Assembly: GCA_039029275.1 (NCBI GenBank)
Contig: JBCCGL010000007.1
Coordinates: forward strand, 213,428 to 277,427
Source: Pseudomonadota bacterium
GTDB taxonomy: Bacteria; Pseudomonadota; Gammaproteobacteria; JBCCGL01
Length of the DNA stretch: 64,000 bases
Reading direction: 5' to 3'
The notes under the pieces: model-generated
What the model saw: the letters and a program-made list of their open reading frames with translations, nothing else
Told to the model about the DNA's origin: nothing
The model's database searches: none
In this document: positions 1-64,000 of the stretch, piece by piece
Layout of the letters: each line of letters opens with the position of its first letter
Numbering within the stretch: position 1 is the stretch's first letter
Made by a program: the position numbers and the translations under genes

Positions 1-1236
1 TGTGATGTAGTTAGCAAAATTTATCGATTGATTTATTGTTGCGATCTCGCTTGACTGCTGTCCCTGTGTCAGGCCTTCGCAGTCGGCAAATGTTGCGTTG
101 GAATCACCAGGCACCAGTTGATCCGAGTCGTTTCGAACCAAACAAAACTCGCCGAAGTGTACGTTCAGCGTCACTTCGACGAAGGCGCCGCTGGCGGTGA
201 GTTCGTCAATCAATGAACGCAATTTGAGTAGTTGTGCATCGTCGAGTGGGACTTCTGTGTAGTCGAATGTACTGGAGAGATTTAACGCCCATTCAATCGC
301 TGACAACCACGCGCTAACATCTGAAATCGTTTCAAACTGTCCCGTGCTTTCGCTAAGCTGCCGCTGCAAATCGTCGTTTTCGCGCTGCAACTGACTTAAC
401 AGTATCGAGTCACTGCTTGCCGCCTGATGGACTCTCGGGGGCGATTGAAATGCACTCACCAACACCCAGGTCAGGACAATCGCCGCGCAAACAGTAATCA
501 TCCAAATGAACGTTGAACTGTGACTGCCTCTTTCCCGCTCGTTTTGATTTTCGACCACATCTTTAAGATAAGAAAAGCTGGCCTCCAGAGCTTGTAGTCG
601 ATGGCTTAGCGACTTCAGGACTGTTCGATTGGCGGAGAGAACGTCCTGGCGCAGGTTAAGCCGCTGCTCCTCGAGCAAAGCGTCGAACTGATCCGCTCGA
701 AAATTGCTGCTTGCAGACGTATGGACCAGATCGGATGTCTCGCGCGCGAGGCGCTGAATTGTGCTGTCCGACAGATTAATTTTGACAGTGCGCGAAGATG
801 TGGTTTGTGGTTTCCTGGATTGCGATGGTTCGGGTTGTCGCGGAGTTTTTGCTGAATCGGGTGATTCGATCAGACTCAGGCGGGACAGGACGTTTTTAAG
901 TTGTGTTGGGCGGATGTCTTTGCCCAGTACGTCGACTGCACCCAGCGCACGCGCCTGCCCGACGTACACTTCTCCATCTTGCGAGGTATACATCACAATC
1001 GGAATCATAGCGGTGCTGGGATCTCGTTTGATTTGTTCGATCGCCTGGAGGCCGTCCATACCCGGCATGGTGTGATCCATGAAAATCACATCGGGAACGT
1101 GGCGGGATAAATAATCGAGCGCTTCTTCGGCCGAGCTCGCAGATTGCACGTCCAACGCGTGCTTCTCAAGCATTTTACTGAGAACAACACGGGCCGACTT
1201 CGAATCGTCTACAACCAGTGCTTGTTTGGCTGTCAT
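1..1236 (-). CDS. Response regulator: N-terminal CheY-like receiver domain, then one predicted TM helix and an uncharacterised C-terminal region. 3' partial, ORF runs off the window start
   Basis: Manual reverse-strand translation from ATG 1236..1234 gives MTAKQALVVDDSKSARVVLSKML...DHTMPGMDGLQAIEQIK (receiver motifs). No stop down to nt 1. Plus-strand ORFs 761..1110 are antisense artefacts. Confidence 0.75.
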   Translation of the reverse strand, partial: MTAKQALVVDDSKSARVVLSKMLEKHALDVQSASSAEEALDYLSRHVPDVIFMDHTMPGMDGLQAIEQIKRDPSTAMIPIVMYTSQDGEVYVGQARALGAVDVLGKDIRPTQLKNVLSRLSLIESPDSAKTPRQPEPSQSRKPQTTSSRTVKINLSDSTIQRLARETSDLVHTSASSNFRADQFDALLEEQRLNLRQDVLSANRTVLKSLSHRLQALEASFSYLKDVVENQNERERGSHSSTFIWMITVCAAIVLTWVLVSAFQSPPRVHQAASSDSILLSQLQRENDDLQRQLSESTGQFETISDVSAWLSAIEWALNLSSTFDYTEVPLDDAQLLKLRSLIDELTASGAFVEVTLNVHFGEFCLVRNDSDQLVPGDSNATFADCEGLTQGQQSSEIATINQSINFANYIT

Positions 1237-1331
1237 CACGTTCCGATGGTACCTCGTTACCCCACCCTGCGGGTTCAATTTACTGGATCAATCAGCCGCC
1301 GGTCTGCCGAATAAGGCAGCCGTGGCATCGC

Positions 1332-2234
1332 TTATAGAATAACCGTTACTTCAACCTGATTGCCACGTCCAATGTATTCAACGCTATCAAAACTCAGCTT
1401 ATTGGCCATGGCGATGCCCCTACCGTGGTTGTCATAAACCCGGTCGGTATTGAACTCCAGGTAATTCTCCCAATCAAAACCGGCGCCACAGTCGGAGATC
1501 TTGATTCGAATGGACTGTTTGTCCTTGTAGAAGTCCACCTCGACAAACTTATCCTTGTTTTCGATCTGTTCGAGTCTCCGGTTGACTTCATTTTGCCAGG
1601 TCCCCTTGGTGACCAGCTGTGTTTTGTCGTCATACATGATACCGAGGTTTCCGTGCTCGATGGCATTGATGAGCAGTTCTGACAGGCCTGACACCACGCG
1701 CTCGGGATCCGGAAAAGAATTAGCCAGAAAGCTGGACAAGTCCCGAGCTTCTTCAAGGCGCTGTAACGTGAAAAATCCCGAAGTCAGCATCGATACAACA
1801 TCGGCGCCCGAACGCACTTGATCCTGCAAGGCCTGAATTCTAGTGAAGTCGTCGATCGCTGCGGCAACAATCGACTTCAGAACCTCCTCGTCGAACGGTT
1901 TGGTCAGGTAGTAATACGCGCCACAGCGCAGGCCCTCGCTAATGTCCTGTTTGGAAGCAGCTGCTGTTTGCAAAATCACCGGAAGGTTGCGCAAATCGGC
2001 AGAATTTTTCATTCGAGTGAGCACTTGAATGCCATCCATCTCAGGCATCATTCTATCCAGCAGGACGGCACTGTATCGATTGGGTTCGAGCGCGAGAGCG
2101 TCCCATGCCTCTACCCCATTAGACGCAGTCACTAGCTCATACGGCATGTCTTCCAGATATTCGCTGATTATCTCAAGATTAAATTCTTCATCATCAACCA
2201 CGAGAAGTGTGATTTTCTGATCCATGTGATGCAT
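1332..2234 (-). CDS. Response regulator with receiver domain fused to a GHKL/HATPase_c (RsbW/SpoIIAB-like serine-kinase type) domain
   Basis: LLVVDDEEFN...LLDRMMPEMDGIQ receiver motifs. C-terminal ELLINAIEHGN (N-box) and ISDCGAGFD (G1 box). Confidence 0.75.
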   Translation of the reverse strand: MHHMDQKITLLVVDDEEFNLEIISEYLEDMPYELVTASNGVEAWDALALEPNRYSAVLLDRMMPEMDGIQVLTRMKNSADLRNLPVILQTAAASKQDISEGLRCGAYYYLTKPFDEEVLKSIVAAAIDDFTRIQALQDQVRSGADVVSMLTSGFFTLQRLEEARDLSSFLANSFPDPERVVSGLSELLINAIEHGNLGIMYDDKTQLVTKGTWQNEVNRRLEQIENKDKFVEVDFYKDKQSIRIKISDCGAGFDWENYLEFNTDRVYDNHGRGIAMANKLSFDSVEYIGRGNQVEVTVIL

Positions 2235-2503
2235 CTACCTTTTCATTGGTTACCCTAATAAGTAGTTCAAATTACGCGATTTTTCACTCAAAATTTGCTG
2301 GCAACGTGCAGGTGGCGAAGCTGCAGTTAGGGATGTGTCTGCAACATTTGTTGTAAACATGTATTGAGTGAATGCGTCGTATAAGCTCGTATTTCTGTAG
2401 TCATCGTCACAATGGTGTTGAACTTGAGCGGTATAATCCCTTATTTTGCAGTAGCTTAGCTTTATGCTGCGTTTTGTGTGGTTGGTCTCTCGGTTAGTTT
2501 GCT

Positions 2504-3796
2504 TTGAATCCTCCTGTTCTCAAATTTGTTGAAAACCCCCGGATTGCGGTTGTCGGACTCGGTTACGTGGGCTTGCCGTTAGCGATTGAGTTTGCGAAGC
2601 AATTTGAGACGATAGGATTTGATACAAATCCGCGCAGAATCGAGGCTTTACAAACGGGCGTCGACACGACAAACGAAGTGGATCGGGAAGACCTGCGAAG
2701 TGCGCAAAATATTGTTTTTGCCAGCAATCCAGAAGCCTTGTCGGGTTGCGATGCGTTCATTGTCACAGTACCCACCCCGATCGACAGGCACAAAAACCCC
2801 GATTTGACAGCCCTGCGCTCAGCGAGCGAACTGGTGGGTTCTTACCTGCAACCCAATTGCGTGGTTGTGTACGAATCAACGGTTTACCCCGGCGCCACCG
2901 AACAGGTCTGCGTGCCACTACTCGAACGCCATTCGGGTTTAACAATGAACGTGGACTTTGCGGTCGGATATAGCCCGGAACGCATTAATCCTGGGGATCC
3001 AGGCAGAAGAATAAGCCATATTCTCAAATTGACGTCTGGGTCCAGCGAACAGGCAGCGGACTATATTGACGATCTTTATGCATCGATCATTACCGCGGGC
3101 ACCTACAAGGTAAAATCGATTCAGACAGCTGAGGCGGCCAAGGTTATTGAAAACACCCAGCGTGATGTCAACATCGCATTGATCAATGAGTTGGCGTTGA
3201 TATTTGAGAAACTGGGTTTAGACACCCACGAAGTGCTACAAGCCGCCGAAACCAAGTGGAATTTTCTCAAATTCAAACCAGGGCTTGTCGGCGGACACTG
3301 CATCGGCGTCGATCCTTACTACCTAACCCACAAAGCGCAGGAAATTGGCTACCACCCCCGCGTGATTCTGGCGGGACGGGAAATCAATGACGCCATGGGT
3401 AAACACGTCGCGCATGAGGTTATAAAACGGATGACAAAGAAACGTATTCCGATTGCCGATTCGCGGGTCTTGGTGATGGGGTTTGCGTTCAAGGAAAACT
3501 GTCCCGATATTCGAAACACCCGCGTCATCGACATTGTCGATGAAATCAGCTCGTACGATGTGGCAGTCGATGTTTACGACCCTTGCGTAGACCCAGGAGA
3601 TGCGCAAATCGAATATGGGCTTAAGGTTATTGAGGAGTTGGCCGAGTCTGAGTATGACGCAATCGTCGTCGCTGTTGCGCATGATTCCTTTCGCTCAATG
3701 TCGGTCGAAGATGTCCTTCGCTATGGCAAATCGACGTGCGTACTGTACGACGTCAAAGGTCTGTACCCGAGAGAACAGGTAGACGGCCGACTTTAG
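2504..3796 (+). CDS. UDP-N-acetyl-D-glucosamine 6-dehydrogenase (TviB/WbpO-type nucleotide-sugar dehydrogenase)
   Basis: 430 aa. [14 protein letters not shown] Rossmann motif, [12 protein letters not shown] catalytic Cys motif. Overall strong resemblance to TviB/WbpO, compared from memory. Confidence 0.85.
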
Positions 3797-3837
3797 ACGA
3801 TACTTATGATAATAATGAATTTGGAAAACACAGCTTT

Positions 3838-4845
3838 ATGAAAATTCTTGTAACAGGAACCGCCGGTTTCATTGGTGCTGCGCTGGCGATTCGATTACTC
3901 GAACGCGGTGATGACGTCATCGGTATAGACAACCTCAACGATTATTATGACGTTGCCATCAAACACGCGCGGCTTAAGCGCGTGAACGCGTTTGATCGAT
4001 TCACTGAAATCAATGCAAACCTTGAAGACCGAAACACAATCGAAAAAGTATTTGCGGAGCACAAACCTGAGCGGGTGATCAATCTGGCAGCGCAGGCGGG
4101 TGTGCGATATTCCCTGACTAATCCCTACGCGTATATCGATTCAAACATTTTGGGCTTTATGAATCTGCTCGAGTGCTGCCGCCACAATGAAGTTGAGCAT
4201 CTGGTTTACGCATCGAGTAGCTCGGTTTACGGCGCTAACACTTCCATGCCGTTTTCAGTTCACAATAATGTTGATCACCCGGTCAGCCTTTACGCCGCCA
4301 GTAAGAAATCCAACGAGTTGATGGCGCACACGTATAGTCATTTGTTCAACATTCCGACAACCGGCTTGCGTTTTTTTACCGTGTACGGCCCCTGGGGGCG
4401 TCCGGACATGGCTTTGTTCAAATTTACCAAGAACATTCTTGAGGACAAGCCTATCGATGTTTTCAACTATGGAAACCATCGGCGCGATTTTACCTACATC
4501 GATGACATCGTCGAAGGCGTCATTCGCACGCTTGATAGCGTTGCGAAACCCAATCCGGACTGGAATGGCGACTCGCCCGACGCCGCCACCAGCAAGGCAC
4601 CCTACCGACTCTATAACATCGGAAATAACTCACCGATTGAACTCATGCACTACATTGAAGTTCTGGAAAATTGCCTTGGCAAAAAAGCGGAAAAGAACCT
4701 TCTGCCCATGCAGGCCGGTGATGTACCTGATACCTACGCAAACGTAGAAGATCTGGTTGTCGATGTCGGCTACCGGCCGACAACCACAGTAGAAACCGGG
4801 ATCGCTCATTTCGTCGAGTGGTATCGTGACTTCTACAACTGTTAG
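3838..4845 (+). CDS. NAD-dependent nucleotide-sugar 4-epimerase (WbpP/TviC-like, UDP-GlcNAcA/UDP-GlcA 4-epimerase family)
   Basis: [13 protein letters not shown] Rossmann, [14 protein letters not shown] catalytic motif. Start placed at ATG 3838 rather than the overlong ORF start at 3736. Confidence 0.8.
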
Positions 4846-4854
4846 GTAGAAAGT

Positions 4855-5310
4855 ATGTTGGAAGATGTATGGCGCCCCAACACAACGGTCGCGGCTGTAA
4901 TTGAGCGAGAGGGCCGTTTCCTTATGGTTGAGGAGATAAGTAACGGTAATCGCGTTATCAACCAGCCCGCCGGTCATCTTGAAGACGATGAGACTTTTCT
5001 GGAGGCGGTGCAACGTGAAGTGTTGGAGGAAACCGGTCACCCGTTTCACGCTGAGAGCTTGCTTGGCTGTTACCGATGGCGAAACGCTAACAACGGTTTG
5101 ACGTTCTTGCGACTCGCCTATATTGGTTATGTGGCGGACCCACTTCCGGATGCATCGATCGATGCAGATATTCTCGACGTCAAATGGATGAGCTACGACG
5201 AGATTCAATCCTTCGGCAGACTCCGCAGCCCACTCGTATTAAAATGCCTGGATGACTACCTCGCCGGCACTCGATATCCGCTCACTTTTGTTCAAGAAGT
5301 CCTGGGTTAG
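4855..5310 (+). CDS. NUDIX hydrolase
   Basis: 151 aa. Nudix box GHLEDDETFLEAVQREVLEETG. Confidence 0.75.
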   Translation: MLEDVWRPNTTVAAVIEREGRFLMVEEISNGNRVINQPAGHLEDDETFLEAVQREVLEETGHPFHAESLLGCYRWRNANNGLTFLRLAYIGYVADPLPDASIDADILDVKWMSYDEIQSFGRLRSPLVLKCLDDYLAGTRYPLTFVQEVLG

Positions 5311-5869
5311 GCTAGCGGCAAGCGCGTTTTCGCTTGCGATCGCGAGTTCGGTATCTGCAACCGAAAATCTATCAATCTGTACTAATTTCTCGTGCAAGGA
5401 GAAAGTGCTGGTTGAACTCGATCAATCACATTGGCAGAGGGTCCAGCGCCACTTTCTGCCCGCGCCGAAATCCCCGCTCAACGAACGCAATGCGATCGCG
5501 GCTGCAATCGCCGAGTTCGAGACAATTGCAGGCGAGATGAGTGTCATTGCGCTGGACAAGGGAGGCAATATCGACGGCATCGGACTGCCCGGGCAACTTG
5601 ACTGTATAGCAGAGTCAATCAATACGACTACGTTTTTGAACGCATTAGACGACAACGACCTGTTGAAGTGGCATACGGTTGGCGAGCATTCTTATCGGCG
5701 GCCAAGAATTTTCGACCAGCACTATGCGGCAACAATCACAATAATATCCGGTGCGCAATCGTGGGCCGTTGACAGCTGGCATCTGGACAACGGATTACAG
5801 CCCTATATTCAGCCGGTTGCCGACTGGTCGAGAAAAGTCACCCTCCCCTATAATCCGGATGCGGAATAG
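5252..5869 (+). CDS. Hypothetical secreted protein (Sec signal peptide KKSWVRLAASAFSLAIASSVSA|TE). Start uncertain: TTG at 5288 is plausible, and the ORF as called overlaps the NUDIX gene by 59 nt
   Basis: ORF with textbook n/h/c signal peptide. No recognisable domain. Confidence 0.45.
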   Translation: MTTSPALDIRSLLFKKSWVRLAASAFSLAIASSVSATENLSICTNFSCKEKVLVELDQSHWQRVQRHFLPAPKSPLNERNAIAAAIAEFETIAGEMSVIALDKGGNIDGIGLPGQLDCIAESINTTTFLNALDDNDLLKWHTVGEHSYRRPRIFDQHYAATITIISGAQSWAVDSWHLDNGLQPYIQPVADWSRKVTLPYNPDAE

Positions 5870-5896
5870 CAACGCGTTTAATTTTCATTCGCTGCC

Positions 5897-6985
5897 ATGT
5901 CTCTTGATCATACCCCCTCTGACACGCGCGTCATCGTCGGAATGTCTGGCGGCGTTGACTCGTCCGTCGCCGCGCTCCTGTTGCTCGAGCAAGGGTATCG
6001 GGTCGAAGGCATATTCATGCAAAACTGGGAAGAAGAAGATGAGGACTATTGCACCGCAATACAAGATTACAAAGACGCGCAGGGCGTGTGCCAGAAACTC
6101 GGAATCGAATTAAGCAGCGTTAATTTTTCAACCGAATATTGGGATCGGGTATTCAGTCACTTCCTCGCAGAGTATCAGGGGGGGCGCACACCCAACCCCG
6201 ACATTGTTTGCAATAAGGAAATTAAATTCCGCGCTTTTTTGGATCACGCCACTGCAGTCGGTGCCGACTACATTGCCACCGGTCATTACACGCGCCGACG
6301 CGACGCTGACACGACGCAACTTTTACGCGGCCTGGATCAGAACAAGGACCAGAGTTATTTTCTGTGCGCGCTGAATCAGGATCAGCTTAGCCGCGCGCTA
6401 TTCCCCGTTGGAGAGTTGACTAAAACCGAGGTGCGTGACATTGCGCGAGAAAATGGATTTCACAACCATGCGAAAAAGGACAGCACCGGAATTTGTTTTA
6501 TCGGAGAACGAAAATTCAGTGATTTTTTGTCGAACTATTTACCCGCGCAGGTAGGAGAAATCGTGACCGACTCAGGCGAGGTGATCGGCGAACATCAAGG
6601 ATTGATGTACTACACCCTGGGGCAAAGGCAGGGTATTGGAATTGGCGGACGAAAAGACGCCAGCACAAAACCATGGTACGTCGCCGGGAAATTACTGGAT
6701 CAAAAACAGCTGTTGGTTGTGCAAGGCCATGACCACCCGCTCTTGTTTAAGGATAAACTCTTTGCTGAAAACATAAGTTGGTGCAGCGGGTTCGCCCCGG
6801 GTGAACAATTTCTTTGTTCTGCAAAAGTTCGCTATCGACAAACCGATGAAACGTGCGAAGTCATCTTGCAAAGCGAGGCGACTGCGACGGTTCAGTTTGA
6901 CCGTCCAATAAGAGCGGTCACTCCAGGACAATCCGTAGTGTTTTATCACGATGAAGTTTGCCTTGGTGGTGGAATCATCCAATGA
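5897..6985 (+). CDS. mnmA: tRNA-specific 2-thiouridylase MnmA
   Basis: [12 protein letters not shown]-loop, 362 aa, conserved mnmA-hflD pairing. Confidence 0.95.
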
Positions 6986-7638
6986 CGCTGAACAACTACA
7001 GCCCGGTGCACGAACAGTGCATTGCGCTGGCGGCAACATTTCAGGCCGCACATCTTGTTAATCAGATCGCGCATTCTGGCTGGCAATTCTCAGCATCGCA
7101 TCAAGTCTTGATCGACTCCTTGTTTAAATTTGATGTCGATACCGCTATCGATATTTACGAAAACGTCACGAATCTAGAATGCGGTTTGAACGTCTTACGA
7201 GCACAGTTGGGCGGTACAGGTGACGCGCGCGATCCCATGGTTGCGCGCTATGTAGCGCAGCTGTTGGCACTGCAATCTAAAGTCCGTAAAGACCGGAATA
7301 TCCTCGGTTCATTGAAAGACAAACTTGAGTCCGTTGATCGCGATCGAAGTGCGTACGAGTTAGCTGAATCGACGATACTGGCAAAGCTCGCAGAAATTTA
7401 CTCTACGCATGTAAGCTCATTGCGACCAAGAGTGTTGATTCACGGTAACCAGCTGCATCTGGAGCCGGTCGAAAATGCAAATGCGGTGCGAGCTTTGCTG
7501 TTAGCGGGTGTGCGCGCCGCTGTGCTTTGGGCGCAGGTCAAAGGATCGCGTTGGAAAATATTGGCGGGACGCGGACGATACCTGAGTGCCGCGAATGAAC
7601 TTGTTGCTGCGGCTGCCCGTGCCGACCCAGACTGCTAA
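6981..7638 (+). CDS. hflD: High-frequency-lysogenisation protein HflD
   Basis: Immediately downstream of mnmA with ATGA stop/start overlap. About 219 aa, HflD-like sequence. Confidence 0.8.
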
Positions 7639-7650
7639 ACCGGAATCTGA

Positions 7651-9696
7651 TCAAGCAGTCAGGCTTAATTCTCGCAACTCGGCAATCTTGTCGCGTAGCG
7701 CAGCGGCTTGCTCAAACTCCAGATCCTGTGCGTGTTGGTACATTTCCTTTTCGAGTTTCTTGATGTCTTTTAAAAGCTGAGCAGGTGATTTCGCGGCATA
7801 TTCGGCTGATACATCAGCGACTTTTCGCTGCGCTGAACGCGCGGGTACACCGCTGCTGGCGGCAATGCCCTCCAAAATATCACCAACGGCTTTGGCTACG
7901 CTTTTGGGAGTGATCCCGTTGACTTGATTAAACTGCTCTTGCTTCTCGCGCCGTCGATTTGTTTCGTCCATTGCGCGTTGCATTGATCCAGTAACGTCGT
8001 CGGCGTACAAAATGGCTTTGCCGTTGAGATTCCGCGCCGCGCGCCCGATGGTTTGAATCAATGATCGCTCAGATCGCAGAAAACCTTCCTTGTCTGCATC
8101 CAGGATCGCGACGAGCGAGACTTCTGGCATATCCAGCCCCTCGCGCAAAAGGTTTATTCCAACCAGTACGTCAAACTCTCCCAAACGAAGATCGCGAATA
8201 ATTTCCACACGTTCGACCGTGTCGATGTCTGAATGAAGATAACGCACGCGCACGCCGTGCTCGGCCAGATAGTCGGTAAGGTCTTCGGCCATGCGCTTGG
8301 TCAGCGTAGTGATCAGCACGCGCTCGTTTTGCGCTGCGCGTAAATTGATTTCTGAGAGCACGTCATCGACTTGCGTTACAACCGGACGGACTTCAACCTG
8401 CGGATCAACCAGGCCGGTTGGTCGAACCACCTGCTCGACAACTTCCCCTGCGTGCGTTTCTTCGTAGGGGCCAGGGGTGGCCGAAACGAATATAGTCTGC
8501 GGGGAGAGTTGTTCAAATTCGTCAAACCGCAGCGGTCGATTGTCCAGGGCTGACGGCAATCTAAACCCGAACATCACCAGATTTTCCTTGCGCGAGCGGT
8601 CGCCTTTGTACATCGCGCCAAGCTGAGGAACCGTGACGTGGCTTTCGTCGATCACCAATATCGCGTCCTGCGGCAGGTAGTCGAACAAACAGGGAGGCGG
8701 TTCACCCGCATTACGACCGGAGAGATAGCGAGAGTAGTTTTCGATCCCCGAGCAGTAACCCAACTCAGCAATCATTTCAATGTCGTACTGAGTCCGCTCT
8801 CGCAGACGTTGCGCTTCGAGCAAACGATTGTCGTCGTAGAGCTGTTTTAAACGCTCATCCAGTTCCTCGCGGATGTGGTCTATCGCTTCCAAAAGGGTTT
8901 CACGAGGTGTAACGTAATGCGTTTTCGGGTACACAGTGAGTCTGGGTACCCTGCGCAATACTTCGCCCGTCAGCGGGTCAAAAAAGGACAGATTTTCGAC
9001 CTCGTCATCGAAAAGTTCTATTCGAACGGCTTCGTGATCCGAATCCGCTGGATGAATGTCGATGATCTCGCCGCGCACACGGTAGGTGCCGCGTGTCAAC
9101 TCGGTATCATTGCGCTTGTACTGCAATTCAGCCAGCCGACGCAGGATCTGACGCTGATCAATCTGATCCCCGCGGACTACGTGGAGCAACATTTTTAGAT
9201 ACGAGCGAGGGTCCCCTAACCCGTAAATCGACGAAACCGTCGCCACGATAATCGTATCGCGCCGCTCAAACAGCGACTTAGTGGCGGAAAGCCGCATTTG
9301 TTCGATGTGTTCGTTAACCGAAGCATCTTTTTCGATGTAGGTGTCGGAGGCTGCCACGTACGCTTCTGGCTGATAATAGTCGTAGTACGACACGAAATAC
9401 TCAACCGAGTTATTGGGGAAGAACGTTTTCATCTCCCCGTACAGCTGCGCAGCCAGTGTCTTGTTAGGGGCAAGAATGATCGCCGGTCGCTGCTGCCGCT
9501 CGATCACATGCGCAATCGTGAACGTTTTACCCGAGCCTGTGACACCCAGCAATGTCTGGTATGCCAACCCGGAATCGAGCCCATCGTTTAACTGGGTAAT
9601 CGCGGTCGGTTGATCACCAGCCGGCTTAAACTCGCTTGCGATGGCAAACGGTTTATGGCGTGTATCGTTGCCGGGATTGGGAGTTGCTGTAGACAA
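7651..9696 (-). CDS. uvrB: Excinuclease ABC subunit B
   Basis: 681 aa. [10 protein letters not shown] Walker A, helicase motifs, C-terminal UVR domain. Confidence 0.97.
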
Positions 9697-9808
9697 TTTT
9701 GGTAAGAAACGGCGGTGTGTCGGATGAATATCACTGAGAGCGCTAAGTTTAATGCATTGTCGCCAGATCGCGAATTCGGAAACTGGGTGAAATTGTGTGC
9801 AGTTGCGA

Positions 9809-9837
9809 TTGACCCTGCCGATATCAGCCAGTAATAT
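9809..9837 (+). promoter_or_regulatory. Sigma-70 promoter for tRNA-Asn: TTGACC, 17-nt spacer, TAATAT, followed by a GCGCGC discriminator
   Basis: Read directly. The -10 ends 14 nt before tRNA nucleotide 1. Confidence 0.55.
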
Positions 9838-9851
9838 GCGCGCTTCCCAAT

Positions 9852-9927
9852 TCCCCGGTAGCTCAGTCGGTAGAGCGGGTGACTGTTAATCACTAGGTCG
9901 GCGGTTCGAGCCCGTCCCGGGGAGCCA
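9852..9927 (+). tRNA. tRNA-Asn (anticodon GTT)
   Basis: Cloverleaf folded by hand. Acceptor TCCCCGG/CCGGGGA, anticodon loop CTGTTAA, T-arm GGTTCGAGCCC, encoded CCA. Confidence 0.9.
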
Positions 9928-10101
9928 TATTTTGAGCCAGAACAGGTTAACCCAATACCTCAAATCTTTTGCTGGCAAATCCTAACGACGCTGCCGCCTG
10001 GGCTCCTCAACGTGTGAACGACTACTCGTACAGTTCGACATTAATCAGTACGAATGGCTGCCTGCGTGCTCAAAATTAGATGACTGATTTAGAGCGTTTA
10101 T

Positions 10102-11028
10102 TTATCTGTCTGATTGATGGAGAAGCTTTATTTCATCCACAAATGTTCTCACTAAGTTACTTTGCTTCTTAGTCTTGTTTGTAATAAGAACAATCTGATT
10201 ACTAAAAAAATAGCGATCTGGATCGACCGCTTTCATAAAGCCCTGAGTCACCCAGGTCTCGGCGAAATGTTCAGGTAAATAGCCAACAAATTGCCCAGAC
10301 AAAATTAAGTGAGTTACACCTTCATCGTGAACTGTTGTTGCGGTGGTTTTGCAAGGAGGTTTGGCTCCATGAAACTCTAAGTCGCGTGTGTATCCGTGTC
10401 CGACCAGCTCCGCACTCTCGAGCAGTTTCGGGATTTGACCACTGTCACATTCAAACAAAGGATTTTCTGAGCCGCAGTACAGGTAGATATCTTCGGTATA
10501 TAGAAGTTCATAATGCAACCCTCTGAGAGGATACCTCCGAATGCCAATACCCACGCTGTACTCTCCGTTAAGCACCGATAGTTCAACATTCTCGGGAGAG
10601 CGAACATGAATATTAATCTGAAAATTCCCATCTTTGGATTTAATTCTGGATATCGCTTCCGATAAGCGAAATCTACGATCACTGATTAACATATCGATGG
10701 TTGAAATAGATAAGGTACCCGAAAGTCCAGATTTGGCGTCGGCCACGCTGGCGACAAATGACTCACATTGTTGAAAAAGTGCAATCGACGCCTCATAGAT
10801 GATCCTTCCTTGCTCGGTGATTTGAAATCCCGCGCGCCCGCGCCTGCAAAGCTGCATATTGAGTCGGCCCTCCAGATCGGCTAAATGGCTACTGATAGTC
10901 GAGCGGCCGATATTCAATCTTGTCTCAGCGGCTGACAGCCCCCCGCACTCGACGATTGCCACAAACACCCTCAAGAGACGCAAATCGACGTCCTGAACCT
11001 GCATTTCGATGGCTACTCCAGTTTCCAC
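10102..11028 (-). CDS. LysR-family transcriptional regulator
   Basis: N-terminal HTH LRLLRVFVAIVECGGLSAAETRLNIGRSTIS plus substrate-binding domain. Divergent from the IDO-like gene. Confidence 0.9.
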   Translation of the reverse strand: METGVAIEMQVQDVDLRLLRVFVAIVECGGLSAAETRLNIGRSTISSHLADLEGRLNMQLCRRGRAGFQITEQGRIIYEASIALFQQCESFVASVADAKSGLSGTLSISTIDMLISDRRFRLSEAISRIKSKDGNFQINIHVRSPENVELSVLNGEYSVGIGIRRYPLRGLHYELLYTEDIYLYCGSENPLFECDSGQIPKLLESAELVGHGYTRDLEFHGAKPPCKTTATTVHDEGVTHLILSGQFVGYLPEHFAETWVTQGFMKAVDPDRYFFSNQIVLITNKTKKQSNLVRTFVDEIKLLHQSDR

Positions 11029-11160
11029 CTATTGTTTGATCAAATCGGAACAAAGTCCAACTAATTTGTATTTTTCGGCAAAAAATTGAAGCGTAAGATT
11101 CCCCATCTAGAGTTGGCCCTTACGTATTACCGCTGAAAATCAGCATTAAAAATTCAACCA

Positions 11161-12318
11161 ATGAGTGGTTCTTCCATGCAACAAAGCTGCTGGAATCCGG
11201 TAAATGACACCGGGTTTCTGATGAGCCCAGATCCTGTATTCGACTTATCAATTGTCGGATCAGGCCTGCCCCTGCTCGTCAGCACAACGCTTGAACATAT
11301 TGCCGATTCGCTGCCCGAGTTGATTAAGTCCGGAAATCTTCGCAACGTAATTGATGAGCTTGAAGCATATGACGTATCTGCGTTGCGCAATATCAGGGAC
11401 TTTCGGGTTGTTGAACGCGCTTTTCAGATATATGCGCATCTCGCTAACGCATACGTGTGGTGCGACGAAGAAAACCCCAAACACCATATTCCTGAGGGTG
11501 TTGCTGTTCCGTTAGTTGAGTTATCAAAAATGGTTGAGCGGCCGCCGATTTTGCCCTACGCCGCGACATCATTGTGTAATTTTCGGCGTAGAGATCCGCA
11601 CGATGATTTGGTCGCCGATAACCTCGAGTGCATCATTAAGTTCGTTGACATACCCGATGAATCCTGGTTCCACCTCATTCACGTGGAGATTGAAGCTCAT
11701 GCAGCCAACGCGTTGAAGGCTTGTGTCGAAGCCACGAGCGCGATCTCGAGCGATGACGCTCAAATGGTTAAGTCTGAACTCGCCACAATACCAGAAGCCT
11801 TCGGCAAGATGATGGCAACGTTCAAACGCATGGACGAACACTGCAGTCCTGAGGTCTATTTCCATACTTCGCGCCCCTACCGTTTTGGTTTTGATGACGT
11901 GGTCTACAGGGGTGTAGAGGACTTTAACGGACGACCACAAACATTTTGTGGTGAAACTGGTGAACAAAGTACGGTGGTTCCCGCCTTGAAGGCCTTTTTA
12001 GGCCTGCAGAATGAACAGCATGGACTAAGCGAACCCCTGGAAGTCGTGAAGCCTTACATGCCCTCTCCTCACCGACAACTTTTGGCAGGCATTGATAGCC
12101 AGAAAATTCGCAAGTACGTCGTGAACCAAAAAAGCCAATCACTAAAACAAATATACAACAATTGCCTTGAAGGCTTGTTCGAATTCAGAAGCCTCCATTT
12201 TAATATGCTTAAGGGACATGTGGCGTGCAAGGTAAAAAATCCAATCGGTCGGGGTGGCACGGATTTTATGCACTGGTTACAAAATCTCAGAAACGAAACG
12301 GCCGCGCAATACATATAG
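11161..12318 (+). CDS. Indoleamine 2,3-dioxygenase (IDO) family heme dioxygenase
   Basis: GETGEQSTV (cf. GGSAGQSS), KPYMPSPHRQLL (cf. RRYMPPAHRNFL), FRSLHFNML (proximal His), GRGGTDFMHWL (cf. GTGGTDLMNFL). Exact start uncertain. Confidence 0.7.
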   Translation: MSGSSMQQSCWNPVNDTGFLMSPDPVFDLSIVGSGLPLLVSTTLEHIADSLPELIKSGNLRNVIDELEAYDVSALRNIRDFRVVERAFQIYAHLANAYVWCDEENPKHHIPEGVAVPLVELSKMVERPPILPYAATSLCNFRRRDPHDDLVADNLECIIKFVDIPDESWFHLIHVEIEAHAANALKACVEATSAISSDDAQMVKSELATIPEAFGKMMATFKRMDEHCSPEVYFHTSRPYRFGFDDVVYRGVEDFNGRPQTFCGETGEQSTVVPALKAFLGLQNEQHGLSEPLEVVKPYMPSPHRQLLAGIDSQKIRKYVVNQKSQSLKQIYNNCLEGLFEFRSLHFNMLKGHVACKVKNPIGRGGTDFMHWLQNLRNETAAQYI

Positions 12319-12345
12319 TGCTATCGAATAACAAAAGGAATACCC

Positions 12346-13236
12346 ATGAAGCCTAGAATGATGGCGCACGGCGGCGCTTGGGATTGGGACGACGCTTTAG
12401 ACTTTGGGAAGCATCAGGGGTTAAAAATCGCGATACGGGCCGGCCAGAATATCCTCGACAACGGCGGCAGTGCACTTGACGCAGTTGAGAAAACCGTAAT
12501 TGCGTTAGAAGATAATCCTGTGTTCGATGCGGGGACCGGCGGACACCTCAACGAGGACGGAATCGTACAACTCGATGCACTTATTGTTGACGGCTCTAGA
12601 CATGATTTTGGTGCAGTTGCGGGTGTAACCAGTGTAAAAAACCCGGTAGCACTGGCTCGAAAAATACTGGAAGAGACGAATCAAGTATTCTTTGTCGGGC
12701 ACGGTGCAAATCAACAAGCCGGAAAACTTGGAATATCCCCTGTTGCGAATGAAACGCTCGTCACCCCTGAGATGCGCGAATACTTTTATGATCGTAGAAC
12801 CGATGGACCAAGCGATACTGTCGGTGCCATTGCCATCGACAAAGATGGCAATGTGGCCGCCGCAGCATCAACGAGTGGTTCCCCTTACAAGCCAGCCGGA
12901 CGAGTTGGAGACGCTCCATTTTACGGAGCAGGTGGTTACGCTGAGAATTATATTGGGGCAGCAGGAGCGACAGGCCATGGGGAAATGATTGCACGCACAC
13001 TCTTGTCCAAACACGCATGCGATCAAATCAGCAACGGCGCTTGTGCGATGCATGCGGCTCAGAAATCAATCGAGTATTTTGAGTTGTTGAATGGAAAGTC
13101 TATGTCTGCTCTGATCGTAATTGACAAAGACGGCAATCTCGGTGCGAGTCAAACCGCACCCAAGATGGCATTTGGTTGGGTTGATCTAAACGGCAATATT
13201 CACACAGCAATGACGTCGAGCGAACTCAGAAAATAA
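12346..13236 (+). CDS. Isoaspartyl peptidase / L-asparaginase family Ntn-hydrolase
   Basis: 296 aa. DTVGAIAIDKDGN nucleophile-Thr motif, GAGGYAENYIGAAGATGHGE. Good SD AAGGA before ATG. Confidence 0.8.
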   Translation: MKPRMMAHGGAWDWDDALDFGKHQGLKIAIRAGQNILDNGGSALDAVEKTVIALEDNPVFDAGTGGHLNEDGIVQLDALIVDGSRHDFGAVAGVTSVKNPVALARKILEETNQVFFVGHGANQQAGKLGISPVANETLVTPEMREYFYDRRTDGPSDTVGAIAIDKDGNVAAAASTSGSPYKPAGRVGDAPFYGAGGYAENYIGAAGATGHGEMIARTLLSKHACDQISNGACAMHAAQKSIEYFELLNGKSMSALIVIDKDGNLGASQTAPKMAFGWVDLNGNIHTAMTSSELRK

Positions 13237-13302
13237 AATCTGACAATATCGAAAAATCTTGAATCCAGAACCAACATTGATCGGAACTGTTTCAGGTAAT
13301 TC

Positions 13303-16300
13303 TTAAGCAGCCTGTTCCTCCCCTTGAACGTTTCTTAAATGTCGGAGTAAATGTTTAACAACTGCATAGTTTTCGTCGTACGCTCTTTTTTTGACATAAC
13401 CATATCCACGAACCTTCGCTGCGCTACTCGCCAGCTCGACTGCTACGTCGTAGTTATCGGGCCGAGTTTCTCTCAACAAAATTCCCAGAAGTATTTCATA
13501 CTCATCGATGATGAGTCTTTCCAACTTTCGATCCTCGCTGTAGCCAAAAATATCGAACTTTGTTCCGCGCAGAAATCTTAACCCGGCCAGAATCTTAAAA
13601 ACCGGAATCATCCATTGGCCAAACTCCCGTTTGGACGGTAAGCCGTCTGGATTATTGGAAGCCAGTATAGGCGGAGCCAAGTTGAATTTGACTTGGTAGT
13701 CTCCTTCAAACTTATCGGAGAGATCCGACCAAAATTCATCGCTCGAATAAAGTCGTGCGACTTCGTACTCATCTTTGTACGCAAGTACATGTACATAAGT
13801 CCTGGCAACTTCCTTTGATAGTGCAAAATCAGTTCGGCCCAAAGCTTCATCGATCGACTCGAACGCGCGCACTTGATTAATGTAACGTTCGGCCAATGCT
13901 GTGTTTTGATACTGCTTGAGATGACTGGCGTACTGATCGAGTAAACCCTCAAGCGAATCTTCGCTTTTCTGAGCTGGTGCAGGATTTAGCTCGATAGTCG
14001 ATGGGAGCGACGAGGGTGAGTGACTTGCTAACCTGCCCCAGTTAAATGCAGCGATGTTTTTCTCAATTGCTACGCCATTCAGCTCGATGGCAGCTGTCAA
14101 GGATTCTGATTTTATTGGCACGTATCCTGACTGATACGCATAGCCCAGCAAAAACAGGTTTGCGAACACAGAATCTCCGAAGAGCCGCGTCGCGATATCG
14201 GTCGCATCGATGAATGTGCAATTGTCTGATCTAGTTGCCTTTCGAATAATGTTTTGCATTCGCATGGCGGGAAATTCAAGATCAGGTGTTTGTGTGAACG
14301 AAGACGGCATCGAACGGTAACTGTTTATCACGGCGTTAGTGTTTTGAGGGTCGGTTTTTGCCAAGGTATCAAAGCTGGACGCGACGATAAGGTCACCACC
14401 GATCACGACATTGGCTTCGCCCGCCGGAATGCGCACGGTATGAATGTCATTTTGAGAAACCGCGATACGAATATGACTGACCACTGCGCCGTATTTTTGC
14501 GCTAATCCCGCCATGTCCAGAACTGATATTCCTCTCTCCTCAATATGCGAGGCCATGCCGATGATCGCACCGATTGTGACGATACCTGTTCCTCCTACGC
14601 CTGTGACGACAATGTTGTACGGCATGTCAAGTGACGGTTTTATGGGTTCGGGCAGTGACTTGAATTCCGGGCTTTCCGTCATGGCCTGCTTCACTTTCAG
14701 TTTGCCGCCAACAACACTGACAAAACTCGGACAAAATCCTTTGTTGCACATAAAATCCTTATTACACGCGGACTGATCAATCGCGCGTTTGCGCCCAAAG
14801 GGTGTTTCAACCGGAATGATTGAAAGGCAATTTGATTTTTCTCCGCAATCACCGCATCCTTCACACACAGCCTTGTTGATAAACAAGCGTTTTTTCGGTT
14901 CTGGCATGAGGCCGCGTTTACGGCGTCGGCGCTTTTCTGTCGCGCAGGTTTGATCGTAGATGATGACCGAAACACCAGTGCTTTTACGCAGCGTGCGTTG
15001 CAAGGCATCAAGCTCGTCGCGATGATGCACCGTGACACCAGCGGCAAAATTTGCCTGGTGCGTGTACTTTTCAGGTTCGTCGCTGACCACCTTTAGCATG
15101 CGAACACCCTCGCCATATAGCTGATGAGTGATTTGCTCGACACTCAGTTGTCCGTCGATAGGCTGTCCGCCTGTCATTGCGACCGCGTCGTTGTAGAGCA
15201 ACTTGTAAGTCACATTCACGTCTGCAGCGACTGCTGCGCGAATCGCAAGCAAGCCGGAATGAAAGTACGTGCCATCTCCCAGATTCACAAATACATGTTC
15301 AGTTTCAGTAAAAGGAGATTGACCAATCCAGGCAACGCCCTCGCCGCCCATTTGTGAAAACGTTTCGGTTCGGCGATCCATCCAGATCGCCATATAGTGG
15401 CAGCCAATTCCGGCTAGTGCGCGGCTGCCTTCAGGCACTTTGGTGGATGTGTTATGCGGGCAACCCGAACAAAAATGAGGGACCCGCGCAATGGGTGACA
15501 CCGCCTGTTCCAACGCTTTTTCTTTCTCTTCAAGAAATGACAGACGTTCCTTCACCGCGTCACTGTCATAAAAAGGTTTTATTCGGCGAGCGATAACCCG
15601 TGCGACTTGTGCAGGCGTTAATTCACCGGTTGAAGGCAAAATCCATTCACCTGCCTCGTCAAATTTACCGACCACACGCGGCCTGACTTCCTCACGCCAG
15701 TTGTAGAGCTGTTCCTTAAGCTGGTTTTCGATAACTGCGCGCTTTTCTTCAACCACAATAATTTCTTCAAGACCTTCGGCGAACTCGCGAATTCCCTCTC
15801 GCTCAAGCGGCCAACTCATCCCTACTTTTAAAACCCGCAAGCCGATTTGTTGTGCGGTTTGTTTGTCGATGTGCAAATCGTCAAGTGCCTGCATCACGTC
15901 GAGATAGGACTTGCCGGTACTGACAATGCCAACGCGTGGCTTTTCGCTGTCGAGCGTAATGCGATTAAGCGTGTTGGCGCGCGCAAATGCCAATGCGGCG
16001 TACACCTTGTATTGCTGCAGGCGACGCTCCTGCACCAGCGGGGGATCGGGCCAACGTGCGTGCAAGCCGCCCGCGGGCATGTCGAAGTCCTGAGGCATGA
16101 CGATTGAGACCCGACTGGGGTCCAGGTCGGCAGAAATTGACGAATCGACAGTTTCGGCAATCGTTTTGAATCCAACCCAGCAACCGCTGAACCGCGACAA
16201 GGCCCAACCGATGAGTCCGAAATCCAGTATTTCCTGAACGCCAGATGGGTTAAGTACAGGCATTTGTGCGTCCATAAACGCGTATTCGCTTTGATGCGCC

Positions 16301-16761
16301 AGCGTTGAGGATTTGCAGGTATGGTCGTCCCCGGCAATTGCCAGGACACCTCCGAATTGGGATGTTCCTGCAGAATTGGCGTGTTTAAACACGTCGCCAC
16401 TGCGATCTACCCCGGGCCCTTTGCCGTACCACATTCCGAAAACACCGTCGTAATTAGCGCCATCGAACAGGTTAACTTGCTGCGAGCCCCATACTGCAGT
16501 TGCACCGAGGTCTTCGTTAACGCCGGGCTGAAAGTGTATATGGTGTTCTTTGAGGTAATCGCGCGCTTTCCACAGCGCCATGTCAAAACCGCCCAACGGC
16601 GATCCGCGATAACCTGATATAAACGCTGCGGTGTTCAATCCTGCCGCTAAATCGCGCTGGCGCTGCAGCATGGGGAGTTTGACCAACGCCTGGGTGCCGG
16701 TCAGATAGGCTCGGCCGGTATTAAGCGTGTATTTATCGTCGAGGGCTACTGATCGATTCAT
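13303..16761 (-). CDS. Indolepyruvate:ferredoxin oxidoreductase family protein (fused alpha/beta, 1152 aa)
   Basis: Characteristic N-terminus MNRSVALDDKYTLNTGRAYLTGTQALVKLPMLQR. TPP and 4Fe-4S Cys-motif regions (CEGCGDCGEKSNC). Confidence 0.9.
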   Translation of the reverse strand: MNRSVALDDKYTLNTGRAYLTGTQALVKLPMLQRQRDLAAGLNTAAFISGYRGSPLGGFDMALWKARDYLKEHHIHFQPGVNEDLGATAVWGSQQVNLFDGANYDGVFGMWYGKGPGVDRSGDVFKHANSAGTSQFGGVLAIAGDDHTCKSSTLAHQSEYAFMDAQMPVLNPSGVQEILDFGLIGWALSRFSGCWVGFKTIAETVDSSISADLDPSRVSIVMPQDFDMPAGGLHARWPDPPLVQERRLQQYKVYAALAFARANTLNRITLDSEKPRVGIVSTGKSYLDVMQALDDLHIDKQTAQQIGLRVLKVGMSWPLEREGIREFAEGLEEIIVVEEKRAVIENQLKEQLYNWREEVRPRVVGKFDEAGEWILPSTGELTPAQVARVIARRIKPFYDSDAVKERLSFLEEKEKALEQAVSPIARVPHFCSGCPHNTSTKVPEGSRALAGIGCHYMAIWMDRRTETFSQMGGEGVAWIGQSPFTETEHVFVNLGDGTYFHSGLLAIRAAVAADVNVTYKLLYNDAVAMTGGQPIDGQLSVEQITHQLYGEGVRMLKVVSDEPEKYTHQANFAAGVTVHHRDELDALQRTLRKSTGVSVIIYDQTCATEKRRRRKRGLMPEPKKRLFINKAVCEGCGDCGEKSNCLSIIPVETPFGRKRAIDQSACNKDFMCNKGFCPSFVSVVGGKLKVKQAMTESPEFKSLPEPIKPSLDMPYNIVVTGVGGTGIVTIGAIIGMASHIEERGISVLDMAGLAQKYGAVVSHIRIAVSQNDIHTVRIPAGEANVVIGGDLIVASSFDTLAKTDPQNTNAVINSYRSMPSSFTQTPDLEFPAMRMQNIIRKATRSDNCTFIDATDIATRLFGDSVFANLFLLGYAYQSGYVPIKSESLTAAIELNGVAIEKNIAAFNWGRLASHSPSSLPSTIELNPAPAQKSEDSLEGLLDQYASHLKQYQNTALAERYINQVRAFESIDEALGRTDFALSKEVARTYVHVLAYKDEYEVARLYSSDEFWSDLSDKFEGDYQVKFNLAPPILASNNPDGLPSKREFGQWMIPVFKILAGLRFLRGTKFDIFGYSEDRKLERLIIDEYEILLGILLRETRPDNYDVAVELASSAAKVRGYGYVKKRAYDENYAVVKHLLRHLRNVQGEEQAA

Positions 16762-17001
16762 GACAGGCCCCTAATTTCTTTATTTTCAGCAAGATAGATC
16801 AGAAAATAAAAGTAATTTGAGAACACAAGGCGGAGTCCGCCGTAAGCGCGAAAATCAAACATTTTTGTCACCTTCCTCAGGATCACTGCAGTATAGGTAG
16901 CTTCTGTGCCCTTTTGGGGCAGCCCAATAGTCGCATCATTCGGGGGAGAGACTCAAGTCTGATACCCTTGTTTTCATTATAGCCTGCACCGGAAAAAGCT
17001 A

Positions 17002-17751
17002 TTGAGGATCGTGAGTTGGAACATTCGAGCCGGTGGCGGCAAAAGGATCGGGTGCATTCTTGACAACTTGATACGGTGGCAACCCGATGTAATCTGCCTT
17101 AATGAATTCCGTGGCACGCCGCCCAGTTTGGACTTGGCCTGCGCGCTCGTCAGCTGCGGGTTTCCTTTTCAACGTAACACGGTAAACGCATCAGATAAGG
17201 CCAAAAACGCGTTGTTGATTGCCAGTGCGATTCCGATTAAACGAACGTGGCGCAAAGGCATGCCAGATAACGCCGAACGATGGTTATCAATTCGGCTTAA
17301 CCGAGTGCTCCCGATTTTCCTGGGTATCATGCACATCCCGAATTACACGCACCCACATTTGAAGTATCCGTTCATGCAGGCGGTGCTGGAGTTACAAAAA
17401 CGCTGGCGTTCCAGCCCGGCAATTTTTCTTGGTGATACCAACTGTGGCAAACGTGGAATTGACGAAGAACAATATTCCTCAGTTTTGTTTCGTCGGGAAC
17501 ACGACTGGATGGAGAACATCGAATCGAATCGTTGGGTAGATATTTATCGGCATTTTCACGGTAGTCGTCGTGAATTCACGTGGTACTCCCATCGCAACAA
17601 TGGTTTTCGATTGGATCACGCGTTCTGCAATCAAAAAATGTTACCGGCCGTTTGTTCCATACGCTATGAGTGGGGGCATGACCCCACGCAAGCAAAAAGG
17701 CGCGACGCGGTAAGCGACCACGCCGCGATGATTATCGACCTCGATAGCTGA
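17002..17751 (+). CDS. Endonuclease/exonuclease/phosphatase (EEP, ExoIII/DNase I-like) family protein. TTG start
   Basis: RIVSWNIRAGG, LNEFRG, C-terminal SDHAAMIIDL. Confidence 0.75.
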   Translation: MRIVSWNIRAGGGKRIGCILDNLIRWQPDVICLNEFRGTPPSLDLACALVSCGFPFQRNTVNASDKAKNALLIASAIPIKRTWRKGMPDNAERWLSIRLNRVLPIFLGIMHIPNYTHPHLKYPFMQAVLELQKRWRSSPAIFLGDTNCGKRGIDEEQYSSVLFRREHDWMENIESNRWVDIYRHFHGSRREFTWYSHRNNGFRLDHAFCNQKMLPAVCSIRYEWGHDPTQAKRRDAVSDHAAMIIDLDS

Positions 17752-17776
17752 TATCGATTTCCAGAGAGAAAAACTT

Positions 17777-19048
17777 TTATTTTTCAGCGTTAACCACGTC
17801 GTGAATCAAGCTTTCACTCTGGCGAAGGCGAGTATTCATTTTCTTGAGAAGTGACCAAAACAACTTCATTCCGAGGTCCGGATACCGCCTCAACAACGCG
17901 AATAGTTCCGGCCGCTTCAAAACAAGCATTACTGCGTTACTTGTGGTTGTCACGGTGGCCGATCGGGGAGCCTTATCGATCAGTCCCATTTCACCGAAGT
18001 GCCCTCCCGCTTTTAAATTAGCGACCAGTTTTCCGTTTACCGACACCTCGGCTTCACCGCCGAGAAGTACATACATATCATCGCCTTCCTCGCCTTCGCG
18101 CACCACGACTTCGTTGTTCGCGTATTTGGTAACACGGATAACTTGGAGTAGCAGAGAAATTTGATTGAAGTCGAGATTCTGAAACAAAGGGACACGCTTT
18201 AAAACATTGATCTTTTTAGTAGCGGTAACGTCCGGCGCAGGTGATGCGGTTTCATCTTCGCCGACCTGAACAACAACTGCTGTAATGTTGTCTTTACCGC
18301 CTCGCGCGTTGGCGAATTTAATCAGCTTTTCGGGTAAATCCGCAACATCAGTGCGTGTGCTAAAAGTATGCAAATCATCTTTGGAGGTATAGTCGCTTAA
18401 GCCGTCCGAACAAATAATGAAGCGATCATTGATTTCTGTATCCAGAAATCGGACCTCGGCTTCGACATACTCCTGTACACCCACAGCGCGGGTGATGACG
18501 TTAGCGTTTGGATGATTCTCGGCGTCTTCGCGTGACAAAACGCCCTTCTGCACCAATGTATTAACCAGCGAATGATCCTCGGTGACCTGATGAACTTCGT
18601 TTTTTCGGTGTAGATAAATTCGGCTGTCCCCAACGTGTGCGATAAACGCACCGTGCCTGCAAACCAGTACCAGCACAATGGTTGTGCCCATTCCGTGCCG
18701 GGTCTGATCCTCTTGTGCAAGCTGAAAGACTTTTCGATTGGCATATTCAATCGCGTCCTCAAGCAGAGCGGTGACCTGTTCCCTGTTCGCTTTCTGTGGC
18801 GTTTGATTAAACGTTGACAGACTGTCACTGGAAGCCTGAATACGTTCGACGACCGCTTTGGCCGTTGCTTCGGAGGCGACTTCACCCGCGGCATGACCGC
18901 CCATGCCGTCGCAAACAACGAACAGGCCGATGGTTTCATCGACTAGCAAAAAATCTTCGTTGTGATCGCGTTGAATGCCAACATCCGTTTTACCGGAATG
19001 CTTCACCGTGGGTGCAGACGCGACATTAATTTCAACAGTCTCTTGCAT
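17777..19048 (-). CDS. PP2C-family Ser/Thr phosphatase fused to a C-terminal cyclic-nucleotide-binding (CAP_ED) domain
   Basis: FVVCDGMGGHAAGEVAS metal-binding motif, DGLSD. C-terminal GEMGLIDKAPRSATV cNMP-binding signature. Confidence 0.8.
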   Translation of the reverse strand: MQETVEINVASAPTVKHSGKTDVGIQRDHNEDFLLVDETIGLFVVCDGMGGHAAGEVASEATAKAVVERIQASSDSLSTFNQTPQKANREQVTALLEDAIEYANRKVFQLAQEDQTRHGMGTTIVLVLVCRHGAFIAHVGDSRIYLHRKNEVHQVTEDHSLVNTLVQKGVLSREDAENHPNANVITRAVGVQEYVEAEVRFLDTEINDRFIICSDGLSDYTSKDDLHTFSTRTDVADLPEKLIKFANARGGKDNITAVVVQVGEDETASPAPDVTATKKINVLKRVPLFQNLDFNQISLLLQVIRVTKYANNEVVVREGEEGDDMYVLLGGEAEVSVNGKLVANLKAGGHFGEMGLIDKAPRSATVTTTSNAVMLVLKRPELFALLRRYPDLGMKLFWSLLKKMNTRLRQSESLIHDVVNAEK

Positions 19049-19099
19049 AAACTTGCCCTATGGGTCCGAAACATTGGATTCGGGAAGCAAAATACACTG

Positions 19100-19118
19100 A
19101 GATCAAGGAGCTTGATCT
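19100..19118 (-). promoter_or_regulatory. Perfect 8-bp inverted repeat AGATCAAG-gag-CTTGATCT in the 5' region of the PP2C-CAP_ED gene. Candidate operator
   Basis: Read directly, about 52-70 nt upstream of start codon 19048. Confidence 0.3.
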
Positions 19119-19389
19119 AACCTTCCGCCGTTAGCTAGCCCCTTTTCATTCTGTTTTTGATCATATCAGGGTCCTCCGCTTTCGAATACCGCAAAAATCT
19201 GTCTCCCGATTTGTTCGGCGGCCAAATCGCGACAATGAACTTGGTAATCGACATCCAATCAATCATTGTGGCTGAGATTTGCCTTTGTACCGTTGTCGCT
19301 ACGCGCTGTATCGATGTGCAGGGGTATGTCGGACACAGGCTCTCTGTGCGTAGTGAACTTCGATATAAGTTGTCGGAAACTTTCTGTTT

Positions 19390-20334
19390 TCACTTTGCGA
19401 TTGGCTTGTGATGGCGAGATGCGCGCCAATAAGAAGGAGCTTCGCCAAACTTCGCCTGGAAAGCCCGACTAAACGCTTCTTTTGAAGCATAACCAACACG
19501 ATCAGCAATCGATTCGATTGGCGTACTTGAATGCAAAAGAGCCTCAGCGGCTTGATCCAATCGCCATGCACGCAGGTAGGCACCCGGTTTTTGCCCCATA
19601 ACCTGTTTAAAGCGTTCTGCAAAATTGGAGACAGACATCCCTGCAATATTTGCGAGTTCCGCATTCGTCAGATTTTGTAACGGCTCAGCGTGAATAGCCG
19701 AAACGGCTCGGGCGATACGTTTATCTTTTGCGGCAGCCAGCCAGCCAGGAAGGCTGTCTTCGGATTGGGCCCACCGTCGAAGTATGATGACAAGCAGAAG
19801 ATCGAGGAGGCGCGAAACCATTAGACTTGCACCGGGTCGGGTTGCGCCCAACTCTCCGAGCACGAGTTCACAGACGGTATCAACCCACTCAATCGGATGG
19901 TCATCAAGTCCTGTGAGAACGATGATTTGAGGCAGCGATCGCAATATTCCGGCGGCGAGGTTGCCGTCGACTGAAAAACTCCCCCAGAAACAATTCAGTG
20001 ACGATTCAGGGCTTGCGTTGGGTGAATCAAAATCTGGATAACTGAATCTGGCTTGATGCTGAGTCCCCTGAAGCATCAGGGCAATTTGTTTTTGCTTAAG
20101 AATGACCGGAGATTCAGAATCAATCTGGATTTCAAGTACGCCTTGTTCGACAACATACACACAAGGCTTTCCATGGGGAACTGAATAATCAAGCGGCCCC
20201 TGCGAGGTAATCACACGTGCACTTTCACCGCGCACGTGCACGATATCAAGCACTTCTGAAAAGGCATCCGTTCCAAATATCGGTGTTTCCGCTAACACTT
20301 CCGGCGTCTTCGTCATCGGCAAGTGAGTTCTCAA
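19390..20334 (-). CDS. AraC-family transcriptional regulator (cupin + HTH)
   Basis: C-terminal AraC HTH signature. Confidence 0.85.
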   Translation of the reverse strand: MRTHLPMTKTPEVLAETPIFGTDAFSEVLDIVHVRGESARVITSQGPLDYSVPHGKPCVYVVEQGVLEIQIDSESPVILKQKQIALMLQGTQHQARFSYPDFDSPNASPESSLNCFWGSFSVDGNLAAGILRSLPQIIVLTGLDDHPIEWVDTVCELVLGELGATRPGASLMVSRLLDLLLVIILRRWAQSEDSLPGWLAAAKDKRIARAVSAIHAEPLQNLTNAELANIAGMSVSNFAERFKQVMGQKPGAYLRAWRLDQAAEALLHSSTPIESIADRVGYASKEAFSRAFQAKFGEAPSYWRASRHHKPIAK

Positions 20335-20380
20335 TTTTTAAAATTCGGACCATGCTAATCCAACTACGAGGTACTTCAAA

Positions 20381-21145
20381 ATGATTAATTTTCGTAATGC
20401 TTTTCGCGCGGCGATGGCTGCTGTCGCCATAATTATCTCAATGAACGCGACAGCTAAAGATGCATCGGTTGTGCTTGTTCATGGCGCATTTTCGGACGGA
20501 TCCGCGTGGCACAAAGTGATTCCGATATTGCAGCATGCTGGAATTTCAGTGAATGCTGCCCAGTTGCCAATGTCATCACTCAAGGAGGATGCTTCCGTTG
20601 TGCCGCGCCTGATCGAACTTCAGGAAGGACCCGTCATACTGGTCGGGCATTCCTACGGTGGAAATGTAATTACAGAATCTGGCGCCAACGACAACGTCAG
20701 AGCGTTGGTCTACGTTGCTGGATTCGCTCTGGATGCGGGACAAGCAATGAAGGATTTGCTGAAAGATAAACCACCAGCACCTTGGCAAGCGGAAGCTAAG
20801 GCAGATTCACAGGGGTATGTGCGGCTCACTGAGGCAGGCATAAAAACGTTTTTCGCTCCTGATTTATCCGCAGAGGAAACGGCCCTGGTTTCGGCAACGC
20901 AAGGTCCGATCCAACGTAAGATCAATTACGAAGCGCCTACGGTCGCGGCTTGGAACATGCACCCAACGTTCTATGTTTTAACTGAAAACGACCAAATAAT
21001 TCCGCCTGAATTACAGGGTTTCTTCGCAACGCGAATGGGCGCTCAAATCACACCAGTAGCGTCGAGTCACGTTGCGATGTTGTCGCAGCCGGAGGCCGTT
21101 GCACAAGTGATATTGAAAGCTGTTGAAGCAGCTTTGTCTCGTTAA
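20381..21145 (+). CDS. Secreted alpha/beta-hydrolase (esterase, SABP2/methylesterase-like)
   Basis: Signal peptide, VLVHGAFSDGSAW, GHSYGG nucleophile elbow. Confidence 0.8.
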   Translation: MINFRNAFRAAMAAVAIIISMNATAKDASVVLVHGAFSDGSAWHKVIPILQHAGISVNAAQLPMSSLKEDASVVPRLIELQEGPVILVGHSYGGNVITESGANDNVRALVYVAGFALDAGQAMKDLLKDKPPAPWQAEAKADSQGYVRLTEAGIKTFFAPDLSAEETALVSATQGPIQRKINYEAPTVAAWNMHPTFYVLTENDQIIPPELQGFFATRMGAQITPVASSHVAMLSQPEAVAQVILKAVEAALSR

Positions 21146-21207
21146 GTTATCTACGAAACCCGCCCAAAGTAAATAATTTTTTAACCATTGATTTCAGGAG
21201 TACTTTA

Positions 21208-21570
21208 ATGACTTTTTGGATTCTTGCAGCTCTCTGCCTGTATTTTGTTCAAACCCTTTTACCAGTAACGTTTAGGTATCGCGGCAGTCCAGCGTCGATG
21301 GGAACTCGCGATACCATGCCCGAGGCTACAGATCTGGTTCGACGGGCTGAGCGCGCACTCATCAACGTTGGGGAGGCGATGCTCGTGTTTCTACCACTCG
21401 CTCTTCTAACTCTCGACTCTGAACCGGCAGAGTTAGGTGCGAGCATCTTTTTCTTTGCGCGGGTCGCGCATGTGATTTTGTACCTCGCTGGAGTGTCGTA
21501 CGTTCGAACTGTGGTATGGGTAATTAGCCTCGCAGGCCTGGTCATGATGGCGACCCACGTTGCGGTGTAA
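21208..21570 (+). CDS. MAPEG-family membrane protein
   Basis: 120 aa, three to four predicted TM helices, MAPEG-like. Confidence 0.7.
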   Translation: MTFWILAALCLYFVQTLLPVTFRYRGSPASMGTRDTMPEATDLVRRAERALINVGEAMLVFLPLALLTLDSEPAELGASIFFFARVAHVILYLAGVSYVRTVVWVISLAGLVMMATHVAV

Positions 21571-22202
21571 ACCCTTACTTTTCAACCATTAGTGTGAATC
21601 CGTGCCGTCAATTGATCCCTACAAGGAGATGAATCAAAACAGTATTCACTAAGGACTAAACACGCAAGCTCTTAGCGCGTTGTAAATGGCATTAGTGTTA
21701 AAAACGTCAGATGGGTATAGTTGAAAGCGCGTGACCCGTGACGCATGAAACCTACTTATTTGCTATACGGAAACCATCAAATATTTACACGATTGAATGC
21801 GTGTGTTTAACCTAGACAGACGAAGTACATTGATCGGATTTGGAAAAAAAAGACCGGAGTGAAAGGAACTGACCTCGGATCATCTATGCCCATATGCGTG
21901 GTAAAACGAAAACATGCCACAGGAACGATCGGAGCAGATCGATTACCTGTGCTACAAAATTCTCATTTATACAAAATCAAACACCAACGCTTTGCTTGGC
22001 TAGTTTGGAAAATAGCAATTCACTATATTGCCAATGTAAAAATCTTTTTGCGAGCCTCGCGGATTTTGCGCGCTACTCAGGCAAGAATTTAAAAAGTGGG
22101 CAATAGTAGCGGCGATCGTTCCCGCAATAGTCCTTTGCGGGTTGTCACTAGATAACATTCTACTTGAATAAAGAATTTTAATTTATTGTTTTATTGAGGG
22201 AA

Positions 22203-22280
<78 letters not shown>

Positions 22281-22322
22281 TTTGGAGGTGTGAAGAATAC
22301 AGTAAGCTACCAAGATGGTCGA

Positions 22323-22679
22323 CTAGTGTTTCAGGATTTTCAGGACTTCTTCGAGTTCGCTGCGCAGTTGTTTAACAATCTGCTGCGATTGCGTAGTGTC
22401 TTCTTTGGCTTCTTCGCCGGATAATTTTTGACGGGCACCGCCGATTGTATAGCCGTCGTCATACAGCAAACCGCGAATTTGGCGAATAAGCATGACGTCG
22501 TGACGTTGGTAGTAACGGCGATTGCCACGCCGTTTAACTGGCTTCAGATCCGGAAACTCTTGTTCCCAGTATCGAAGAACGTGCGGTTTTACCTCGCACA
22601 GCTCGCTGACTTCACCGATGGTGAAGTAACGTTTGTTCGGAATCGGTACTAATTCTTTGTTATTGCTGATTTCCAGCAT
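22323..22679 (-). CDS. MerR-family transcriptional regulator (the conserved ihfA-adjacent regulator)
   Basis: [28 protein letters not shown]. Confidence 0.85.
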
Positions 22680-22959
22680 ACGCTTCGACTCGCGCTTTCA
22701 ATTTTTGCCCAGGTCTAAAAGTTACGACTCGTCGTGCCGTGATCGGGATTTCCTCGCCAGTTTTTGGGTTGCGTCCGGGTCGTTCGTTTTTTGATCGAAG
22801 AATGAAATTGCCAAAACCGGACAGTTTTACGTCGCTGCCCTGTTCCAGCGCCAGTCGCACTTCTTCAAAAAACATCTCAACCAGTTCTTTTGCTTCTCGC
22901 TTGTTCAATCCAAGCTCTTCGAAAAGCAAATCTGCCATATCAGCCTTAGTAAGCGCCAT
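22660..22959 (-). CDS. ihfA: Integration host factor alpha subunit
   Basis: 99 aa, [26 protein letters not shown]. Confidence 0.95.
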
Positions 22960-22961
22960 AC

Positions 22962-25334
22962 TTACTCCCTCAAAGTTGCGCCCAACTTTTGCTCTAAAGC
23001 AGCAAGAACCCCAGAAACTGTTTTGTCGATGTCCACCTCGGTAAGAGTGCGCGAAAAATCCTGTAAAATCAAGCCTAAAGCGAGACTTTTTCGACCGGGT
23101 ATCACGCCTTTTCCCGCATAAACATCAAACGCAATCACATCTTTGAGATATTTGGGCGATTCGTTATCGATGCACGCTAACACGTTGTTTAGCGTCACTT
23201 CTTCGTGTACTACTATAGCAATATCTCGGCGGATTGACGGAAATCTGGAGAAATCTTGAAAATTGGGCAAGCGACGCTTGTCCAGTGCCTCTAAATCAAC
23301 CTCGAACAGATAAACTGGCTGGCCGATTGAAAGGCTGTTTTGAACGCGCGGGTGGAGTTTTCCAATCCATCCGATTGGCTGCTCACCAGCATGAATTCGT
23401 GCGGATTGACCCGGATGAAGCGCGGGATGGGTGTCTTTGACGACGCTGACGGTGACGCCATTCGCCTGATCAAACAAGGCCACTAAATCGCCTTTGACAT
23501 CGAAGAAGTCCAGTTCTCGGGCAGGGTCCGACCAATGTTCCTCGACCACGTTACCACTAACAAGGCCTGACAGTACCGGCAGTTGGCGCAGTTCCGAATC
23601 TATGGTGACAAACTTGAGGCCCGACTCAAACAAACGCACGTCTGTTTGCTTGTGGCTAAGATTTCGCTGTAGCGCGCCGAGCAAACCCGTCCAGATAGAG
23701 GTGCGCATAACGGACAAATCGCTCGATATCGGATTCGCGAGCGGTAACTCAGGGTCGCCCGGGTTAATCTGAGCCTGCGCAGTGGCATCAACGAAGCTGT
23801 ACGTGACGGCTTCTTGGTAGCCTCGTTCGACTAAAACGAGCTTCAGGCGATCAATGAGAACGCTGGTCTCACTGCGTGGCTTCATGTCCGGAAGTAAACC
23901 TGGGTGAGTTCGTGGGATACGGTCGTAGCCGTAAACACGCGCAATCTCTTCGACCAGGTCTTCCTCGATTGAAATATCCGGGCGATAACTGGGTACATCA
24001 ACACGCCAGCCGTCATCATGCTCCTCGAGGCCTAAACCCAGCGACGACAGGACCCGAACAATGTCTTCATTTGCGAGCTCTACCCCAAGCAGCGCCTGAA
24101 TTCGACCGCGCGACAAATGTAATGAGGTCGGCTGATAGTCCATACTCGCATCAATCACTTCCACAATCGGGCCGGGCTGGCCGCCGCAAATATCAATCAA
24201 TAAGCGTGCGGCGCGTTCCTGCGCCAGGCGTTGCAGAGTCGGATCGACCGTGCGCTCAAAACGCTGTGCCGCTTCACTGTGTGCGCTGTATTGACGCGGG
24301 CGACCGGCGATTTTTTTCGGGTCAAACATCGCCGCCTCGAAAAGAATATTGGTTGTTTTATCGGTTACGCCGCTTGTCTCCCCGCCCATAATACCGGCAA
24401 TGGCGACAGCGCCTTTTTCGTCGCTGATGACGAGAGTGTTTTCATCAAGCTCCACCGTGCGGCCGTCAAGAAGAAGCAATTCCTCCTCAGCCTTCGCGTT
24501 TCGGACGGTAATTTTTGAGTCGAGCTTGTCCAAATCAAAACCGTGCATCGGCTGGCCGAGCTCCAGCATCACGTAGTTGGTGATATCAACCACGGGAGAA
24601 ATAGGCCGCACACCGCAGCGAAGCAGCTTTTGTTGCATCCACATCGGCGTATTGGCCGTCGGATCAATTCCGCGAATAATTCTCCCGGTAAACCGTGGAC
24701 AACCCACCTCATCGCGGATCTTTACGGGAAACGTGTCGTCTATGTCAGGCTCAACCTCTGGAATATCGAGTTGATTGATCGCTCGTTCGTTGCGTGCGGC
24801 GACATCGCGGGCGATACCGCGAATGCTCAAGCAGTCGCCACGATTTGGGGTCAGATCTATATCGATGACCGTGTCTTCGAGCCCAAGCGCGTTGTTTAAA
24901 GAAGTGCCGGGTTCAAAACTTGCAGGCATTTCGTGTAACCCAGAGGCATCGTCTGACAGCCCCAATTCTTTTGCCGAACACAACATGCCCGACGACTCAA
25001 CACCGCGAAGTTTCGCGTTTTCAATTTTGAGATCGCCAGGTAACGTTGCACCGACCTTGGCAACGGGCACTGTAATCCCCTCGCGCGCATTGGGCGCCCC
25101 GCAAACAATTTGTAGTGATTCACTTTCACCTGCATTGACTCGGCAGACACGAAGCTTGTCGGCGTTCGGATGTTGCTCAACAGATTCAATCGTCCCAACG
25201 ACGATGTTATCGTCCAGCATCATCGACTCTGCGCTGTCAACTTCGAGACCAAGCATCGTTAACTGATCGGTCAGGGTTTCGGTGTCGATTTCCAGGTCAA
25301 CCCATTCGCGCAGCCATTTTTCACTGAATTTCAT
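22962..25334 (-). CDS. pheT: Phenylalanine--tRNA ligase beta subunit
   Basis: 790 aa, downstream of pheS. Confidence 0.97.
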
Positions 25335-25352
25335 TGTTCTTGTCCTTTTCGA

Positions 25353-26441
<1,089 letters not shown>

Positions 26442-26801
26442 CTACTCTGCCAGGTTGGCTTTAGCTTGCTCTGCCAGCTTGGTAAACGCAGGCATATCGT
26501 CTACTGCTAGACCTGCGAGCACTTTCCGATCGATTTCAATGCCGGCACGGCTTAAGCCGTTCATCATACGGCTATAAGACAGCCCACACATACGCGCCCC
26601 GGCGTTGATTCGCGCAATCCAAAGCGCGCGAAACTGGCGTTTTTTCTGACGGCGATCGCGATACGCGTATTGACCGGCTTTGGTCACCGCCTGCTTGGCA
26701 ACGCGAAAAACCTTGCTGCGCGCACCAGAATAGCCTTTGGCTTTTTTTAGAACTTTTTTGTGACGTGCCCGTGCGGTAACACCACGTTTTACTCTTGGCA
26801 T
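26442..26801 (-). CDS. rplT: 50S ribosomal protein L20
   Basis: 119 aa. Confidence 0.97.
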
Positions 26802-26815
26802 GGCTGTACTCCCGC

Positions 26816-27013
26816 TTAGGTGTTGGGCAACATCTGACGAACGAGGCCGACGTCAGATTCATGAACCATAGAAGCTGAACGCAAGTGACGTTTGCGCTTG
26901 CTGCTTTTCTTGGTGAGGATGTGTCGCAGGTGCGACTGCTTTCGTTTAAAGCCGCCACCGCCGGTTTTCTTGAACCGTTTAGCGGCGCCTTTGTTGTTCT
27001 TCAACTTCGGCAC
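26816..27013 (-). CDS. rpmI: 50S ribosomal protein L35
   Basis: 65 aa. Confidence 0.95.
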
Positions 27014-27135
27014 TTTCGTGACTCCCGTTCTAATAACTTAAATTAAAGCCCGATCAGTCGGAGTATGTACTGAGCCGGACAACGTTTGCGCTGTGCGCTA
27101 GAACCCCCTCTTTGTGGGGGGCTTTAACATCGAAG

Positions 27136-27654
27136 CTATTGTTTCTTCGGTGCCAATACCATCACCATCTGGCGGCCTTCGAATTTGGGAAACTGTTCCA
27201 CAGCCCCGTATTCCGCCAGATCGGCCTCAACCCTTTTTAATAACTGCCCACCTAATTCCTGATGCGCCATTTCCCGACCGCGAAACCGCAGTGTTACTTT
27301 TGTTTTGTCACCTTGTTCAAGAAATTTGACTAGTTTTTTCAGCTTGACCTGATAGTCGCCTTCTTCAGTCCCGGGTCGGAATTTGATTTCCTTGATTTGA
27401 ACTTGTTTTTGCTTCTTTTTAGCTGTGTGTTGTTTTTTGCTCTGTTCAAACTTGAAGCGACCGTGATCCATAATCCGGCAAACGGGTGGATCAGAGTTGG
27501 GCACAATTTCAACCAGGTCCAGTCCGATTTCGCCCGCCTTATCGAGCGCTTGCTGAATCGACACGACGCCGACCTGTTCCCCGTTTTCATCGATCAAACG
27601 GACGTCAGAGACGTCGATTTCGTCGTTTTTTCGATGCGTTTTTGCTGCGGCGAT
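27136..27654 (-). CDS. infC: Translation initiation factor IF-3. Non-AUG start: in-frame AUC at 27654 just after the thrS stop, or GUG at 27684 inside thrS
   Basis: Conserved body [22 protein letters not shown]...[17 protein letters not shown]. The 228-aa ORF is an upstream in-frame extension into thrS. Confidence 0.85.
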
Positions 27655-27658
27655 GTTG

Positions 27659-29587
27659 TTAGCCCTCCAAACCGTTAGCCCCACGAGAGGCGATCTCGTC
27701 GGATATCTTTCGGGCAAAGTCTGCAACCGGCATGCTGCCCAAGTCTTCTCCGGATTGCGTTCTAACAGCAACGGCCCCGGACTCGAGTTCCTTGTCGCCG
27801 ACAACCAGCAGGTAAGGAACACGTTTCAAAGTGTAATCGCGTATTTTAAATCCGATTTTTTCGTTTCTCAAGTCAACAATGGCGCGAATTCCCCGATTCT
27901 TAAGCTCCTTTGTAATCTCTGACGCACCATCTGACTGCTTGTCAGTGATGGTGAGCACCGCAGCCTGAACAGGTGAAAGCCACACAGGAAACTTCCCTTC
28001 GTAGTGCTCAACCAATATACCGAAGAAACGTTCTAAAGAGCCGAACAACGCGCGATGTAACATAACGGGCCGAACGCGTTCTCCTTCTTCGTCGACATAC
28101 GAGATGTCGAAACGTTCTGGCAAGTTCATGTCGACCTGCAAAGTGCCACACTGCCAATCTCGTCCTATAGCGTCTCGCAGAACAAATTCTAGCTTAGGCC
28201 CATAGAACGCGCCTTCGCCTGGGAAGAGCGTGTATTCGCGGCCTGTGCTTTCAAGGGCGCCCTTTAACGCTCCCTCCAGTTTGTCCCAGATCTCGTCGGA
28301 ACCAATCCGGTTTGCGGGGCGATCGGAAAACTTAATCACTACATCGCCAAAGCCGAAATCCTTATAAATGTCGAGGATGAGTTCGATTACATCAACGCAC
28401 TCCTGTTCCATCTGTTCTTCAGTGCAGTAGATATGTGCGTCATCCTGCGTAAAGTGGCGAACGCGCATCAGACCATGCAAGGCCCCGGAAGGCTCGTAAC
28501 GATGTACTTTGCCAAATTCGGCCATCCGCAGCGGTAGATCGCGATAGCTTTTCAACCCTTGTGCGAACATCATAACCGACCCAGGGCAGTTCATCGGTTT
28601 TAACGCGAAAACACGCTCATCTTCAGTTGTAGTGGTGAACATGTTCTCGCGGTAGTTGTCCCAGTGGCCTGAAGTTTCCCAAAGACTGCGATCCATCACG
28701 TCAGGTGTATTCACTTCAACATAACCTGCGTCATCCTGGCGGGCACGCATGTACTCAAGCAGCTTGTTAAAAACTGTCCAACCTTTTGGATGCCAGAAAA
28801 CTGAACCCGGCGCTTCTTCATGCAAATGAAACAGGTCGAGGTGCTTGCCTATTTTTCGATGGTCGCGTTTTTCGGCTTCTTCGAGCTGGTGAAGATATTG
28901 CTTAAGCTGCTTTTTGTCCGGCCATGCAGTGCCGTAAATTCGTTGCAGCATTTCGTTGTTTGAGTCGCCACGCCAGTAGGCCCCGGCAACCTTCATCAAT
29001 TTAAACGCCTTCAGATGACCGGTACTGGGCACGTGTGTGCCACGGCAAAGATCGATAAAGTCATCCTGGCGGTACAGCGACAAGGTTTCATCGGTCGGGA
29101 TGGATTCAATGATTTCGGCCTTGTACTCCTCACCCATCTCTTTAAAGAACGCAACGGCATCCTCGCGCTCCATTTCCGATCGCTCGATGGTGTAGTCTGC
29201 TTTGCTGAGTTCGCCCATGCGTTCTTCAATCGCCTCGAGATCCTCCGGCGTGAATGCTCGTTCGAACGCGAAGTCGTAGTAGAACCCATTTTCGATAACC
29301 GGCCCGATTGTAACCTGCGCGGAGGGATACAACTGTTTTACCGCCTGAGCCATCAAATGCGCGCAGGAATGACGAATGATGTAAATGCCTTCGTCGTCAC
29401 GCGGCGTGAGAATACTGATGTCTGAGTCATCCTTAACGACGTACGACGTATCGACTGGATTGCCGTTGACCTTGCCTCCCACAGCGGCTTTAGCCAAACC
29501 GGGGCCAATGTCAGTCGCGATTTCGTGAATAGAAACGGGGTTGTCGAACGAACGTTTGCTGCCGTCTGGCAAGGTAATGAATGGCAT
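27659..29587 (-). CDS. thrS: Threonine--tRNA ligase
   Basis: 642 aa, TGS and class II core. Confidence 0.97.
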
Positions 29588-29748
29588 AAGGCTCTCGCGT
29601 CAGTGGTGACCCCCACAAAAGGTCACGTGAGCTAAGTGTTAAAGCGAAAAAACGAATATAAAAATCGCACTCGACTCGTCCCTTTACAGGCGGGGTGCGA
29701 GCCAGCACGCGAATTATAGTGTCGCAAGTGCGGATATCAAGAGCGGAT

Positions 29749-29825
<77 letters not shown>

Positions 29826-29911
29826 ATCGAGGGGCGCAGATTATAACGGCGGCTTTCACTACGTCAACACAAACGACAGTACCTGACGGGGAATGTGAGC
29901 GCGCTGTATAA

Positions 29912-31910
<1,999 letters not shown>

Positions 31911-31911
<1 letters not shown>

Positions 31912-32678
31912 TAAGCTTCACCCGAGCGATTTAAAGCCGCTTCTACCATCGCAATGTCGTTCTCAGTATTGACGTCTTGCCCAGGAATCTCCCGAGCGAC
32001 ATCTACATAAATTTTGTAGCCGTTCCAAAGCGCTCTTAGCTGTTCAAGTTTTTCAATTTCTTCAAGAGGACTAATGGGAAGATTTGGGTACGATTTAAGA
32101 AACCCAACCCGATACGCGTACAGCCCGATGTGTTTGTAAGCAAAGGCGCGAACATCTGATGCAGCTGAATCTCTGTCGTGCGGTATTGCTGCGCGGCTGA
32201 AGTAATGTGCAAATCCTTTTCGATCACTGACCACTTTGACGACCGCCGGATCGTTTACAAGTTCAGCATCTTTTAGTGCAGTGCACAGCGTCGAGATACT
32301 GGCTTCTGAAAATTTGTTTAAATTACTCGCGACCTGATTGATCAAAACAGGGCTAATCAGTGGTTCATCCCCCTGAACATTCACGACAATTTCCTCGTCT
32401 AACCAATCCAATTTTTCAACGACTTCGCTGATGCGATCAGTGCCACTTACGTGTTCTGAAGATGTCATACAAACTGACGCGCCAAACCCTGATGCGCATT
32501 CGGCAATTCTCTTGTCATCTGTCGCGATAACGGTTTCGCTCGAACCGGATTGCGCTGCGCGTTCATATACATGCTGAATCATCGGCTTACCTGCCAGTTC
32601 AAGCAAAGGCTTACCCGGCAATCGATGTGAGTTGTACCTTGCCGGAATAACAACTTTAAAAAAGCACGTTTGTGTCAT
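31911..32678 (-). CDS. kdsB: 3-deoxy-manno-octulosonate cytidylyltransferase
   Basis: 255 aa, VVIPARYNSHRLPGKPL. Confidence 0.95.
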
Positions 32679-33673
32679 ACGTCAGTGGACTGCGCGTTGT
32701 TTAATGATTTGATTCTGTCCAATAGTCTTTGGGAAAAGTCCGAGTGAAACTCAACGCCAACTTGCATTACCCAAGCGTTGCTAATATTGAAATAAGTTAT
32801 TTTCACTGCGTCTTTCTCTGTCATTACAATCGGAATCGAATCGCCAAATGCCAAATCACTTTTACTAAAAAAATAGTGATCCGGGAAGGCGTGCTCAATT
32901 ACCTTGATATCATACTTTCGCAGAGAGTCAAAAAAGCTTTGAGGTCGGGCAATGGCGGCGACCGCGTGAATTTCTGAACCGGAGAATGCGTTGAGGTCGA
33001 GTGTTATGGCATTGTCGCTAGTCGATACAAACCTCAATGGCTTTAAGGAAAAACTATCGTTTGTGTAGGAAGATTTGTTTTTCGAAATAACAAAGTCCAC
33101 AGACTTCAATCGTGAAGCTGGTTCACGCAAAGGGCCTGCAGGATGAAGCAACCGGTTGCCCAATTCACACTCTCCGTCGATGGTCGCTATTTCAATATCT
33201 CGCGCCATTGGGTAGTGCTGCAACCCGTCATCGCTCAGGACAATGTTGCACGGTGTTTTTTCCTGGATAAATTGAATGGCAGCCGGTCGGTTTTTGTCAA
33301 CCACGACCGAGACCCCGGTTTTCAAGAAGTGCAAATACGGTTCATCCCCAACTTGTGCCACGTCGGTCTTTTCGGTAATCAGAGTCGGGGTGCTGCACGC
33401 TGTACCTCCGAATCCTCTTGACACAATTCCCGGTCGATAACCGTGTTTCAACAACAACAGAGCGAGTGCCGAGACAGTTGGCGATTTACCGGTTCCTCCC
33501 GCTGTAATATTGCCAATTACTACTACTGGAATGGTTGATTTTTTCGAATTGAAAAATCCGACCTTGTAACAAACTCGTCTAACATATACCAAAAGTCTGA
33601 AAACCAGCGAAGGAAGTAATAGAAGCGCACTTACCCACGTAAATGTTCGCCAATGTTGCTCAAGCGTGGTCAT
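32675..33673 (-). CDS. lpxK: Tetraacyldisaccharide 4'-kinase
   Basis: 332 aa, GNITAGGTGKSP P-loop. Confidence 0.92.
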   Translation of the reverse strand: MTTLEQHWRTFTWVSALLLLPSLVFRLLVYVRRVCYKVGFFNSKKSTIPVVVIGNITAGGTGKSPTVSALALLLLKHGYRPGIVSRGFGGTACSTPTLITEKTDVAQVGDEPYLHFLKTGVSVVVDKNRPAAIQFIQEKTPCNIVLSDDGLQHYPMARDIEIATIDGECELGNRLLHPAGPLREPASRLKSVDFVISKNKSSYTNDSFSLKPLRFVSTSDNAITLDLNAFSGSEIHAVAAIARPQSFFDSLRKYDIKVIEHAFPDHYFFSKSDLAFGDSIPIVMTEKDAVKITYFNISNAWVMQVGVEFHSDFSQRLLDRIKSLNNAQSTDV

Positions 33674-35456
33674 TCGACTCAGTAGCAGTTTCCTTAAATT
33701 GCATCGCGTGCAAATTGGCGTAGTGACCGCCTGCCTTGAGTAATTCCTTGTGCGAACCCTGTTCGACTATTTCGCCCTGATGCATAACTACAATCTTATC
33801 TGCATGCTCGATCGTTGACAGTCTGTGTGCCACAACCAGCGTTGTGCGACCCTCTAGCAATCTCTCTAACCCTCGTTGCACCATCCGCTCAGATTCTGTG
33901 TCGAGCGCCGAGGTCGCCTCGTCCAAAATCAAAAGAGGCGCATTTTTCAAAAGAGCCCGGGCTATAGCGAGCCGCTGGCGCTGACCGCCTGATAACAACA
34001 CGCCGTTTTCTCCAACCATAGTGTCGTAGCCATTTGACAGCTTCTCGATAAATGTTGCCGCGTGCGCGAGAGTGGCAGCTCCCCTGACGTCATCCTGGGT
34101 ATGGGAATGGAGGCTTCCGTACGCAATGTTGTGAGAAATCGTGTCGTTAAAAAGCGTCACTTGTTGCCCAACATAAGCGATGTTGGCACGCATGTTCTCT
34201 AAACTTATGCTTTCGATGTTTTTTCCATTAATCGATATTGATCCGCTACACGCAGAGTTATCGCCTAACTGGTACATCCGAGCCAGCAAATTTGCCAGAG
34301 TGGTCTTGCCACTACCTGATTTTCCCACCAGCGCCACGGTTTCACCTGATTTTATTGTGAGTGAAACATTGCGTAAAACAGGGTCAGCTTCCTCCGCATA
34401 AGCAAAAGACACATTATCAAAATCGATTGAAGAGATGGGTAGGTCAATTTTGGTATCACCGCGATCAGATTCGGACGGTGTATCCAACAAGCTGAAAATT
34501 GAAATACTCGCTGCTATGCCTTGTTGTAGCTTTTCGTTAACGTTGGTGAGCTGTTTGATCGGAGCGAACAACATCATCATCGCTGTAATAAAGGACACGA
34601 ATTGACCCGGAGTGATGGGGTTTATCCAGTCGCTCTGAGTGCACACGTAGACGATCCCTGCCATAAATATCGCGATAATAAACTGCATAATCGGCACACT
34701 CGAGGCGCGCGTTGCAGTCATTTTCAAGCGCTGTTTTCGATTGCGTTCATTCGTATCTTCAAATTGTGCCTGCTCGTAGTTTTGCCCTCCATAAATTTTG
34801 ATTTCACGGTGACTCTCTACCGCTTCTTCAATTATGTGGCTGACTTTCCCCATCGATGCTTGAAGCTTCTTACTGATTCTTCGGAAACGCTTACTCACGT
34901 AGTAAACAATGCTTGCAACAATTGGGGCCAACACCAGGAGACTGATTGACAGTTGCCAGCTGTGATAAAACATCAACCCAAGTAGACCAAAGACGGCAAT
35001 ACTGTCGCGAATTAACACGGTGATTGCATTACTCGCAGCTTTAGAGACTTGCTGAGTATTGTAGGAAACCAGTGAAATCATCTCGCCAGAGGATGAATGA
35101 TCGTAGTGCGTAGAGGGTAGTTGCAAATACTTGCTAAAAACCTCGGAGCGCAGCTTGTTGACAACTTGACCTCCAATGTATGCCATGTAATACATTGACA
35201 AAAAGCTGCCAAGGCCGCGGAAAAAGAAAATCACCAGGATACTGAGTGGCGCATAGATCGCAGCGTTGGATGTGCGGTCGGAGAACCCGCTGTCCAATAG
35301 AGGTTCCAGCCACGCGGCAAAGGCCGCAAAGGTCAAGCCGTAGAGTACCATTCCGACGACAGCGACTGTGAACTGGTATTTATACGGGAAAACGTAGCGA
35401 AGGAGTCTGCGATAGGCGAGCAGCCCTTCCTTGTCGTCCGCGTTGGGAGTCGACAC
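33660..35456 (-). CDS. msbA: Lipid A export ABC transporter MsbA (permease/ATPase)
   Basis: 598 aa. TMD plus Walker A GKSGSGKTT, LSGGQRQR signature. Adjacent to lpxK. Confidence 0.93.
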   Translation of the reverse strand: MSTPNADDKEGLLAYRRLLRYVFPYKYQFTVAVVGMVLYGLTFAAFAAWLEPLLDSGFSDRTSNAAIYAPLSILVIFFFRGLGSFLSMYYMAYIGGQVVNKLRSEVFSKYLQLPSTHYDHSSSGEMISLVSYNTQQVSKAASNAITVLIRDSIAVFGLLGLMFYHSWQLSISLLVLAPIVASIVYYVSKRFRRISKKLQASMGKVSHIIEEAVESHREIKIYGGQNYEQAQFEDTNERNRKQRLKMTATRASSVPIMQFIIAIFMAGIVYVCTQSDWINPITPGQFVSFITAMMMLFAPIKQLTNVNEKLQQGIAASISIFSLLDTPSESDRGDTKIDLPISSIDFDNVSFAYAEEADPVLRNVSLTIKSGETVALVGKSGSGKTTLANLLARMYQLGDNSACSGSISINGKNIESISLENMRANIAYVGQQVTLFNDTISHNIAYGSLHSHTQDDVRGAATLAHAATFIEKLSNGYDTMVGENGVLLSGGQRQRLAIARALLKNAPLLILDEATSALDTESERMVQRGLERLLEGRTTLVVAHRLSTIEHADKIVVMHQGEIVEQGSHKELLKAGGHYANLHAMQFKETATESNDHA

Positions 35457-35878
35457 TATTGTTGCTCGTTGATTTGCGATGTCGCTATAGACATTTTAAC
35501 GAGTCCTAGTTGGCCTACAACATCCATCACCGTCACCATCGCTTGCAACGGCGCACGCGAATCGCCACGAATAACGACCGGCCGATCTACCCGGCCTTCC
35601 GTGACCTGAATTAGCGCGGCGCGCAACGTTGCGACATCGCTGTTGAGCAACTCTTGCCCACCGACGAAATACGAACCAACCGGGTTAATCACGATTTCGA
35701 TTGGCGTTTCATTTTGATCAATTGTCCTGGTTGTCGATTCTGGCAATTGAACCTGCAACTCAGCTTCTTTTTGAAACGTTGTCGAGACCATAAAAAAGAT
35801 CAGCAGTAAAAAGACCACGTCGATCAGAGGAGTAATATTGACGTCTGCGGAGTCGCGTTCGACAGGGCGGAAATTCAT
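35456..35878 (-). CDS. exbD: ExbD/TolR-family biopolymer transport protein
   Basis: 140 aa, single N-terminal TM. Confidence 0.85.
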   Translation of the reverse strand: MNFRPVERDSADVNITPLIDVVFLLLIFFMVSTTFQKEAELQVQLPESTTRTIDQNETPIEIVINPVGSYFVGGQELLNSDVATLRAALIQVTEGRVDRPVVIRGDSRAPLQAMVTVMDVVGQLGLVKMSIATSQINEQQ

Positions 35879-36516
35879 GCGGCGTTTTTCTCGTTACGAG
35901 ACGAGCGTCTAACCGAATCCGAATGCAGCAGTTCAACAAGCTTGATTGCTTCTTGCTCCATCTCCACAACCAGTGCGTCGACCCGCCCGCGAAAGAATCT
36001 GTGAAACATCATCGAGGGAATAGCGACTGACAAGCCAGCTGCGGTCGTGATAAGCGCTTGCGAAATGCCGCTGGCGAGTTCGCCGGGATCCCCAACCCCA
36101 ACACTGGTGATCGTAGTGAACACGCTAATCATACCTACCACTGTGCCGAGTAAGCCAAGTAACGGAGTCACAGCCGCAATCGTACCGAGCGCGTTGAGAA
36201 ACCGTTCCAAGTCGTGCGCGACGTGACGCCCGACATCCTCAACTATCCCCTTTAGCACGGTGCGATCTTTAGAGCGATTAATCAACCCTGCTGCGAGAAT
36301 GCGTCCAAACGGTGATCCTTCCTGTAGCGCTCGAATGTGGTCGTCGTTCAGGGTCTTGCTGTTCACCAGGCGCCGGGTATTGGTAACCAGGTTGGCAGGC
36401 AAAACCTTACTCGGTCTCAGTGTCCAGAAACGCTCCCCGATAACTGCCAGAGCGACAATCGAACACAACACTATGGGTAGCATAAGCCACCCTCCCGCTA
36501 CTACCAGCTCGTACAC
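35875..36516 (-). CDS. exbB: MotA/TolQ/ExbB proton-channel protein
   Basis: 213 aa, three TM helices. Confidence 0.85.
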   Translation of the reverse strand: MYELVVAGGWLMLPIVLCSIVALAVIGERFWTLRPSKVLPANLVTNTRRLVNSKTLNDDHIRALQEGSPFGRILAAGLINRSKDRTVLKGIVEDVGRHVAHDLERFLNALGTIAAVTPLLGLLGTVVGMISVFTTITSVGVGDPGELASGISQALITTAAGLSVAIPSMMFHRFFRGRVDALVVEMEQEAIKLVELLHSDSVRRSSRNEKNAA

Positions 36517-36575
36517 GCAATCGCTCCGAAATTCATTTTGCTGTCAGGTCTGCTGACGACGGGCGCAATGATACT

Positions 36576-38882
36576 TTATTCGGCAATCGCGGTGAATGCG
36601 GGATTGCCCGCTTGATGATGCCAAAAGCGCAATTGGTCATTACGGAACGAATAGGCGCGCCAATCCGTGTGATCATCAAGAAGTTCGAAGACAACTGCAC
36701 CATGATGATCGCTTCGCCATAAGGCCGCATCTGTTTGAGAATACCGATTAACTACATCTTGTTTCGGAAAGCCAAAGCGATTTCGGTAACCAACAGGAAA
36801 GACCACATGATCCGGCTCGACCGCGGCTATGAATGCTGGCGTGGATGAACTGGCACTTCCATGGTGTGGTGCAAGCAAAATATCGGCGGAAACGTTCTGG
36901 TGCGAGCGCAGGAGACGACTTTCGCTGGTGTGCTCGATATCCCCGGGCAACAACACGGCCCGCTCACCGAAGGAAACTCGCAGCACGCAGGATCGATCAT
37001 TTCGATTACTTGAGGGTTTTCCTGCAGATGGATGCAATATCTCGAATAGTACCCCGTCCCAGTTCCAGGTCTGGCCTTGAAAGCAAGGCTTCGCCGGGCG
37101 TGGAAGCATCAGTGGATTGCCGCTAAGCAGACGCTCGATATCGACATTCTCAACCAGATCGTTGAAGCCGCCTCGATGATCGAGATCTCCGTGTGAAATG
37201 ATCACAGCGTCAAGCTTGCGGATTCCCAGCTGACGCAACGTGGGTACAATTACTGCGCTGCCCGCGTTAAAAGAATCAGAAAACCGACCGCCCGTGTCGT
37301 AAAGCAAATTGTGGTTGCGCGTGCGCACCAATACCGACAGGCCTTGACCGACGTCGAGTGCTGTAACCTGCAAATCACCCTCCAATGGCTGGGGACGCAC
37401 TGCTGCTACAATGAGCGAAACGCCTCGCGACACTAACACCAACACCCGAGGTGTACGTGCAGGTAATAAAGCGACCGCGCCCATCATGAGGACCGTACCG
37501 ATAACAGCCGGGCTTGTTGGAATTGCGACAGTCTCTAGCCAGCCGTGACTATCCAGCAGCCCCAGACACCGCCAGAACATGTCGATTAATAGGTCGCACA
37601 CCTTCAAAATCAGCAGTCCGCTCGGTGCGTGAACCAAGCTTAAGACCACACCAAAAAGTGTTGTCGGGACGACTAAAAGCCCGATCCAGGGCACTGCGAT
37701 TGAATTTATCAACGCACTGGTTACAGGAATCTGACCAAACTGTGTTAGCAGTAATGGCGACAAACCAATTGCAATGACCACCTGCAGCGCCAGCAATCGC
37801 GCAATGCGCGTCGGTGATCCGAGCCGTCCACCAAGGTACAAAAAGATCACGCCAACTGCGCCAAACGACAACCAAAAGTCTGCGCCTAAACCCGCAAACG
37901 GATCGATCAACAACACAGCCAGCAGAGCGAGACCGTAACCTGACAATGGGCTAAATTGACGCTGACAGAAGGCGTAAATTGCGGGCACCATTAACATGGC
38001 GATGGCTCGCTGCGTGGGCAGAGAAAAACCGGCCATCGCGGCGTAGCAACAGGCGGCGACCGCAGCAATAGCCCAACCTAATGTCGGTCTGGAGATAGCG
38101 TATTTCAGCGTTCCGGAAAATCGCCACACCAAACCCGACAAGAAATACATCAATGTCGCTATCAAGCCGATATGAAGCCCCGAGATGGCAAACAGGTGAT
38201 TTGTGCCGCTGCGGGTTAACCGGTCCCACTGCACAGTAGCCAACCCAGACCGATCGCCAAGGCTTAACCCGATTATCGTGCCGAAATGATCAAGATGCCC
38301 GGCTGTAGTTGTAAGAGAGCTGTATAGGCGCTGTCTCAAGGATTGTAAAGAGATGTCAGACGCAGCACTTTTGAGCGCAAAATTGTCACCTTTGCGCAGG
38401 ACGTAGCCGGTCGCGCGAATGTTTTTACGGAAGAGCCAGGCCTCGTAATCAAAACCACCGGGGTTTCGAAATCCGTGCGGTTGCTTGAGCTTGACGGTGA
38501 GTTGCCAACGGTCGCCCGCCCTTACGTTTGCATCGGTGTTGTACCAGCTGATTCGCGTGTTAAGCCTGAAGGGTGAGTCAATTTCGAACAAAAACCGTGT
38601 CCGCGACGAGTTGGCATCAGGCAGGGACATCACAGTTCCCGTCACTGTTATTACCTCACCTTCGAAATATTGGCGCAATTCATTGTTGAGACGAAGATCG
38701 GCGTTGAAACAGACCCAGGAAAAACCGAGCAACGCAATTGCGAATAGCCGAGTGTGGCGATAAGTGAACCCGATAAGCGCGATTAGCGTAAGAGTAAGGG
38801 TAAACCACGCAGATGGTAGCTCATGCAAACACAACGCGACGAAATCGCCCACGAGAAAAGCTATCCCTGCCAGAAACACCAA
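36576..38882 (-). CDS. comEC: DNA internalisation-related competence protein ComEC/Rec2 (with metallo-beta-lactamase domain)
   Basis: 768 aa. Polytopic N-terminal half, C-terminal HGDLDH. Confidence 0.9.
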   Translation of the reverse strand: MVFLAGIAFLVGDFVALCLHELPSAWFTLTLTLIALIGFTYRHTRLFAIALLGFSWVCFNADLRLNNELRQYFEGEVITVTGTVMSLPDANSSRTRFLFEIDSPFRLNTRISWYNTDANVRAGDRWQLTVKLKQPHGFRNPGGFDYEAWLFRKNIRATGYVLRKGDNFALKSAASDISLQSLRQRLYSSLTTTAGHLDHFGTIIGLSLGDRSGLATVQWDRLTRSGTNHLFAISGLHIGLIATLMYFLSGLVWRFSGTLKYAISRPTLGWAIAAVAACCYAAMAGFSLPTQRAIAMLMVPAIYAFCQRQFSPLSGYGLALLAVLLIDPFAGLGADFWLSFGAVGVIFLYLGGRLGSPTRIARLLALQVVIAIGLSPLLLTQFGQIPVTSALINSIAVPWIGLLVVPTTLFGVVLSLVHAPSGLLILKVCDLLIDMFWRCLGLLDSHGWLETVAIPTSPAVIGTVLMMGAVALLPARTPRVLVLVSRGVSLIVAAVRPQPLEGDLQVTALDVGQGLSVLVRTRNHNLLYDTGGRFSDSFNAGSAVIVPTLRQLGIRKLDAVIISHGDLDHRGGFNDLVENVDIERLLSGNPLMLPRPAKPCFQGQTWNWDGVLFEILHPSAGKPSSNRNDRSCVLRVSFGERAVLLPGDIEHTSESRLLRSHQNVSADILLAPHHGSASSSTPAFIAAVEPDHVVFPVGYRNRFGFPKQDVVNRYSQTDAALWRSDHHGAVVFELLDDHTDWRAYSFRNDQLRFWHHQAGNPAFTAIAE

Positions 38883-38950
38883 TCAGCTCCCAAATCACGT
38901 CATGAAGATAACGCATCAAATCCGTTTGGCATTTATACTAATGGCTAAAC

Positions 38951-39541
38951 GTGCCGATAGCCACTCGACAATGTCAGCGTAGACTGATCAGACTCGGCAC
39001 TTCCAGGATATCGATCATCAAAAAACTGATTCGAAAATATATGCCCGATGAGGGTAGATTGCGACAATCGAGCGCGCTCGGATTTCTGGGAGATCTGATT
39101 CACGACAGCCGCTTGTGGCAATTCAACCGGCGAAGCGTAGCCAATGCGTTTGCACTCGGGATGTTTTCGATGTGGATTCCGATCCCAATGCAAATGTTAG
39201 TTGTTGCGCTGTTTGCAATTCCGTGCCGCGCAAACCTACCCATTGCAATTGCGCTGGTCTGGATCACCAATCCAATCACTTTGCCGCCTATGTTCCTGGG
39301 AGCATACCTGTTTGGTGCATGGGTACTTGGTCACGAAATGCAGGCCGTCGAGTTTGATATCAGTCTGGAGTGGCTCACCGGCACACTGCTTCAGATTTGG
39401 GAGCCATTTTTACTCGGTTGCGCGCTACTGGGAACTCTGAGTGCGGCTGCCGGCTATTTAACGATACAAATCGCCTGGCGATTTTATATACAAAACGCTA
39501 TTCAAAGAAGAAGAGACCGGAAGGCCCAGCGGGCAAATTAA
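38951..39541 (+). CDS. DUF2062-family membrane protein (true start probably ATG 39041)
   Basis: Hydrophobic, DUF2062-like. Confidence 0.55.
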   Translation: MPIATRQCQRRLIRLGTSRISIIKKLIRKYMPDEGRLRQSSALGFLGDLIHDSRLWQFNRRSVANAFALGMFSMWIPIPMQMLVVALFAIPCRANLPIAIALVWITNPITLPPMFLGAYLFGAWVLGHEMQAVEFDISLEWLTGTLLQIWEPFLLGCALLGTLSAAAGYLTIQIAWRFYIQNAIQRRRDRKAQRAN

Positions 39542-39579
39542 CACGCGCAGACCAACGAAATGAAAGTGGTCGAGTGGCT

Positions 39580-40341
39580 TTACGCCTCGTACTTTCGAAT
39601 ACCAAGTTTTTGCATCGTAGCAAAGCAGATAAACATAGGCACGATTGTGAAGTAGCGCTTCCACAACCGGCGAGGTTCTGTAATAAGTCGAAACAACCAC
39701 TCCAAGCCAGAACGTCGCAAAAACTTCGGCGCCTGACGGGTTCGACCCGCGTGAAAATCAAATGCTGCCCCCACTCCAACGAGCACCGGTGCGTGTAATT
39801 TGGCTCGATGTTCGGCCATCCATCGCTCCTGCTTTGGCGTGCTCAATCCGACCCAAACAATATCGGCTTCAGACGCATTAATTTGATTGGCAATTTCTTC
39901 GCTCTCCTGATCGGTGAGTGCACGAAACGGCGGTGATATGGCGCCTACAATCTGGATTTTGGGAAAACGCCGTTTTAGATTTGCCTGCAGCGCTGCCAGA
40001 GACTCCTCTGATGCCCCATAGAGAAAGTGGCGATATCCGTGGTCGTGCCCGTGATTGATCACTTCGAGCATGAGGTCAGGACCGTATACGCGGTCAGCCT
40101 GTTTGTGGCCTTCGCTGCGCATAAACCAAACCAATGGCATACCATCAGGAGTAACCAGGCCAGCATGATTGTGGATTTGCTTCAGCGCATCGTCAAACTG
40201 GCTTTCAATTATGCCGTGTACCGACGTCACACAAACGTACCGAGCAACCCGTTTGCCAATCCACGAGTGAATGGTGCCGACTGCTTCTGGCATATTGGTC
40301 GCACTTTGTCGTACGCCAAGAATATTGCAACGTTCAACCAT
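39580..40341 (-). CDS. WecB/TagA/CpsF-family glycosyltransferase (start taken at MVERCNILG)
   Basis: LLYGASEE, RFPKIQIVG, IVWVGLSTPKQE. Confidence 0.8.
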   Translation of the reverse strand: MVERCNILGVRQSATNMPEAVGTIHSWIGKRVARYVCVTSVHGIIESQFDDALKQIHNHAGLVTPDGMPLVWFMRSEGHKQADRVYGPDLMLEVINHGHDHGYRHFLYGASEESLAALQANLKRRFPKIQIVGAISPPFRALTDQESEEIANQINASEADIVWVGLSTPKQERWMAEHRAKLHAPVLVGVGAAFDFHAGRTRQAPKFLRRSGLEWLFRLITEPRRLWKRYFTIVPMFICFATMQKLGIRKYEA

Positions 40342-41620
40342 TCTGGTATTGCCCCGGGGTGCTTTGGTTTGTTGTGTTTCGCTGCCCCGACTTACGCCGA
40401 TCAGCGAGCAGCACAACAAGGTCAGCTTGATCTTCGGCTAACCTTTCAGACGCTGCGACCAACGCCAGTATTAATAAAAATGTCGTGGGGTTTGGGATAA
40501 TCAGTACCGGATTAAATAGTCCGCCAATAACACCCGAAACGAGCATTCCCATCAAAAAGGCATCCTTCGATTTGATAGCAATGATCAATGCGTAGAAAAG
40601 GATGATCAGCATCAATCCCAGTCCGATAATGCCAGTTGTTAATGCCGCTTCCACGTAACTGTTGTGGGCATGTCCAGCGAACGCAAAATGCTCTAAAAGA
40701 AAATATCGACTGGAAAAATATCCGACACCGAAAAAAGGGCTGTCTGATATAAATTCACTGGATTTTATCCATAGTGGAACTCGATTGTTTAAAGTCCAAA
40801 AGTCACGCGGCAAATTCTCGATGATGTCACCTGACAATAGGAAAACGACGAAAACCAACACGCATGCGACTGTGCAAAACCACAGTGCTACTCGCGTAGT
40901 GATTCCGCCAGAAAAATACATCACAACTGCTACAACGAGGGGGCACATCCCGATGAGGTTACGTCCGTGGGTCAAGAGAAGTATGTAGAAAAACACACCA
41001 CCGAGTATTAATTTGAGTGCAATGGGTGCACGTAATACGGTAGTAATAATTATTGCAATCAACATCAGCTCACCGGTTTCAAGAGGGTGAGAATAGCCGA
41101 GGTAAAAGCGACCTGGGCGACCGCTCCATTCGGATGCCTCGGTAAATCTAAACGGCGATCCTCCTTCTATCGCAAAGTTGGCGAATATCAATGCCACCAC
41201 CGCCGCAAAGACGCCTAACGCAATTACACGCAGAAAGCTGTTGGAGTCCAAAATGTCGAGCCCCTTCATGTAAACCACAAGCGCAACTGCGATGAAGTAA
41301 CATAGAATGAGCTCACCTCCTTTGCCGAACGACAATACGGGGTTTGTCGACCATAAAAATGTGAGCATCGCCCAGACGGCATACGCCAGTACTACAAACC
41401 ATCCTGCCGACTTAATCGCAACATAGCACTGGTTCACTATGATCGCTATGACGATAATTCCGGATGCGGCCAACAAAAGTCCGATTTCAATCACACGACT
41501 AATGCTGGACTCGCTGGTCATTACATTGCCAGTTTCCACAACGGGCATAAAAGCCATCACAACCAGAAAAATGATACAGGCAGGCAGATACAGGGTTGAC
41601 ATGTGGCCAGGACGATTCAC
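40334..41620 (-). CDS. O-antigen ligase / Wzy-like polytopic membrane protein
   Basis: 428 aa, 10 or more TM helices, Wzy_C-like loop. Confidence 0.7.
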   Translation of the reverse strand: MNRPGHMSTLYLPACIIFLVVMAFMPVVETGNVMTSESSISRVIEIGLLLAASGIIVIAIIVNQCYVAIKSAGWFVVLAYAVWAMLTFLWSTNPVLSFGKGGELILCYFIAVALVVYMKGLDILDSNSFLRVIALGVFAAVVALIFANFAIEGGSPFRFTEASEWSGRPGRFYLGYSHPLETGELMLIAIIITTVLRAPIALKLILGGVFFYILLLTHGRNLIGMCPLVVAVVMYFSGGITTRVALWFCTVACVLVFVVFLLSGDIIENLPRDFWTLNNRVPLWIKSSEFISDSPFFGVGYFSSRYFLLEHFAFAGHAHNSYVEAALTTGIIGLGLMLIILFYALIIAIKSKDAFLMGMLVSGVIGGLFNPVLIIPNPTTFLLILALVAASERLAEDQADLVVLLADRRKSGQRNTTNQSTPGQYQNG

Positions 41621-41622
41621 TG

Positions 41623-42822
41623 TCAGTGCCTTATGTGATTGCCGGCGCGGGTTTGTTGCGACGTTTGCATTGCCTGTTCGTAGATATCCATCAGCAGAGG
41701 ATAGTTTGATTCCTCCGTGTAGTTATCAAGATAAGTATTACGCGCATTGTTTCGCATTGTTGCGAGCTGTCGGTGCGATGTGCTGTATATTTCGGCTATT
41801 TTATCAGCCAGGTCGCCGGAATTCGTTGGCTCGAAAAATAGTCCGTTTACGCCATTGTTAACCAGCTCTGAAATACCTCCGATATTGGAGGCGACAACAG
41901 GTGTTCCTTTTGAAAATGACTCTATCACCGTACGACCAAACGGCTCATACCATCGTGATGGGATGACCAGGCATTTAGCCTCCCCTACTATCTTCATGGT
42001 TTGCTCAAGTGGTAATTGACCCAACCATTCGATGTTACAGCTTAAAGACGCTTGACGCGCAAGATCTGCCATAGGTCCGTCGCCAATTATCTTCAATTGA
42101 TAGTTAGAACCGAGTATTTCCCATGCACTCAGTAACGTTTCTAAATCCTTTTCTTCAGATAGACGACCAACAAACACCGCGTAGTTTCCTGACCCTTGTC
42201 CTTTGTCAATTTCACCTGATAGAAAATTCGGTTTAACAAACATACGTTGCGGGTCAAATCCAGCTTCGATATATTTTTTCCGAGTGAACTCGCTGATAGC
42301 AAAAAATGCGCTCACCTTTTTCTGCCAGGTACGAACGGAACGGTGAACCGCATTATGGAGCGTGAGGATCGTGGACGCGGCCAAGTCACCCCGGTAACAT
42401 TTGTGAACGATTGCGGGATACGCAATACGTTTATTAATGCACTTCTCGCAGATGCTTCCCTGCCTCAATAACGTTGCGCCGGGACAGATTAAGCGATAAT
42501 TTCTTAGCGACTGAACGACAGCGACGCCTTTCTTCTGCGCCGCAAAGTAAACAGACGGTGAAAGCAGCGGGAATATATTGGTGCAGTGAATGACATCCGG
42601 CTTGAAATCGCTAATCTTCTTCTCAACACGGCGATAAGAATTGCGACTCCAGAAAGTATCGATTGCTAATGCAATTTTCCCTTGATCGTTTACCTGATCG
42701 TTGTGCACGGTTAGTGTTTCGACAGCGTGGCCATGATTCCTGAGCATCGAAATTTCGTCATGAAACGACAGGTCTTCACCACCGCGAAGTTGGTAATAAT
42801 TGTGGCAGGCGAGTACGCGCAT
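41623..42822 (-). CDS. Glycosyltransferase family 4
   Basis: GT4 EX7E-type C-terminal region. Start ATG shares one nucleotide with the upstream stop. Confidence 0.85.
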   Translation of the reverse strand: MRVLACHNYYQLRGGEDLSFHDEISMLRNHGHAVETLTVHNDQVNDQGKIALAIDTFWSRNSYRRVEKKISDFKPDVIHCTNIFPLLSPSVYFAAQKKGVAVVQSLRNYRLICPGATLLRQGSICEKCINKRIAYPAIVHKCYRGDLAASTILTLHNAVHRSVRTWQKKVSAFFAISEFTRKKYIEAGFDPQRMFVKPNFLSGEIDKGQGSGNYAVFVGRLSEEKDLETLLSAWEILGSNYQLKIIGDGPMADLARQASLSCNIEWLGQLPLEQTMKIVGEAKCLVIPSRWYEPFGRTVIESFSKGTPVVASNIGGISELVNNGVNGLFFEPTNSGDLADKIAEIYSTSHRQLATMRNNARNTYLDNYTEESNYPLLMDIYEQAMQTSQQTRAGNHIRH

Positions 42823-43463
42823 TACACCACAATTTTTCTGCAATAAAATGCTTCGGCGTAACCGCTCTTTGCGTTGCATTCGATGCCGCGAATGCGCATC
42901 AAACTTTCAAATGTCTCACGAGAAAACCAATTTTTCTCGAATTGACTTGTAAAGCACTGGGTCAGATAGTCCACCTTATTTTTAACTGTCTCAGGTTCCA
43001 GTCGAAAATAAAGGTTGGGCTGACCCAGATCGCCTTCATACTTTGGAATTTCATATTCCAGAATCAGATTGTCACGAAACGTATTCCAGCATACCTCACC
43101 TAACAAGCGATGGTCCTGATGCCGATCTTCAAGCCTATGTGTGATGACCAGATCCGGATTGAATTCTCCTCGTAATTCACTGAATAGAGCTTTTATTTCT
43201 TTGTGTGAGTCAAACAAAAGGGTGTCGGTAAATGATTCGCATCTGACATTTGCATGTTTGGCGGTGGCGAGAAATTTTTGGGCAGACGCTTCGGCTTCTT
43301 TAAGCCTGACCCCGTTTGCACTCATGACTAACCAGTAAACTCTGATATTGGGGTTTGAGTCAATAAGTTGTAGAAGCGCACCACCGCAGCCGATTTCGAT
43401 GTCGTCGGCGTGTGCTCCCACCAGTAGAACGCTGCCAATTGACGAAAGATCTGGATGATACAT
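42822..43463 (-). CDS. PIG-L / LmbE-family N-acetylglucosaminyl deacetylase
   Basis: LLVGAHADDIEIGCGG. Confidence 0.8.
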   Translation of the reverse strand: MYHPDLSSIGSVLLVGAHADDIEIGCGGALLQLIDSNPNIRVYWLVMSANGVRLKEAEASAQKFLATAKHANVRCESFTDTLLFDSHKEIKALFSELRGEFNPDLVITHRLEDRHQDHRLLGEVCWNTFRDNLILEYEIPKYEGDLGQPNLYFRLEPETVKNKVDYLTQCFTSQFEKNWFSRETFESLMRIRGIECNAKSGYAEAFYCRKIVV

Positions 43464-43490
43464 TGAGCGGCCCGGTTTTCGATCTAAGTC

Positions 43491-44210
43491 TTAGTCGGAG
43501 AAAACCCAGGGAGCTTCACCGCTGGCATACATTTCATCAAGCATCGCTTTCTCCTTATAAGTGTCCATGCAGCCCCAAAAGCCCGGGTAATGATACGCGT
43601 GAAGTTTTTCTGCATTGATTAAACGGTCAAAGGGTTCTTCAACGAGCTCTTCACCTTCGTTGATATGCTCGAAAATATCGTAGTCGAATATAAAAAAACC
43701 GCCATTCATCCAAACTCCGGCCTGATCGACAGGATATATTTTCTGCACTTGCCCGCTATCCTTGGACTCAATTACGTGGAAGCTGTGGTACTTGGGTGAG
43801 ACAGCAACAAACGTAGCAGTGCCCTCACTGGCTTTGTGAAATTCATACATTTTGCTAAGTCGCACACTCGACAAACCGTCGGCGTAATTCGCAAAAAATG
43901 TCTCCCCTGGTTCAAAGCACTCACGGGACGCTAGAAGTCGCTGGCCGAGGTTTGCGTCTATCCCCGTGTCACGAACGCTGATTGTCCAGTCATTTGGAAC
44001 GCAATCGGGTCGCTTGCTGAAGTAATCCCTGATGATGTCGGCTTTCCAGCCCACGCACAAAATGAATTCAGTGTGTCCAAAGTACGCGTAGTAATGCATG
44101 ATGTGGACGACCATTGGTCTGTCGCCAACGGGAACCATCGGTTTTGGCAAAGGGTTAGTGTCGCCGCCAAGACGCATTCCCATACCACCGCAAAAAAGTA
44201 ATACTTTCAC
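43491..44210 (-). CDS. rfbF: Glucose-1-phosphate cytidylyltransferase
   Basis: 239 aa, FCGGMGMRLG. Confidence 0.88.
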   Translation of the reverse strand: MKVLLFCGGMGMRLGGDTNPLPKPMVPVGDRPMVVHIMHYYAYFGHTEFILCVGWKADIIRDYFSKRPDCVPNDWTISVRDTGIDANLGQRLLASRECFEPGETFFANYADGLSSVRLSKMYEFHKASEGTATFVAVSPKYHSFHVIESKDSGQVQKIYPVDQAGVWMNGGFFIFDYDIFEHINEGEELVEEPFDRLINAEKLHAYHYPGFWGCMDTYKEKAMLDEMYASGEAPWVFSD

Positions 44211-44252
44211 CTACGAGCCTCCAAGCAAACCTGGCGTACGAAAATGATCATT

Positions 44253-45530
44253 TTAAAAAACATCAAGGTGTGGGATCGGTACTACAAATTTACATCCCCA
44301 TTCACGAACGTAGGCGAGCTGATCAGTGATTTCTTCCCGTAAGTTCCAGGGCAAAATAAGTATGTAGTCAGGCCTGGTTTTTGCTATCACATCCGGAGAG
44401 TGAATAGGGATATGGCTGCCAGGCATGAACTTGCCCTGTTTGAAATCGCTGCGATCAACCGTGTAGTCAAGAAAGTCCTCACGAATTCCACAATAGTTCA
44501 ACAGAGTACCGCCCTTACCGGGGGCACCGTAACCGACTACTGATTCGCCGGCACGTTTCTTATCGATCAGAAATTCGAGCAAGGCACGTTTTATTTCCTT
44601 TGCTCTATCGCTGAAGGCCTGATAAGTCTGCATCTGATCAAAACCGTCAGCGATCTCCTGTGATTTAACGCGATCGACAGAATTAGATACCTTGTGTGTC
44701 TGACAGTCCGCGTGTTTAACGTAGTAACGCAGTGAGCCACCGTGTGTTGGAAGCTCATCAACATCGAAAACAATCAGGTCGTGGGCCTCGAATATTTTTT
44801 GAGCACTGAGTAGTGAGTAGTACGAGAAATGTTCTTGATAAAATTGATCAAACTGATTGCCTTTGATCGTTTTTGCCACATGCGGTATTTCAACTGTCAG
44901 GACACCGTCATCCGCTAACGCTATTTTCATCCCCGCGACAAAATCATTGATGTCAGGGACATGACCAAAGACATTGTTTGCGATCAGCAAATTTGCTTTT
45001 CGCCCTTCTTCGGTCAAATCTCTTGCGCATTCGCTGCCAAAAAATCTGGCAATTGTCTCAATGCCTTTACTTCGCGCGTACTCCGCAATGTTTTCTGCAG
45101 GTTCAATACCTAAGGCCGGAATTCCACGTGCTTTAACGTATTGAAGGAGGTAACCGTCATTACTTGCGATTTCGATTACCTGGCTATTTGCGTCAATTCC
45201 AAACCGTTCAACCATATTACCTACGTAATCGTCAACATGTTTTAACCATGATTCAGAGAATGAAGAGAAATATGCGTAGTGGCTGTAGATTTCTTCACCG
45301 CTGACGAAATCCAGTACTTGAACAAGGTAACAGGAGCTGCACACATAGGCTTTGACCGGGTACGTGGGCTCCATAGAATCGAGCGCTTCACGCGCAACGT
45401 AGCTTTCGCACAATGGCTGCATGCCAAGATCGACGACTTGCTGTGTTAATTCTGACTCGCAAAACCGGCAGAAGTGTTTGCTAGCGGTCGCTCCGGCGAC
45501 TGAGGTTTTCATTGCGGCTTGGGCACTCAT
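44253..45530 (-). CDS. NDP-hexose C-methyltransferase (TylC3/TcaB9-like: N-terminal Cys4 zinc ribbon, SAM-MT, C-methyltransferase C-domain)
   Basis: CRFCESE...CSSCYLVQ Cys pairs. IASNDGYLL SAM motif. Confidence 0.75.
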   Translation of the reverse strand: MSAQAAMKTSVAGATASKHFCRFCESELTQQVVDLGMQPLCESYVAREALDSMEPTYPVKAYVCSSCYLVQVLDFVSGEEIYSHYAYFSSFSESWLKHVDDYVGNMVERFGIDANSQVIEIASNDGYLLQYVKARGIPALGIEPAENIAEYARSKGIETIARFFGSECARDLTEEGRKANLLIANNVFGHVPDINDFVAGMKIALADDGVLTVEIPHVAKTIKGNQFDQFYQEHFSYYSLLSAQKIFEAHDLIVFDVDELPTHGGSLRYYVKHADCQTHKVSNSVDRVKSQEIADGFDQMQTYQAFSDRAKEIKRALLEFLIDKKRAGESVVGYGAPGKGGTLLNYCGIREDFLDYTVDRSDFKQGKFMPGSHIPIHSPDVIAKTRPDYILILPWNLREEITDQLAYVREWGCKFVVPIPHLDVF

Positions 45531-45580
45531 ATTAATTCACGCATCTAGTGGAATATTGAAAAAAATCACGGCACCTGATA

Positions 45581-46927
45581 TCAGCATGCCTGCTCAATAC
45601 CTTGAATCATTTCGAGCAAATTTTTTTCTCTAAGCGTATTCGCTGCTCGCCTGAGGGTACCCACGCTTAATCCACTGCGCTGTGCGATGCTCAGCAAATC
45701 CTGTTCGCCATCGGCACAACTGAGCATCCATAAAACAGCTTTGTGAAATGCGTCGCGTCCTGCATCTCGCGAATACCCTTCATAAAGGTTGTGCGGCGCA
45801 AGAAAAGGCTCCGCGCCATTCAAAACGGTTTTGAATACCGCGTTTGCGTCTACCGCATGTAACATTGCGAGCACCTTGTCGTAGGAATCTTGCAGACTCT
45901 GAGGGCAGACGATGTCCATGTTGTCAGCCGAGGTGTGGTATTGCGGATACTCCCCGTACGGCGTCCGCATCACGCAACCGACAGGCAGATTGATACCTGG
46001 CGAGCAATACTGGCGCTCGTCGTGCCCCCAGGGCACAAATGGGCGAATGTCGTGATCGTCACCGCTTTGTTGCAAAATCAAATCTGCAGCCCTATCGAAC
46101 TCGCTTGTTGCATGCCGTGATTGCTTATAGTGTATATGACCACTGTCGCCTAAAAGGCCGATCGAATATCCGCCTTTGATCTTGTTGAGTTGATTTTCGT
46201 TTTTCGCAAGCCATGTAATCGAGCCGATTGTTGCGGGCACAAATACGAACCGAAAACTGTAGTGGCATTTTGACTGCAAAAGCGTTTTAGCCAAGAACGC
46301 CGATACTGCAATTCCTGAAACATTGTCGTTGGCAAGCGCTGGATGACAAATATGCGTGGAGACAATAATTTCCTCATTCGACGCGCCCGGTACAAGCACT
46401 TCGCCATAACTAAGAGAACCGTCGAAATGATCAGCATCAACAAATACCTTGAATCGCTCCCCGCTTCGGGCTTTCATATCGCGGTATTGCTGTCGCTTAA
46501 CACAAAAACCCCACGACGGCGTGAAGTACGATGTTCGATAAGGAACAGCATCGTCAAATTCATGAACTGTATATAAATGCGGCTCCAGTTCTTCCCAGGT
46601 GAAATATGCATCGACCGCCGTGCTGTAACTCATTAAATGCAAATTGGAGTTTTCGATATCGACAATCTTGCGACCGGTTGAGTCCGCGATATACGCAGCG
46701 TTGACTCGCCATTCTTTCGGCACAGTCCAGTCAAATACAGCCGTGCCAGTGGGAATTTCAAAAGTCTGGATTGGAACGTGCTCTCCAATCGCGTTTAGCG
46801 TCATCCGATTCCCATCGCCGGTGATACTGCGTGGAAGATCAAACAGTGTTTCCATGAACTCATAGATCGCGTCGCCTTCTACACTCGGTGAGGTTGCCGG
46901 ATGAACACTATGAGGTGAGTTTTTCAC
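45581..46927 (-). CDS. DUF4910 / COG4310 aminopeptidase-like (M28-like) domain protein with C-terminal winged-helix region
   Basis: 448 aa. Resembles the conserved unknown-function protein found in glycan clusters. Confidence 0.65.
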   Translation of the reverse strand: MKNSPHSVHPATSPSVEGDAIYEFMETLFDLPRSITGDGNRMTLNAIGEHVPIQTFEIPTGTAVFDWTVPKEWRVNAAYIADSTGRKIVDIENSNLHLMSYSTAVDAYFTWEELEPHLYTVHEFDDAVPYRTSYFTPSWGFCVKRQQYRDMKARSGERFKVFVDADHFDGSLSYGEVLVPGASNEEIIVSTHICHPALANDNVSGIAVSAFLAKTLLQSKCHYSFRFVFVPATIGSITWLAKNENQLNKIKGGYSIGLLGDSGHIHYKQSRHATSEFDRAADLILQQSGDDHDIRPFVPWGHDERQYCSPGINLPVGCVMRTPYGEYPQYHTSADNMDIVCPQSLQDSYDKVLAMLHAVDANAVFKTVLNGAEPFLAPHNLYEGYSRDAGRDAFHKAVLWMLSCADGEQDLLSIAQRSGLSVGTLRRAANTLREKNLLEMIQGIEQAC

Positions 46928-48234
46928 TGGTTATAGGTTCGGTACACAACCTGTGTTGGACCGCCAGAGAGATAACGATCAACCCCGTCGCTGATCGCAC
47001 GTGAGTAAACCGCTAGTGCTCCATCTACTGCTTCAATGGTTTTGTCGACATCATCGTTCGAATGGGAATAGCTGATAATGAATGACGGCCCGATAATACC
47101 GCGCTTGATGATTTCCTGCATAAACAGGGCACGATAATACTGCGATGATTTTTTGTCTTGATCTTTAGTTACATAGACAAGGCATTGGGGTTCGCCAACG
47201 ATTTGCACATAGTCTTGGAGATCGTGGTTTGCAATTACTTCATCCAACCCAGATTTCAGCCTCATGCCTTGATTACTCAGGGTTTCAATGACGGGTTCAT
47301 TCTTGTATGTATCCATGGTTGCGATAGCGGCTGCTAGCGCGTGAGTTTCTGCACCGTGCGTGGTTGATAACAAAAACACACGTGGGTGATTGTGATACAG
47401 GCCACCTCGTTCCATGTATTGCGATTTTCCTAACAGTGCTGAAACGGCAAACCCATTGCCTAACGCTTTGCCAAATGTCGATAGGTCAGGTTCGATATCG
47501 TAAAGAGACTGGCAGCCACCGTTGTGCCAGCGAAAACCCGTTATCATTTCGTCCAGAACAAACAAGGCACCGTTCCTATGGCAAAGATCTTTAACTCTGT
47601 GTAAAAAGTTATCTTTCGGCGGTTCGTATTTAGTCGGCTCCAAAATCACACAGGCGATTTCATTGGGGTTCGCGTTAAAGAGTGCCTCAAGGCCGTTTAT
47701 ATCATTGAAGGAAAATGTTAGAGAAAGCGATTTTGTTTGCTCTGGAATACCGGCGTCCATGGCAGTTTTTCCGATAAACCAATCATTCGTGGCAAAGAAC
47801 GGATGGTCAATGCAAAACGCTACCTTGTCGCGACCGGTCACCGCACGCGCGAGCTTTACAGCTGCAGTTGTCGCTGACGAACCATCTTTGACAAACTTAA
47901 CCATTTCCGCTGCCGGTACCATTTCTAAAAGTGACTGAGCGCAATAGGTTTCAATTGGGGCGGGGCGACAAAAATTAGCCCCATTTAGCATTTCATTCTG
48001 CGCGGCCTCTACCACTGGTGGATACGCGTGCCCCAAAGTGACCGCGCGGCAGCCCATTCCGTACTCGATATATTCGTTGTCATCGAAGTCCCATACGTGA
48101 CTACCCGATCCGCGTTTCAAGAATGCCGGTGAATTTTCCGGAAATTGGTCGTCGCCCTTCGCATATGTGTGACATCCACCTGGGATAATTTCGTGGCAGA
48201 TTTTTTGTAGGGACTTTGATTCATCTGACTGCAT
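46924..48234 (-). CDS. Class-III (GSA-aminomutase-like) PLP aminotransferase
   Basis: 436 aa, LDEMITGFR PLP-lysine region. Confidence 0.85.
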   Translation of the reverse strand: MQSDESKSLQKICHEIIPGGCHTYAKGDDQFPENSPAFLKRGSGSHVWDFDDNEYIEYGMGCRAVTLGHAYPPVVEAAQNEMLNGANFCRPAPIETYCAQSLLEMVPAAEMVKFVKDGSSATTAAVKLARAVTGRDKVAFCIDHPFFATNDWFIGKTAMDAGIPEQTKSLSLTFSFNDINGLEALFNANPNEIACVILEPTKYEPPKDNFLHRVKDLCHRNGALFVLDEMITGFRWHNGGCQSLYDIEPDLSTFGKALGNGFAVSALLGKSQYMERGGLYHNHPRVFLLSTTHGAETHALAAAIATMDTYKNEPVIETLSNQGMRLKSGLDEVIANHDLQDYVQIVGEPQCLVYVTKDQDKKSSQYYRALFMQEIIKRGIIGPSFIISYSHSNDDVDKTIEAVDGALAVYSRAISDGVDRYLSGGPTQVVYRTYNQ

Positions 48235-48256
48235 GATTAACTCGCTTTCAAGTTTT

Positions 48257-49408
48257 CTATCTGGTCAATCCATGTGCGCTACGGTATGCACGTTCAAACA
48301 CCTCGATCTGACCGAGGCTGAAATCACGCATGTTATGAGCTGAATCAGTGAAATAGTGCTTGTACCAGTCGACTGTATGTTGCAGCGCCTCGTCAATACC
48401 CCACACTGGCCGCCAGTGTAATTGCCATAGAGCTTTGTCAATCGTGAGGCGCAAAATCGTCGATTCATGCGGTTGCTCCGGATCGCTGCAATCTTGCCAA
48501 CTGCCGTGCCCCCAAACAGACAGAAAGCGTTCAACAATGTCGCGAACAGGCAGCTCGTTACCGGGCACGGGGCCAAAATTCCAACCACTGCAGTACGTTG
48601 GATCGTCAGAGCTTAAAAGTCGATCAGCTAATGTGAGATAGCCACTCAGGCATGAAAGCACATGCTGCCACGGTCTGTATGCACCCGGATTTCGAATATG
48701 TGCGGGTTTGTTTTGCGATATCGCGGCGATCAAATCAACCAGTAAGGCATCTGCCGTCCAATCACCGCCTCCAATTACGTTGCCTGCACGCGCACTTGCT
48801 AGTTTTACACCGTGTTCACTAATTTTTTCTTCGGGAAAGAAAGAAGAGCGGTAGCTTTGAACAACTATCTCAGTGCTACCTTTGCTTGCCCCGTAAGGGT
48901 CAGGTGATCCAAAGGCGTCTGATTCACGATAGCCCCACACTTGTTCACGATTTTCATAACACTTGTCGCTGCTCACAACAATAACGCTGCAAGGTTTGTC
49001 GAGACCCCGAACACCATCCAGCAGACATGCAGTACCCACTGTGTTTATATCGAACGTTTCGCGCGGTGAACGATAACCCTCTAGCACGACAGTTTGCGCT
49101 GCCATGTGAATTATCAAATCTGGGGTCGCCTCGCGCATCGCTGCATGCATCTTCGACTCATCACGGATATCACCTTCTATATGGCGTGCAAGCGTCGATT
49201 CGATCTGTGAGATCGAGAAGTGATTTGGCGTTGTTGGAGGGGTCCATGAATAGCCGGTTACCTCCGCGCCAAGACGTTGCAACCACAAACACAACCACGG
49301 GCCTTTAAATCCGGTGTGTCCGGTAACGAAAACCCGCTTACCTTTTATTGATTGAAACAACTGGTTTGACAATGTGATAAACCAAAATAGACTGATTGAA
49401 CTAAGCAA
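48257..49408 (-). CDS. rfbG: CDP-glucose 4,6-dehydratase (true start probably about 20 codons inside the ORF)
   Basis: KGKRVFVTGHTGFKGPWLCLWL. Confidence 0.88.
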   Translation of the reverse strand: MLSSISLFWFITLSNQLFQSIKGKRVFVTGHTGFKGPWLCLWLQRLGAEVTGYSWTPPTTPNHFSISQIESTLARHIEGDIRDESKMHAAMREATPDLIIHMAAQTVVLEGYRSPRETFDINTVGTACLLDGVRGLDKPCSVIVVSSDKCYENREQVWGYRESDAFGSPDPYGASKGSTEIVVQSYRSSFFPEEKISEHGVKLASARAGNVIGGGDWTADALLVDLIAAISQNKPAHIRNPGAYRPWQHVLSCLSGYLTLADRLLSSDDPTYCSGWNFGPVPGNELPVRDIVERFLSVWGHGSWQDCSDPEQPHESTILRLTIDKALWQLHWRPVWGIDEALQHTVDWYKHYFTDSAHNMRDFSLGQIEVFERAYRSAHGLTR

Positions 49409-50351
49409 TCTTTGGCGACACTCGCGACACGATGTTGTTCAATCGAGTTTCCGCGATGAGCCACCACTTCTTGTATTGAAATAGGTAAACAATAAGCCAG
49501 AAAATACACTTAAGTTTCGTAGACGCGTCGTTCCCACTGTCCATTGCAACCGACAAGTAGCCGGAAAACTGCCGCAACAGGGGGGTATGTATAATTCGTT
49601 TCCGAATAGCGGAATTTTTTGACTCACGTGTAGCGCCTGAAATTGAACCGGAGTGAACACGCTGGCTGAACAGCATCTGTGGTAAATCCCAAAAGCGTCC
49701 ATGTACAGCCAACTCAGCCATCATTAACTTTTCTGACCCGTAGAACGATTGCATTAGTCCGGTTTTACCCAATGCTTCGGACTTGAAAACGCCGGAGCAG
49801 CGCACGCCCCACCCTGACGACAGCAACACATCGCCAAAACGTCGGGAAAAATAGTGTGACGACCCATCGCGTCTGTGCCGGATGTTGTCCTTCTCTTGAC
49901 CACCATCCGTGGGGTCAGGAAAGCCCTTAATCTCGTTACCGTACTCGTTAATCGTCATCGTGCGCGAGTGACAACAAACAACGCTCAAATCGTTCTCCAG
50001 AACCTCTACGCACCTTGCCACGAACTCCGGATCACATAGATCATCACAAGCGGCCCACTTAAAATACTTACCATTGGACAAGTGGAAAACACGCGAGAAA
50101 TTCCAGTTTGACCCTTTGTTTTGACTCTCCCTGACGTAACGTATTCTTTTGTCCTTCTCCGCGTATAATCGACAAATCTCAGCTGTTTGATCGGTCGATG
50201 CGTTATCCGAAATCACGATCTCGATGTTGTCGTAAGTCTGGGCGAGCAATGAGTCGAGCGACTCTGATAGAAACTCATCAGCGTTGTACACCGGTACCCC
50301 GATACTGACCAGCGGTTGTTGTGAATTGCTCTGATTCATTTCAGTCCGCAA
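49401..50351 (-). CDS. Glycosyltransferase family 2
   Basis: VSIGVPVYNADEFL...ISDNASTD. Confidence 0.85.
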   Translation of the reverse strand: MRTEMNQSNSQQPLVSIGVPVYNADEFLSESLDSLLAQTYDNIEIVISDNASTDQTAEICRLYAEKDKRIRYVRESQNKGSNWNFSRVFHLSNGKYFKWAACDDLCDPEFVARCVEVLENDLSVVCCHSRTMTINEYGNEIKGFPDPTDGGQEKDNIRHRRDGSSHYFSRRFGDVLLSSGWGVRCSGVFKSEALGKTGLMQSFYGSEKLMMAELAVHGRFWDLPQMLFSQRVHSGSISGATRESKNSAIRKRIIHTPLLRQFSGYLSVAMDSGNDASTKLKCIFWLIVYLFQYKKWWLIAETRLNNIVSRVSPKIA

Positions 50352-50354
50352 TCG

Positions 50355-51848
50355 CTAGTACGCGTTCTCACCAACGATGCCGCGAAATGCAGTCATCACC
50401 AGAATCTTGATATCCAAACCAATTGACCAGTTATCAATATAGTAAAGGTCATGATCGACGCGTTTGCGCATGTCGGCTTCTTCCCACACTGCTCCACGCA
50501 ATCCATTAACCTGAGCCCAGCCGGTGATGCCTGGGCGTACGCGATGGCGCGCAAAATATCGTGTGACAACAGGCGCAAATTCGTCACCCAATGGCACTGG
50601 GTGTGGGCGGGGACCAATCAGCGACATAGTGCCTTGCAAGACGTTCAATATTTGCGGTAACTCATCAATACTGGTGCTTCGCAGAAACGCGCCAATTCGT
50701 GTAATCCGAGGATCGTCACGCAACGTTTGATCTTCACCTGAGACAGGTGCGGCGCCTTCTTTCATTGTGCGAAATTTGTAAACGAAGAATTCCTTGTTAT
50801 TGAATCCGTGACGAGGCTGCCTAAACAATGCAGGTCCCGGGCTGTCCAATCGAATGAGAATCGCCACTATCAGTAAGATCGGTGATAATAAAATGATTAG
50901 AATAAAAGCAAGGATTTTATCCTCTGCCAGTTTTAGCGCGTATCGCCATCCGTCCAGGGGGTGGAATACGATATCTAATGTTTTTACGTTGCCGATTGCA
51001 CTGTTAGTCGGGGTGGAGTAAATGAAGTTTTCAAGATTACTGCCAAGGCGAATGTTAATCGGTAATTCCATCAACTTTTCTATGATTTCACCGATACGCT
51101 TATTGGCAGTCCAAGGTAAAGTAATGACAATGTCGTCGACTCGATTACGACGGCAAAACTCTATAACGTCGTCAACCTTTCCCCATTTTTTCGATTGAAG
51201 TCGCCTCTCGAATCCCTCTCGCTGTATTCTGTCGTCAAAGACCCCTATTACTCGGTTCCAAGGCTCAGATTCGTAATCCAGACCATCGAGAAAATGATCG
51301 GCCTCGGCGCCACCTCCAATCAGGACAATACGGCGAACGAAACGACCATGCCGCGCTAACCAGTGCAATAGAAAAAACCAGACGATTCGGTGAACGCCGA
51401 AGAGAACCAATGAGGATGCAAACCAACTGAGCAACCACAGGCGTGAAAACTGATCAGAGATTTTTAGAAAAAAGGCGACCGCAGTGAATAGTAGAAACAC
51501 AACGCCGACGGAAAGTACTTGTCTCCAAACAAATCCAACCGGGCGCGAAATCGCATTAAAGCTATCCAACTTCCATAAAAAATTGGAAACTACAATCCCT
51601 ATCGAGATCATAACGCAGGCAGAAAAATGCTGACTAAGCAAGGCGTTTTCTACCCCAAGGATGACTACGAAGGAAGCAGCACCGGTCAGAATCAGGATCA
51701 GGAAATCGACAGTGAACACGGCAGCGATGATCACGGCTTCAGAATACGGCACCACCTTTCGTCTCCGTCTGGGCTTTATCTCATTGTCCGACGGCGAAAC
51801 GCTAAAGTCCTGACTCATGTAATGACTACCAAAATTTGCGCTGACCAT
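50355..51848 (-). CDS. Undecaprenyl-phosphate hexose-1-phosphate transferase (WbaP/WcaJ-type initiating enzyme)
   Basis: 497 aa. N-terminal TM block plus CoA-binding-like domain, C-terminal sugar-transferase domain DELPQ...SLIGPRP. Confidence 0.88.
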
Positions 51849-51891
51849 TTGCGGAATTCAAACCCGGAACACATACATCCAAATTCCATGA

Positions 51892-52878
51892 TCATGTAAC
51901 CGCTGCCACGCGCGGTTTCAGTTGAATTGACCTAAAATAGTCTATGGTCTTCGCGAGCCCATGCTCTATCCCAATTTCCGGTTTCCATTTCAGTTCCTGC
52001 TTAGCAAGCGTAATGTCAGGGCAACGACGCACCGGGTCATCTTGTGGTAGTTCTTCAAAAACGAGTTCCGAATTCGACGCGCATAATTCGATCACAAGCT
52101 CAGCTAACTCCCGTATAGTTTTTTCCGAGGGATTGCCTAAATTAACAGGGCCAGTGAACTTAGAATCGGTTTGTGCAATTTTGATAAATCCCTCGATTAA
52201 GTCATCAACATAACAAAACGAACGGGTTTGATTGCCCTCACCGAACACCGTCAGTGGCTCATTATTGAGAGCCTGAATTATGAAATTTGAAACCACACGC
52301 CCATCGTCCGGATACAGACGTGGACCGTAAGTGTTAAATATTCGGGCGACTTTAATTTCAAGATGGTGTTGACGGTGATAATCGAAAAACAAGGTTTCTG
52401 CGCAGCGTTTGCCTTCGTCATAGCATGCACGGGGCCCCACAGGGTTCACGCTACCGAGATAGCTTTCGTGTTGTGGATGGACTTCAGGGTCTCCGTAAAC
52501 TTCACTGGTGGATGCTTGTATTATTTTGGCGCCGACGCGTTTAGCCAGCCCGAGCATATTGATCGCCCCGTGAACGTTTGTTTTTACCGTTTGCGCGGGG
52601 TCGCTTTGGTAATGTATTGGAGACGCCGGGCACGCAAAGTTAAATATTTCGTCTACTTCCACATAAAGCGGGAATGTAATGTCGTGCCTCAACAGCTCAA
52701 AGCGCGTGTCGTCGAGTAAGTGAACAACGTTGTCGCGTGAGCCGGTATAGTAGTTGTCGACACAAAGGACTTCGCAATCCTCTGCAAGCAAACGCTCGCA
52801 TAAATGTGAGCCAAGAAACCCTGCTCCCCCTGTCACAAGCACACGCTTGCGCCCCCAGTTTCTTCGTCTGCTTGTCAT
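51892..52878 (-). CDS. UDP-glucuronate decarboxylase (UDP-xylose synthase, short-chain dehydrogenase/reductase family)
   Basis: [20 protein letters not shown] catalytic motif. Confidence 0.88.
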
Positions 52879-53402
52879 CTTGTGTTGATCAAAATTTCCG
52901 TTCGATGGGTGATGTGTCGACCGCTTAATGAAAAAGTAAAGCGGTCGAAAGTGTAACCGCTGATCGGACGGGTTATTTTGAGGTGAAGCACAGAATCTGC
53001 TCCAAGGGCGCTGGGGTAATGAGAGGCAACGCGTTGAATACTATTGTTTTTGTGAACGCGATCACCATTGTGTGAGAACGCGTCGAATCAGAACAGATCT
53101 TTCAGGAAAACATGAGCGCAGCGGTTAACACAAACAGATAAAACTTATTGACTATCAGTTCACTATCAACGCGATGCGCATTCAGACATTCGCATCAACG
53201 AAAGGCAGGTTTCGCGATTCTCTTTGTATCGCAGCGCGGGGAAATCTGGATTGTCGTGGTTACGCCGAATTACGTATCGCGGGGCAAATCGCTGTCAATA
53301 TAAGCCCGAGTCTATTTGGATGGTTCAGCACGAGCCTTGACCCTCTGCAGCTCTTGTGTCTAAGCAATTGTGAGCGTTCAGAATTCAAGCTCTGAGGAGC
53401 GG

Positions 53403-54479
53403 CTATTGCATTGCTTCGAGGGTCCACTCTTTAATGGATTGAATCGTGTGCTCGCTGTTAACACCGAAGTTGGGATTTATCACCAATGGCCCCGGGCGGT
53501 ACCCTTTGCTCTTAAGTCCTTTTTGAACGGAGTTGACCAGCAAAATGTCTTCGGCCACCGTTGTATTGCGATCCAGTTCAGCGACTTGTTTCGTGGTCTC
53601 AGACGCTTCGTCGCTGGTTGAAAACCAGTCGCGATGAACTCGCACGTTTTCATGATCCACGGGTTCCCACAGGTATGTATTGAGTTCGTTTCCCGGGTAC
53701 ACCTGGAATGAAAACATCGGCCACAAGAACCAAGAGCTGTAATCGTTCGCATGGGGCACACTGGCATCAAATGCATAGGTCTGTTTGTCACCTTTTGATA
53801 CGGTTTGGTGACGCAAACAGTACCCCTGCGGACGAATGTCGTAACACTTCGCGTCGATCACACCGCTCGTAAATGCCTGATGCACAGGCGCACAGTGATA
53901 ACACTCGGAATAGTTTTCAATGCTGACTTTCCAATTGCATGCTTCTTCTGCACTTACCCGCAAAACCGGCTTCAGGTCAGGCAGGTTTGGGAGGTATTCA
54001 GCGAGCTGCTCGCGAACTTGTGGATAGAGTTCATCCATTGTTGGTGCGCTATCATCGAGATTCAAAAACAAAAAGCCGTGAAAATTTTCCAGACGAACTG
54101 GAGTGAGGCAGACTTTTCCTTTGTCAAAGCCTGGTACTTTATCGGCGTGTGGCGCTCGAATTAACTCGCCGCTCAGTTGATAAGCCCACGTGTGATACGG
54201 GCATACAATGACGCTCGTATTTCCCTGCCCTTCCAAAAGTTCGTGCGCCCGGTGTTGGCACACATTATAAAAAGCGCGCAGAGCGTTGTCTTTGCCGCGC
54301 GAGATAAACACACTTTGATCACCGATGCGCGTCGTAATGTAGTCTCCAGGATTTCGCAGGCTCGAGACATGTCCGGCATATTGCCAGGTACGGTAAAATA
54401 ATTTCTCCTTTTCTTGCTCGAAAATCGCCGGATCGGTGTAATAGTGGTTTGGGAGTGCCGTGACTAATTCTGCGCTCAT
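53403..54479 (-). CDS. Rieske [2Fe-2S] non-heme-iron oxygenase alpha subunit, CntA/GbcA (carnitine or betaine C-N cleaving) family
   Basis: CQHRAHEL...CPYHTW Rieske. ENYSECYHC mononuclear iron. NSVQKGLKSKGYRPG (cf. CntA ESVQRGLKSRGYRG). Confidence 0.85.
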   Translation of the reverse strand: MSAELVTALPNHYYTDPAIFEQEKEKLFYRTWQYAGHVSSLRNPGDYITTRIGDQSVFISRGKDNALRAFYNVCQHRAHELLEGQGNTSVIVCPYHTWAYQLSGELIRAPHADKVPGFDKGKVCLTPVRLENFHGFLFLNLDDSAPTMDELYPQVREQLAEYLPNLPDLKPVLRVSAEEACNWKVSIENYSECYHCAPVHQAFTSGVIDAKCYDIRPQGYCLRHQTVSKGDKQTYAFDASVPHANDYSSWFLWPMFSFQVYPGNELNTYLWEPVDHENVRVHRDWFSTSDEASETTKQVAELDRNTTVAEDILLVNSVQKGLKSKGYRPGPLVINPNFGVNSEHTIQSIKEWTLEAMQ

Positions 54480-54499
54480 TGGTCAATCTCTACAAACTG

Positions 54500-55384
54500 T
54501 TATGCCTTACCGTCGTCATAGACGCCTGTTTCAAAGCGAAGTTGGTGAAAGCCTTCGATGCTCGCGACAACTTCTGGTTCGGAGTCCGCGACGATAAACG
54601 CCGTGAGTGTTTCCAGCAATGCTAAAGTCGCCATGTGCGAAGGGAAAAACTGCGGAGTCTTGTTCGGTGCTATGAAGACGTAATCTGCCCCAGCGACAAT
54701 CGGAGCAGATAGGCTATCGGTAATCACCGCCGTCGTCGCGCCCTTTGATTGCGCGTATGCCGTCGCTTCAATTACATCCGTGCGATAAGGCGCAAACGTC
54801 ATCGATAGCAACAGATCGCTTTTACCCGTTTTGACCATATCGTCAATTGGCAGACTACCAATTCGCGGAACCTGCACCAGGTTGTCTAACGCCATTCGCG
54901 TCACGTACCAGAAGTTGTGCGCCATCGAGTAAACCGCTCCAACCCCGAGCACATATGTAAGTCGTGACGCGACGATTGCGTCAGCTAACTCTTTGAGTTT
55001 CGCCACATCGATTCCGGCGAACAGTTCTTCCGTATTCGAAATACTTGCGGCTGCCATCTCGGCCAACAGGTCGCTGTGACTGTGTCCTTTTTTTATTGAC
55101 TGTAACCAACGAGCGCGATCAGGAAAGCTCTCACCCGCCTCAAGTAGCGACTGGCGAAATGGCTCGCGCATCCCTTCGTAACTGTCAAATCCAACAGCAC
55201 GTGCAAGCCTGACCAAGGTGTTCGGATGAACGTTGGCGTCGTTGGCAACATGCCGCATGGAATTGATTCCGATCTCATTGCCGTTATCAAGCAGATACTG
55301 TGCCGCACGCTTGAGCTGTGGACTTAACTCAGGATACGAGTCAGCGACTTTTTCCAGAACGGATTGTGCGGTCAGGGCTGGCAT
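54500..55384 (-). CDS. RpiR/MurR-family regulator (HTH + SIS)
   Basis: 294 aa. Confidence 0.85.
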   Translation of the reverse strand: MPALTAQSVLEKVADSYPELSPQLKRAAQYLLDNGNEIGINSMRHVANDANVHPNTLVRLARAVGFDSYEGMREPFRQSLLEAGESFPDRARWLQSIKKGHSHSDLLAEMAAASISNTEELFAGIDVAKLKELADAIVASRLTYVLGVGAVYSMAHNFWYVTRMALDNLVQVPRIGSLPIDDMVKTGKSDLLLSMTFAPYRTDVIEATAYAQSKGATTAVITDSLSAPIVAGADYVFIAPNKTPQFFPSHMATLALLETLTAFIVADSEPEVVASIEGFHQLRFETGVYDDGKA

Positions 55385-55484
55385 ATCACTCCATTATGGT
55401 ACACACGTACTAATTTGTATTGACAATTATTCAAATGTATCAATACTACGCGACCAAGTCGAGTTTTTTTAGCGCAAAATTGAG

Positions 55485-57926
55485 TTGTTATTCCCTATGC
55501 AAAGTCACGCACGAGTCGTCATTATCGGTGGTGGAATTATGGGCACCAGCCTCTTGTACCATTTGGCCAAAGTAGGCTGGACAGATAGTGTGCTGATCGA
55601 AAAAGCGGAGCTCACCTCAGGCTCAACATGGCATGCAGCTGGTCAAGTCGGCCACTCAACATCGCACTGGGGACTTGCTTTGATGAGTAAGTACGCCAGC
55701 GAAACCTACTCAACAATCGAGACGGAGACTGAGCAATCCGTTAGCTGGCACGGCAGCGGTAGTTTGCGGCTGGCGTATAACAGCGACGAGGTGGACTGGC
55801 TCAAATACACGGTCGCGATTGGCAGGGGTGCCGGTAACGAGATGGAGATCATCAGTCCTGACGAGATTCGGAAGTTGCATCCGTTCTACAATCTCGATGG
55901 CGTCATCGCGGCGCTGCACACACCAAACGACGGACACGCCGACCCGGCGGGCGCCGCTTTCGCATTCGCCAAAGGTGCGCGCATGATGGGTGCCACGGTG
56001 ATTCGTCACAACCGCGTTACCAATACAGTGCAACTGCCCAACGGCGAGTGGAAAGTTGAAACCGAAAAAGGCGACATCACCTGCGAACTGGTGGTCAACG
56101 CTGGGGGCACCTACGCGCGACAGATGGCTGAATGGGTCGGGTATGACTTGCCCAGTACGAATATGACTCATCACTATTTCGTCACTGAAAACGTACCGGA
56201 ATTCGCTGACATCGATAAAGAACTGCCCGTTGTTCGTGATGACAGACTCGTTTCAGGTTACATCCGCATGGAGCAAAAGGCAGGCCTTATCGGTATTTAC
56301 GAAAAAGCCAATGCGAACACCGTGTGGGATGATGGGACGCCTTGGGAGTCGGAAAACGAACTATTTGATGCGGATTACGACCGCATCATGCCGTGGTTGG
56401 AAAACGCGATGGATCGTATGCCGATACTCGCCGACCTTGGCATCAAGCGCACCGTCCACGGGGCGATCACGCACCCTCCCGATGGAAATATGTTGCTTGG
56501 ACCTGCCCCCGGCCTGAAAAATTACTGGTGCTGCTGCGGATCCCAGGTCGGGATCGCATGGGGCCCTGGCGCAGGCAAGTACCTTGCGCAATGGATGGTT
56601 CACGGCGCAGCAGACATCAATATGCGCGAGTTCGATCCGCGTCGTTACGGAGACTTCGCTAACCGCGATTATCAAATCACGAAAGCCAAAGAAGACTACC
56701 TGTTGCGTCACGAAATCCCGTTTCCCGGGTTTAACCGAACCGCAGGCAGGCCGGTCAAAACAACCGCAATCTACAACCGCTTAATCGATCAAAACGCCAT
56801 TTTCGAAGAAGTCTTCGGTTGGGAGCGCCCGCGCTGGTTTGCCACGGGCGATACGCCTCGTGAAGATGTGCACAGCTTTCGACGCAGCATCGTGTTCGAT
56901 AAGGTAAAAGAAGAATGCCTTGCAGTTCAAAATCGCGTCGGGTTAATCGACCTGACCGCCTTCGCCAAGATTGAGATTTACGGAGCAGATGCGGAGCGTT
57001 TTCTGGATCGCCTGGTAGCCAATAAACTGCCACAAAAGAGCGGCGGGATTGTACTTAGTCACTTTTTAAATGAAAAAGGCACGATCGAATCGGAAACATC
57101 GATCTGCAAGCTTGGCGACAACCACTACTTTCTGGTTTTCGCAGGATTCTTTGAACTGCGCATCCACGACTGGCTCATTCAACACAAGCGCGAAGATGAA
57201 AACGCCACCATTGACGTGGTTTCAGAAAACTTTGGCGTGCTGTCACTCAATGGTCCACGCGCACGCGATGTCCTGGCCGCCGTTTGTGACGACCCGCTCG
57301 ACAACGCCAACTTTCCCTGGCTAACGGCGCGCAACATCATAATCGATGGCGTTACCGTGCGTGCGCTGCGTGTCTCCTATGTCGGAGAACTGGGATGGGA
57401 GCTGTACGTGCCCATTATCAATCTGATGATTGTTTATGATGCGCTTAAAGCGGCAGGAGAACCGCATGGCATGGTCAATTTCGGATCGTTCGCCCTGAAT
57501 GCAATGCGCATGGAAAAAGCATTCAAGGGCGCAGGCGAACTCACCTCGGAAGTTACCCTGCCCGAGGCCGATGTCATGCGTTTTGTTAAGGTGGACAAGG
57601 GCGAGTTTCATGGACGCGACAAAACTGTCGAAAGTATGGATAAGCCGCTCCCCTGGATTTGCGTGTACCTTGAAGTCGACGGTGGCGATATTGACTGCGT
57701 CGGGTCCGAAACGGTTTTTCATAATGGTGTTCGTACCGGGCAAGTTGCAACCGCGGGATATGGGCACCGCGTCGAGAAAAGCCTCGCCTTTGCGTTCGTA
57801 AAGCCAGAGCACTCGGCTCCAGGTACTGAACTGGAAGTCCTTTTACTCGACGGAAAAGTACCCGCGCGCGTGCTCGCTGAACCCGTGTATGACCCCAAGA
57901 GCGAACTGCCGCGAGTCGATGCCTGA
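55485..57926 (+). CDS. Dimethylglycine/sarcosine-dehydrogenase-like enzyme (FAD DAO domain + GcvT aminomethyltransferase domain)
   Basis: 813 aa, VVIIGGGIMGTS FAD motif. Confidence 0.9.
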   Translation: MLFPMQSHARVVIIGGGIMGTSLLYHLAKVGWTDSVLIEKAELTSGSTWHAAGQVGHSTSHWGLALMSKYASETYSTIETETEQSVSWHGSGSLRLAYNSDEVDWLKYTVAIGRGAGNEMEIISPDEIRKLHPFYNLDGVIAALHTPNDGHADPAGAAFAFAKGARMMGATVIRHNRVTNTVQLPNGEWKVETEKGDITCELVVNAGGTYARQMAEWVGYDLPSTNMTHHYFVTENVPEFADIDKELPVVRDDRLVSGYIRMEQKAGLIGIYEKANANTVWDDGTPWESENELFDADYDRIMPWLENAMDRMPILADLGIKRTVHGAITHPPDGNMLLGPAPGLKNYWCCCGSQVGIAWGPGAGKYLAQWMVHGAADINMREFDPRRYGDFANRDYQITKAKEDYLLRHEIPFPGFNRTAGRPVKTTAIYNRLIDQNAIFEEVFGWERPRWFATGDTPREDVHSFRRSIVFDKVKEECLAVQNRVGLIDLTAFAKIEIYGADAERFLDRLVANKLPQKSGGIVLSHFLNEKGTIESETSICKLGDNHYFLVFAGFFELRIHDWLIQHKREDENATIDVVSENFGVLSLNGPRARDVLAAVCDDPLDNANFPWLTARNIIIDGVTVRALRVSYVGELGWELYVPIINLMIVYDALKAAGEPHGMVNFGSFALNAMRMEKAFKGAGELTSEVTLPEADVMRFVKVDKGEFHGRDKTVESMDKPLPWICVYLEVDGGDIDCVGSETVFHNGVRTGQVATAGYGHRVEKSLAFAFVKPEHSAPGTELEVLLLDGKVPARVLAEPVYDPKSELPRVDA

Positions 57927-57947
57927 ATCACAAAGTGAGTTCACAAT

Positions 57948-59306
57948 ATGCTACTAGCAAGCCATTACCCCAGCGACAACCCAGAATGGGTCTCTGAGAT
58001 CCATGCAAACCTGTATTTGCAGAGCTGGTCCAAGCAAGGGGCCAGACCGCGTGTTATTACCGGTGGCAAGGGAAGCTGGTTTTGGGACAGTGACGGCAAC
58101 AGGTACCTCGATTTCCAATCACAGCTGGTCAACCTGAACCTGGGTCACCAACACCCAAAAATCGTTCAGGCCATTAAAGATCAGGCCGACAAACTTTGTT
58201 ACATCGGTCCCGCGATGGGGTCTGATGTGCGCAGCGAACTCGCGGCGATGATCGCTGACATCACACCCGCTAACATAACATCAACGTTTTTTACCAGCGG
58301 TGGAGCAGCGGCCAATGAGTCCGCCATTCGCATAGCTCGCCACTTTACCGGTCGTACCAAAGTCATCGCCCGATATCGCAGCTATCACGGCGCAACAGGC
58401 GGATCCTTGAGTTTGACCGGCGACCCGCGACATCACCTCACCCGCGCTGACATGCCGGGGGTCGTGCGAATGTTGGATCCGTATGTTTATCGTTTGCCGT
58501 CCGGTCACACGGACCCCGCGCATTGTCCTATCTGTCAGGGTGCTCCGCATCTGGAAGAAATCCTGATGTACGAAAACCCTGACACCGTCGCTGCGGTTAT
58601 CCTGGAACCTGTCGTGGGTACCAACGGGATCATCGTGCCGCCGGATGGTTACATGCAGTCAATCGCCGAGACCTGCAAAAAGTATGGCATTTTGCTGATA
58701 GCCGACGAAGTTATGGCTGGGTTCGGGCGCACGGGCACGTGGTTTGCTGTCGATCACTGGGGAATTGAACCAGACATCATTACCGCAGCGAAAGGTATCA
58801 ATTCAGGGTACGTGCCGCTCGGCACCATGAGTGTGTCGCGTGAACTCGCAGAATGGCTGCAGGATTACTCCCTACCCGCCGGATTGACGTATGCCGGCCA
58901 TCCATTGGCCTGTGCGTCCGGTATCGCTGCAATACGCGCAATGGAGGAGGAAGACACCCTCGGTAATGCCACTCGTCTCGGTGAGAAAATGCGTGGGCGC
59001 CTGCGCGAAATGGCGAATCATCATCCCTGTATTGGTGACATTCGCGGCCTTGGCATGTTTAACGGTATCGAGTTGGTCAAAGATCGTGACACCCGCGAAC
59101 CGCTCGTCCCATTTGCTGCCAAAGGCGATGCGGCGGCACCGATGAACGTGATCATGAAGGCCGGAATGGAAAACGGTTTGTATTTGTCATGTTTCTCAAA
59201 TGTGATTCGTCTTACTCCCCCTCTAAATATCTCCGAAGAAGATATGTTTATGGGTTTGGATATTCTCGATAAGATACTGGCCATCGGCGACGAAGAGTGC
59301 GCCTAA
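57948..59306 (+). CDS. Class-III omega-aminotransferase (PLP)
   Basis: 452 aa, LLIADEVMAGFGRTG. Confidence 0.9.
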   Translation: MLLASHYPSDNPEWVSEIHANLYLQSWSKQGARPRVITGGKGSWFWDSDGNRYLDFQSQLVNLNLGHQHPKIVQAIKDQADKLCYIGPAMGSDVRSELAAMIADITPANITSTFFTSGGAAANESAIRIARHFTGRTKVIARYRSYHGATGGSLSLTGDPRHHLTRADMPGVVRMLDPYVYRLPSGHTDPAHCPICQGAPHLEEILMYENPDTVAAVILEPVVGTNGIIVPPDGYMQSIAETCKKYGILLIADEVMAGFGRTGTWFAVDHWGIEPDIITAAKGINSGYVPLGTMSVSRELAEWLQDYSLPAGLTYAGHPLACASGIAAIRAMEEEDTLGNATRLGEKMRGRLREMANHHPCIGDIRGLGMFNGIELVKDRDTREPLVPFAAKGDAAAPMNVIMKAGMENGLYLSCFSNVIRLTPPLNISEEDMFMGLDILDKILAIGDEECA

Positions 59307-59340
59307 TCGATAGATATCTGCAAAGAACACGAGCATACCT

Positions 59341-59721
59341 ATGAAAGATGATCTTTTTGAAATTGGCTTACACCAGCGCAAAAGCACCCTGGGCGCTGAA
59401 TACGTCGAAAAAAACCTTGCCGCGGCGGATGATTTCACGCGACCGTTTCAGGAGGCAATGACCGCATGGTGCTGGGGTTTTGGATGGGGTGACGACGCTA
59501 TCGAACCCAAGACTCGATCAATGATGAATTTGACCATGATTGGCGCGCTTGGGAAGATGCATGAGTGGGAAATCCATTGTAAAGGTGCACTTAACAATGG
59601 TGTCAGCAAAGAGGAAATTCGCGCGATCGTGCACGTTATAGGCATTTACTGCGGTGTACCGCAAGCGCTGGAGTGTTTTCGCGTAGCGCGCAAAGTGCTT
59701 GAAGAGGCAGGCGAGATTTGA
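59341..59721 (+). CDS. Carboxymuconolactone decarboxylase (CMD/AhpD-like) family protein
   Basis: 126 aa. Confidence 0.8.
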   Translation: MKDDLFEIGLHQRKSTLGAEYVEKNLAAADDFTRPFQEAMTAWCWGFGWGDDAIEPKTRSMMNLTMIGALGKMHEWEIHCKGALNNGVSKEEIRAIVHVIGIYCGVPQALECFRVARKVLEEAGEI

Positions 59722-60108
59722 CACTCAAGACACTTAAGCGACCCGATCGAGTGTGCAAACAAACATGGTTTTCCGCAGTAAGTTTTTGAGTACACGCAAA
59801 TCAATCGAGGATGTTGTTGCCGAAAACCCCGATGGCAACATCGTCGAGCCAGTTGAAAAGGTGGCAGAACGCAATAGAGCCTCCCATAACATATGCCCGG
59901 CAAAATCAGATGAAACCCGACATACGGGACTTTCAAAAGCCAATAAGCAGGTGCCCACGGAATAGCGACTGTTAATCTATTCATATACTTATGCGAACAA
60001 TTTCAGATGAACTCCGCATAAAAGCAGCGTCACCAGATTAGAGATTTCATCACGCAATTTGAACAAACCAACAGAAACTGATTGCGGAATTTGCACGCGG
60101 TTAAAAAC

Positions 60109-60124
60109 TGGCACCAGTTTTGCG
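60109..60124 (+). promoter_or_regulatory. Sigma-54 (RpoN) promoter TGGCAC-cagtt-TTGCg (-24/-12), embedded in the palindrome AAAACTGGcaCCAGTTTT
   Basis: Exact match to TGGCAC-N5-TTGC. About 78 nt upstream of the 60202 ORF. Confidence 0.5.
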
Positions 60125-60201
60125 AAATTTTCCGCGCGCTAATGAAAATTTTTTGTAATAATACGCCCCCAAAATTTCACCCCAGATAGAGGAAATACTA
60201 G

Positions 60202-60957
60202 TTGGAACCCGACAACATCGAGCTGAAAGTCTGGAAAGATCTCGCCGTAAGTAAACAAATTTTGATGCGCACCGCTTCTGACGCACTTGGCTTGAGCCCC
60301 GACTGCAGCGCTGATGAGCTGAAAGTTGCTCTGGAGGCGGCCATCGCCAAAGGCAACAACGCCGAGAAAACCGTCGAGGCGGCAGACGAGCAATCCAAAG
60401 CGCAAATCGCCGACATCGAACGAAAGCTCAAAATAACCGAAAAGGCGCTCGCCGAAGCACAAGGTAGAAACGATGACGCCGCGCAGGGTCAACGTGACGC
60501 CGAGCACCGCGTCACGGCGGCGCGCGAAGCCAACGCTAAGGAACTTAAAAAGCTCAACGAACAGTTGGCCGAAAAACAGCGCACTATCAAGGCAATTCAC
60601 ACGGCTTTAGCGGATACCCCAGAGAACGTCGTTAAAAAACTGAAGAAATTAAAGAAGGAAAAGCTGGACGAAGCGAATGCCTGCAAACGCGCAGAGAGTG
60701 AAGTCCGTCAACTCAAAAAGGACAAAAAGAAACTCGAAGATGAGGTCGAACAAGGCAAAACAACTGTTGAAAAAAGCAGCCAGTTAGCCGAGCGCTACCG
60801 TGAACTGTATGAATTTTGCGAATCCCAGCGAACACAGCTAGAGTCACTCGCCGGCAAAGATACAAAGATCGACGACCTCCCTGTTCTCGACGAACACTTG
60901 CTCGAAAGCCTGGAAGGCAAGGCTGGCAAGGCTGATCCAAAAGACAAAGCTGCCTGA
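60202..60957 (+). CDS. Lys/Glu/Ala-rich coiled-coil protein, unknown function (TTG start with AGAGGA SD)
   Basis: 251 aa, heptad-like KKLKKLKKEKL. Confidence 0.55.
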   Translation: MEPDNIELKVWKDLAVSKQILMRTASDALGLSPDCSADELKVALEAAIAKGNNAEKTVEAADEQSKAQIADIERKLKITEKALAEAQGRNDDAAQGQRDAEHRVTAAREANAKELKKLNEQLAEKQRTIKAIHTALADTPENVVKKLKKLKKEKLDEANACKRAESEVRQLKKDKKKLEDEVEQGKTTVEKSSQLAERYRELYEFCESQRTQLESLAGKDTKIDDLPVLDEHLLESLEGKAGKADPKDKAA

Positions 60958-61194
60958 TTGACGTAGCGATTAGCTTCCGGCGTTGCTCCTGCGCCGGATT
61001 ATCATCTGGTTGCAAAACCACAACACCCTAATCCACCTGGAACACCTGGCCGGCGGAACTGCAGCCTCAAACAACTTCACTTTCGCACTTTTACACGCTG
61101 AAGCCTTGTGTAGTCGGCATTTGCGGTTGCTTTATTCACCCTAAGTTCCGCAGTACAATAGCGCGTTTTTGTATCCCAACCGGAGCCAGTTTAA

Positions 61195-61623
61195 ATGGCA
61201 ATTGAACAAACCTTTTCTATCGTCAAACCAGACGCCGTTGCCAAGAATGCGATCGGTGAAATCTACAGCCGTTTCGAGAAAGCGGGCTTGAAAATTGTAG
61301 CGTCAAAAATGCTGCACATGACAGTAGAGCAAGCTAAAGCGTTTTACGCCGTTCACAGCGAGCGTCCATTTTACAATGATCTGGTTGCATTTATGACCTC
61401 CGGCCCGGTTATGGTTCAAGTTCTTGAGGGCGAAAACGCCATTGCACGCAATCGCGAAATCATGGGCGCAACAAACCCTGCCGATGCCGACGCCGGAACG
61501 ATTCGCGCAGATTTTGCCAGCAACGTTGAAGAGAATGCCGTGCATGGGTCCGATGCACCGGAAACGGCGAAAGATGAGATCGCTTTCTTCTTCCCGGACG
61601 GAACGGTTCCCCGCACTCGTTGA
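61195..61623 (+). CDS. ndk: Nucleoside diphosphate kinase
   Basis: 142 aa, NAVHGSD active-site His. Confidence 0.97.
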
Positions 61624-61624
61624 T

Positions 61625-62746
61625 ATGCTGGCCGCCGCTACCCAGGCAAAATACAACCTGCTTGATTTCGATCAGGCAGGCCTGCGTGACTTTCTTGTTG
61701 AAAGCGGCGAAAAACCCTTTCGTGCCCAACAATTGATGAAATGGATTTACCATGAGGGAGAATCGGATTTCTCGCACATGAGCAACCTGAGCAAGGCTTT
61801 GCGAGCAACCCTTGAGACGAGCACAGAAATTCGTTTGCCACGCGTCACCCATAGCCACCAATCGCTGGACGGTACATGGAAATGGCTATTCAGATTGGAT
61901 AGTGGTAACAGCATCGAATGCGTGTTTATCCCAGAAGAGCGTCGCGGCACTCTATGTGTCTCATCTCAGGTCGGCTGCGCGCTGGATTGCTCGTTTTGCG
62001 CTACAGCTCGAGAAGGATTTAACCGCAATCTGAGCACTGGAGAAATCGTCGGTCAGTTGATGCTCGCAACCAAGTTATTGCGCGATTCACAGCCTGACGA
62101 CCCACCCAGAATTACTAACGTTGTGTTGATGGGAATGGGTGAGCCACTCGCCAACTTTCAAAATGTTGTCCGGGCGCTTCGGCTGATGATTGATGACTTC
62201 GCTTTCGGTTTGAGCAAGCGTCGGGTAACGATCAGTACTTCAGGTATCGTTCCGGCGATGCACCGCTTATACGATGCAGTCGATGTCGCACTGGCGGTAT
62301 CTCTGCACGCACCCAACGACGCACTTCGCGATAAGCTGGTTCCGATAAATCGAAAATATCCCATTTCTCAGTTAATGGACGCGTGTCGTGCATATATAGA
62401 TGGCGACCGCAAGAAACACGTGACGTTTGAATATGTCATGTTGGATCGTATCAATGATGAACCAGAACACGCATACGAACTGACGAAGCTTGTTCAAGGT
62501 GTCCCTTCGAAAATTAATCTTATCCCGTTTAACCCCTTCCCGCAGTCGGGTTACACGTGTTCGAGTAAAACGCGCATCGACCGTTTTCGTAAAATCTTGT
62601 GTGATGCAGGACTCGTAGCCGTAACACGTAAAACACGCGGCGATGACATCAGCGCCGCATGCGGGCAACTCGCAGGCAAGGTGCAGGATAAAAGTCGACG
62701 GGCCTTGAAATTCAGTGAACTCCGATTTGGAGAAATTGGCAAATGA
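61625..62746 (+). CDS. rlmN: 23S rRNA/tRNA m2A methyltransferase RlmN (radical SAM)
   Basis: [10 protein letters not shown] radical-SAM motif. Start at ATG 61625, 1 nt after the ndk stop. The longer ORF from 61424 overlaps ndk. Confidence 0.93.
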
Positions 62747-63498
62747 TTGCTCGTTTTGCTTGTCTTTTAGTCGCCATAAGTCTCACTGCGTGCACCACTA
62801 CAACAGTTCGTGTGCAATCTGAATCCAGCAAAAAAGAAGCTGCGGAAATCAACGCGGAACTCGGCTCCCGTTACCTTCGCGCCGGAGAATTAAAAAAAGC
62901 ACGTGACAAACTGCAAAAGGCTCTCGAACAAGACCCCAAAAATGCAGCGGCAAACTTCAACTATGGACTTTTACTGGCGCGTCTCAAGCACGCTGAAGAT
63001 GCAGAACCGTATTTCGCTTCGGCGGTTCAACATGCACCGGATGAAATTCACTACCACGAAGCTTACGGGGTTTACCTGTGCGGGCAGCGCAGAGCCGATG
63101 ATGCGACGGATCAGTTCCTTTTTGCTGCAAAGAATCCATTCAACCAGAGACCAGAGCAGTCATACAACAATGCCGGAAGTTGTCTGCTGAGTTTAGGGCA
63201 ACTCGACGAGGCTGAGCAAAATATTCGCGCCGCATTGCGTCAAAATCCGCAGTTTCCGCCTGCGCTTTTGAATATGGCAGAGGTTTCACTTGAAAATCGA
63301 AAAATCGAAGTCGCTGACGCGTATTTTTCCCGCTACTTGAAATACGGCCAACACAACGCGGATAGCTTGTGGCTTGGTATTCAGATAAAACGATTTCTCG
63401 GTGACAGGCAAACAATTGATGATTACGGCTTGAGACTTAAGAGGGACTTTCCGGAATCCAAGCAAACGCTGGAATACCTCGAATCAAAAGAGCTATGA
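62743..63498 (+). CDS. pilW: Type IV pilus biogenesis/stability TPR lipoprotein PilW (PilF)
   Basis: Lipobox LTAC, TPR repeats, conserved ndk-rlmN-pilW-rodZ order. Confidence 0.85.
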
Positions 63499-64000
63499 CT
63501 GAGAATAACAACGAACAAAATTTTGGCGACCAGCTTGCAAGCGCACGTGAAAAACAAGGATTAACGACCCAAGAGGTTGCCAATCAGCTCAATTTGCAAC
63601 TAAGGACCATCGAGCAAATTGAATCAAGCGAAGTCGATAGCCTACCGCCTCCGTCGTTTACTCGCGGTTATATTCGAAGCTTTGCAAAATTGGTAAAAAT
63701 CGATAGCGAACCGCTCATTGATTTGTACAACGAAGTTTCCCCCGGCGATCCAGAATTGGTTTCAGCCAGTGCCCTCGCGCCCGAGGCGCAAAGCGATCAT
63801 CCGTTGATTCGTTGGACCAGTATCGTAATTGTTGTCATCATTCTTGCGCTACTCGGGTTCTGGATGTTTGGCCCGGAAAACGGGAACGGCGAAACAGTTG
63901 ATTACGATACGATCGAAAACGCTGAGCAAACATCTGAAACGACGGAAAGCAACGATAAAACAGCAGTTGTGGTCAACTCGCAAATCGAGTTGTCGTCCGA
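63495..64000 (+). CDS. rodZ: Cytoskeleton protein RodZ (XRE HTH + TM), 3' partial
   Basis: FGDQLASAREKQGLTTQEVANQL HTH, TM IVIVVIILALLGFWMF. Confidence 0.85.
   Translation, partial: MTENNNEQNFGDQLASAREKQGLTTQEVANQLNLQLRTIEQIESSEVDSLPPPSFTRGYIRSFAKLVKIDSEPLIDLYNEVSPGDPELVSASALAPEAQSDHPLIRWTSIVIVVIILALLGFWMFGPENGNGETVDYDTIENAEQTSETTESNDKTAVVVNSQIELSS

Follow-up and report, generated by a model that had tools for sequence, protein, structure and literature searches.

The window analyzed here, a 64,000-nucleotide stretch of a Pseudomonadota contig, encodes nucleotide-sugar enzymes together with a protein of the DUF4910 family, which raises the question of what sugar these genes would make and what the DUF4910 protein would contribute to it. 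We find a six-gene cassette on the minus strand. It begins with rfbG (48257..49408), for an RfbG/DdhB-type CDP-glucose 4,6-dehydratase (TIGR02622) that would give a 4-keto-6-deoxy intermediate, and AT3 (46924..48234), for a PRK06209-family class-III PLP aminotransferase (PF00202, NF004856; automatically named GSA aminomutase). The DUF4910/DUF2172/HTH_47 protein of the CA_C2195/Cj1295 family follows (45581..46927), a predicted mono-zinc M28-like enzyme by Pfam and PDB 3K9T, and then the TcaB9-type NDP-hexose C-methyltransferase, C-MT (44253..45530), assigned to the TylC3/TcaB9/MtmC family by Methyltransf_13, 23 and 14 domains and by its MtmC and TcaB9 matches. The last two genes encode an RfbF-paralogous sugar-1-phosphate nucleotidyltransferase (43491..44210; PF00483, TIGR02623 below cut-off) and a PIG-L/LmbE-family zinc de-N-acetylase (42822..43463; PF02585). 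A preliminary description had named the first five of these as a nucleotide-sugar tailoring cassette. Family models and translations place all five on the minus strand in the order it gave, and the cassette is borne out by domain and family models scored against their curated cut-offs; its span, however, began at 44253 and so left out the rfbF-like gene, and the PIG-L gene went unmentioned. Both AT3 (HemL-like) and DUF4910 come from widespread families.

The cassette lies within a 13-kb polysaccharide operon on one strand (39580-52878), in which intergenic gaps of ≤50 nt plus overlaps indicate operon structure. Upstream on the minus strand (49401..52878; TIGR03023, PF00535, PF01370) are genes for a UXS-like SDR, a WcaJ-type undecaprenyl-phosphate glucose-1-phosphate transferase (TIGR03023, 453 bits, cut-off 411) that would prime synthesis, and a GT2. 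Downstream on the same strand (39580..42879; Pfam) are those for a GT4, a Wzy_C (O-antigen polymerase/ligase-like) membrane protein, and a WecG/TagA glycosyltransferase. The GT4 gene likely starts at 42822, overlapping the PIG-L stop, and the GT4-TagA pair is also found in loci L091 and L031. Its neighbors are comEC and msbA-lpxK-kdsB. We read it as a Wzy-type surface polysaccharide operon, probably LPS O-antigen-like. Within the cassette, AT3 and the DUF4910 gene overlap by 4 nt, with the TGA stop inside GTGA (...CAGTGAAAA), and this GTG is the sole in-frame start upstream of the conserved DUF4910 N-terminal region. The overlap had been read as a sign of coupling, and functional coupling is supported by it together with a natural DUF4910-AT3 fusion (P0257) whose aminotransferase domain is 52% identical to the window AT3.

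Recurrence was assessed in 65 DUF4910-seeded genome loci, each at least 15 kb and from across phyla, and in 23 AT3-seeded metagenome loci, each at least 12 kb; the 65 loci are not phylogenetically independent and form 22 DUF4910 clusters at 65% identity. C-MT is found near DUF4910 in 61 of the genome loci, and nearly all have a nucleotidyltransferase (RfbF or paralogue); 40 have PIG-L and 20 have AT3. Among the AT3-seeded loci, DUF4910 is present in 18/23 and C-MT in 15/23. The full trio of AT3, DUF4910 and C-MT, whose absence elsewhere the preliminary description had named as grounds for doubting it, occurs in 20/65 genome loci and 14/23 AT3-seeded loci. Rubinisphaera margarita has the same order (AT3-DUF4910-(oxygenase-like)-C-MT-NTase-PIG-L), and L091 has RfbG-AT3-DUF4910-C-MT; the usual order elsewhere is SDR-C-MT-RmlC-DUF4910-(adhS or AT3). 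RfbG is rare and no regular part of the module, with 1 occurrence in the 65 genome loci. In most cassettes its place is occupied by a GalE-like SDR and an RmlC-like epimerase, both absent from the window cassette, and RfbG and the SDR are mutually exclusive (0 loci with both, 4 with RfbG only, 66 with SDR only, 18 with neither). RfbG adjoins AT3 in 8 of the 9 loci holding both.

The earlier proposal that rfbF and rfbG together give CDP-4-keto-6-deoxyglucose is supported in its second half and not in its first. RfbG scores 425.5 bits against a TIGR02622 cut-off of 278, and its translation shows SSDKCY and YGASK motifs; its true start is probably slightly downstream of the listed TTG. The rfbF-like protein reaches 166.5 bits with the RfbF equivalog TIGR02623 (cut-off 300) and matches RfbF 1tzf (E=2e-36), from which it differs by an internal deletion of ~18 residues, so that, judged by sequence, it is a paralogue of RfbF and not proven RfbF. 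A CDP-glucose starting point is therefore assumed from RfbG alone, because the nucleotidyltransferase fails the RfbF cut-off. The PIG-L protein (PF02585, 53.8 bits, cut-off 28) has AHADD and HQDH motifs. Its gene is tied to the paralogue (38 loci with both, 2 with the paralogue only, 2 with PIG-L only, 23 with neither), whereas true RfbF avoids it (1 with both, 17 with RfbF only, 39 with PIG-L only, 8 with neither). The deacetylase is part of a conserved module alongside the paralogous nucleotidyltransferase, a tie which may mean that the sugar at the start of the pathway, or an adjacent residue, carries an N-acetyl group.

The assignments of the next two enzymes had been made earlier as well, and both stand. 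The best PDB matches of C-MT are MtmC 4rv9 (E=2e-81) and TcaB9/KijD1 (1e-61; TcaB9 itself 4e-61). Its zinc-ribbon cysteines C21, C24, C64 and C67 and the catalytic set Y85, H190, Y231, E233 and H234 align with TcaB9, placing it with sugar enzymes and not in a non-sugar methyltransferase clade. By these signatures C-MT is a genuine NDP-hexose C-methyltransferase, probably acting on a CDP-sugar that retains its 2-hydroxyl group, and it falls within a tight clade (57-65% identity) found in polysaccharide loci, nearly always with DUF4910. AT3 is of class III and not of the DegT type: PF00202 is its only Pfam match, with none to DegT-family models. It scores 694 bits with NF004856/PRK06209 (cut-off 486) and 230 against a cut-off of 527 with HemL TIGR00713, and it keeps the PLP lysine within TFGKALGNG. 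AT3 never occurs alongside the reductases of sister cassettes, adhS or SDRc10 (0 loci with both, 20 with AT3 only, 28 with a reductase only, 17 with neither; p=9e-7), and therefore it probably aminates a sugar keto group. The window cassette has no 4-ketoreductase, nor any enzyme besides AT3 able to consume a 4-keto group. Counting against this role, we know of no class-III aminotransferase that acts on an NDP-4-ketosugar.

The DUF4910 protein matches 3K9T over its full length (E=7e-112). All 108 homologues compared share its zinc triad H195/D201/H331, ~20 residues around the triad are invariant or nearly so in these sequences from many phyla, and the 24 active-site-region residues that we checked (triad included) are identical or nearly so across all contexts. 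The His-Asp-His mono-zinc site is of a kind typical of de-N-acetylases. Where M28 peptidases have their catalytic Asp and Glu, the window protein has A197 and P231 (cf. PMC4000134); Ala at position 197 is found in 6/108 sequences, Ser in most members, and the window protein sits on a long branch shared with two other RfbG-type loci. Among 19 DUF4910 fusions with a recognizable partner, 13 join Antibiotic_NAT (9), Formyl_trans_N (2), AMP-binding (1) or Aminotran_3 (1), which points to amine or N-acyl chemistry, as does the need for Cj1295 in making an N5-acyl variant of pseudaminic acid (PMC3068675). However, 18/65 loci have C-MT and DUF4910 with neither AT3 nor PIG-L (true RfbF in 14 of the 18), and in 14 such loci, an overlapping set, the 25 commonest Pfam families among 95 further neighboring ORFs include no aminotransferase or N-acyltransferase family. 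Such loci, together with the unvarying active-site residues, therefore suggest that an amine-directed role is not the general one. The window's operon encodes no acyl donor or acyltransferase. Our best single guess, a tentative one, is hydrolase or acyl-transfer-type chemistry on a sugar amine or amide; we rate almost as highly a role one step ahead of AT3, in which it would process the keto intermediate.

Altogether, this is a real cassette within a surface-polysaccharide operon, and its product is most likely a CDP-linked, C-methylated, aminated 6-deoxy sugar. We propose, with a probability of about 0.5, that it makes CDP-4-amino-4,6-dideoxy-3-C-methylhexose and that DUF4910 acts with AT3 in this tailoring. 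The RfbF paralogue would activate a hexose-1-phosphate of uncertain identity, probably with CTP, and RfbG, by strong homology, would turn the activated sugar into CDP-4-keto-6-deoxyhexose. C-MT, also by strong homology, would then use SAM to methylate the carbon beside the keto group, C3 by analogy. AT3 would aminate the keto group that remains, since there is no 4-ketoreductase here, AT3 and reductases are mutually exclusive, and RfbG almost always lies next to AT3 where both occur. The DUF4910 protein, as a mono-zinc (His-Asp-His) enzyme, would share its intermediate with AT3 and act in direct partnership with it, and the product would be used by the operon's glycosyltransferases.

The place of DUF4910 in this scheme could also be earlier. 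It may be a zinc Lewis acid that isomerizes, epimerizes or rearranges the C-methylated NDP-4-ketosugar before its keto group is consumed (by enediolate, retro-aldol or alpha-ketol chemistry, for example), passing its product to AT3 here and to a reductase elsewhere. One common substrate would account for several observations at once; the checked residues are unchanged whether AT3, adhS or SDRc10 follows, DUF4910 is retained in true-RfbF cassettes without AT3 and PIG-L, the usual gene order and the near-constant company of C-MT fit, and DUF4910 is found fused to AT3, as is common for enzymes of consecutive steps. We nevertheless hold this to be a doubtful alternative: no such chemistry is known for an M28/MH-clan protein, most DUF4910 fusions have N-acyl-transfer enzymes as partners, and, to our knowledge, TylC3, TcaB9 and MtmC work without any DUF4910-like partner. 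The Cj1295 phenotype, too, is an N-acyl group (PMC3068675). On a reading that we rate no higher, the pathway would start from N-acetylhexosamine-1-phosphate: the paralogue would make NDP-HexNAc, PIG-L would strip the 2-N-acetyl group, and DUF4910 would handle one of the two nitrogens, for example by exchanging the acyl group on it, to yield a 2,4-diamino-2,4,6-trideoxy-C-methylhexose. The near-perfect co-occurrence of paralogue and PIG-L and the avoidance of PIG-L by true RfbF argue for it, as does the fact that PIG-L-family enzymes (MshB, BshB, PIG-L) act on alpha-linked GlcNAc. Likewise, the Cj1295-dependent acyl group is on the nitrogen from the GlcNAc 2-amino group (PMC3068675 and the established Pse pathway). 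Yet RfbG scores far over the cut-off of the equivalog model for CDP-glucose 4,6-dehydratase, and pathways through CDP-HexNAc are not known. The GT4 encoded next door could add a lipid-linked GlcNAc on which PIG-L acts instead, and a second zinc deacetylase-like protein would be superfluous in a cassette that already has one.

Two further readings would take an enzyme out of the proposed pathway. AT3 might not aminate C4 of a nucleotide sugar, and might instead be a true aminomutase, shifting an amine beside a carbonyl, or make a non-sugar amine or side chain. GSA aminomutases are its closest solved relatives (~1e-50), aldehydes or omega-amines are the usual substrates of class-III enzymes, aminoglycoside 6'-aminotransferases among them, and AT3 and PIG-L are weakly associated (odds ratio 2.6, p=0.05). 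Its strict exclusivity with candidate ketoreductases, its adjacency to RfbG, and its being the only candidate consumer of the 4-keto group make this unlikely. That DUF4910 is no pathway enzyme at all, acting as a regulator through its winged-helix domain, as a scaffold, or as a co-transcribed ordinary peptidase, seems very improbable. No member of the family has a demonstrated reaction, and the C-terminal wHTH domain and PA-like insert are of kinds that usually recognize proteins or peptides (PMC4000134). However, the conservation around the zinc triad, the mid-operon position of the gene in dozens of loci, the fusions to pathway enzymes, and the loss of the M28 catalytic residues all argue otherwise, and the wHTH is circularly permuted and was judged a substrate-recognition module (PMC4000134).

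Several known systems share parts of the proposed pathway. The TcaB9, MtmC, TylC3 and KijD1 3-C-methyltransferases have the three domains, zinc-ribbon cysteines and Tyr/His/Tyr/Glu/His set of the window C-MT but act on dTDP-linked 2,6-dideoxy or 3-amino antibiotic sugars and need no DUF4910 partner. The CDP-3,6-dideoxyhexose pathway (RfbF/DdhA, RfbG/DdhB, RfbH/E1, RfbI/E3) shares the CDP-glucose 4,6-dehydratase and an RfbF-like nucleotidyltransferase; it has E1 and E3, whereas the window has neither, and E1 lacks the PLP lysine that AT3 keeps. Aminoglycoside C-6' aminotransferases of the GenB and NeoB types are class-III PLP enzymes working on carbohydrate carbonyls and match AT3 at ~1e-24, but their substrates are aldehydes on pseudo-oligosaccharides, not nucleotide-sugar ketones, and AT3 is nearer to GSA aminomutases. 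The gene for Cj1295 of Campylobacter jejuni NCTC 11168 lies directly after pseB (4,6-dehydratase) and pseC (aminotransferase), an order that mirrors the window's rfbG-AT3-DUF4910. The sister cassettes, with a GalE-like SDR without the dehydratase dyad, an RmlC-like epimerase and then a reductase, share the logic of another C. jejuni pathway, that for heptose, and the window does not; the best PDB match of the SDR is the remote 6vo6 (E=1e-21), which we take to be Cj1427. In that pathway Cj1427 is a C4-dehydrogenase using alpha-ketoglutarate, Cj1430 an epimerase and Cj1428 a reductase (PMC10680097). An L-2-hydroxyglutarate-oxidase-like gene, present in 12 loci, could recycle the SDR co-substrate.

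The preliminary description called DUF4910 uncharacterized, which is right for its reaction, but the structure and a link to sugar operons had been published (PMC4000134), as had a phenotype for Cj1295 (PMC3068675), so that the tie to sugar pathways was in print in 2010 and 2014. CA_C2195 of Clostridium acetobutylicum (PDB 3K9T, PIRSF015244) has the same DUF4910, DUF2172 and HTH_47 architecture, zinc triad and loss of M28 Asp and Glu. A role in modified surface-carbohydrate synthesis was proposed for it in 2014 from gene neighborhoods in which nucleotidyltransferases, epimerases/dehydratases and SAM methylases are encoded (PMC4000134); it differs in lying in a flagellar glycan cluster (nonulosonic acid, ACP, N-acetyltransferase) and not in a CDP-hexose/C-MT cassette. 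Cj1295, of the same family PIRSF015244, is the one member for which a phenotype is known, being needed for 5-N-(di-O-methylglyceroyl) pseudaminic acid on flagellin (PMC3068675), and was listed in 2026 only as a 'putative transferase' (PMC13130089). Its system differs from the window's in its CMP-nonulosonic acid sugar, its DegT aminotransferase and its protein glycan target.

The minus-strand operon at 52878-39580 consists of 12 co-directional genes with intergenic gaps of at most 50 nt and several overlaps. In operon order, it opens with a UXS-like SDR gene, a WcaJ-type undecaprenyl-phosphate glucose-phosphotransferase gene (TIGR03023, 453 bits, passing the cut-off), and a GT2 gene that lies between the WcaJ-type gene and RfbG. 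The next six genes, all on the minus strand, encode RfbG (48257-49408, TIGR02622), the class-III aminotransferase AT3 (46924-48234, PF00202), a protein with the Pfam domains DUF4910, DUF2172, and HTH_47 (45581-46927), a C-methyltransferase with Pfam matches to Methyltransf_13/23/14 (C-MT, 44253-45530), an RfbF-like nucleotidyltransferase (43491-44210), and a PIG-L deacetylase (42822-43463, PF02585). Genes for a GT4, a Wzy_C membrane protein, and a WecG/TagA transferase complete the operon on the same strand. The preliminary description of a five-gene cassette with overlapping AT3 and DUF4910 genes is borne out by this layout and by the GTGA in which the stop of AT3 overlaps the start of DUF4910. 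The span assigned to it left out the rfbF-like gene, and PIG-L is also part of the module. The operon has no Wzx-type flippase gene and no Wza/Wzc export genes, and in a scan of it for promoters and terminators the counts were not above those in shuffled sequence. Elsewhere in the window, a UDP-glucose/GDP-mannose dehydrogenase gene and an SDR epimerase/dehydratase gene occupy 2504-4845, about 35 kb from the operon, and comEC and msbA-lpxK-kdsB lie farther along the operon's strand. Past the operon's upstream end, at 53403-57926, we read from the translations what we take to be a Rieske-type oxygenase-like ORF, an RpiR-like regulator, and a divergent 813-aa ORF with the look of a dimethylglycine/sarcosine dehydrogenase; they probably have no connection with the cassette.

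RfbG scores 425.5 bits against TIGR02622, for which the curated equivalog cut-off is 278.45, and its translation contains the motifs SSDKCY (Ser-Asp-Lys) and YGASK (Tyr-x3-Lys), as predicted for a CDP-glucose 4,6-dehydratase (RfbG/DdhB). The gene that had been called rfbF does not qualify as a true RfbF, reaching 166.5 bits against the TIGR02623 equivalog cut-off of 300.25. Paralogues at other loci, that is, RfbF-like nucleotidyltransferases below this cut-off, score 207-212 bits, and the true RfbF proteins of sister cassettes score 380-440 bits. The window protein has 239 aa compared with ~270 aa in other paralogues, and ~18 residues matching Salmonella RfbF ~68-90 are absent. Its closest structure is 1tzf (E=2e-36, with an internal deletion), and this match is the one indication that it may be specific for CTP and glucose-1-phosphate. 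The adjacent gene product is a putative PIG-L/LmbE zinc deacetylase, with 53.8 bits against PF02585 (cut-off 28.2) and the metal motifs AHxDD and HxDH present as AHADD and HQDH.

The methyltransferase was described as a sugar enzyme, and it is this rather than an FkbM or UbiE type. It has an N-terminal zinc ribbon (Methyltransf_13), a class-I SAM domain, and a C-terminal Methyltransf_14 domain, with all three Pfam matches exceeding their cut-offs, and its closest solved structures are MtmC (4rv9, 2e-81) followed by KijD1 and TcaB9 (~1e-61). The zinc-ribbon cysteines C21, C24, C64, and C67 align to identical cysteines of TcaB9, as do Y85, H190, Y231, E233, and H234 to identical residues, which we take to be Y76, H181, Y222, E224, and H225, the catalytic set mutated in TcaB9. 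These matches place it in the TylC3/TcaB9/MtmC family of NDP-hexose C-methyltransferases, and strong homology predicts SAM-dependent methylation of an NDP-sugar at C3 or C5, the carbons beside a 4-keto group. Two of the related loci most like the window have a second, divergent C-methyltransferase-like gene close to the main cassette (L082:2352-3578 and L091:5419-6726), with Methyltransf_23 and Methyltransf_14 domains and no zinc ribbon.

In a Pfam scan, AT3 matches PF00202 only, with no match to PF01041 (DegT/DnrJ/EryC1 sugar aminotransferases), so it was rightly placed in class III and not with the DegT type. It passes the PRK06209-derived model NF004856 (694 bits vs 486), which also bears the HemL name (glutamate-1-semialdehyde 2,1-aminomutase), and fails the HemL equivalogs TIGR00713 (230 bits vs 527.3) and NF000818 (237 vs 398). 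Homologues of AT3 come from many lineages and share 56-69% identity. We examined three genome loci and 80 metagenome loci seeded with AT3 and, in the 23 metagenome loci that reach 12 kb, found DUF4910 in 18, a nucleotidyltransferase in 19, RmlC in 17, PIG-L in 16, and C-MT in 15. The curated cut-offs and this family-wide polysaccharide context rule out a housekeeping HemL. The classical CDP-3,6-dideoxyhexose pathway is also rejected, since there is no E1 or E3 and AT3 is a class-III enzyme that retains its PLP lysine.

The window DUF4910 protein aligns end to end with CA_C2195, whose crystal structure is 3K9T. The zinc ligands H189, D195, and H324 of 3K9T correspond to H195, D201, and H331, and the positions of the M28 catalytic Asp and Glu, mapped through 3K9T (PMC4000134), are A197 and P231. 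Three zinc ligands are thus left, compared with five for the two co-catalytic zincs of M28 aminopeptidases, and the match to PF04389 is marginal (25 bits). Without M28 catalytic residues or a second zinc site, an ordinary aminopeptidase is excluded (PMC4000134). Sequence features place the protein in the DUF4910/PIRSF015244 family together with CA_C2195 and Cj1295: it has the inserted DUF2172, the C-terminal HTH_47, and the His-Asp-His zinc site, and family loci are those of glycan biosynthesis. Searching the full library for the family at E<=1e-3 yielded 4,483 clusters (50% identity), a number that fell to 2,716 at E<=1e-10 and 869 at E<=1e-30; hosts include cyanobacteria, Nitrospira, Acidobacteria, Streptomyces, rhizobia, and Campylobacter. 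We checked 24 residues of the active-site region in 108 sequences and found them identical or nearly so in any context; residue 197 (Ala or Ser) does not track the presence of AT3, RfbG, or PIG-L.

To describe the cassette more widely, we fetched 80 DUF4910-seeded loci from one-genome-per-species contigs of cyanobacteria, Nitrospirota, Acidobacteriota, Actinomycetota, Bacteroidota, Planctomycetota, and Proteobacteria, and scanned them with the window proteins and representatives of other recurrent neighbours. Their DUF4910 proteins are 43-48% identical to that of the window. Of these loci, 65 reach 15 kb, and C-MT is present in 61 of them, a GalE-like SDR (SDRc3) in 52, an RmlC-like epimerase in 41, the RfbF paralogue in 40, PIG-L in 40, AT3 in 20, true RfbF in 18, a short-chain reductase (adhS) in 17, and RfbG in 1. 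Two gene orders are typical: RfbF-SDRc3-C-MT-RmlC-DUF4910-(reductase) and SDRc3-C-MT-paralogue-PIG-L-RmlC-(AT3)-DUF4910. The paralogue and PIG-L occur together in 38 of the 65 loci (2 with the paralogue only, 2 with PIG-L only, and 23 with neither), and true RfbF tends not to occur with PIG-L in related loci. The trio of DUF4910, AT3, and C-MT recurs in other genomes, as had been expected, with all three in 20/65 DUF4910-seeded and 14/23 AT3-seeded loci; Rubinisphaera margarita has the gene order of the window, and metagenome contig L091 has RfbG-AT3-DUF4910-C-MT and then Wzz-like, Wzy_C, GT4, and TagA genes. The cassette is real and non-random, and its preliminary description was correct in outline. 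The window cassette is a somewhat atypical member of a conserved type, in which RfbG replaces the SDR and epimerase; we searched the window for the RmlC-like epimerase and GalE-like SDR usual in most cassettes and found neither.

The substitutions among these genes are informative about the sugar. RfbG and SDRc3 were never found together (4 loci with RfbG only, 66 with SDRc3 only, and 18 with neither), and RfbG immediately adjoins AT3 in 8 of the 9 loci that have both. SDRc3 lacks the dehydratase acid/base dyad, and its closest structure is 6vo6, which we take to be Cj1427. Cj1427 is an alpha-ketoglutarate-dependent C4-dehydrogenase (PMC10680097). A gene resembling L-2-hydroxyglutarate oxidase occurs in 12 loci and passes its NCBIfam cut-off (NF008726, 315 bits vs 299). 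The missing dyad, the likeness to 6vo6, and this gene indicate that most cassettes probably lack 6-deoxygenation and yield a plain 4-ketohexose; the 6-deoxy version would be that of the window cassette. AT3 and the reductases adhS and SDRc10 likewise exclude each other (0 loci with both, 20 with AT3 only, 28 with a reductase only, and 17 with neither; p=9e-7), with the AT3-only state spanning 7 DUF4910 sequence clusters and the adhS-only state 5. Because they never co-occur across loci, AT3 and the reductase look like alternative fates of one carbonyl.

Several related loci have further features. In true-RfbF cassettes (L011, L022, L032, L042, L062, L066, L073, and others), the GalE-like SDR also has 6vo6 as its closest structure, and an L-2-hydroxyglutarate-oxidase-like flavoprotein is often present as well. 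Cj1427 reduces alpha-ketoglutarate to L-2-hydroxyglutarate, and the pair looks like co-substrate recycling for a CDP-hexose C4-oxidase. A ~310-aa protein, absent from the window, is found in 17 loci (among them L003:7168-8106, L087:4238-5194, and L082:10755-11669), usually beside AT3 or between DUF4910 and C-MT; it matches no Pfam family above threshold, with weak 2OG-Fe(II) oxygenase matches (PF13759) below the cut-off. In Nitrospira-type cassettes, an unannotated 289-aa gene directly 3' of DUF4910 (L076:11533-12399 and five similar loci) has a weak RmlA-type resemblance (E=0.002), by which these cassettes may hold two nucleotidyltransferases; as a weak hint only, this raises, and does not support, the idea of nucleotide exchange.

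By strong homology, the pathway in the window would begin with 4,6-dehydration of a CDP-hexose by RfbG and SAM-dependent C-methylation beside the 4-keto group by C-MT, in the context of what is predicted to be Wzy-type assembly. AT3 would then aminate the keto group to give CDP-4-amino-4,6-dideoxy-3-C-methylhexose, with DUF4910 acting with AT3 on the same intermediate. Fusion proteins bear on this coupling. We examined 20 longer proteins among the best 150 representatives from the full-library DUF4910 search and found fusions to Antibiotic_NAT (9), CTP_transf_3 (3), a class-I methyltransferase (2), Formyl_trans_N (2), Aminotran_3 (1), AMP-binding (1), and UDP-glucose dehydrogenase (1), and one protein with no recognisable partner. 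The Aminotran_3 fusion, P0257, is encoded after an SDR and an RmlC gene, and its aminotransferase domain is 52% identical to AT3 over 433 residues, which supports the view that AT3 and DUF4910 are directly coupled in function. Amine-acylating domains predominate among the partners, which suggests that other branches of the family work in amine or N-acyl chemistry. An HMM of the DUF4910-fused N-acetyltransferase domains had no match in the window and one in the 160 fetched loci, itself a fusion. One AAC(3)-type N-acetyltransferase-DUF4910 fusion (L165:8001-10049) lies within a phage head-morphogenesis module, between a Mu-F-like gene and prohead protease/capsid genes, with terminase and portal genes upstream and no sugar pathway nearby.

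The reaction of DUF4910 can be read in more than one way. Cj1295, of the same PIRSF family, is needed for 5-N-(di-O-methylglyceroyl) pseudaminic acid, and its authors proposed cleavage of the 5-acetamido group (PMC3068675). This phenotype, the fusions, and the His-Asp-His zinc site lead us to a tentative preference for amide or amine chemistry. A purely amine-directed role is weakened by cassettes with no recognisable nitrogen-installing gene: 18 of the 65 loci have C-MT and DUF4910 with neither AT3 nor PIG-L (true RfbF in 14 of the 18), and in a Pfam tally of 95 other neighbour ORFs from 14 such loci, an overlapping set, the 25 commonest families included no aminotransferase or N-acyltransferase. 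These cassettes, the invariance of the active site across contexts, and the gene order favour instead a step on the common keto intermediate, which we regard as slightly less probable still. Another hydrolytic or a non-catalytic role is possible. The boldest reading, to which we give a probability of roughly 0.3, would make DUF4910 a new kind of mono-zinc nucleotide-sugar enzyme. Its obligate partner would be a class-III (HemL-like) aminotransferase, the first of that class for NDP-ketosugars, or a reductase in sister cassettes, and together they would make C-methyl-branched hexoses that are far commoner among environmental bacteria than one would judge from the small number of published structures. 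On this reading, the window would yield a CDP-linked 4-amino-3-C-methyl-4,6-dideoxyhexose not described before.

The window is an unusually simple test bed, having a standard CDP-glucose 4,6-dehydratase, no epimerase, and translationally coupled AT3 and DUF4910, so that the substrates of both could be obtained enzymatically from CDP-glucose. Solving the cassette would give names to two large families, put right the routine misnaming of PRK06209 aminotransferases as the haem enzyme HemL, which is a common annotation error, and reveal a route to C-methyl-branched surface sugars.

The link between DUF4910 and sugars is already published, and the cassette is a conserved type. Das et al. solved 3K9T and proposed from gene neighbourhoods that the protein is no peptidase but helps to make modified surface carbohydrates, perhaps by transacylation or deacylation (PMC4000134). 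In the literature on COG4310, 3K9T, and PF16254 we found no biochemical follow-up or assignment, and no reaction has been assigned there since the 2010 Cj1295 phenotype and the 2014 crystal structure; a 2026 study names cj1295 only as a putative transferase (PMC13130089). One related locus is reminiscent of the Cj1295 region: at L167:4989-11442, two ORFs of 75-92 aa, two Antibiotic_NAT genes, and a formyltransferase gene come after an AMP-binding-DUF4910 fusion, all adjoining the flagellar rod genes flgB, flgC, and fliE, and the region looks like an acyl-carrier-based N-acylation system for flagellar glycan. Among the C-methyl sugars with published structures are 3-C-methylmannose, from H. pylori, and 3-C-methylrhamnose, from a few bacteria associated with plants. 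C-3-methyl sugars have been called uncommon in bacterial glycans (PMC9912281), and the wide spread of the cassette contrasts with this reported rarity.

What the first reader, a model, noticed from the sequence alone, without database searches (positions are those of the whole stretch)
53403..59721. Putative quaternary/N-methylated amine demethylation island
A CntA/GbcA-family Rieske oxygenase shows very close motif agreement with carnitine monooxygenase. It lies downstream of an RpiR regulator and is divergent from three genes. These are a dimethylglycine-dehydrogenase-like FAD/GcvT enzyme, an omega-aminotransferase and a CMD-family protein. The combination predicts stepwise handling of a methylated amino compound down to an omega-amino acid and then an aldehyde. 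Candidates are beta-alanine betaine, gamma-butyrobetaine or a carnitine-like osmolyte. No reductase partner (CntB/GbcB-type) for the Rieske component is present in the window.
Basis: partly seen in the sequence, partly recalled or inferred. Interest (0 to 1): 0.6.

Follow-up and report, generated by a model that had tools for sequence, protein, structure and literature searches.

The report
Core of an unassigned methylamine-breakdown cluster
The five genes are real and form a stripped-down copy of a widespread marine bacterial gene cluster, the one that in roseobacters also holds the DMSP lyase gene dddQ; it most likely breaks down an N-methylated osmolyte that nobody has yet identified.

Summary
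All five genes are present at the stated coordinates, and no Rieske reductase lies anywhere in the 64 kb window. The unit is not a chance neighbourhood. Among 68 related loci with enough flank, the Rieske gene sits divergent to a DMGDH-like gene in 68, follows an RpiR gene in 65, has a class-III aminotransferase in 61 and a CMD gene in 57. Most of these loci also carry MR/MLE, Zn-ADH, ALDH and often the cupin DddQ. The window therefore holds a reduced core of the "dddQ neighbourhood", whose native substrate is unknown in the literature I could search.

The Rieske protein is nearest to CntA, at 37-38% identity, with fold TM-score about 0.8. It keeps all metal ligands, the bridging Glu, the Cys pair and the cation-pi Tyr. 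It forms its own clade and keeps none of CntA's six substrate-contact residues. It is not a GbcA/Stc2-type demethylase: it has Tyr where they have Asn, and scores 168 against a cut-off of 670.

The specific chain of stepwise demethylation to an omega-amino acid, and the named substrates, are not established. The missing reductase is typical of the family.

The parts
53403..54479 (-). Rieske non-haem-iron oxygenase alpha subunit, 358 aa. It belongs to a distinct, uncharacterised family within the CntA-like (group Va) branch of quaternary-ammonium Rieske oxygenases.
   Evidence: It carries PF00355 and PF00848. The best PDB match by sequence is CntA 6y8j at E 2e-78 over the full length, against 3e-39 for Stc2, N-terminal part only. 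The best fold match is also CntA, TM about 0.8. Its own clade has 100/100 bootstraps, and the grouping with CntA/YeaW has 97/100. All ligands and Y190 are conserved, but 0 of 6 CntA pocket residues are kept.
54500..55384 (-). RpiR/MurR-family regulator (HTH_6 plus SIS), immediately upstream of the Rieske gene and probably co-transcribed with it.
   Evidence: Pfam hits. No NCBIfam equivalog is reached. An RpiR gene precedes the Rieske gene in 65 of 68 related loci. In many of the loci shown the two ORFs overlap by 4 nt.
55385..55496 (.). Divergent control region. It holds the inverted repeat GTATTGA-N16-TCAATAC (55417-55446), which overlaps a sigma-70-like promoter for the + strand operon (55420-55447). 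It corresponds to boxes conserved across alpha- and gammaproteobacterial loci.
   Evidence: Inverted repeat. Promoter-like site TTGACA-16-AATACT. Conserved boxes ACATTTGTACC..CGTCAATCATGAAT..ACAAATGTA in the same intergenic region of many loci. Binding by RpiR is inferred, not shown.
55485..57926 (+). Dimethylglycine-dehydrogenase-like flavoenzyme (DAO, FAO_M, GcvT, GcvT_C). It is predicted to carry out oxidative N-demethylation with transfer of the C1 unit to tetrahydrofolate. The start is TTG 55485 or ATG 55497.
   Evidence: Domains. Match to human DMGDH 5l46 at E about 1e-158 over residues 4-798, with the ELTSGSTWHAAG flavin-attachment motif aligned. Present divergent to the Rieske gene in 68 of 68 loci.
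57948..59306 (+). Class-III (omega-type) PLP aminotransferase, called type B here (PRK06062 subfamily). It is a dedicated component of this cluster.
   Evidence: Aminotran_3 domain. NCBIfam PRK06062 scores 542 against a cut-off of 472. The best PDB match is the taurine:2-oxoglutarate aminotransferase 6jix at 4e-111. Homologues at 76-84% identity are numerous. Four of them, chosen by aminotransferase similarity alone, all lie in the same cluster.
59341..59721 (+). CMD-family protein, 126 aa, PcaC-like but below the PcaC cut-off. Its role is unknown. It is extremely conserved.
   Evidence: PF02627. TIGR02425 scores 114.9 against a cut-off of 155.7. Present in 57 of 68 loci, with a median of 85% identity to the window protein while the Rieske proteins share about 55%.

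Best explanation
This is a self-contained catabolic divergon for an N-methylated onium or amine osmolyte, most likely a quaternary ammonium compound. It is the minimal core of the conserved "dddQ-neighbourhood" cluster found in marine Alpha- and Gammaproteobacteria.

Proposed mechanism:
1. The RpiR-type regulator sits on the operator that overlaps the divergent promoters until an unknown effector releases it (inferred).
2. The Rieske oxygenase holds the cationic head group of the substrate against Tyr190 and hydroxylates a carbon bonded to the nitrogen. Its electrons come from a reductase encoded elsewhere. The hemiaminal then collapses, cutting one C-N bond. The nitrogen-bearing product stays in the pathway as a tertiary amine. 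The reaction type is inferred from family and context. Whether the carbon attacked is a methyl, giving formaldehyde, or a chain or ring carbon, giving an aldehyde, is open.
3. The DMGDH-like flavoenzyme removes the remaining N-methyl groups oxidatively and passes them to tetrahydrofolate (strong homology inference).
4. The class-III aminotransferase interconverts the resulting primary amine and a carbonyl (homology inference).
5. The CMD protein performs an unidentified, strongly constrained step.

The substrate is not carnitine and not glycine betaine, and its identity is unknown.
For: - Gene content and coordinates.
- Conservation of the unit in 68 well-flanked loci from many genera: DMGDH-like 68/68, RpiR 65/68, aminotransferase 61/68, CMD 57/68.
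- Aminotransferase homologues picked blind all fall in the same cluster.
- The Rieske protein is closest to CntA in sequence, fold and tree. It has the group-Va cation-pi Tyr defined in PMC7948474.
- The DMGDH-like protein has the full four-domain architecture and an aligned flavinylation motif.
- In relatives an ALDH follows the Rieske gene directly, as in the cnt operon. A few loci have a GFA formaldehyde-related gene there instead. Both fit an aldehyde-releasing oxygenation.
- The operator-like boxes are conserved across classes.
- The cupin in the larger clusters is DddQ. Lei et al. (bioRxiv 10.1101/161257) argue that its DMSP lyase activity is promiscuous and that its neighbourhood serves betaine catabolism.
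Against: - No experiment bears on any step.
- The substrate is unknown, and no transporter is consistently linked.
- No electron donor is present in the window or in most relatives, so the oxygenase's activity rests on an unlinked partner.
- Known group-Va enzymes cleave off or oxidise the carbon chain rather than demethylate. If TMA were released, the DMGDH-like enzyme would have no substrate.
- The window lacks the MR/MLE genes present in 61 of 68 relatives and the ALDH, so the pathway here may be incomplete or may differ.
- The pocket mapping rests on a pairwise sequence alignment, not on a structure.
- The AlphaFold model is only moderately confident: pLDDT 77.8, and poor over residues 321-343.
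Confidence: 0.6

Rival explanations
1. The Rieske enzyme acts as a GbcA-like N-demethylase on an omega-trimethylammonio acid such as beta-alanine betaine, gamma-butyrobetaine or a carnitine-like compound. The DMGDH-like enzyme removes the next methyl groups, and the aminotransferase converts the omega-amino acid to an aldehyde.
For: - The window's aminotransferase is of the omega type and is nearest to a taurine:2-oxoglutarate enzyme.
- The ALDHs in related loci score best against betaine-aldehyde, aminobutyraldehyde and succinic-semialdehyde dehydrogenase models.
- A GFA gene follows the Rieske gene in some loci, which fits formaldehyde release.
- The order Rieske, then DMGDH-type enzyme, mirrors glycine betaine catabolism (established knowledge).
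Against: - The protein has Tyr, not the Asn of the demethylases.
- It never groups with Stc2-like proteins in 100 bootstraps.
- Its GbcA model score is 168 against a cut-off of 670.
- All six CntA contacts for carnitine and gamma-butyrobetaine are replaced.
- The scheme does not explain the MR/MLE, DddQ, ADH and CMD genes of the full cluster.
- No BCCT or betaine transporter is linked.
Confidence: 0.2
2. Cyclic or alpha-amino-acid betaine route. The substrate is a proline-betaine or hydroxyproline-betaine-like compound. The CntA-like enzyme hydroxylates the ring carbon next to N+ and opens the ring to an N,N-dimethyl amino-acid semialdehyde. The DMGDH-like enzyme then demethylates the N,N-dimethyl alpha-amino acid, which is a direct analogue of dimethylglycine. 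The class-III aminotransferase or the ALDH handles the semialdehyde.
For: [quoted passage not shown]
- Lei et al. proposed proline or hydroxyproline betaine for the dddQ neighbourhood.
- The commoner aminotransferase type is like glutamate-semialdehyde aminomutase.
- An OCD/mu-crystallin gene lies near the gamma-type locus L038.
- Arg283 is invariant where CntA has Tyr295 and could hold an alpha-carboxylate.
- Group Va chemistry is C-N cleavage at a non-methyl carbon.
Against: - The window itself has no MR/MLE, ALDH or proline-related gene.
- The ring-opening reaction has no precedent.
- The known proline-betaine pathway uses Stc2/HpbB-type enzymes instead.
- The MR/MLE score is 312 against a cut-off of 500, so their function is not assigned.
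Confidence: 0.15
3. A true CntA-like lyase reaction. The enzyme releases trimethylamine and an aldehyde from a carnitine-like substrate, and the divergent genes are functionally separate.
For: - CntA is the nearest characterised enzyme in both sequence and fold.
- The cation-pi Tyr and the Cys pair are conserved.
- An ALDH follows the Rieske gene in relatives, as in the cnt operon.
Against: - Identity is only 37-38% and the clade is separate.
- None of the six pocket residues is kept.
- There is no cntB, no BCCT transporter and no tartrate or malate dehydrogenase as in cnt loci.
- The 68/68 pairing with a DMGDH-like gene would be unexplained, since TMA is not a DMGDH-type substrate.
Confidence: 0.07
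4. An aromatic or N-methylpyridinium ring-attacking oxygenase, as the public annotation "aromatic ring-hydroxylating dioxygenase" implies. It would feed a beta-ketoadipate-like route through the MLE-family and CMD-family enzymes.
For: - Public names.
- The MLE and CMD families are those of the beta-ketoadipate pathway.
- N-methylpyridinium compounds are also quaternary and abundant at sea.
Against: - There is no beta subunit.
- Aromatic dioxygenases score at most 109 bits, against 267 for CntA.
- PcaC is below its cut-off.
- Homarine is degraded by a different operon, hom, SPO3188-3192.
- Trigonelline uses TgnAB.
Confidence: 0.05

Closest known systems
Carnitine monooxygenase CntAB/YeaWX (Acinetobacter, Enterobacteriaceae)
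   Same: It has the same fold and length. It shares the Rieske and 2-His-1-Asp ligands, the bridging Glu, the CxxC pair next to the iron and the cation-pi Tyr, and it has no beta subunit. It is the nearest characterised relative.
   Different: Identity is 37-38% and the clade is separate. All six substrate-contact residues differ, with invariant Gln259, Arg283, Asp303 and Thr307 in their place. There is no adjacent CntB-type reductase, BCCT transporter or malic-semialdehyde branch. Instead it is locked to a DMGDH-like gene.
Glycine betaine catabolism GbcAB then DMGDH/DgcAB then sarcosine oxidase, and stachydrine demethylase Stc2/Stc4 or HpbB/C
   Same: The logic is the same: a group-V Rieske oxygenase makes the first attack on a quaternary amine, and a flavin- and THF-dependent N-demethylase follows.
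   Different: The Rieske protein belongs to the other sub-branch, with Tyr instead of Asn. It reaches 168 of the 670 bits needed for GbcA and groups with Stc2-like proteins in 0 of 100 bootstraps. There is no partner reductase and no sarcosine oxidase. An aminotransferase and a CMD protein are added.
The dddQ gene neighbourhood of roseobacters (Todd et al. 2011; Lei et al., bioRxiv 10.1101/161257)
   Same: The Rieske, RpiR, DMGDH-like, aminotransferase and CMD families are orthologous, and the divergent architecture and operator-like boxes are the same. The cupin in those loci is DddQ.
   Different: The window lacks DddQ, all MR/MLE copies, the Zn-ADH and the ALDH. It lies in a gammaproteobacterial-type chromosome context. 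The passages I read name the MR-like and DMGDH-like neighbours and do not mention the Rieske gene.
Taurine:2-oxoglutarate aminotransferase Toa (Bifidobacterium kashiwanohense, PDB 6jix)
   Same: It is the best solved relative of the window's aminotransferase (E 4e-111). Several pipelines carry that name over to close homologues.
   Different: Five of five examined contexts of this aminotransferase subfamily are the Rieske/DMGDH-like cluster, with no tauABC, xsc or pta. In most loci the slot is filled by a non-orthologous GSAM-like aminotransferase.

Membership tests
Carnitine monooxygenase CntA | Rieske CxH...CxxH cluster, His-His-Asp iron site and bridging Glu205 | tested here: met
   C74/H76/C93/H96, H195/H200/D311 and E192 align with CntA C86/H88/C106/H109, H208/H213/D323 and E205.
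Carnitine monooxygenase CntA | Tyr203 cation-pi residue (group Va signature, PMC7948474) | tested here: met
   Y190 is in ENYSECYHC. It is invariant in 28 family members.
Carnitine monooxygenase CntA | Substrate-contact residues Tyr225, Phe258, Asn270, Tyr295, Tyr315, Phe319 | tested here: not met
   They align to C212, D246, Q259, R283, D303 and T307, so 0 of 6 are kept. The mapping is from sequence alignment only.
Carnitine monooxygenase CntA | Orthology-level similarity and clade membership | tested here: not met
   Identity is 37-38%. The query family is monophyletic in 100/100 bootstraps. CntA, YeaW and a third protein form a separate clade in 92/100.
Carnitine monooxygenase CntA | Adjacent CntB/YeaX reductase, BCCT transporter and semialdehyde dehydrogenase | tested here: not met
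   These genes are present in the A. baumannii and K. pneumoniae loci. They are absent from the window.
Carnitine monooxygenase CntA | Formation of trimethylamine from carnitine or gamma-butyrobetaine | not testable with these tools
   This needs an enzyme assay.
GbcA / Stc2 N-demethylases (group Vb) | Score at or above the curated GbcA equivalog cut-off | tested here: not met
   NF058607 scores 168.5 bits against a cut-off of 670, and only residues 8-203 match.
GbcA / Stc2 N-demethylases (group Vb) | Asn at the CntA-Tyr203 position, and clade membership | tested here: not met
   The query has Tyr, while the Stc2-like sequences have ENNRE. The query groups with Stc2-like proteins in 0 of 100 bootstraps.
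GbcA / Stc2 N-demethylases (group Vb) | Adjacent GbcB/Stc4-type reductase | tested here: not met
   Stc4 lies next to Stc2 in S. meliloti. There is no hit in the window.
Group V (quaternary-ammonium) Rieske oxygenases | Closer to CntA/Stc2 than to aromatic ring hydroxylases, alpha-only, with a CxxC pair beside the iron site | tested here: met
   CntA scores 267 bits and Stc2 138, against at most 109 for aromatic enzymes. The fold ranking gives the same order. C193/C196 are present. There is no beta-subunit gene nearby.
Dimethylglycine dehydrogenase (DMGDH) family | DAO, FAO_M, GcvT and GcvT_C architecture, with the flavin-attachment His motif | tested here: met
   All four domains are present. 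ELTSGSTWHAAG aligns with ELTAGSTWHAAG of human DMGDH over a full-length match. That this His carries the flavin is recalled from the literature.
Dimethylglycine dehydrogenase (DMGDH) family | Specificity for N,N-dimethylglycine | not testable with these tools
   No curated equivalog model scored, and the best NCBIfam hits are far below their cut-offs. The genomic context differs from glycine betaine catabolism.
Taurine:2-oxoglutarate aminotransferase | Genomic association with taurine uptake and sulfoacetaldehyde processing | tested here: not met
   No tauABC, xsc or pta is seen in the window or in the four blind-picked contexts. All of them are the Rieske/DMGDH-like cluster.
4-carboxymuconolactone decarboxylase PcaC | Score at or above the TIGR02425 cut-off, and pca gene context | tested here: not met
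   The score is 114.9 against a cut-off of 155.7. There are no pca genes in the window.
dddQ-neighbourhood cluster | Rieske of this family after RpiR, divergent to DMGDH-like, with a class-III aminotransferase and a CMD protein | tested here: met
   All five are present in the window. Their frequencies in 68 loci are 68, 65, 68, 61 and 57.
dddQ-neighbourhood cluster | MR/MLE gene(s), Zn-ADH, ALDH and DddQ cupin | tested here: not met
   tblastn with seeds for all four finds nothing in the 64 kb window. In the relatives they occur in 61, 49, 28 and 23 of 68 loci.

The most novel reading that the evidence does not exclude
The Rieske family would catalyse a reaction not yet described for group-V enzymes: oxidative C-N cleavage within the carbon skeleton of a cyclic or branched betaine, for example opening proline-betaine-type rings to N,N-dimethyl amino-acid semialdehydes. 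Its electrons would come from a non-CntB donor. The product would pass to a DMGDH paralogue specialised for N,N-dimethyl amino acids other than dimethylglycine. The five-gene window cluster would then define the catalytic core of the pathway for which DddQ is an accessory enzyme, which would answer what the dddQ cluster is really for.
Probability: 0.15. Interest if true: 0.75.

Novelty: new variant of a known kind. Interest (0 to 1): 0.5.

Why it matters
The Rieske family is large. There were 3209 database clusters at E<=1e-20 and more than 590 matched stretches among species-representative genomes. It is carried by abundant marine Rhodobacterales, Kiloniellales, Hyphomicrobiales and Halieaceae-type Gammaproteobacteria. 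Public records name it only as an aromatic dioxygenase, and its partner aminotransferase is sometimes named a taurine transaminase.

The cluster it belongs to contains dddQ, a gene used worldwide as a marker of DMS production. The activity of DddQ on DMSP has been argued to be a side reaction. Finding the true substrate would add a route for methylated nitrogen osmolytes to marine carbon and nitrogen budgets, and it would recalibrate how dddQ counts are read.

The window shows which genes persist when the cluster is pared down: Rieske, DMGDH-like, aminotransferase, CMD and RpiR. That gives a small, testable set for heterologous reconstitution.

Tried and rejected
- **Glycine betaine or GbcA assignment.** Rejected on the score (168 against 670), the Tyr/Asn position and the tree.
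- **CntA orthology.** Rejected on identity, clade, pocket residues and context.
- **The proline-betaine Hpb cluster of Paracoccus.** It is a different gene set, with a LysR regulator, HpbB/C Rieske plus reductase and HpbA flavoenzyme, and with no RpiR, DMGDH-like gene or aminotransferase.
- **Homarine catabolism.** The published hom operon is unrelated (SPO3188-3192, no Rieske gene).
- **A hidden reductase.** The motif scan and tblastn with five probe reductases found none in the window. Only 6 of 89 family loci have a CntB/Stc4-like gene, and it lies at least 5 kb away. Two loci have a GR-type ferredoxin-reductase-like gene.
- **A consistently linked transporter.** None was found. ABC systems of different families occur sporadically.
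- **Literature.** Searches on the gene combination, on dddQ plus Rieske, on R. pomeroyi locus tags near dddQ, and on dddQ plus proline betaine found no paper that assigns the Rieske gene or the cluster.
- **Horizontal transfer judged from base composition.** The island genes are only slightly richer in G+C than their flanks (0.50-0.54 against 0.47-0.52), which is not decisive.
- **ORF caller.** My first greedy ORF caller produced shadow ORFs in high-GC loci (clusters c10, c11, c14-c17, c19). I therefore recounted co-occurrence by tblastn with seed proteins.

Full report
**What is there**

The region holds five ORFs exactly as described.
- On the minus strand, an RpiR/MurR-type regulator (54500-55384; HTH_6 plus SIS) lies 20 nt upstream of a 358-aa Rieske oxygenase alpha subunit (53403-54479; PF00355 plus PF00848).
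- Divergent from them on the plus strand are three genes.
  - An ~810-aa protein with the DAO, FAO_M, GCV_T and GCV_T_C architecture of dimethylglycine and sarcosine dehydrogenases (55485 or 55497 to 57926).
  - A class-III aminotransferase (57948-59306).
  - A 126-aa CMD-family protein (59341-59721).

The flanks are unrelated. On one side is a deoxysugar/exopolysaccharide cluster. On the other are a coiled-coil protein, ndk, rlmN and a TPR protein. The rest of the window is ordinary chromosome, with uvrB, pheT, thrS, purB, comEC and an msbA-like gene. The exact Rieske and aminotransferase proteins are on record from a 285-kb contig of a MAG labelled only "Pseudomonadota bacterium".

**The Rieske protein**

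- Against solved structures the best sequence match is carnitine monooxygenase CntA, at E 2e-78 over the full length. Stachydrine demethylase Stc2 matches only the N-terminal 200 residues (3e-39). Aromatic dioxygenases score lower still.
- An AlphaFold model (pLDDT 77.8) finds CntA first, with TM about 0.8, then Stc2.
- The NCBIfam GbcA equivalog scores 168.5 bits against a cut-off of 670.
- Mapping the CntA residues described by Quareshy et al. (PMC7948474) through the alignment shows that every cofactor-related residue is conserved. These are the Rieske ligands C74/H76/C93/H96, the iron ligands H195/H200/D311, the bridging E192, the Cys pair C193/C196, and Y190, which equals CntA Tyr203.
- That Tyr is the residue those authors use to separate group Va from the N-demethylases of group Vb. 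Group Va holds CntA, choline monooxygenase and OxyBAC, and attacks a chain carbon. Group Vb holds GbcA and Stc2, which have Asn there. In my alignment the query family reads ENYSE, CntA reads DNYME and the Stc2-like proteins read ENNRE.
- None of the six CntA residues that contact carnitine or gamma-butyrobetaine is kept. They align to C212, D246, Q259, R283, D303 and T307. Q259, R283, D303 and T307 are invariant in 28 diverse family members.
- A neighbour-joining tree rooted on BenA gives four results.
  - The query family is monophyletic in 100 of 100 bootstraps.
  - It joins a Leisingera protein in 91.
  - It joins the CntA/YeaW clade, excluding Stc2-like proteins, in 97.
  - It never joins the Stc2-like clade.
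- Identity to CntA and YeaW is 37-38%.

So the protein is a member of the quaternary-ammonium Rieske group on the CntA side, but it is neither CntA nor a GbcA/Stc2-type demethylase.

**The unit is conserved and has a wider identity**

The family is large. There were 3209 clusters at E<=1e-20 and more than 590 confirmed stretches in species-representative genomes.

I fetched 80 loci plus annotated plasmid and genome examples. I then counted neighbours by tblastn with seed proteins in the 68 loci that had enough flank.

| Gene | Loci out of 68 |
|---|---|
| DMGDH-like | 68 |
| RpiR | 65 |
| Class-III aminotransferase | 61 |
| MR/MLE (often 2-4 copies) | 61 |
| CMD | 57 |
| Zn-ADH/quinone-oxidoreductase family | 49 |
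| ALDH | 28 |
| Cupin | 23 |
| Amdase-like plus Sulfotransfer_5 pair | 20 |

The typical order is AT, MLE(s), cupin, ADH and DMGDH on one strand, divergent from RpiR, Rieske, (ALDH) and CMD on the other.

The cupin is DddQ. Its best PDB matches are the DddQ structures 4b29, 5jso and 4la2. Lei et al. (bioRxiv 10.1101/161257) described the conserved dddQ neighbourhood as containing a mandelate-racemase-like and a dimethylglycine-dehydrogenase-like gene. They argued that DddQ's DMSP lyase activity is promiscuous and proposed a role in proline or hydroxyproline betaine catabolism. Those passages do not mention the Rieske gene, and I found no later paper that assigns the cluster.

The window therefore carries a reduced version of this cluster. 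It has the five most conserved parts except MR/MLE, and none of MR/MLE, ADH, ALDH or DddQ occurs anywhere in the 64 kb. Similar reduced forms occur in other gammaproteobacterial MAGs (L003-L005, L038, L066, L081).

**The other components**

- *DMGDH-like protein.* It aligns with human DMGDH over residues 4-798 (E about 1e-158), including the ELTSGSTWHAAG motif. That this His carries the covalent flavin is from memory of the DMGDH literature.
- *Aminotransferase.* It passes the PRK06062 subfamily cut-off (542 against 472). Its best solved relative is a taurine:2-oxoglutarate aminotransferase. Some pipelines transfer that name to close homologues.
  - Most loci carry a different, GSAM-like aminotransferase in the same slot, only about 28% identical to the window's.
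  - Four homologues of the window's type, chosen only by aminotransferase similarity (76-79% identity, from Shimia, Tateyamaria, Kiloniella and a Rhodobacteraceae genome), all lie in this same cluster.
  - The aminotransferase step is thus required, but it is supplied by two non-orthologous enzymes, and the taurine name is not supported by context.
- *CMD protein.* It is PcaC-like but below the cut-off (114.9 against 155.7). It is 85-90% identical to CMDs of loci whose Rieske proteins are only about 55% identical.
[quoted passage not shown] The solved relatives of the MR/MLE protein include the hydroxyproline-betaine epimerase HpbD (1e-63).

**Electron donor**

- The window has no ORF with a plant-type ferredoxin motif.
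- tblastn with CntB, YeaX, Stc4 and BenC gives no hit in the window. A GR-type ferredoxin reductase probe gives none either.
- This holds for most of the family. Only 6 of 89 loci have a CntB/Stc4-like gene, at least 5 kb away.
- Two loci, Kiloniella L101 and Mesorhizobium L008, have a Pyr_redox_2/Reductase_C gene beside the aminotransferase.

The donor is therefore unlinked and its type is unknown.

**Regulation**

The 100-112 nt divergent spacer contains an inverted repeat, GTATTGA-N16-TCAATAC (55417-55446). It overlaps a sigma-70-like promoter facing the DMGDH-like operon. The equivalent spacers of alpha- and gammaproteobacterial loci share boxes such as ACATTTGTACC, CGTCAATCATGAAT and ACAAATGTA. 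The most frequent 8-mers occur in 47-58 of the 77 spacers examined. This fits a conserved operator for the RpiR protein. Binding itself is inferred.

**How it most likely works**

*Shown by sequence and comparative data:*
- The five genes form a conserved, co-regulated unit.
- The oxygenase has an intact Rieske/iron apparatus and a cation-pi Tyr.
- The flavoenzyme has the full machinery for oxidative N-demethylation to tetrahydrofolate.

*Inferred:*
- The oxygenase makes the first attack on a carbon attached to a quaternary (or at least cationic) nitrogen.
- The nitrogen-bearing product is passed to the DMGDH-like enzyme, which would explain the 68/68 pairing.
- The de-methylated amine, or an aldehyde produced on the way, is handled by the aminotransferase.

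*Open:* it is not settled whether the oxygenase removes a methyl as formaldehyde, or cuts a chain or ring C-N bond to give an aldehyde.
- The GFA gene behind the Rieske gene in a few loci favours formaldehyde.
- The group-Va signature favours a chain or ring cut. So does the ALDH directly behind the Rieske gene in many relatives, as in cnt operons.

*Substrate class:* this is also open.
- The MR/MLE, DddQ and OCD genes of the fuller clusters point to proline-like or other alpha-amino-acid betaines.
- Carnitine and glycine betaine themselves are unlikely.

**Limits**

- The loci are the 80 best of more than 590 and come from species representatives, so the frequencies are approximate.
- The tree is neighbour-joining on 18 sequences and lacks choline monooxygenase, OxyBAC and a verified GbcA.
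- The pocket mapping comes from a pairwise alignment.
- No experiment exists for any component.

**Verdict**

The general interpretation is supported, and the specific pathway and substrates are not. The main addition is that this is the conserved core of the unassigned dddQ-neighbourhood cluster, built around a distinct CntA-like Rieske family that normally has no linked reductase. I rate it a new variant of a known kind, of moderate interest.

Noticed in passing
window 59341-59721; loci L042, L045, L069, L078, L081, L088: The CMD protein is 85-90% identical between this gammaproteobacterial-type window and alphaproteobacterial loci, while the neighbouring Rieske proteins share only about 55%. 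Either the constraint on it is unusually strong or it has been exchanged recently.
   Followed up: partly
window 57948-59306; L007, L055, L078, L081, L098-L101: Two non-orthologous class-III aminotransferases fill the same slot of the cluster, one GSAM-like and one Toa-like (PRK06062). Close homologues of the window's type are named "taurine--2-oxoglutarate transaminase" by some sources, yet every context examined is this cluster.
   Followed up: yes
L101 10378-11601; L008 5976-7211: A Pyr_redox_2 plus Reductase_C (ferredoxin-reductase-like) gene lies next to the aminotransferase in two loci. The two are 46% identical to each other. In Mesorhizobium it is followed by ETF alpha and beta genes. 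It may indicate the electron-donor type for this reductase-less Rieske family.
   Followed up: partly
L067 11085-11510 (also L011, L037, L060): A GFA (glutathione-dependent formaldehyde-activating, PF04828) gene sits directly downstream of the Rieske gene in a few loci. It hints at formaldehyde release.
   Followed up: no
L001 6533-8961: In the closest relative of the window cluster (Rieske 82% identical), the DMGDH-like gene is split into separate DAO and GcvT ORFs. A DUF559 gene is inserted before the aminotransferase. A second Rieske gene and a GDPD gene lie about 9 kb away.
   Followed up: no
window 55417-55447 and the equivalent spacers of L006-L088: An operator-like inverted repeat overlaps the promoter. 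Box sequences are conserved across bacterial classes in the DMGDH/RpiR spacer.
   Followed up: partly
window 46924-52878: This is a deoxysugar/exopolysaccharide cluster. It holds a GSAM-like aminotransferase (NF004856, 694 bits), a CDP-glucose 4,6-dehydratase, a GT2 glycosyltransferase, a WcaJ-type phosphotransferase and an NAD epimerase/dehydratase. A C-methyltransferase and a DUF4910 protein lie upstream. It is unrelated to the finding.
   Followed up: no
L021, L024, L026, L033, L037, L067 and others, between Rieske and ALDH: About 20 of 68 loci carry an extra pair, an Amdase-like (Asp/Glu-racemase superfamily) gene and a Sulfotransfer_5 gene. Roseovarius loci add BKACE, an FrhB-like gene, a porin and two Sulfotransfer_1 genes. 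No function is assigned.
   Followed up: no
L092 7926-10751: A different CntA-like Rieske gene (33-35% identical to the query) in Alisedimentitalea lies between a GlxA-family regulator and the choline sulfatase gene betC. It is another unassigned group-Va member.
   Followed up: no
window 13303-16761: This large ORF of 1152 aa carries TPP_enzyme_C, POR and DUF6537 domains, so it looks like an indolepyruvate/2-oxoacid:ferredoxin oxidoreductase-like fusion. It is not linked to the finding.
   Followed up: no
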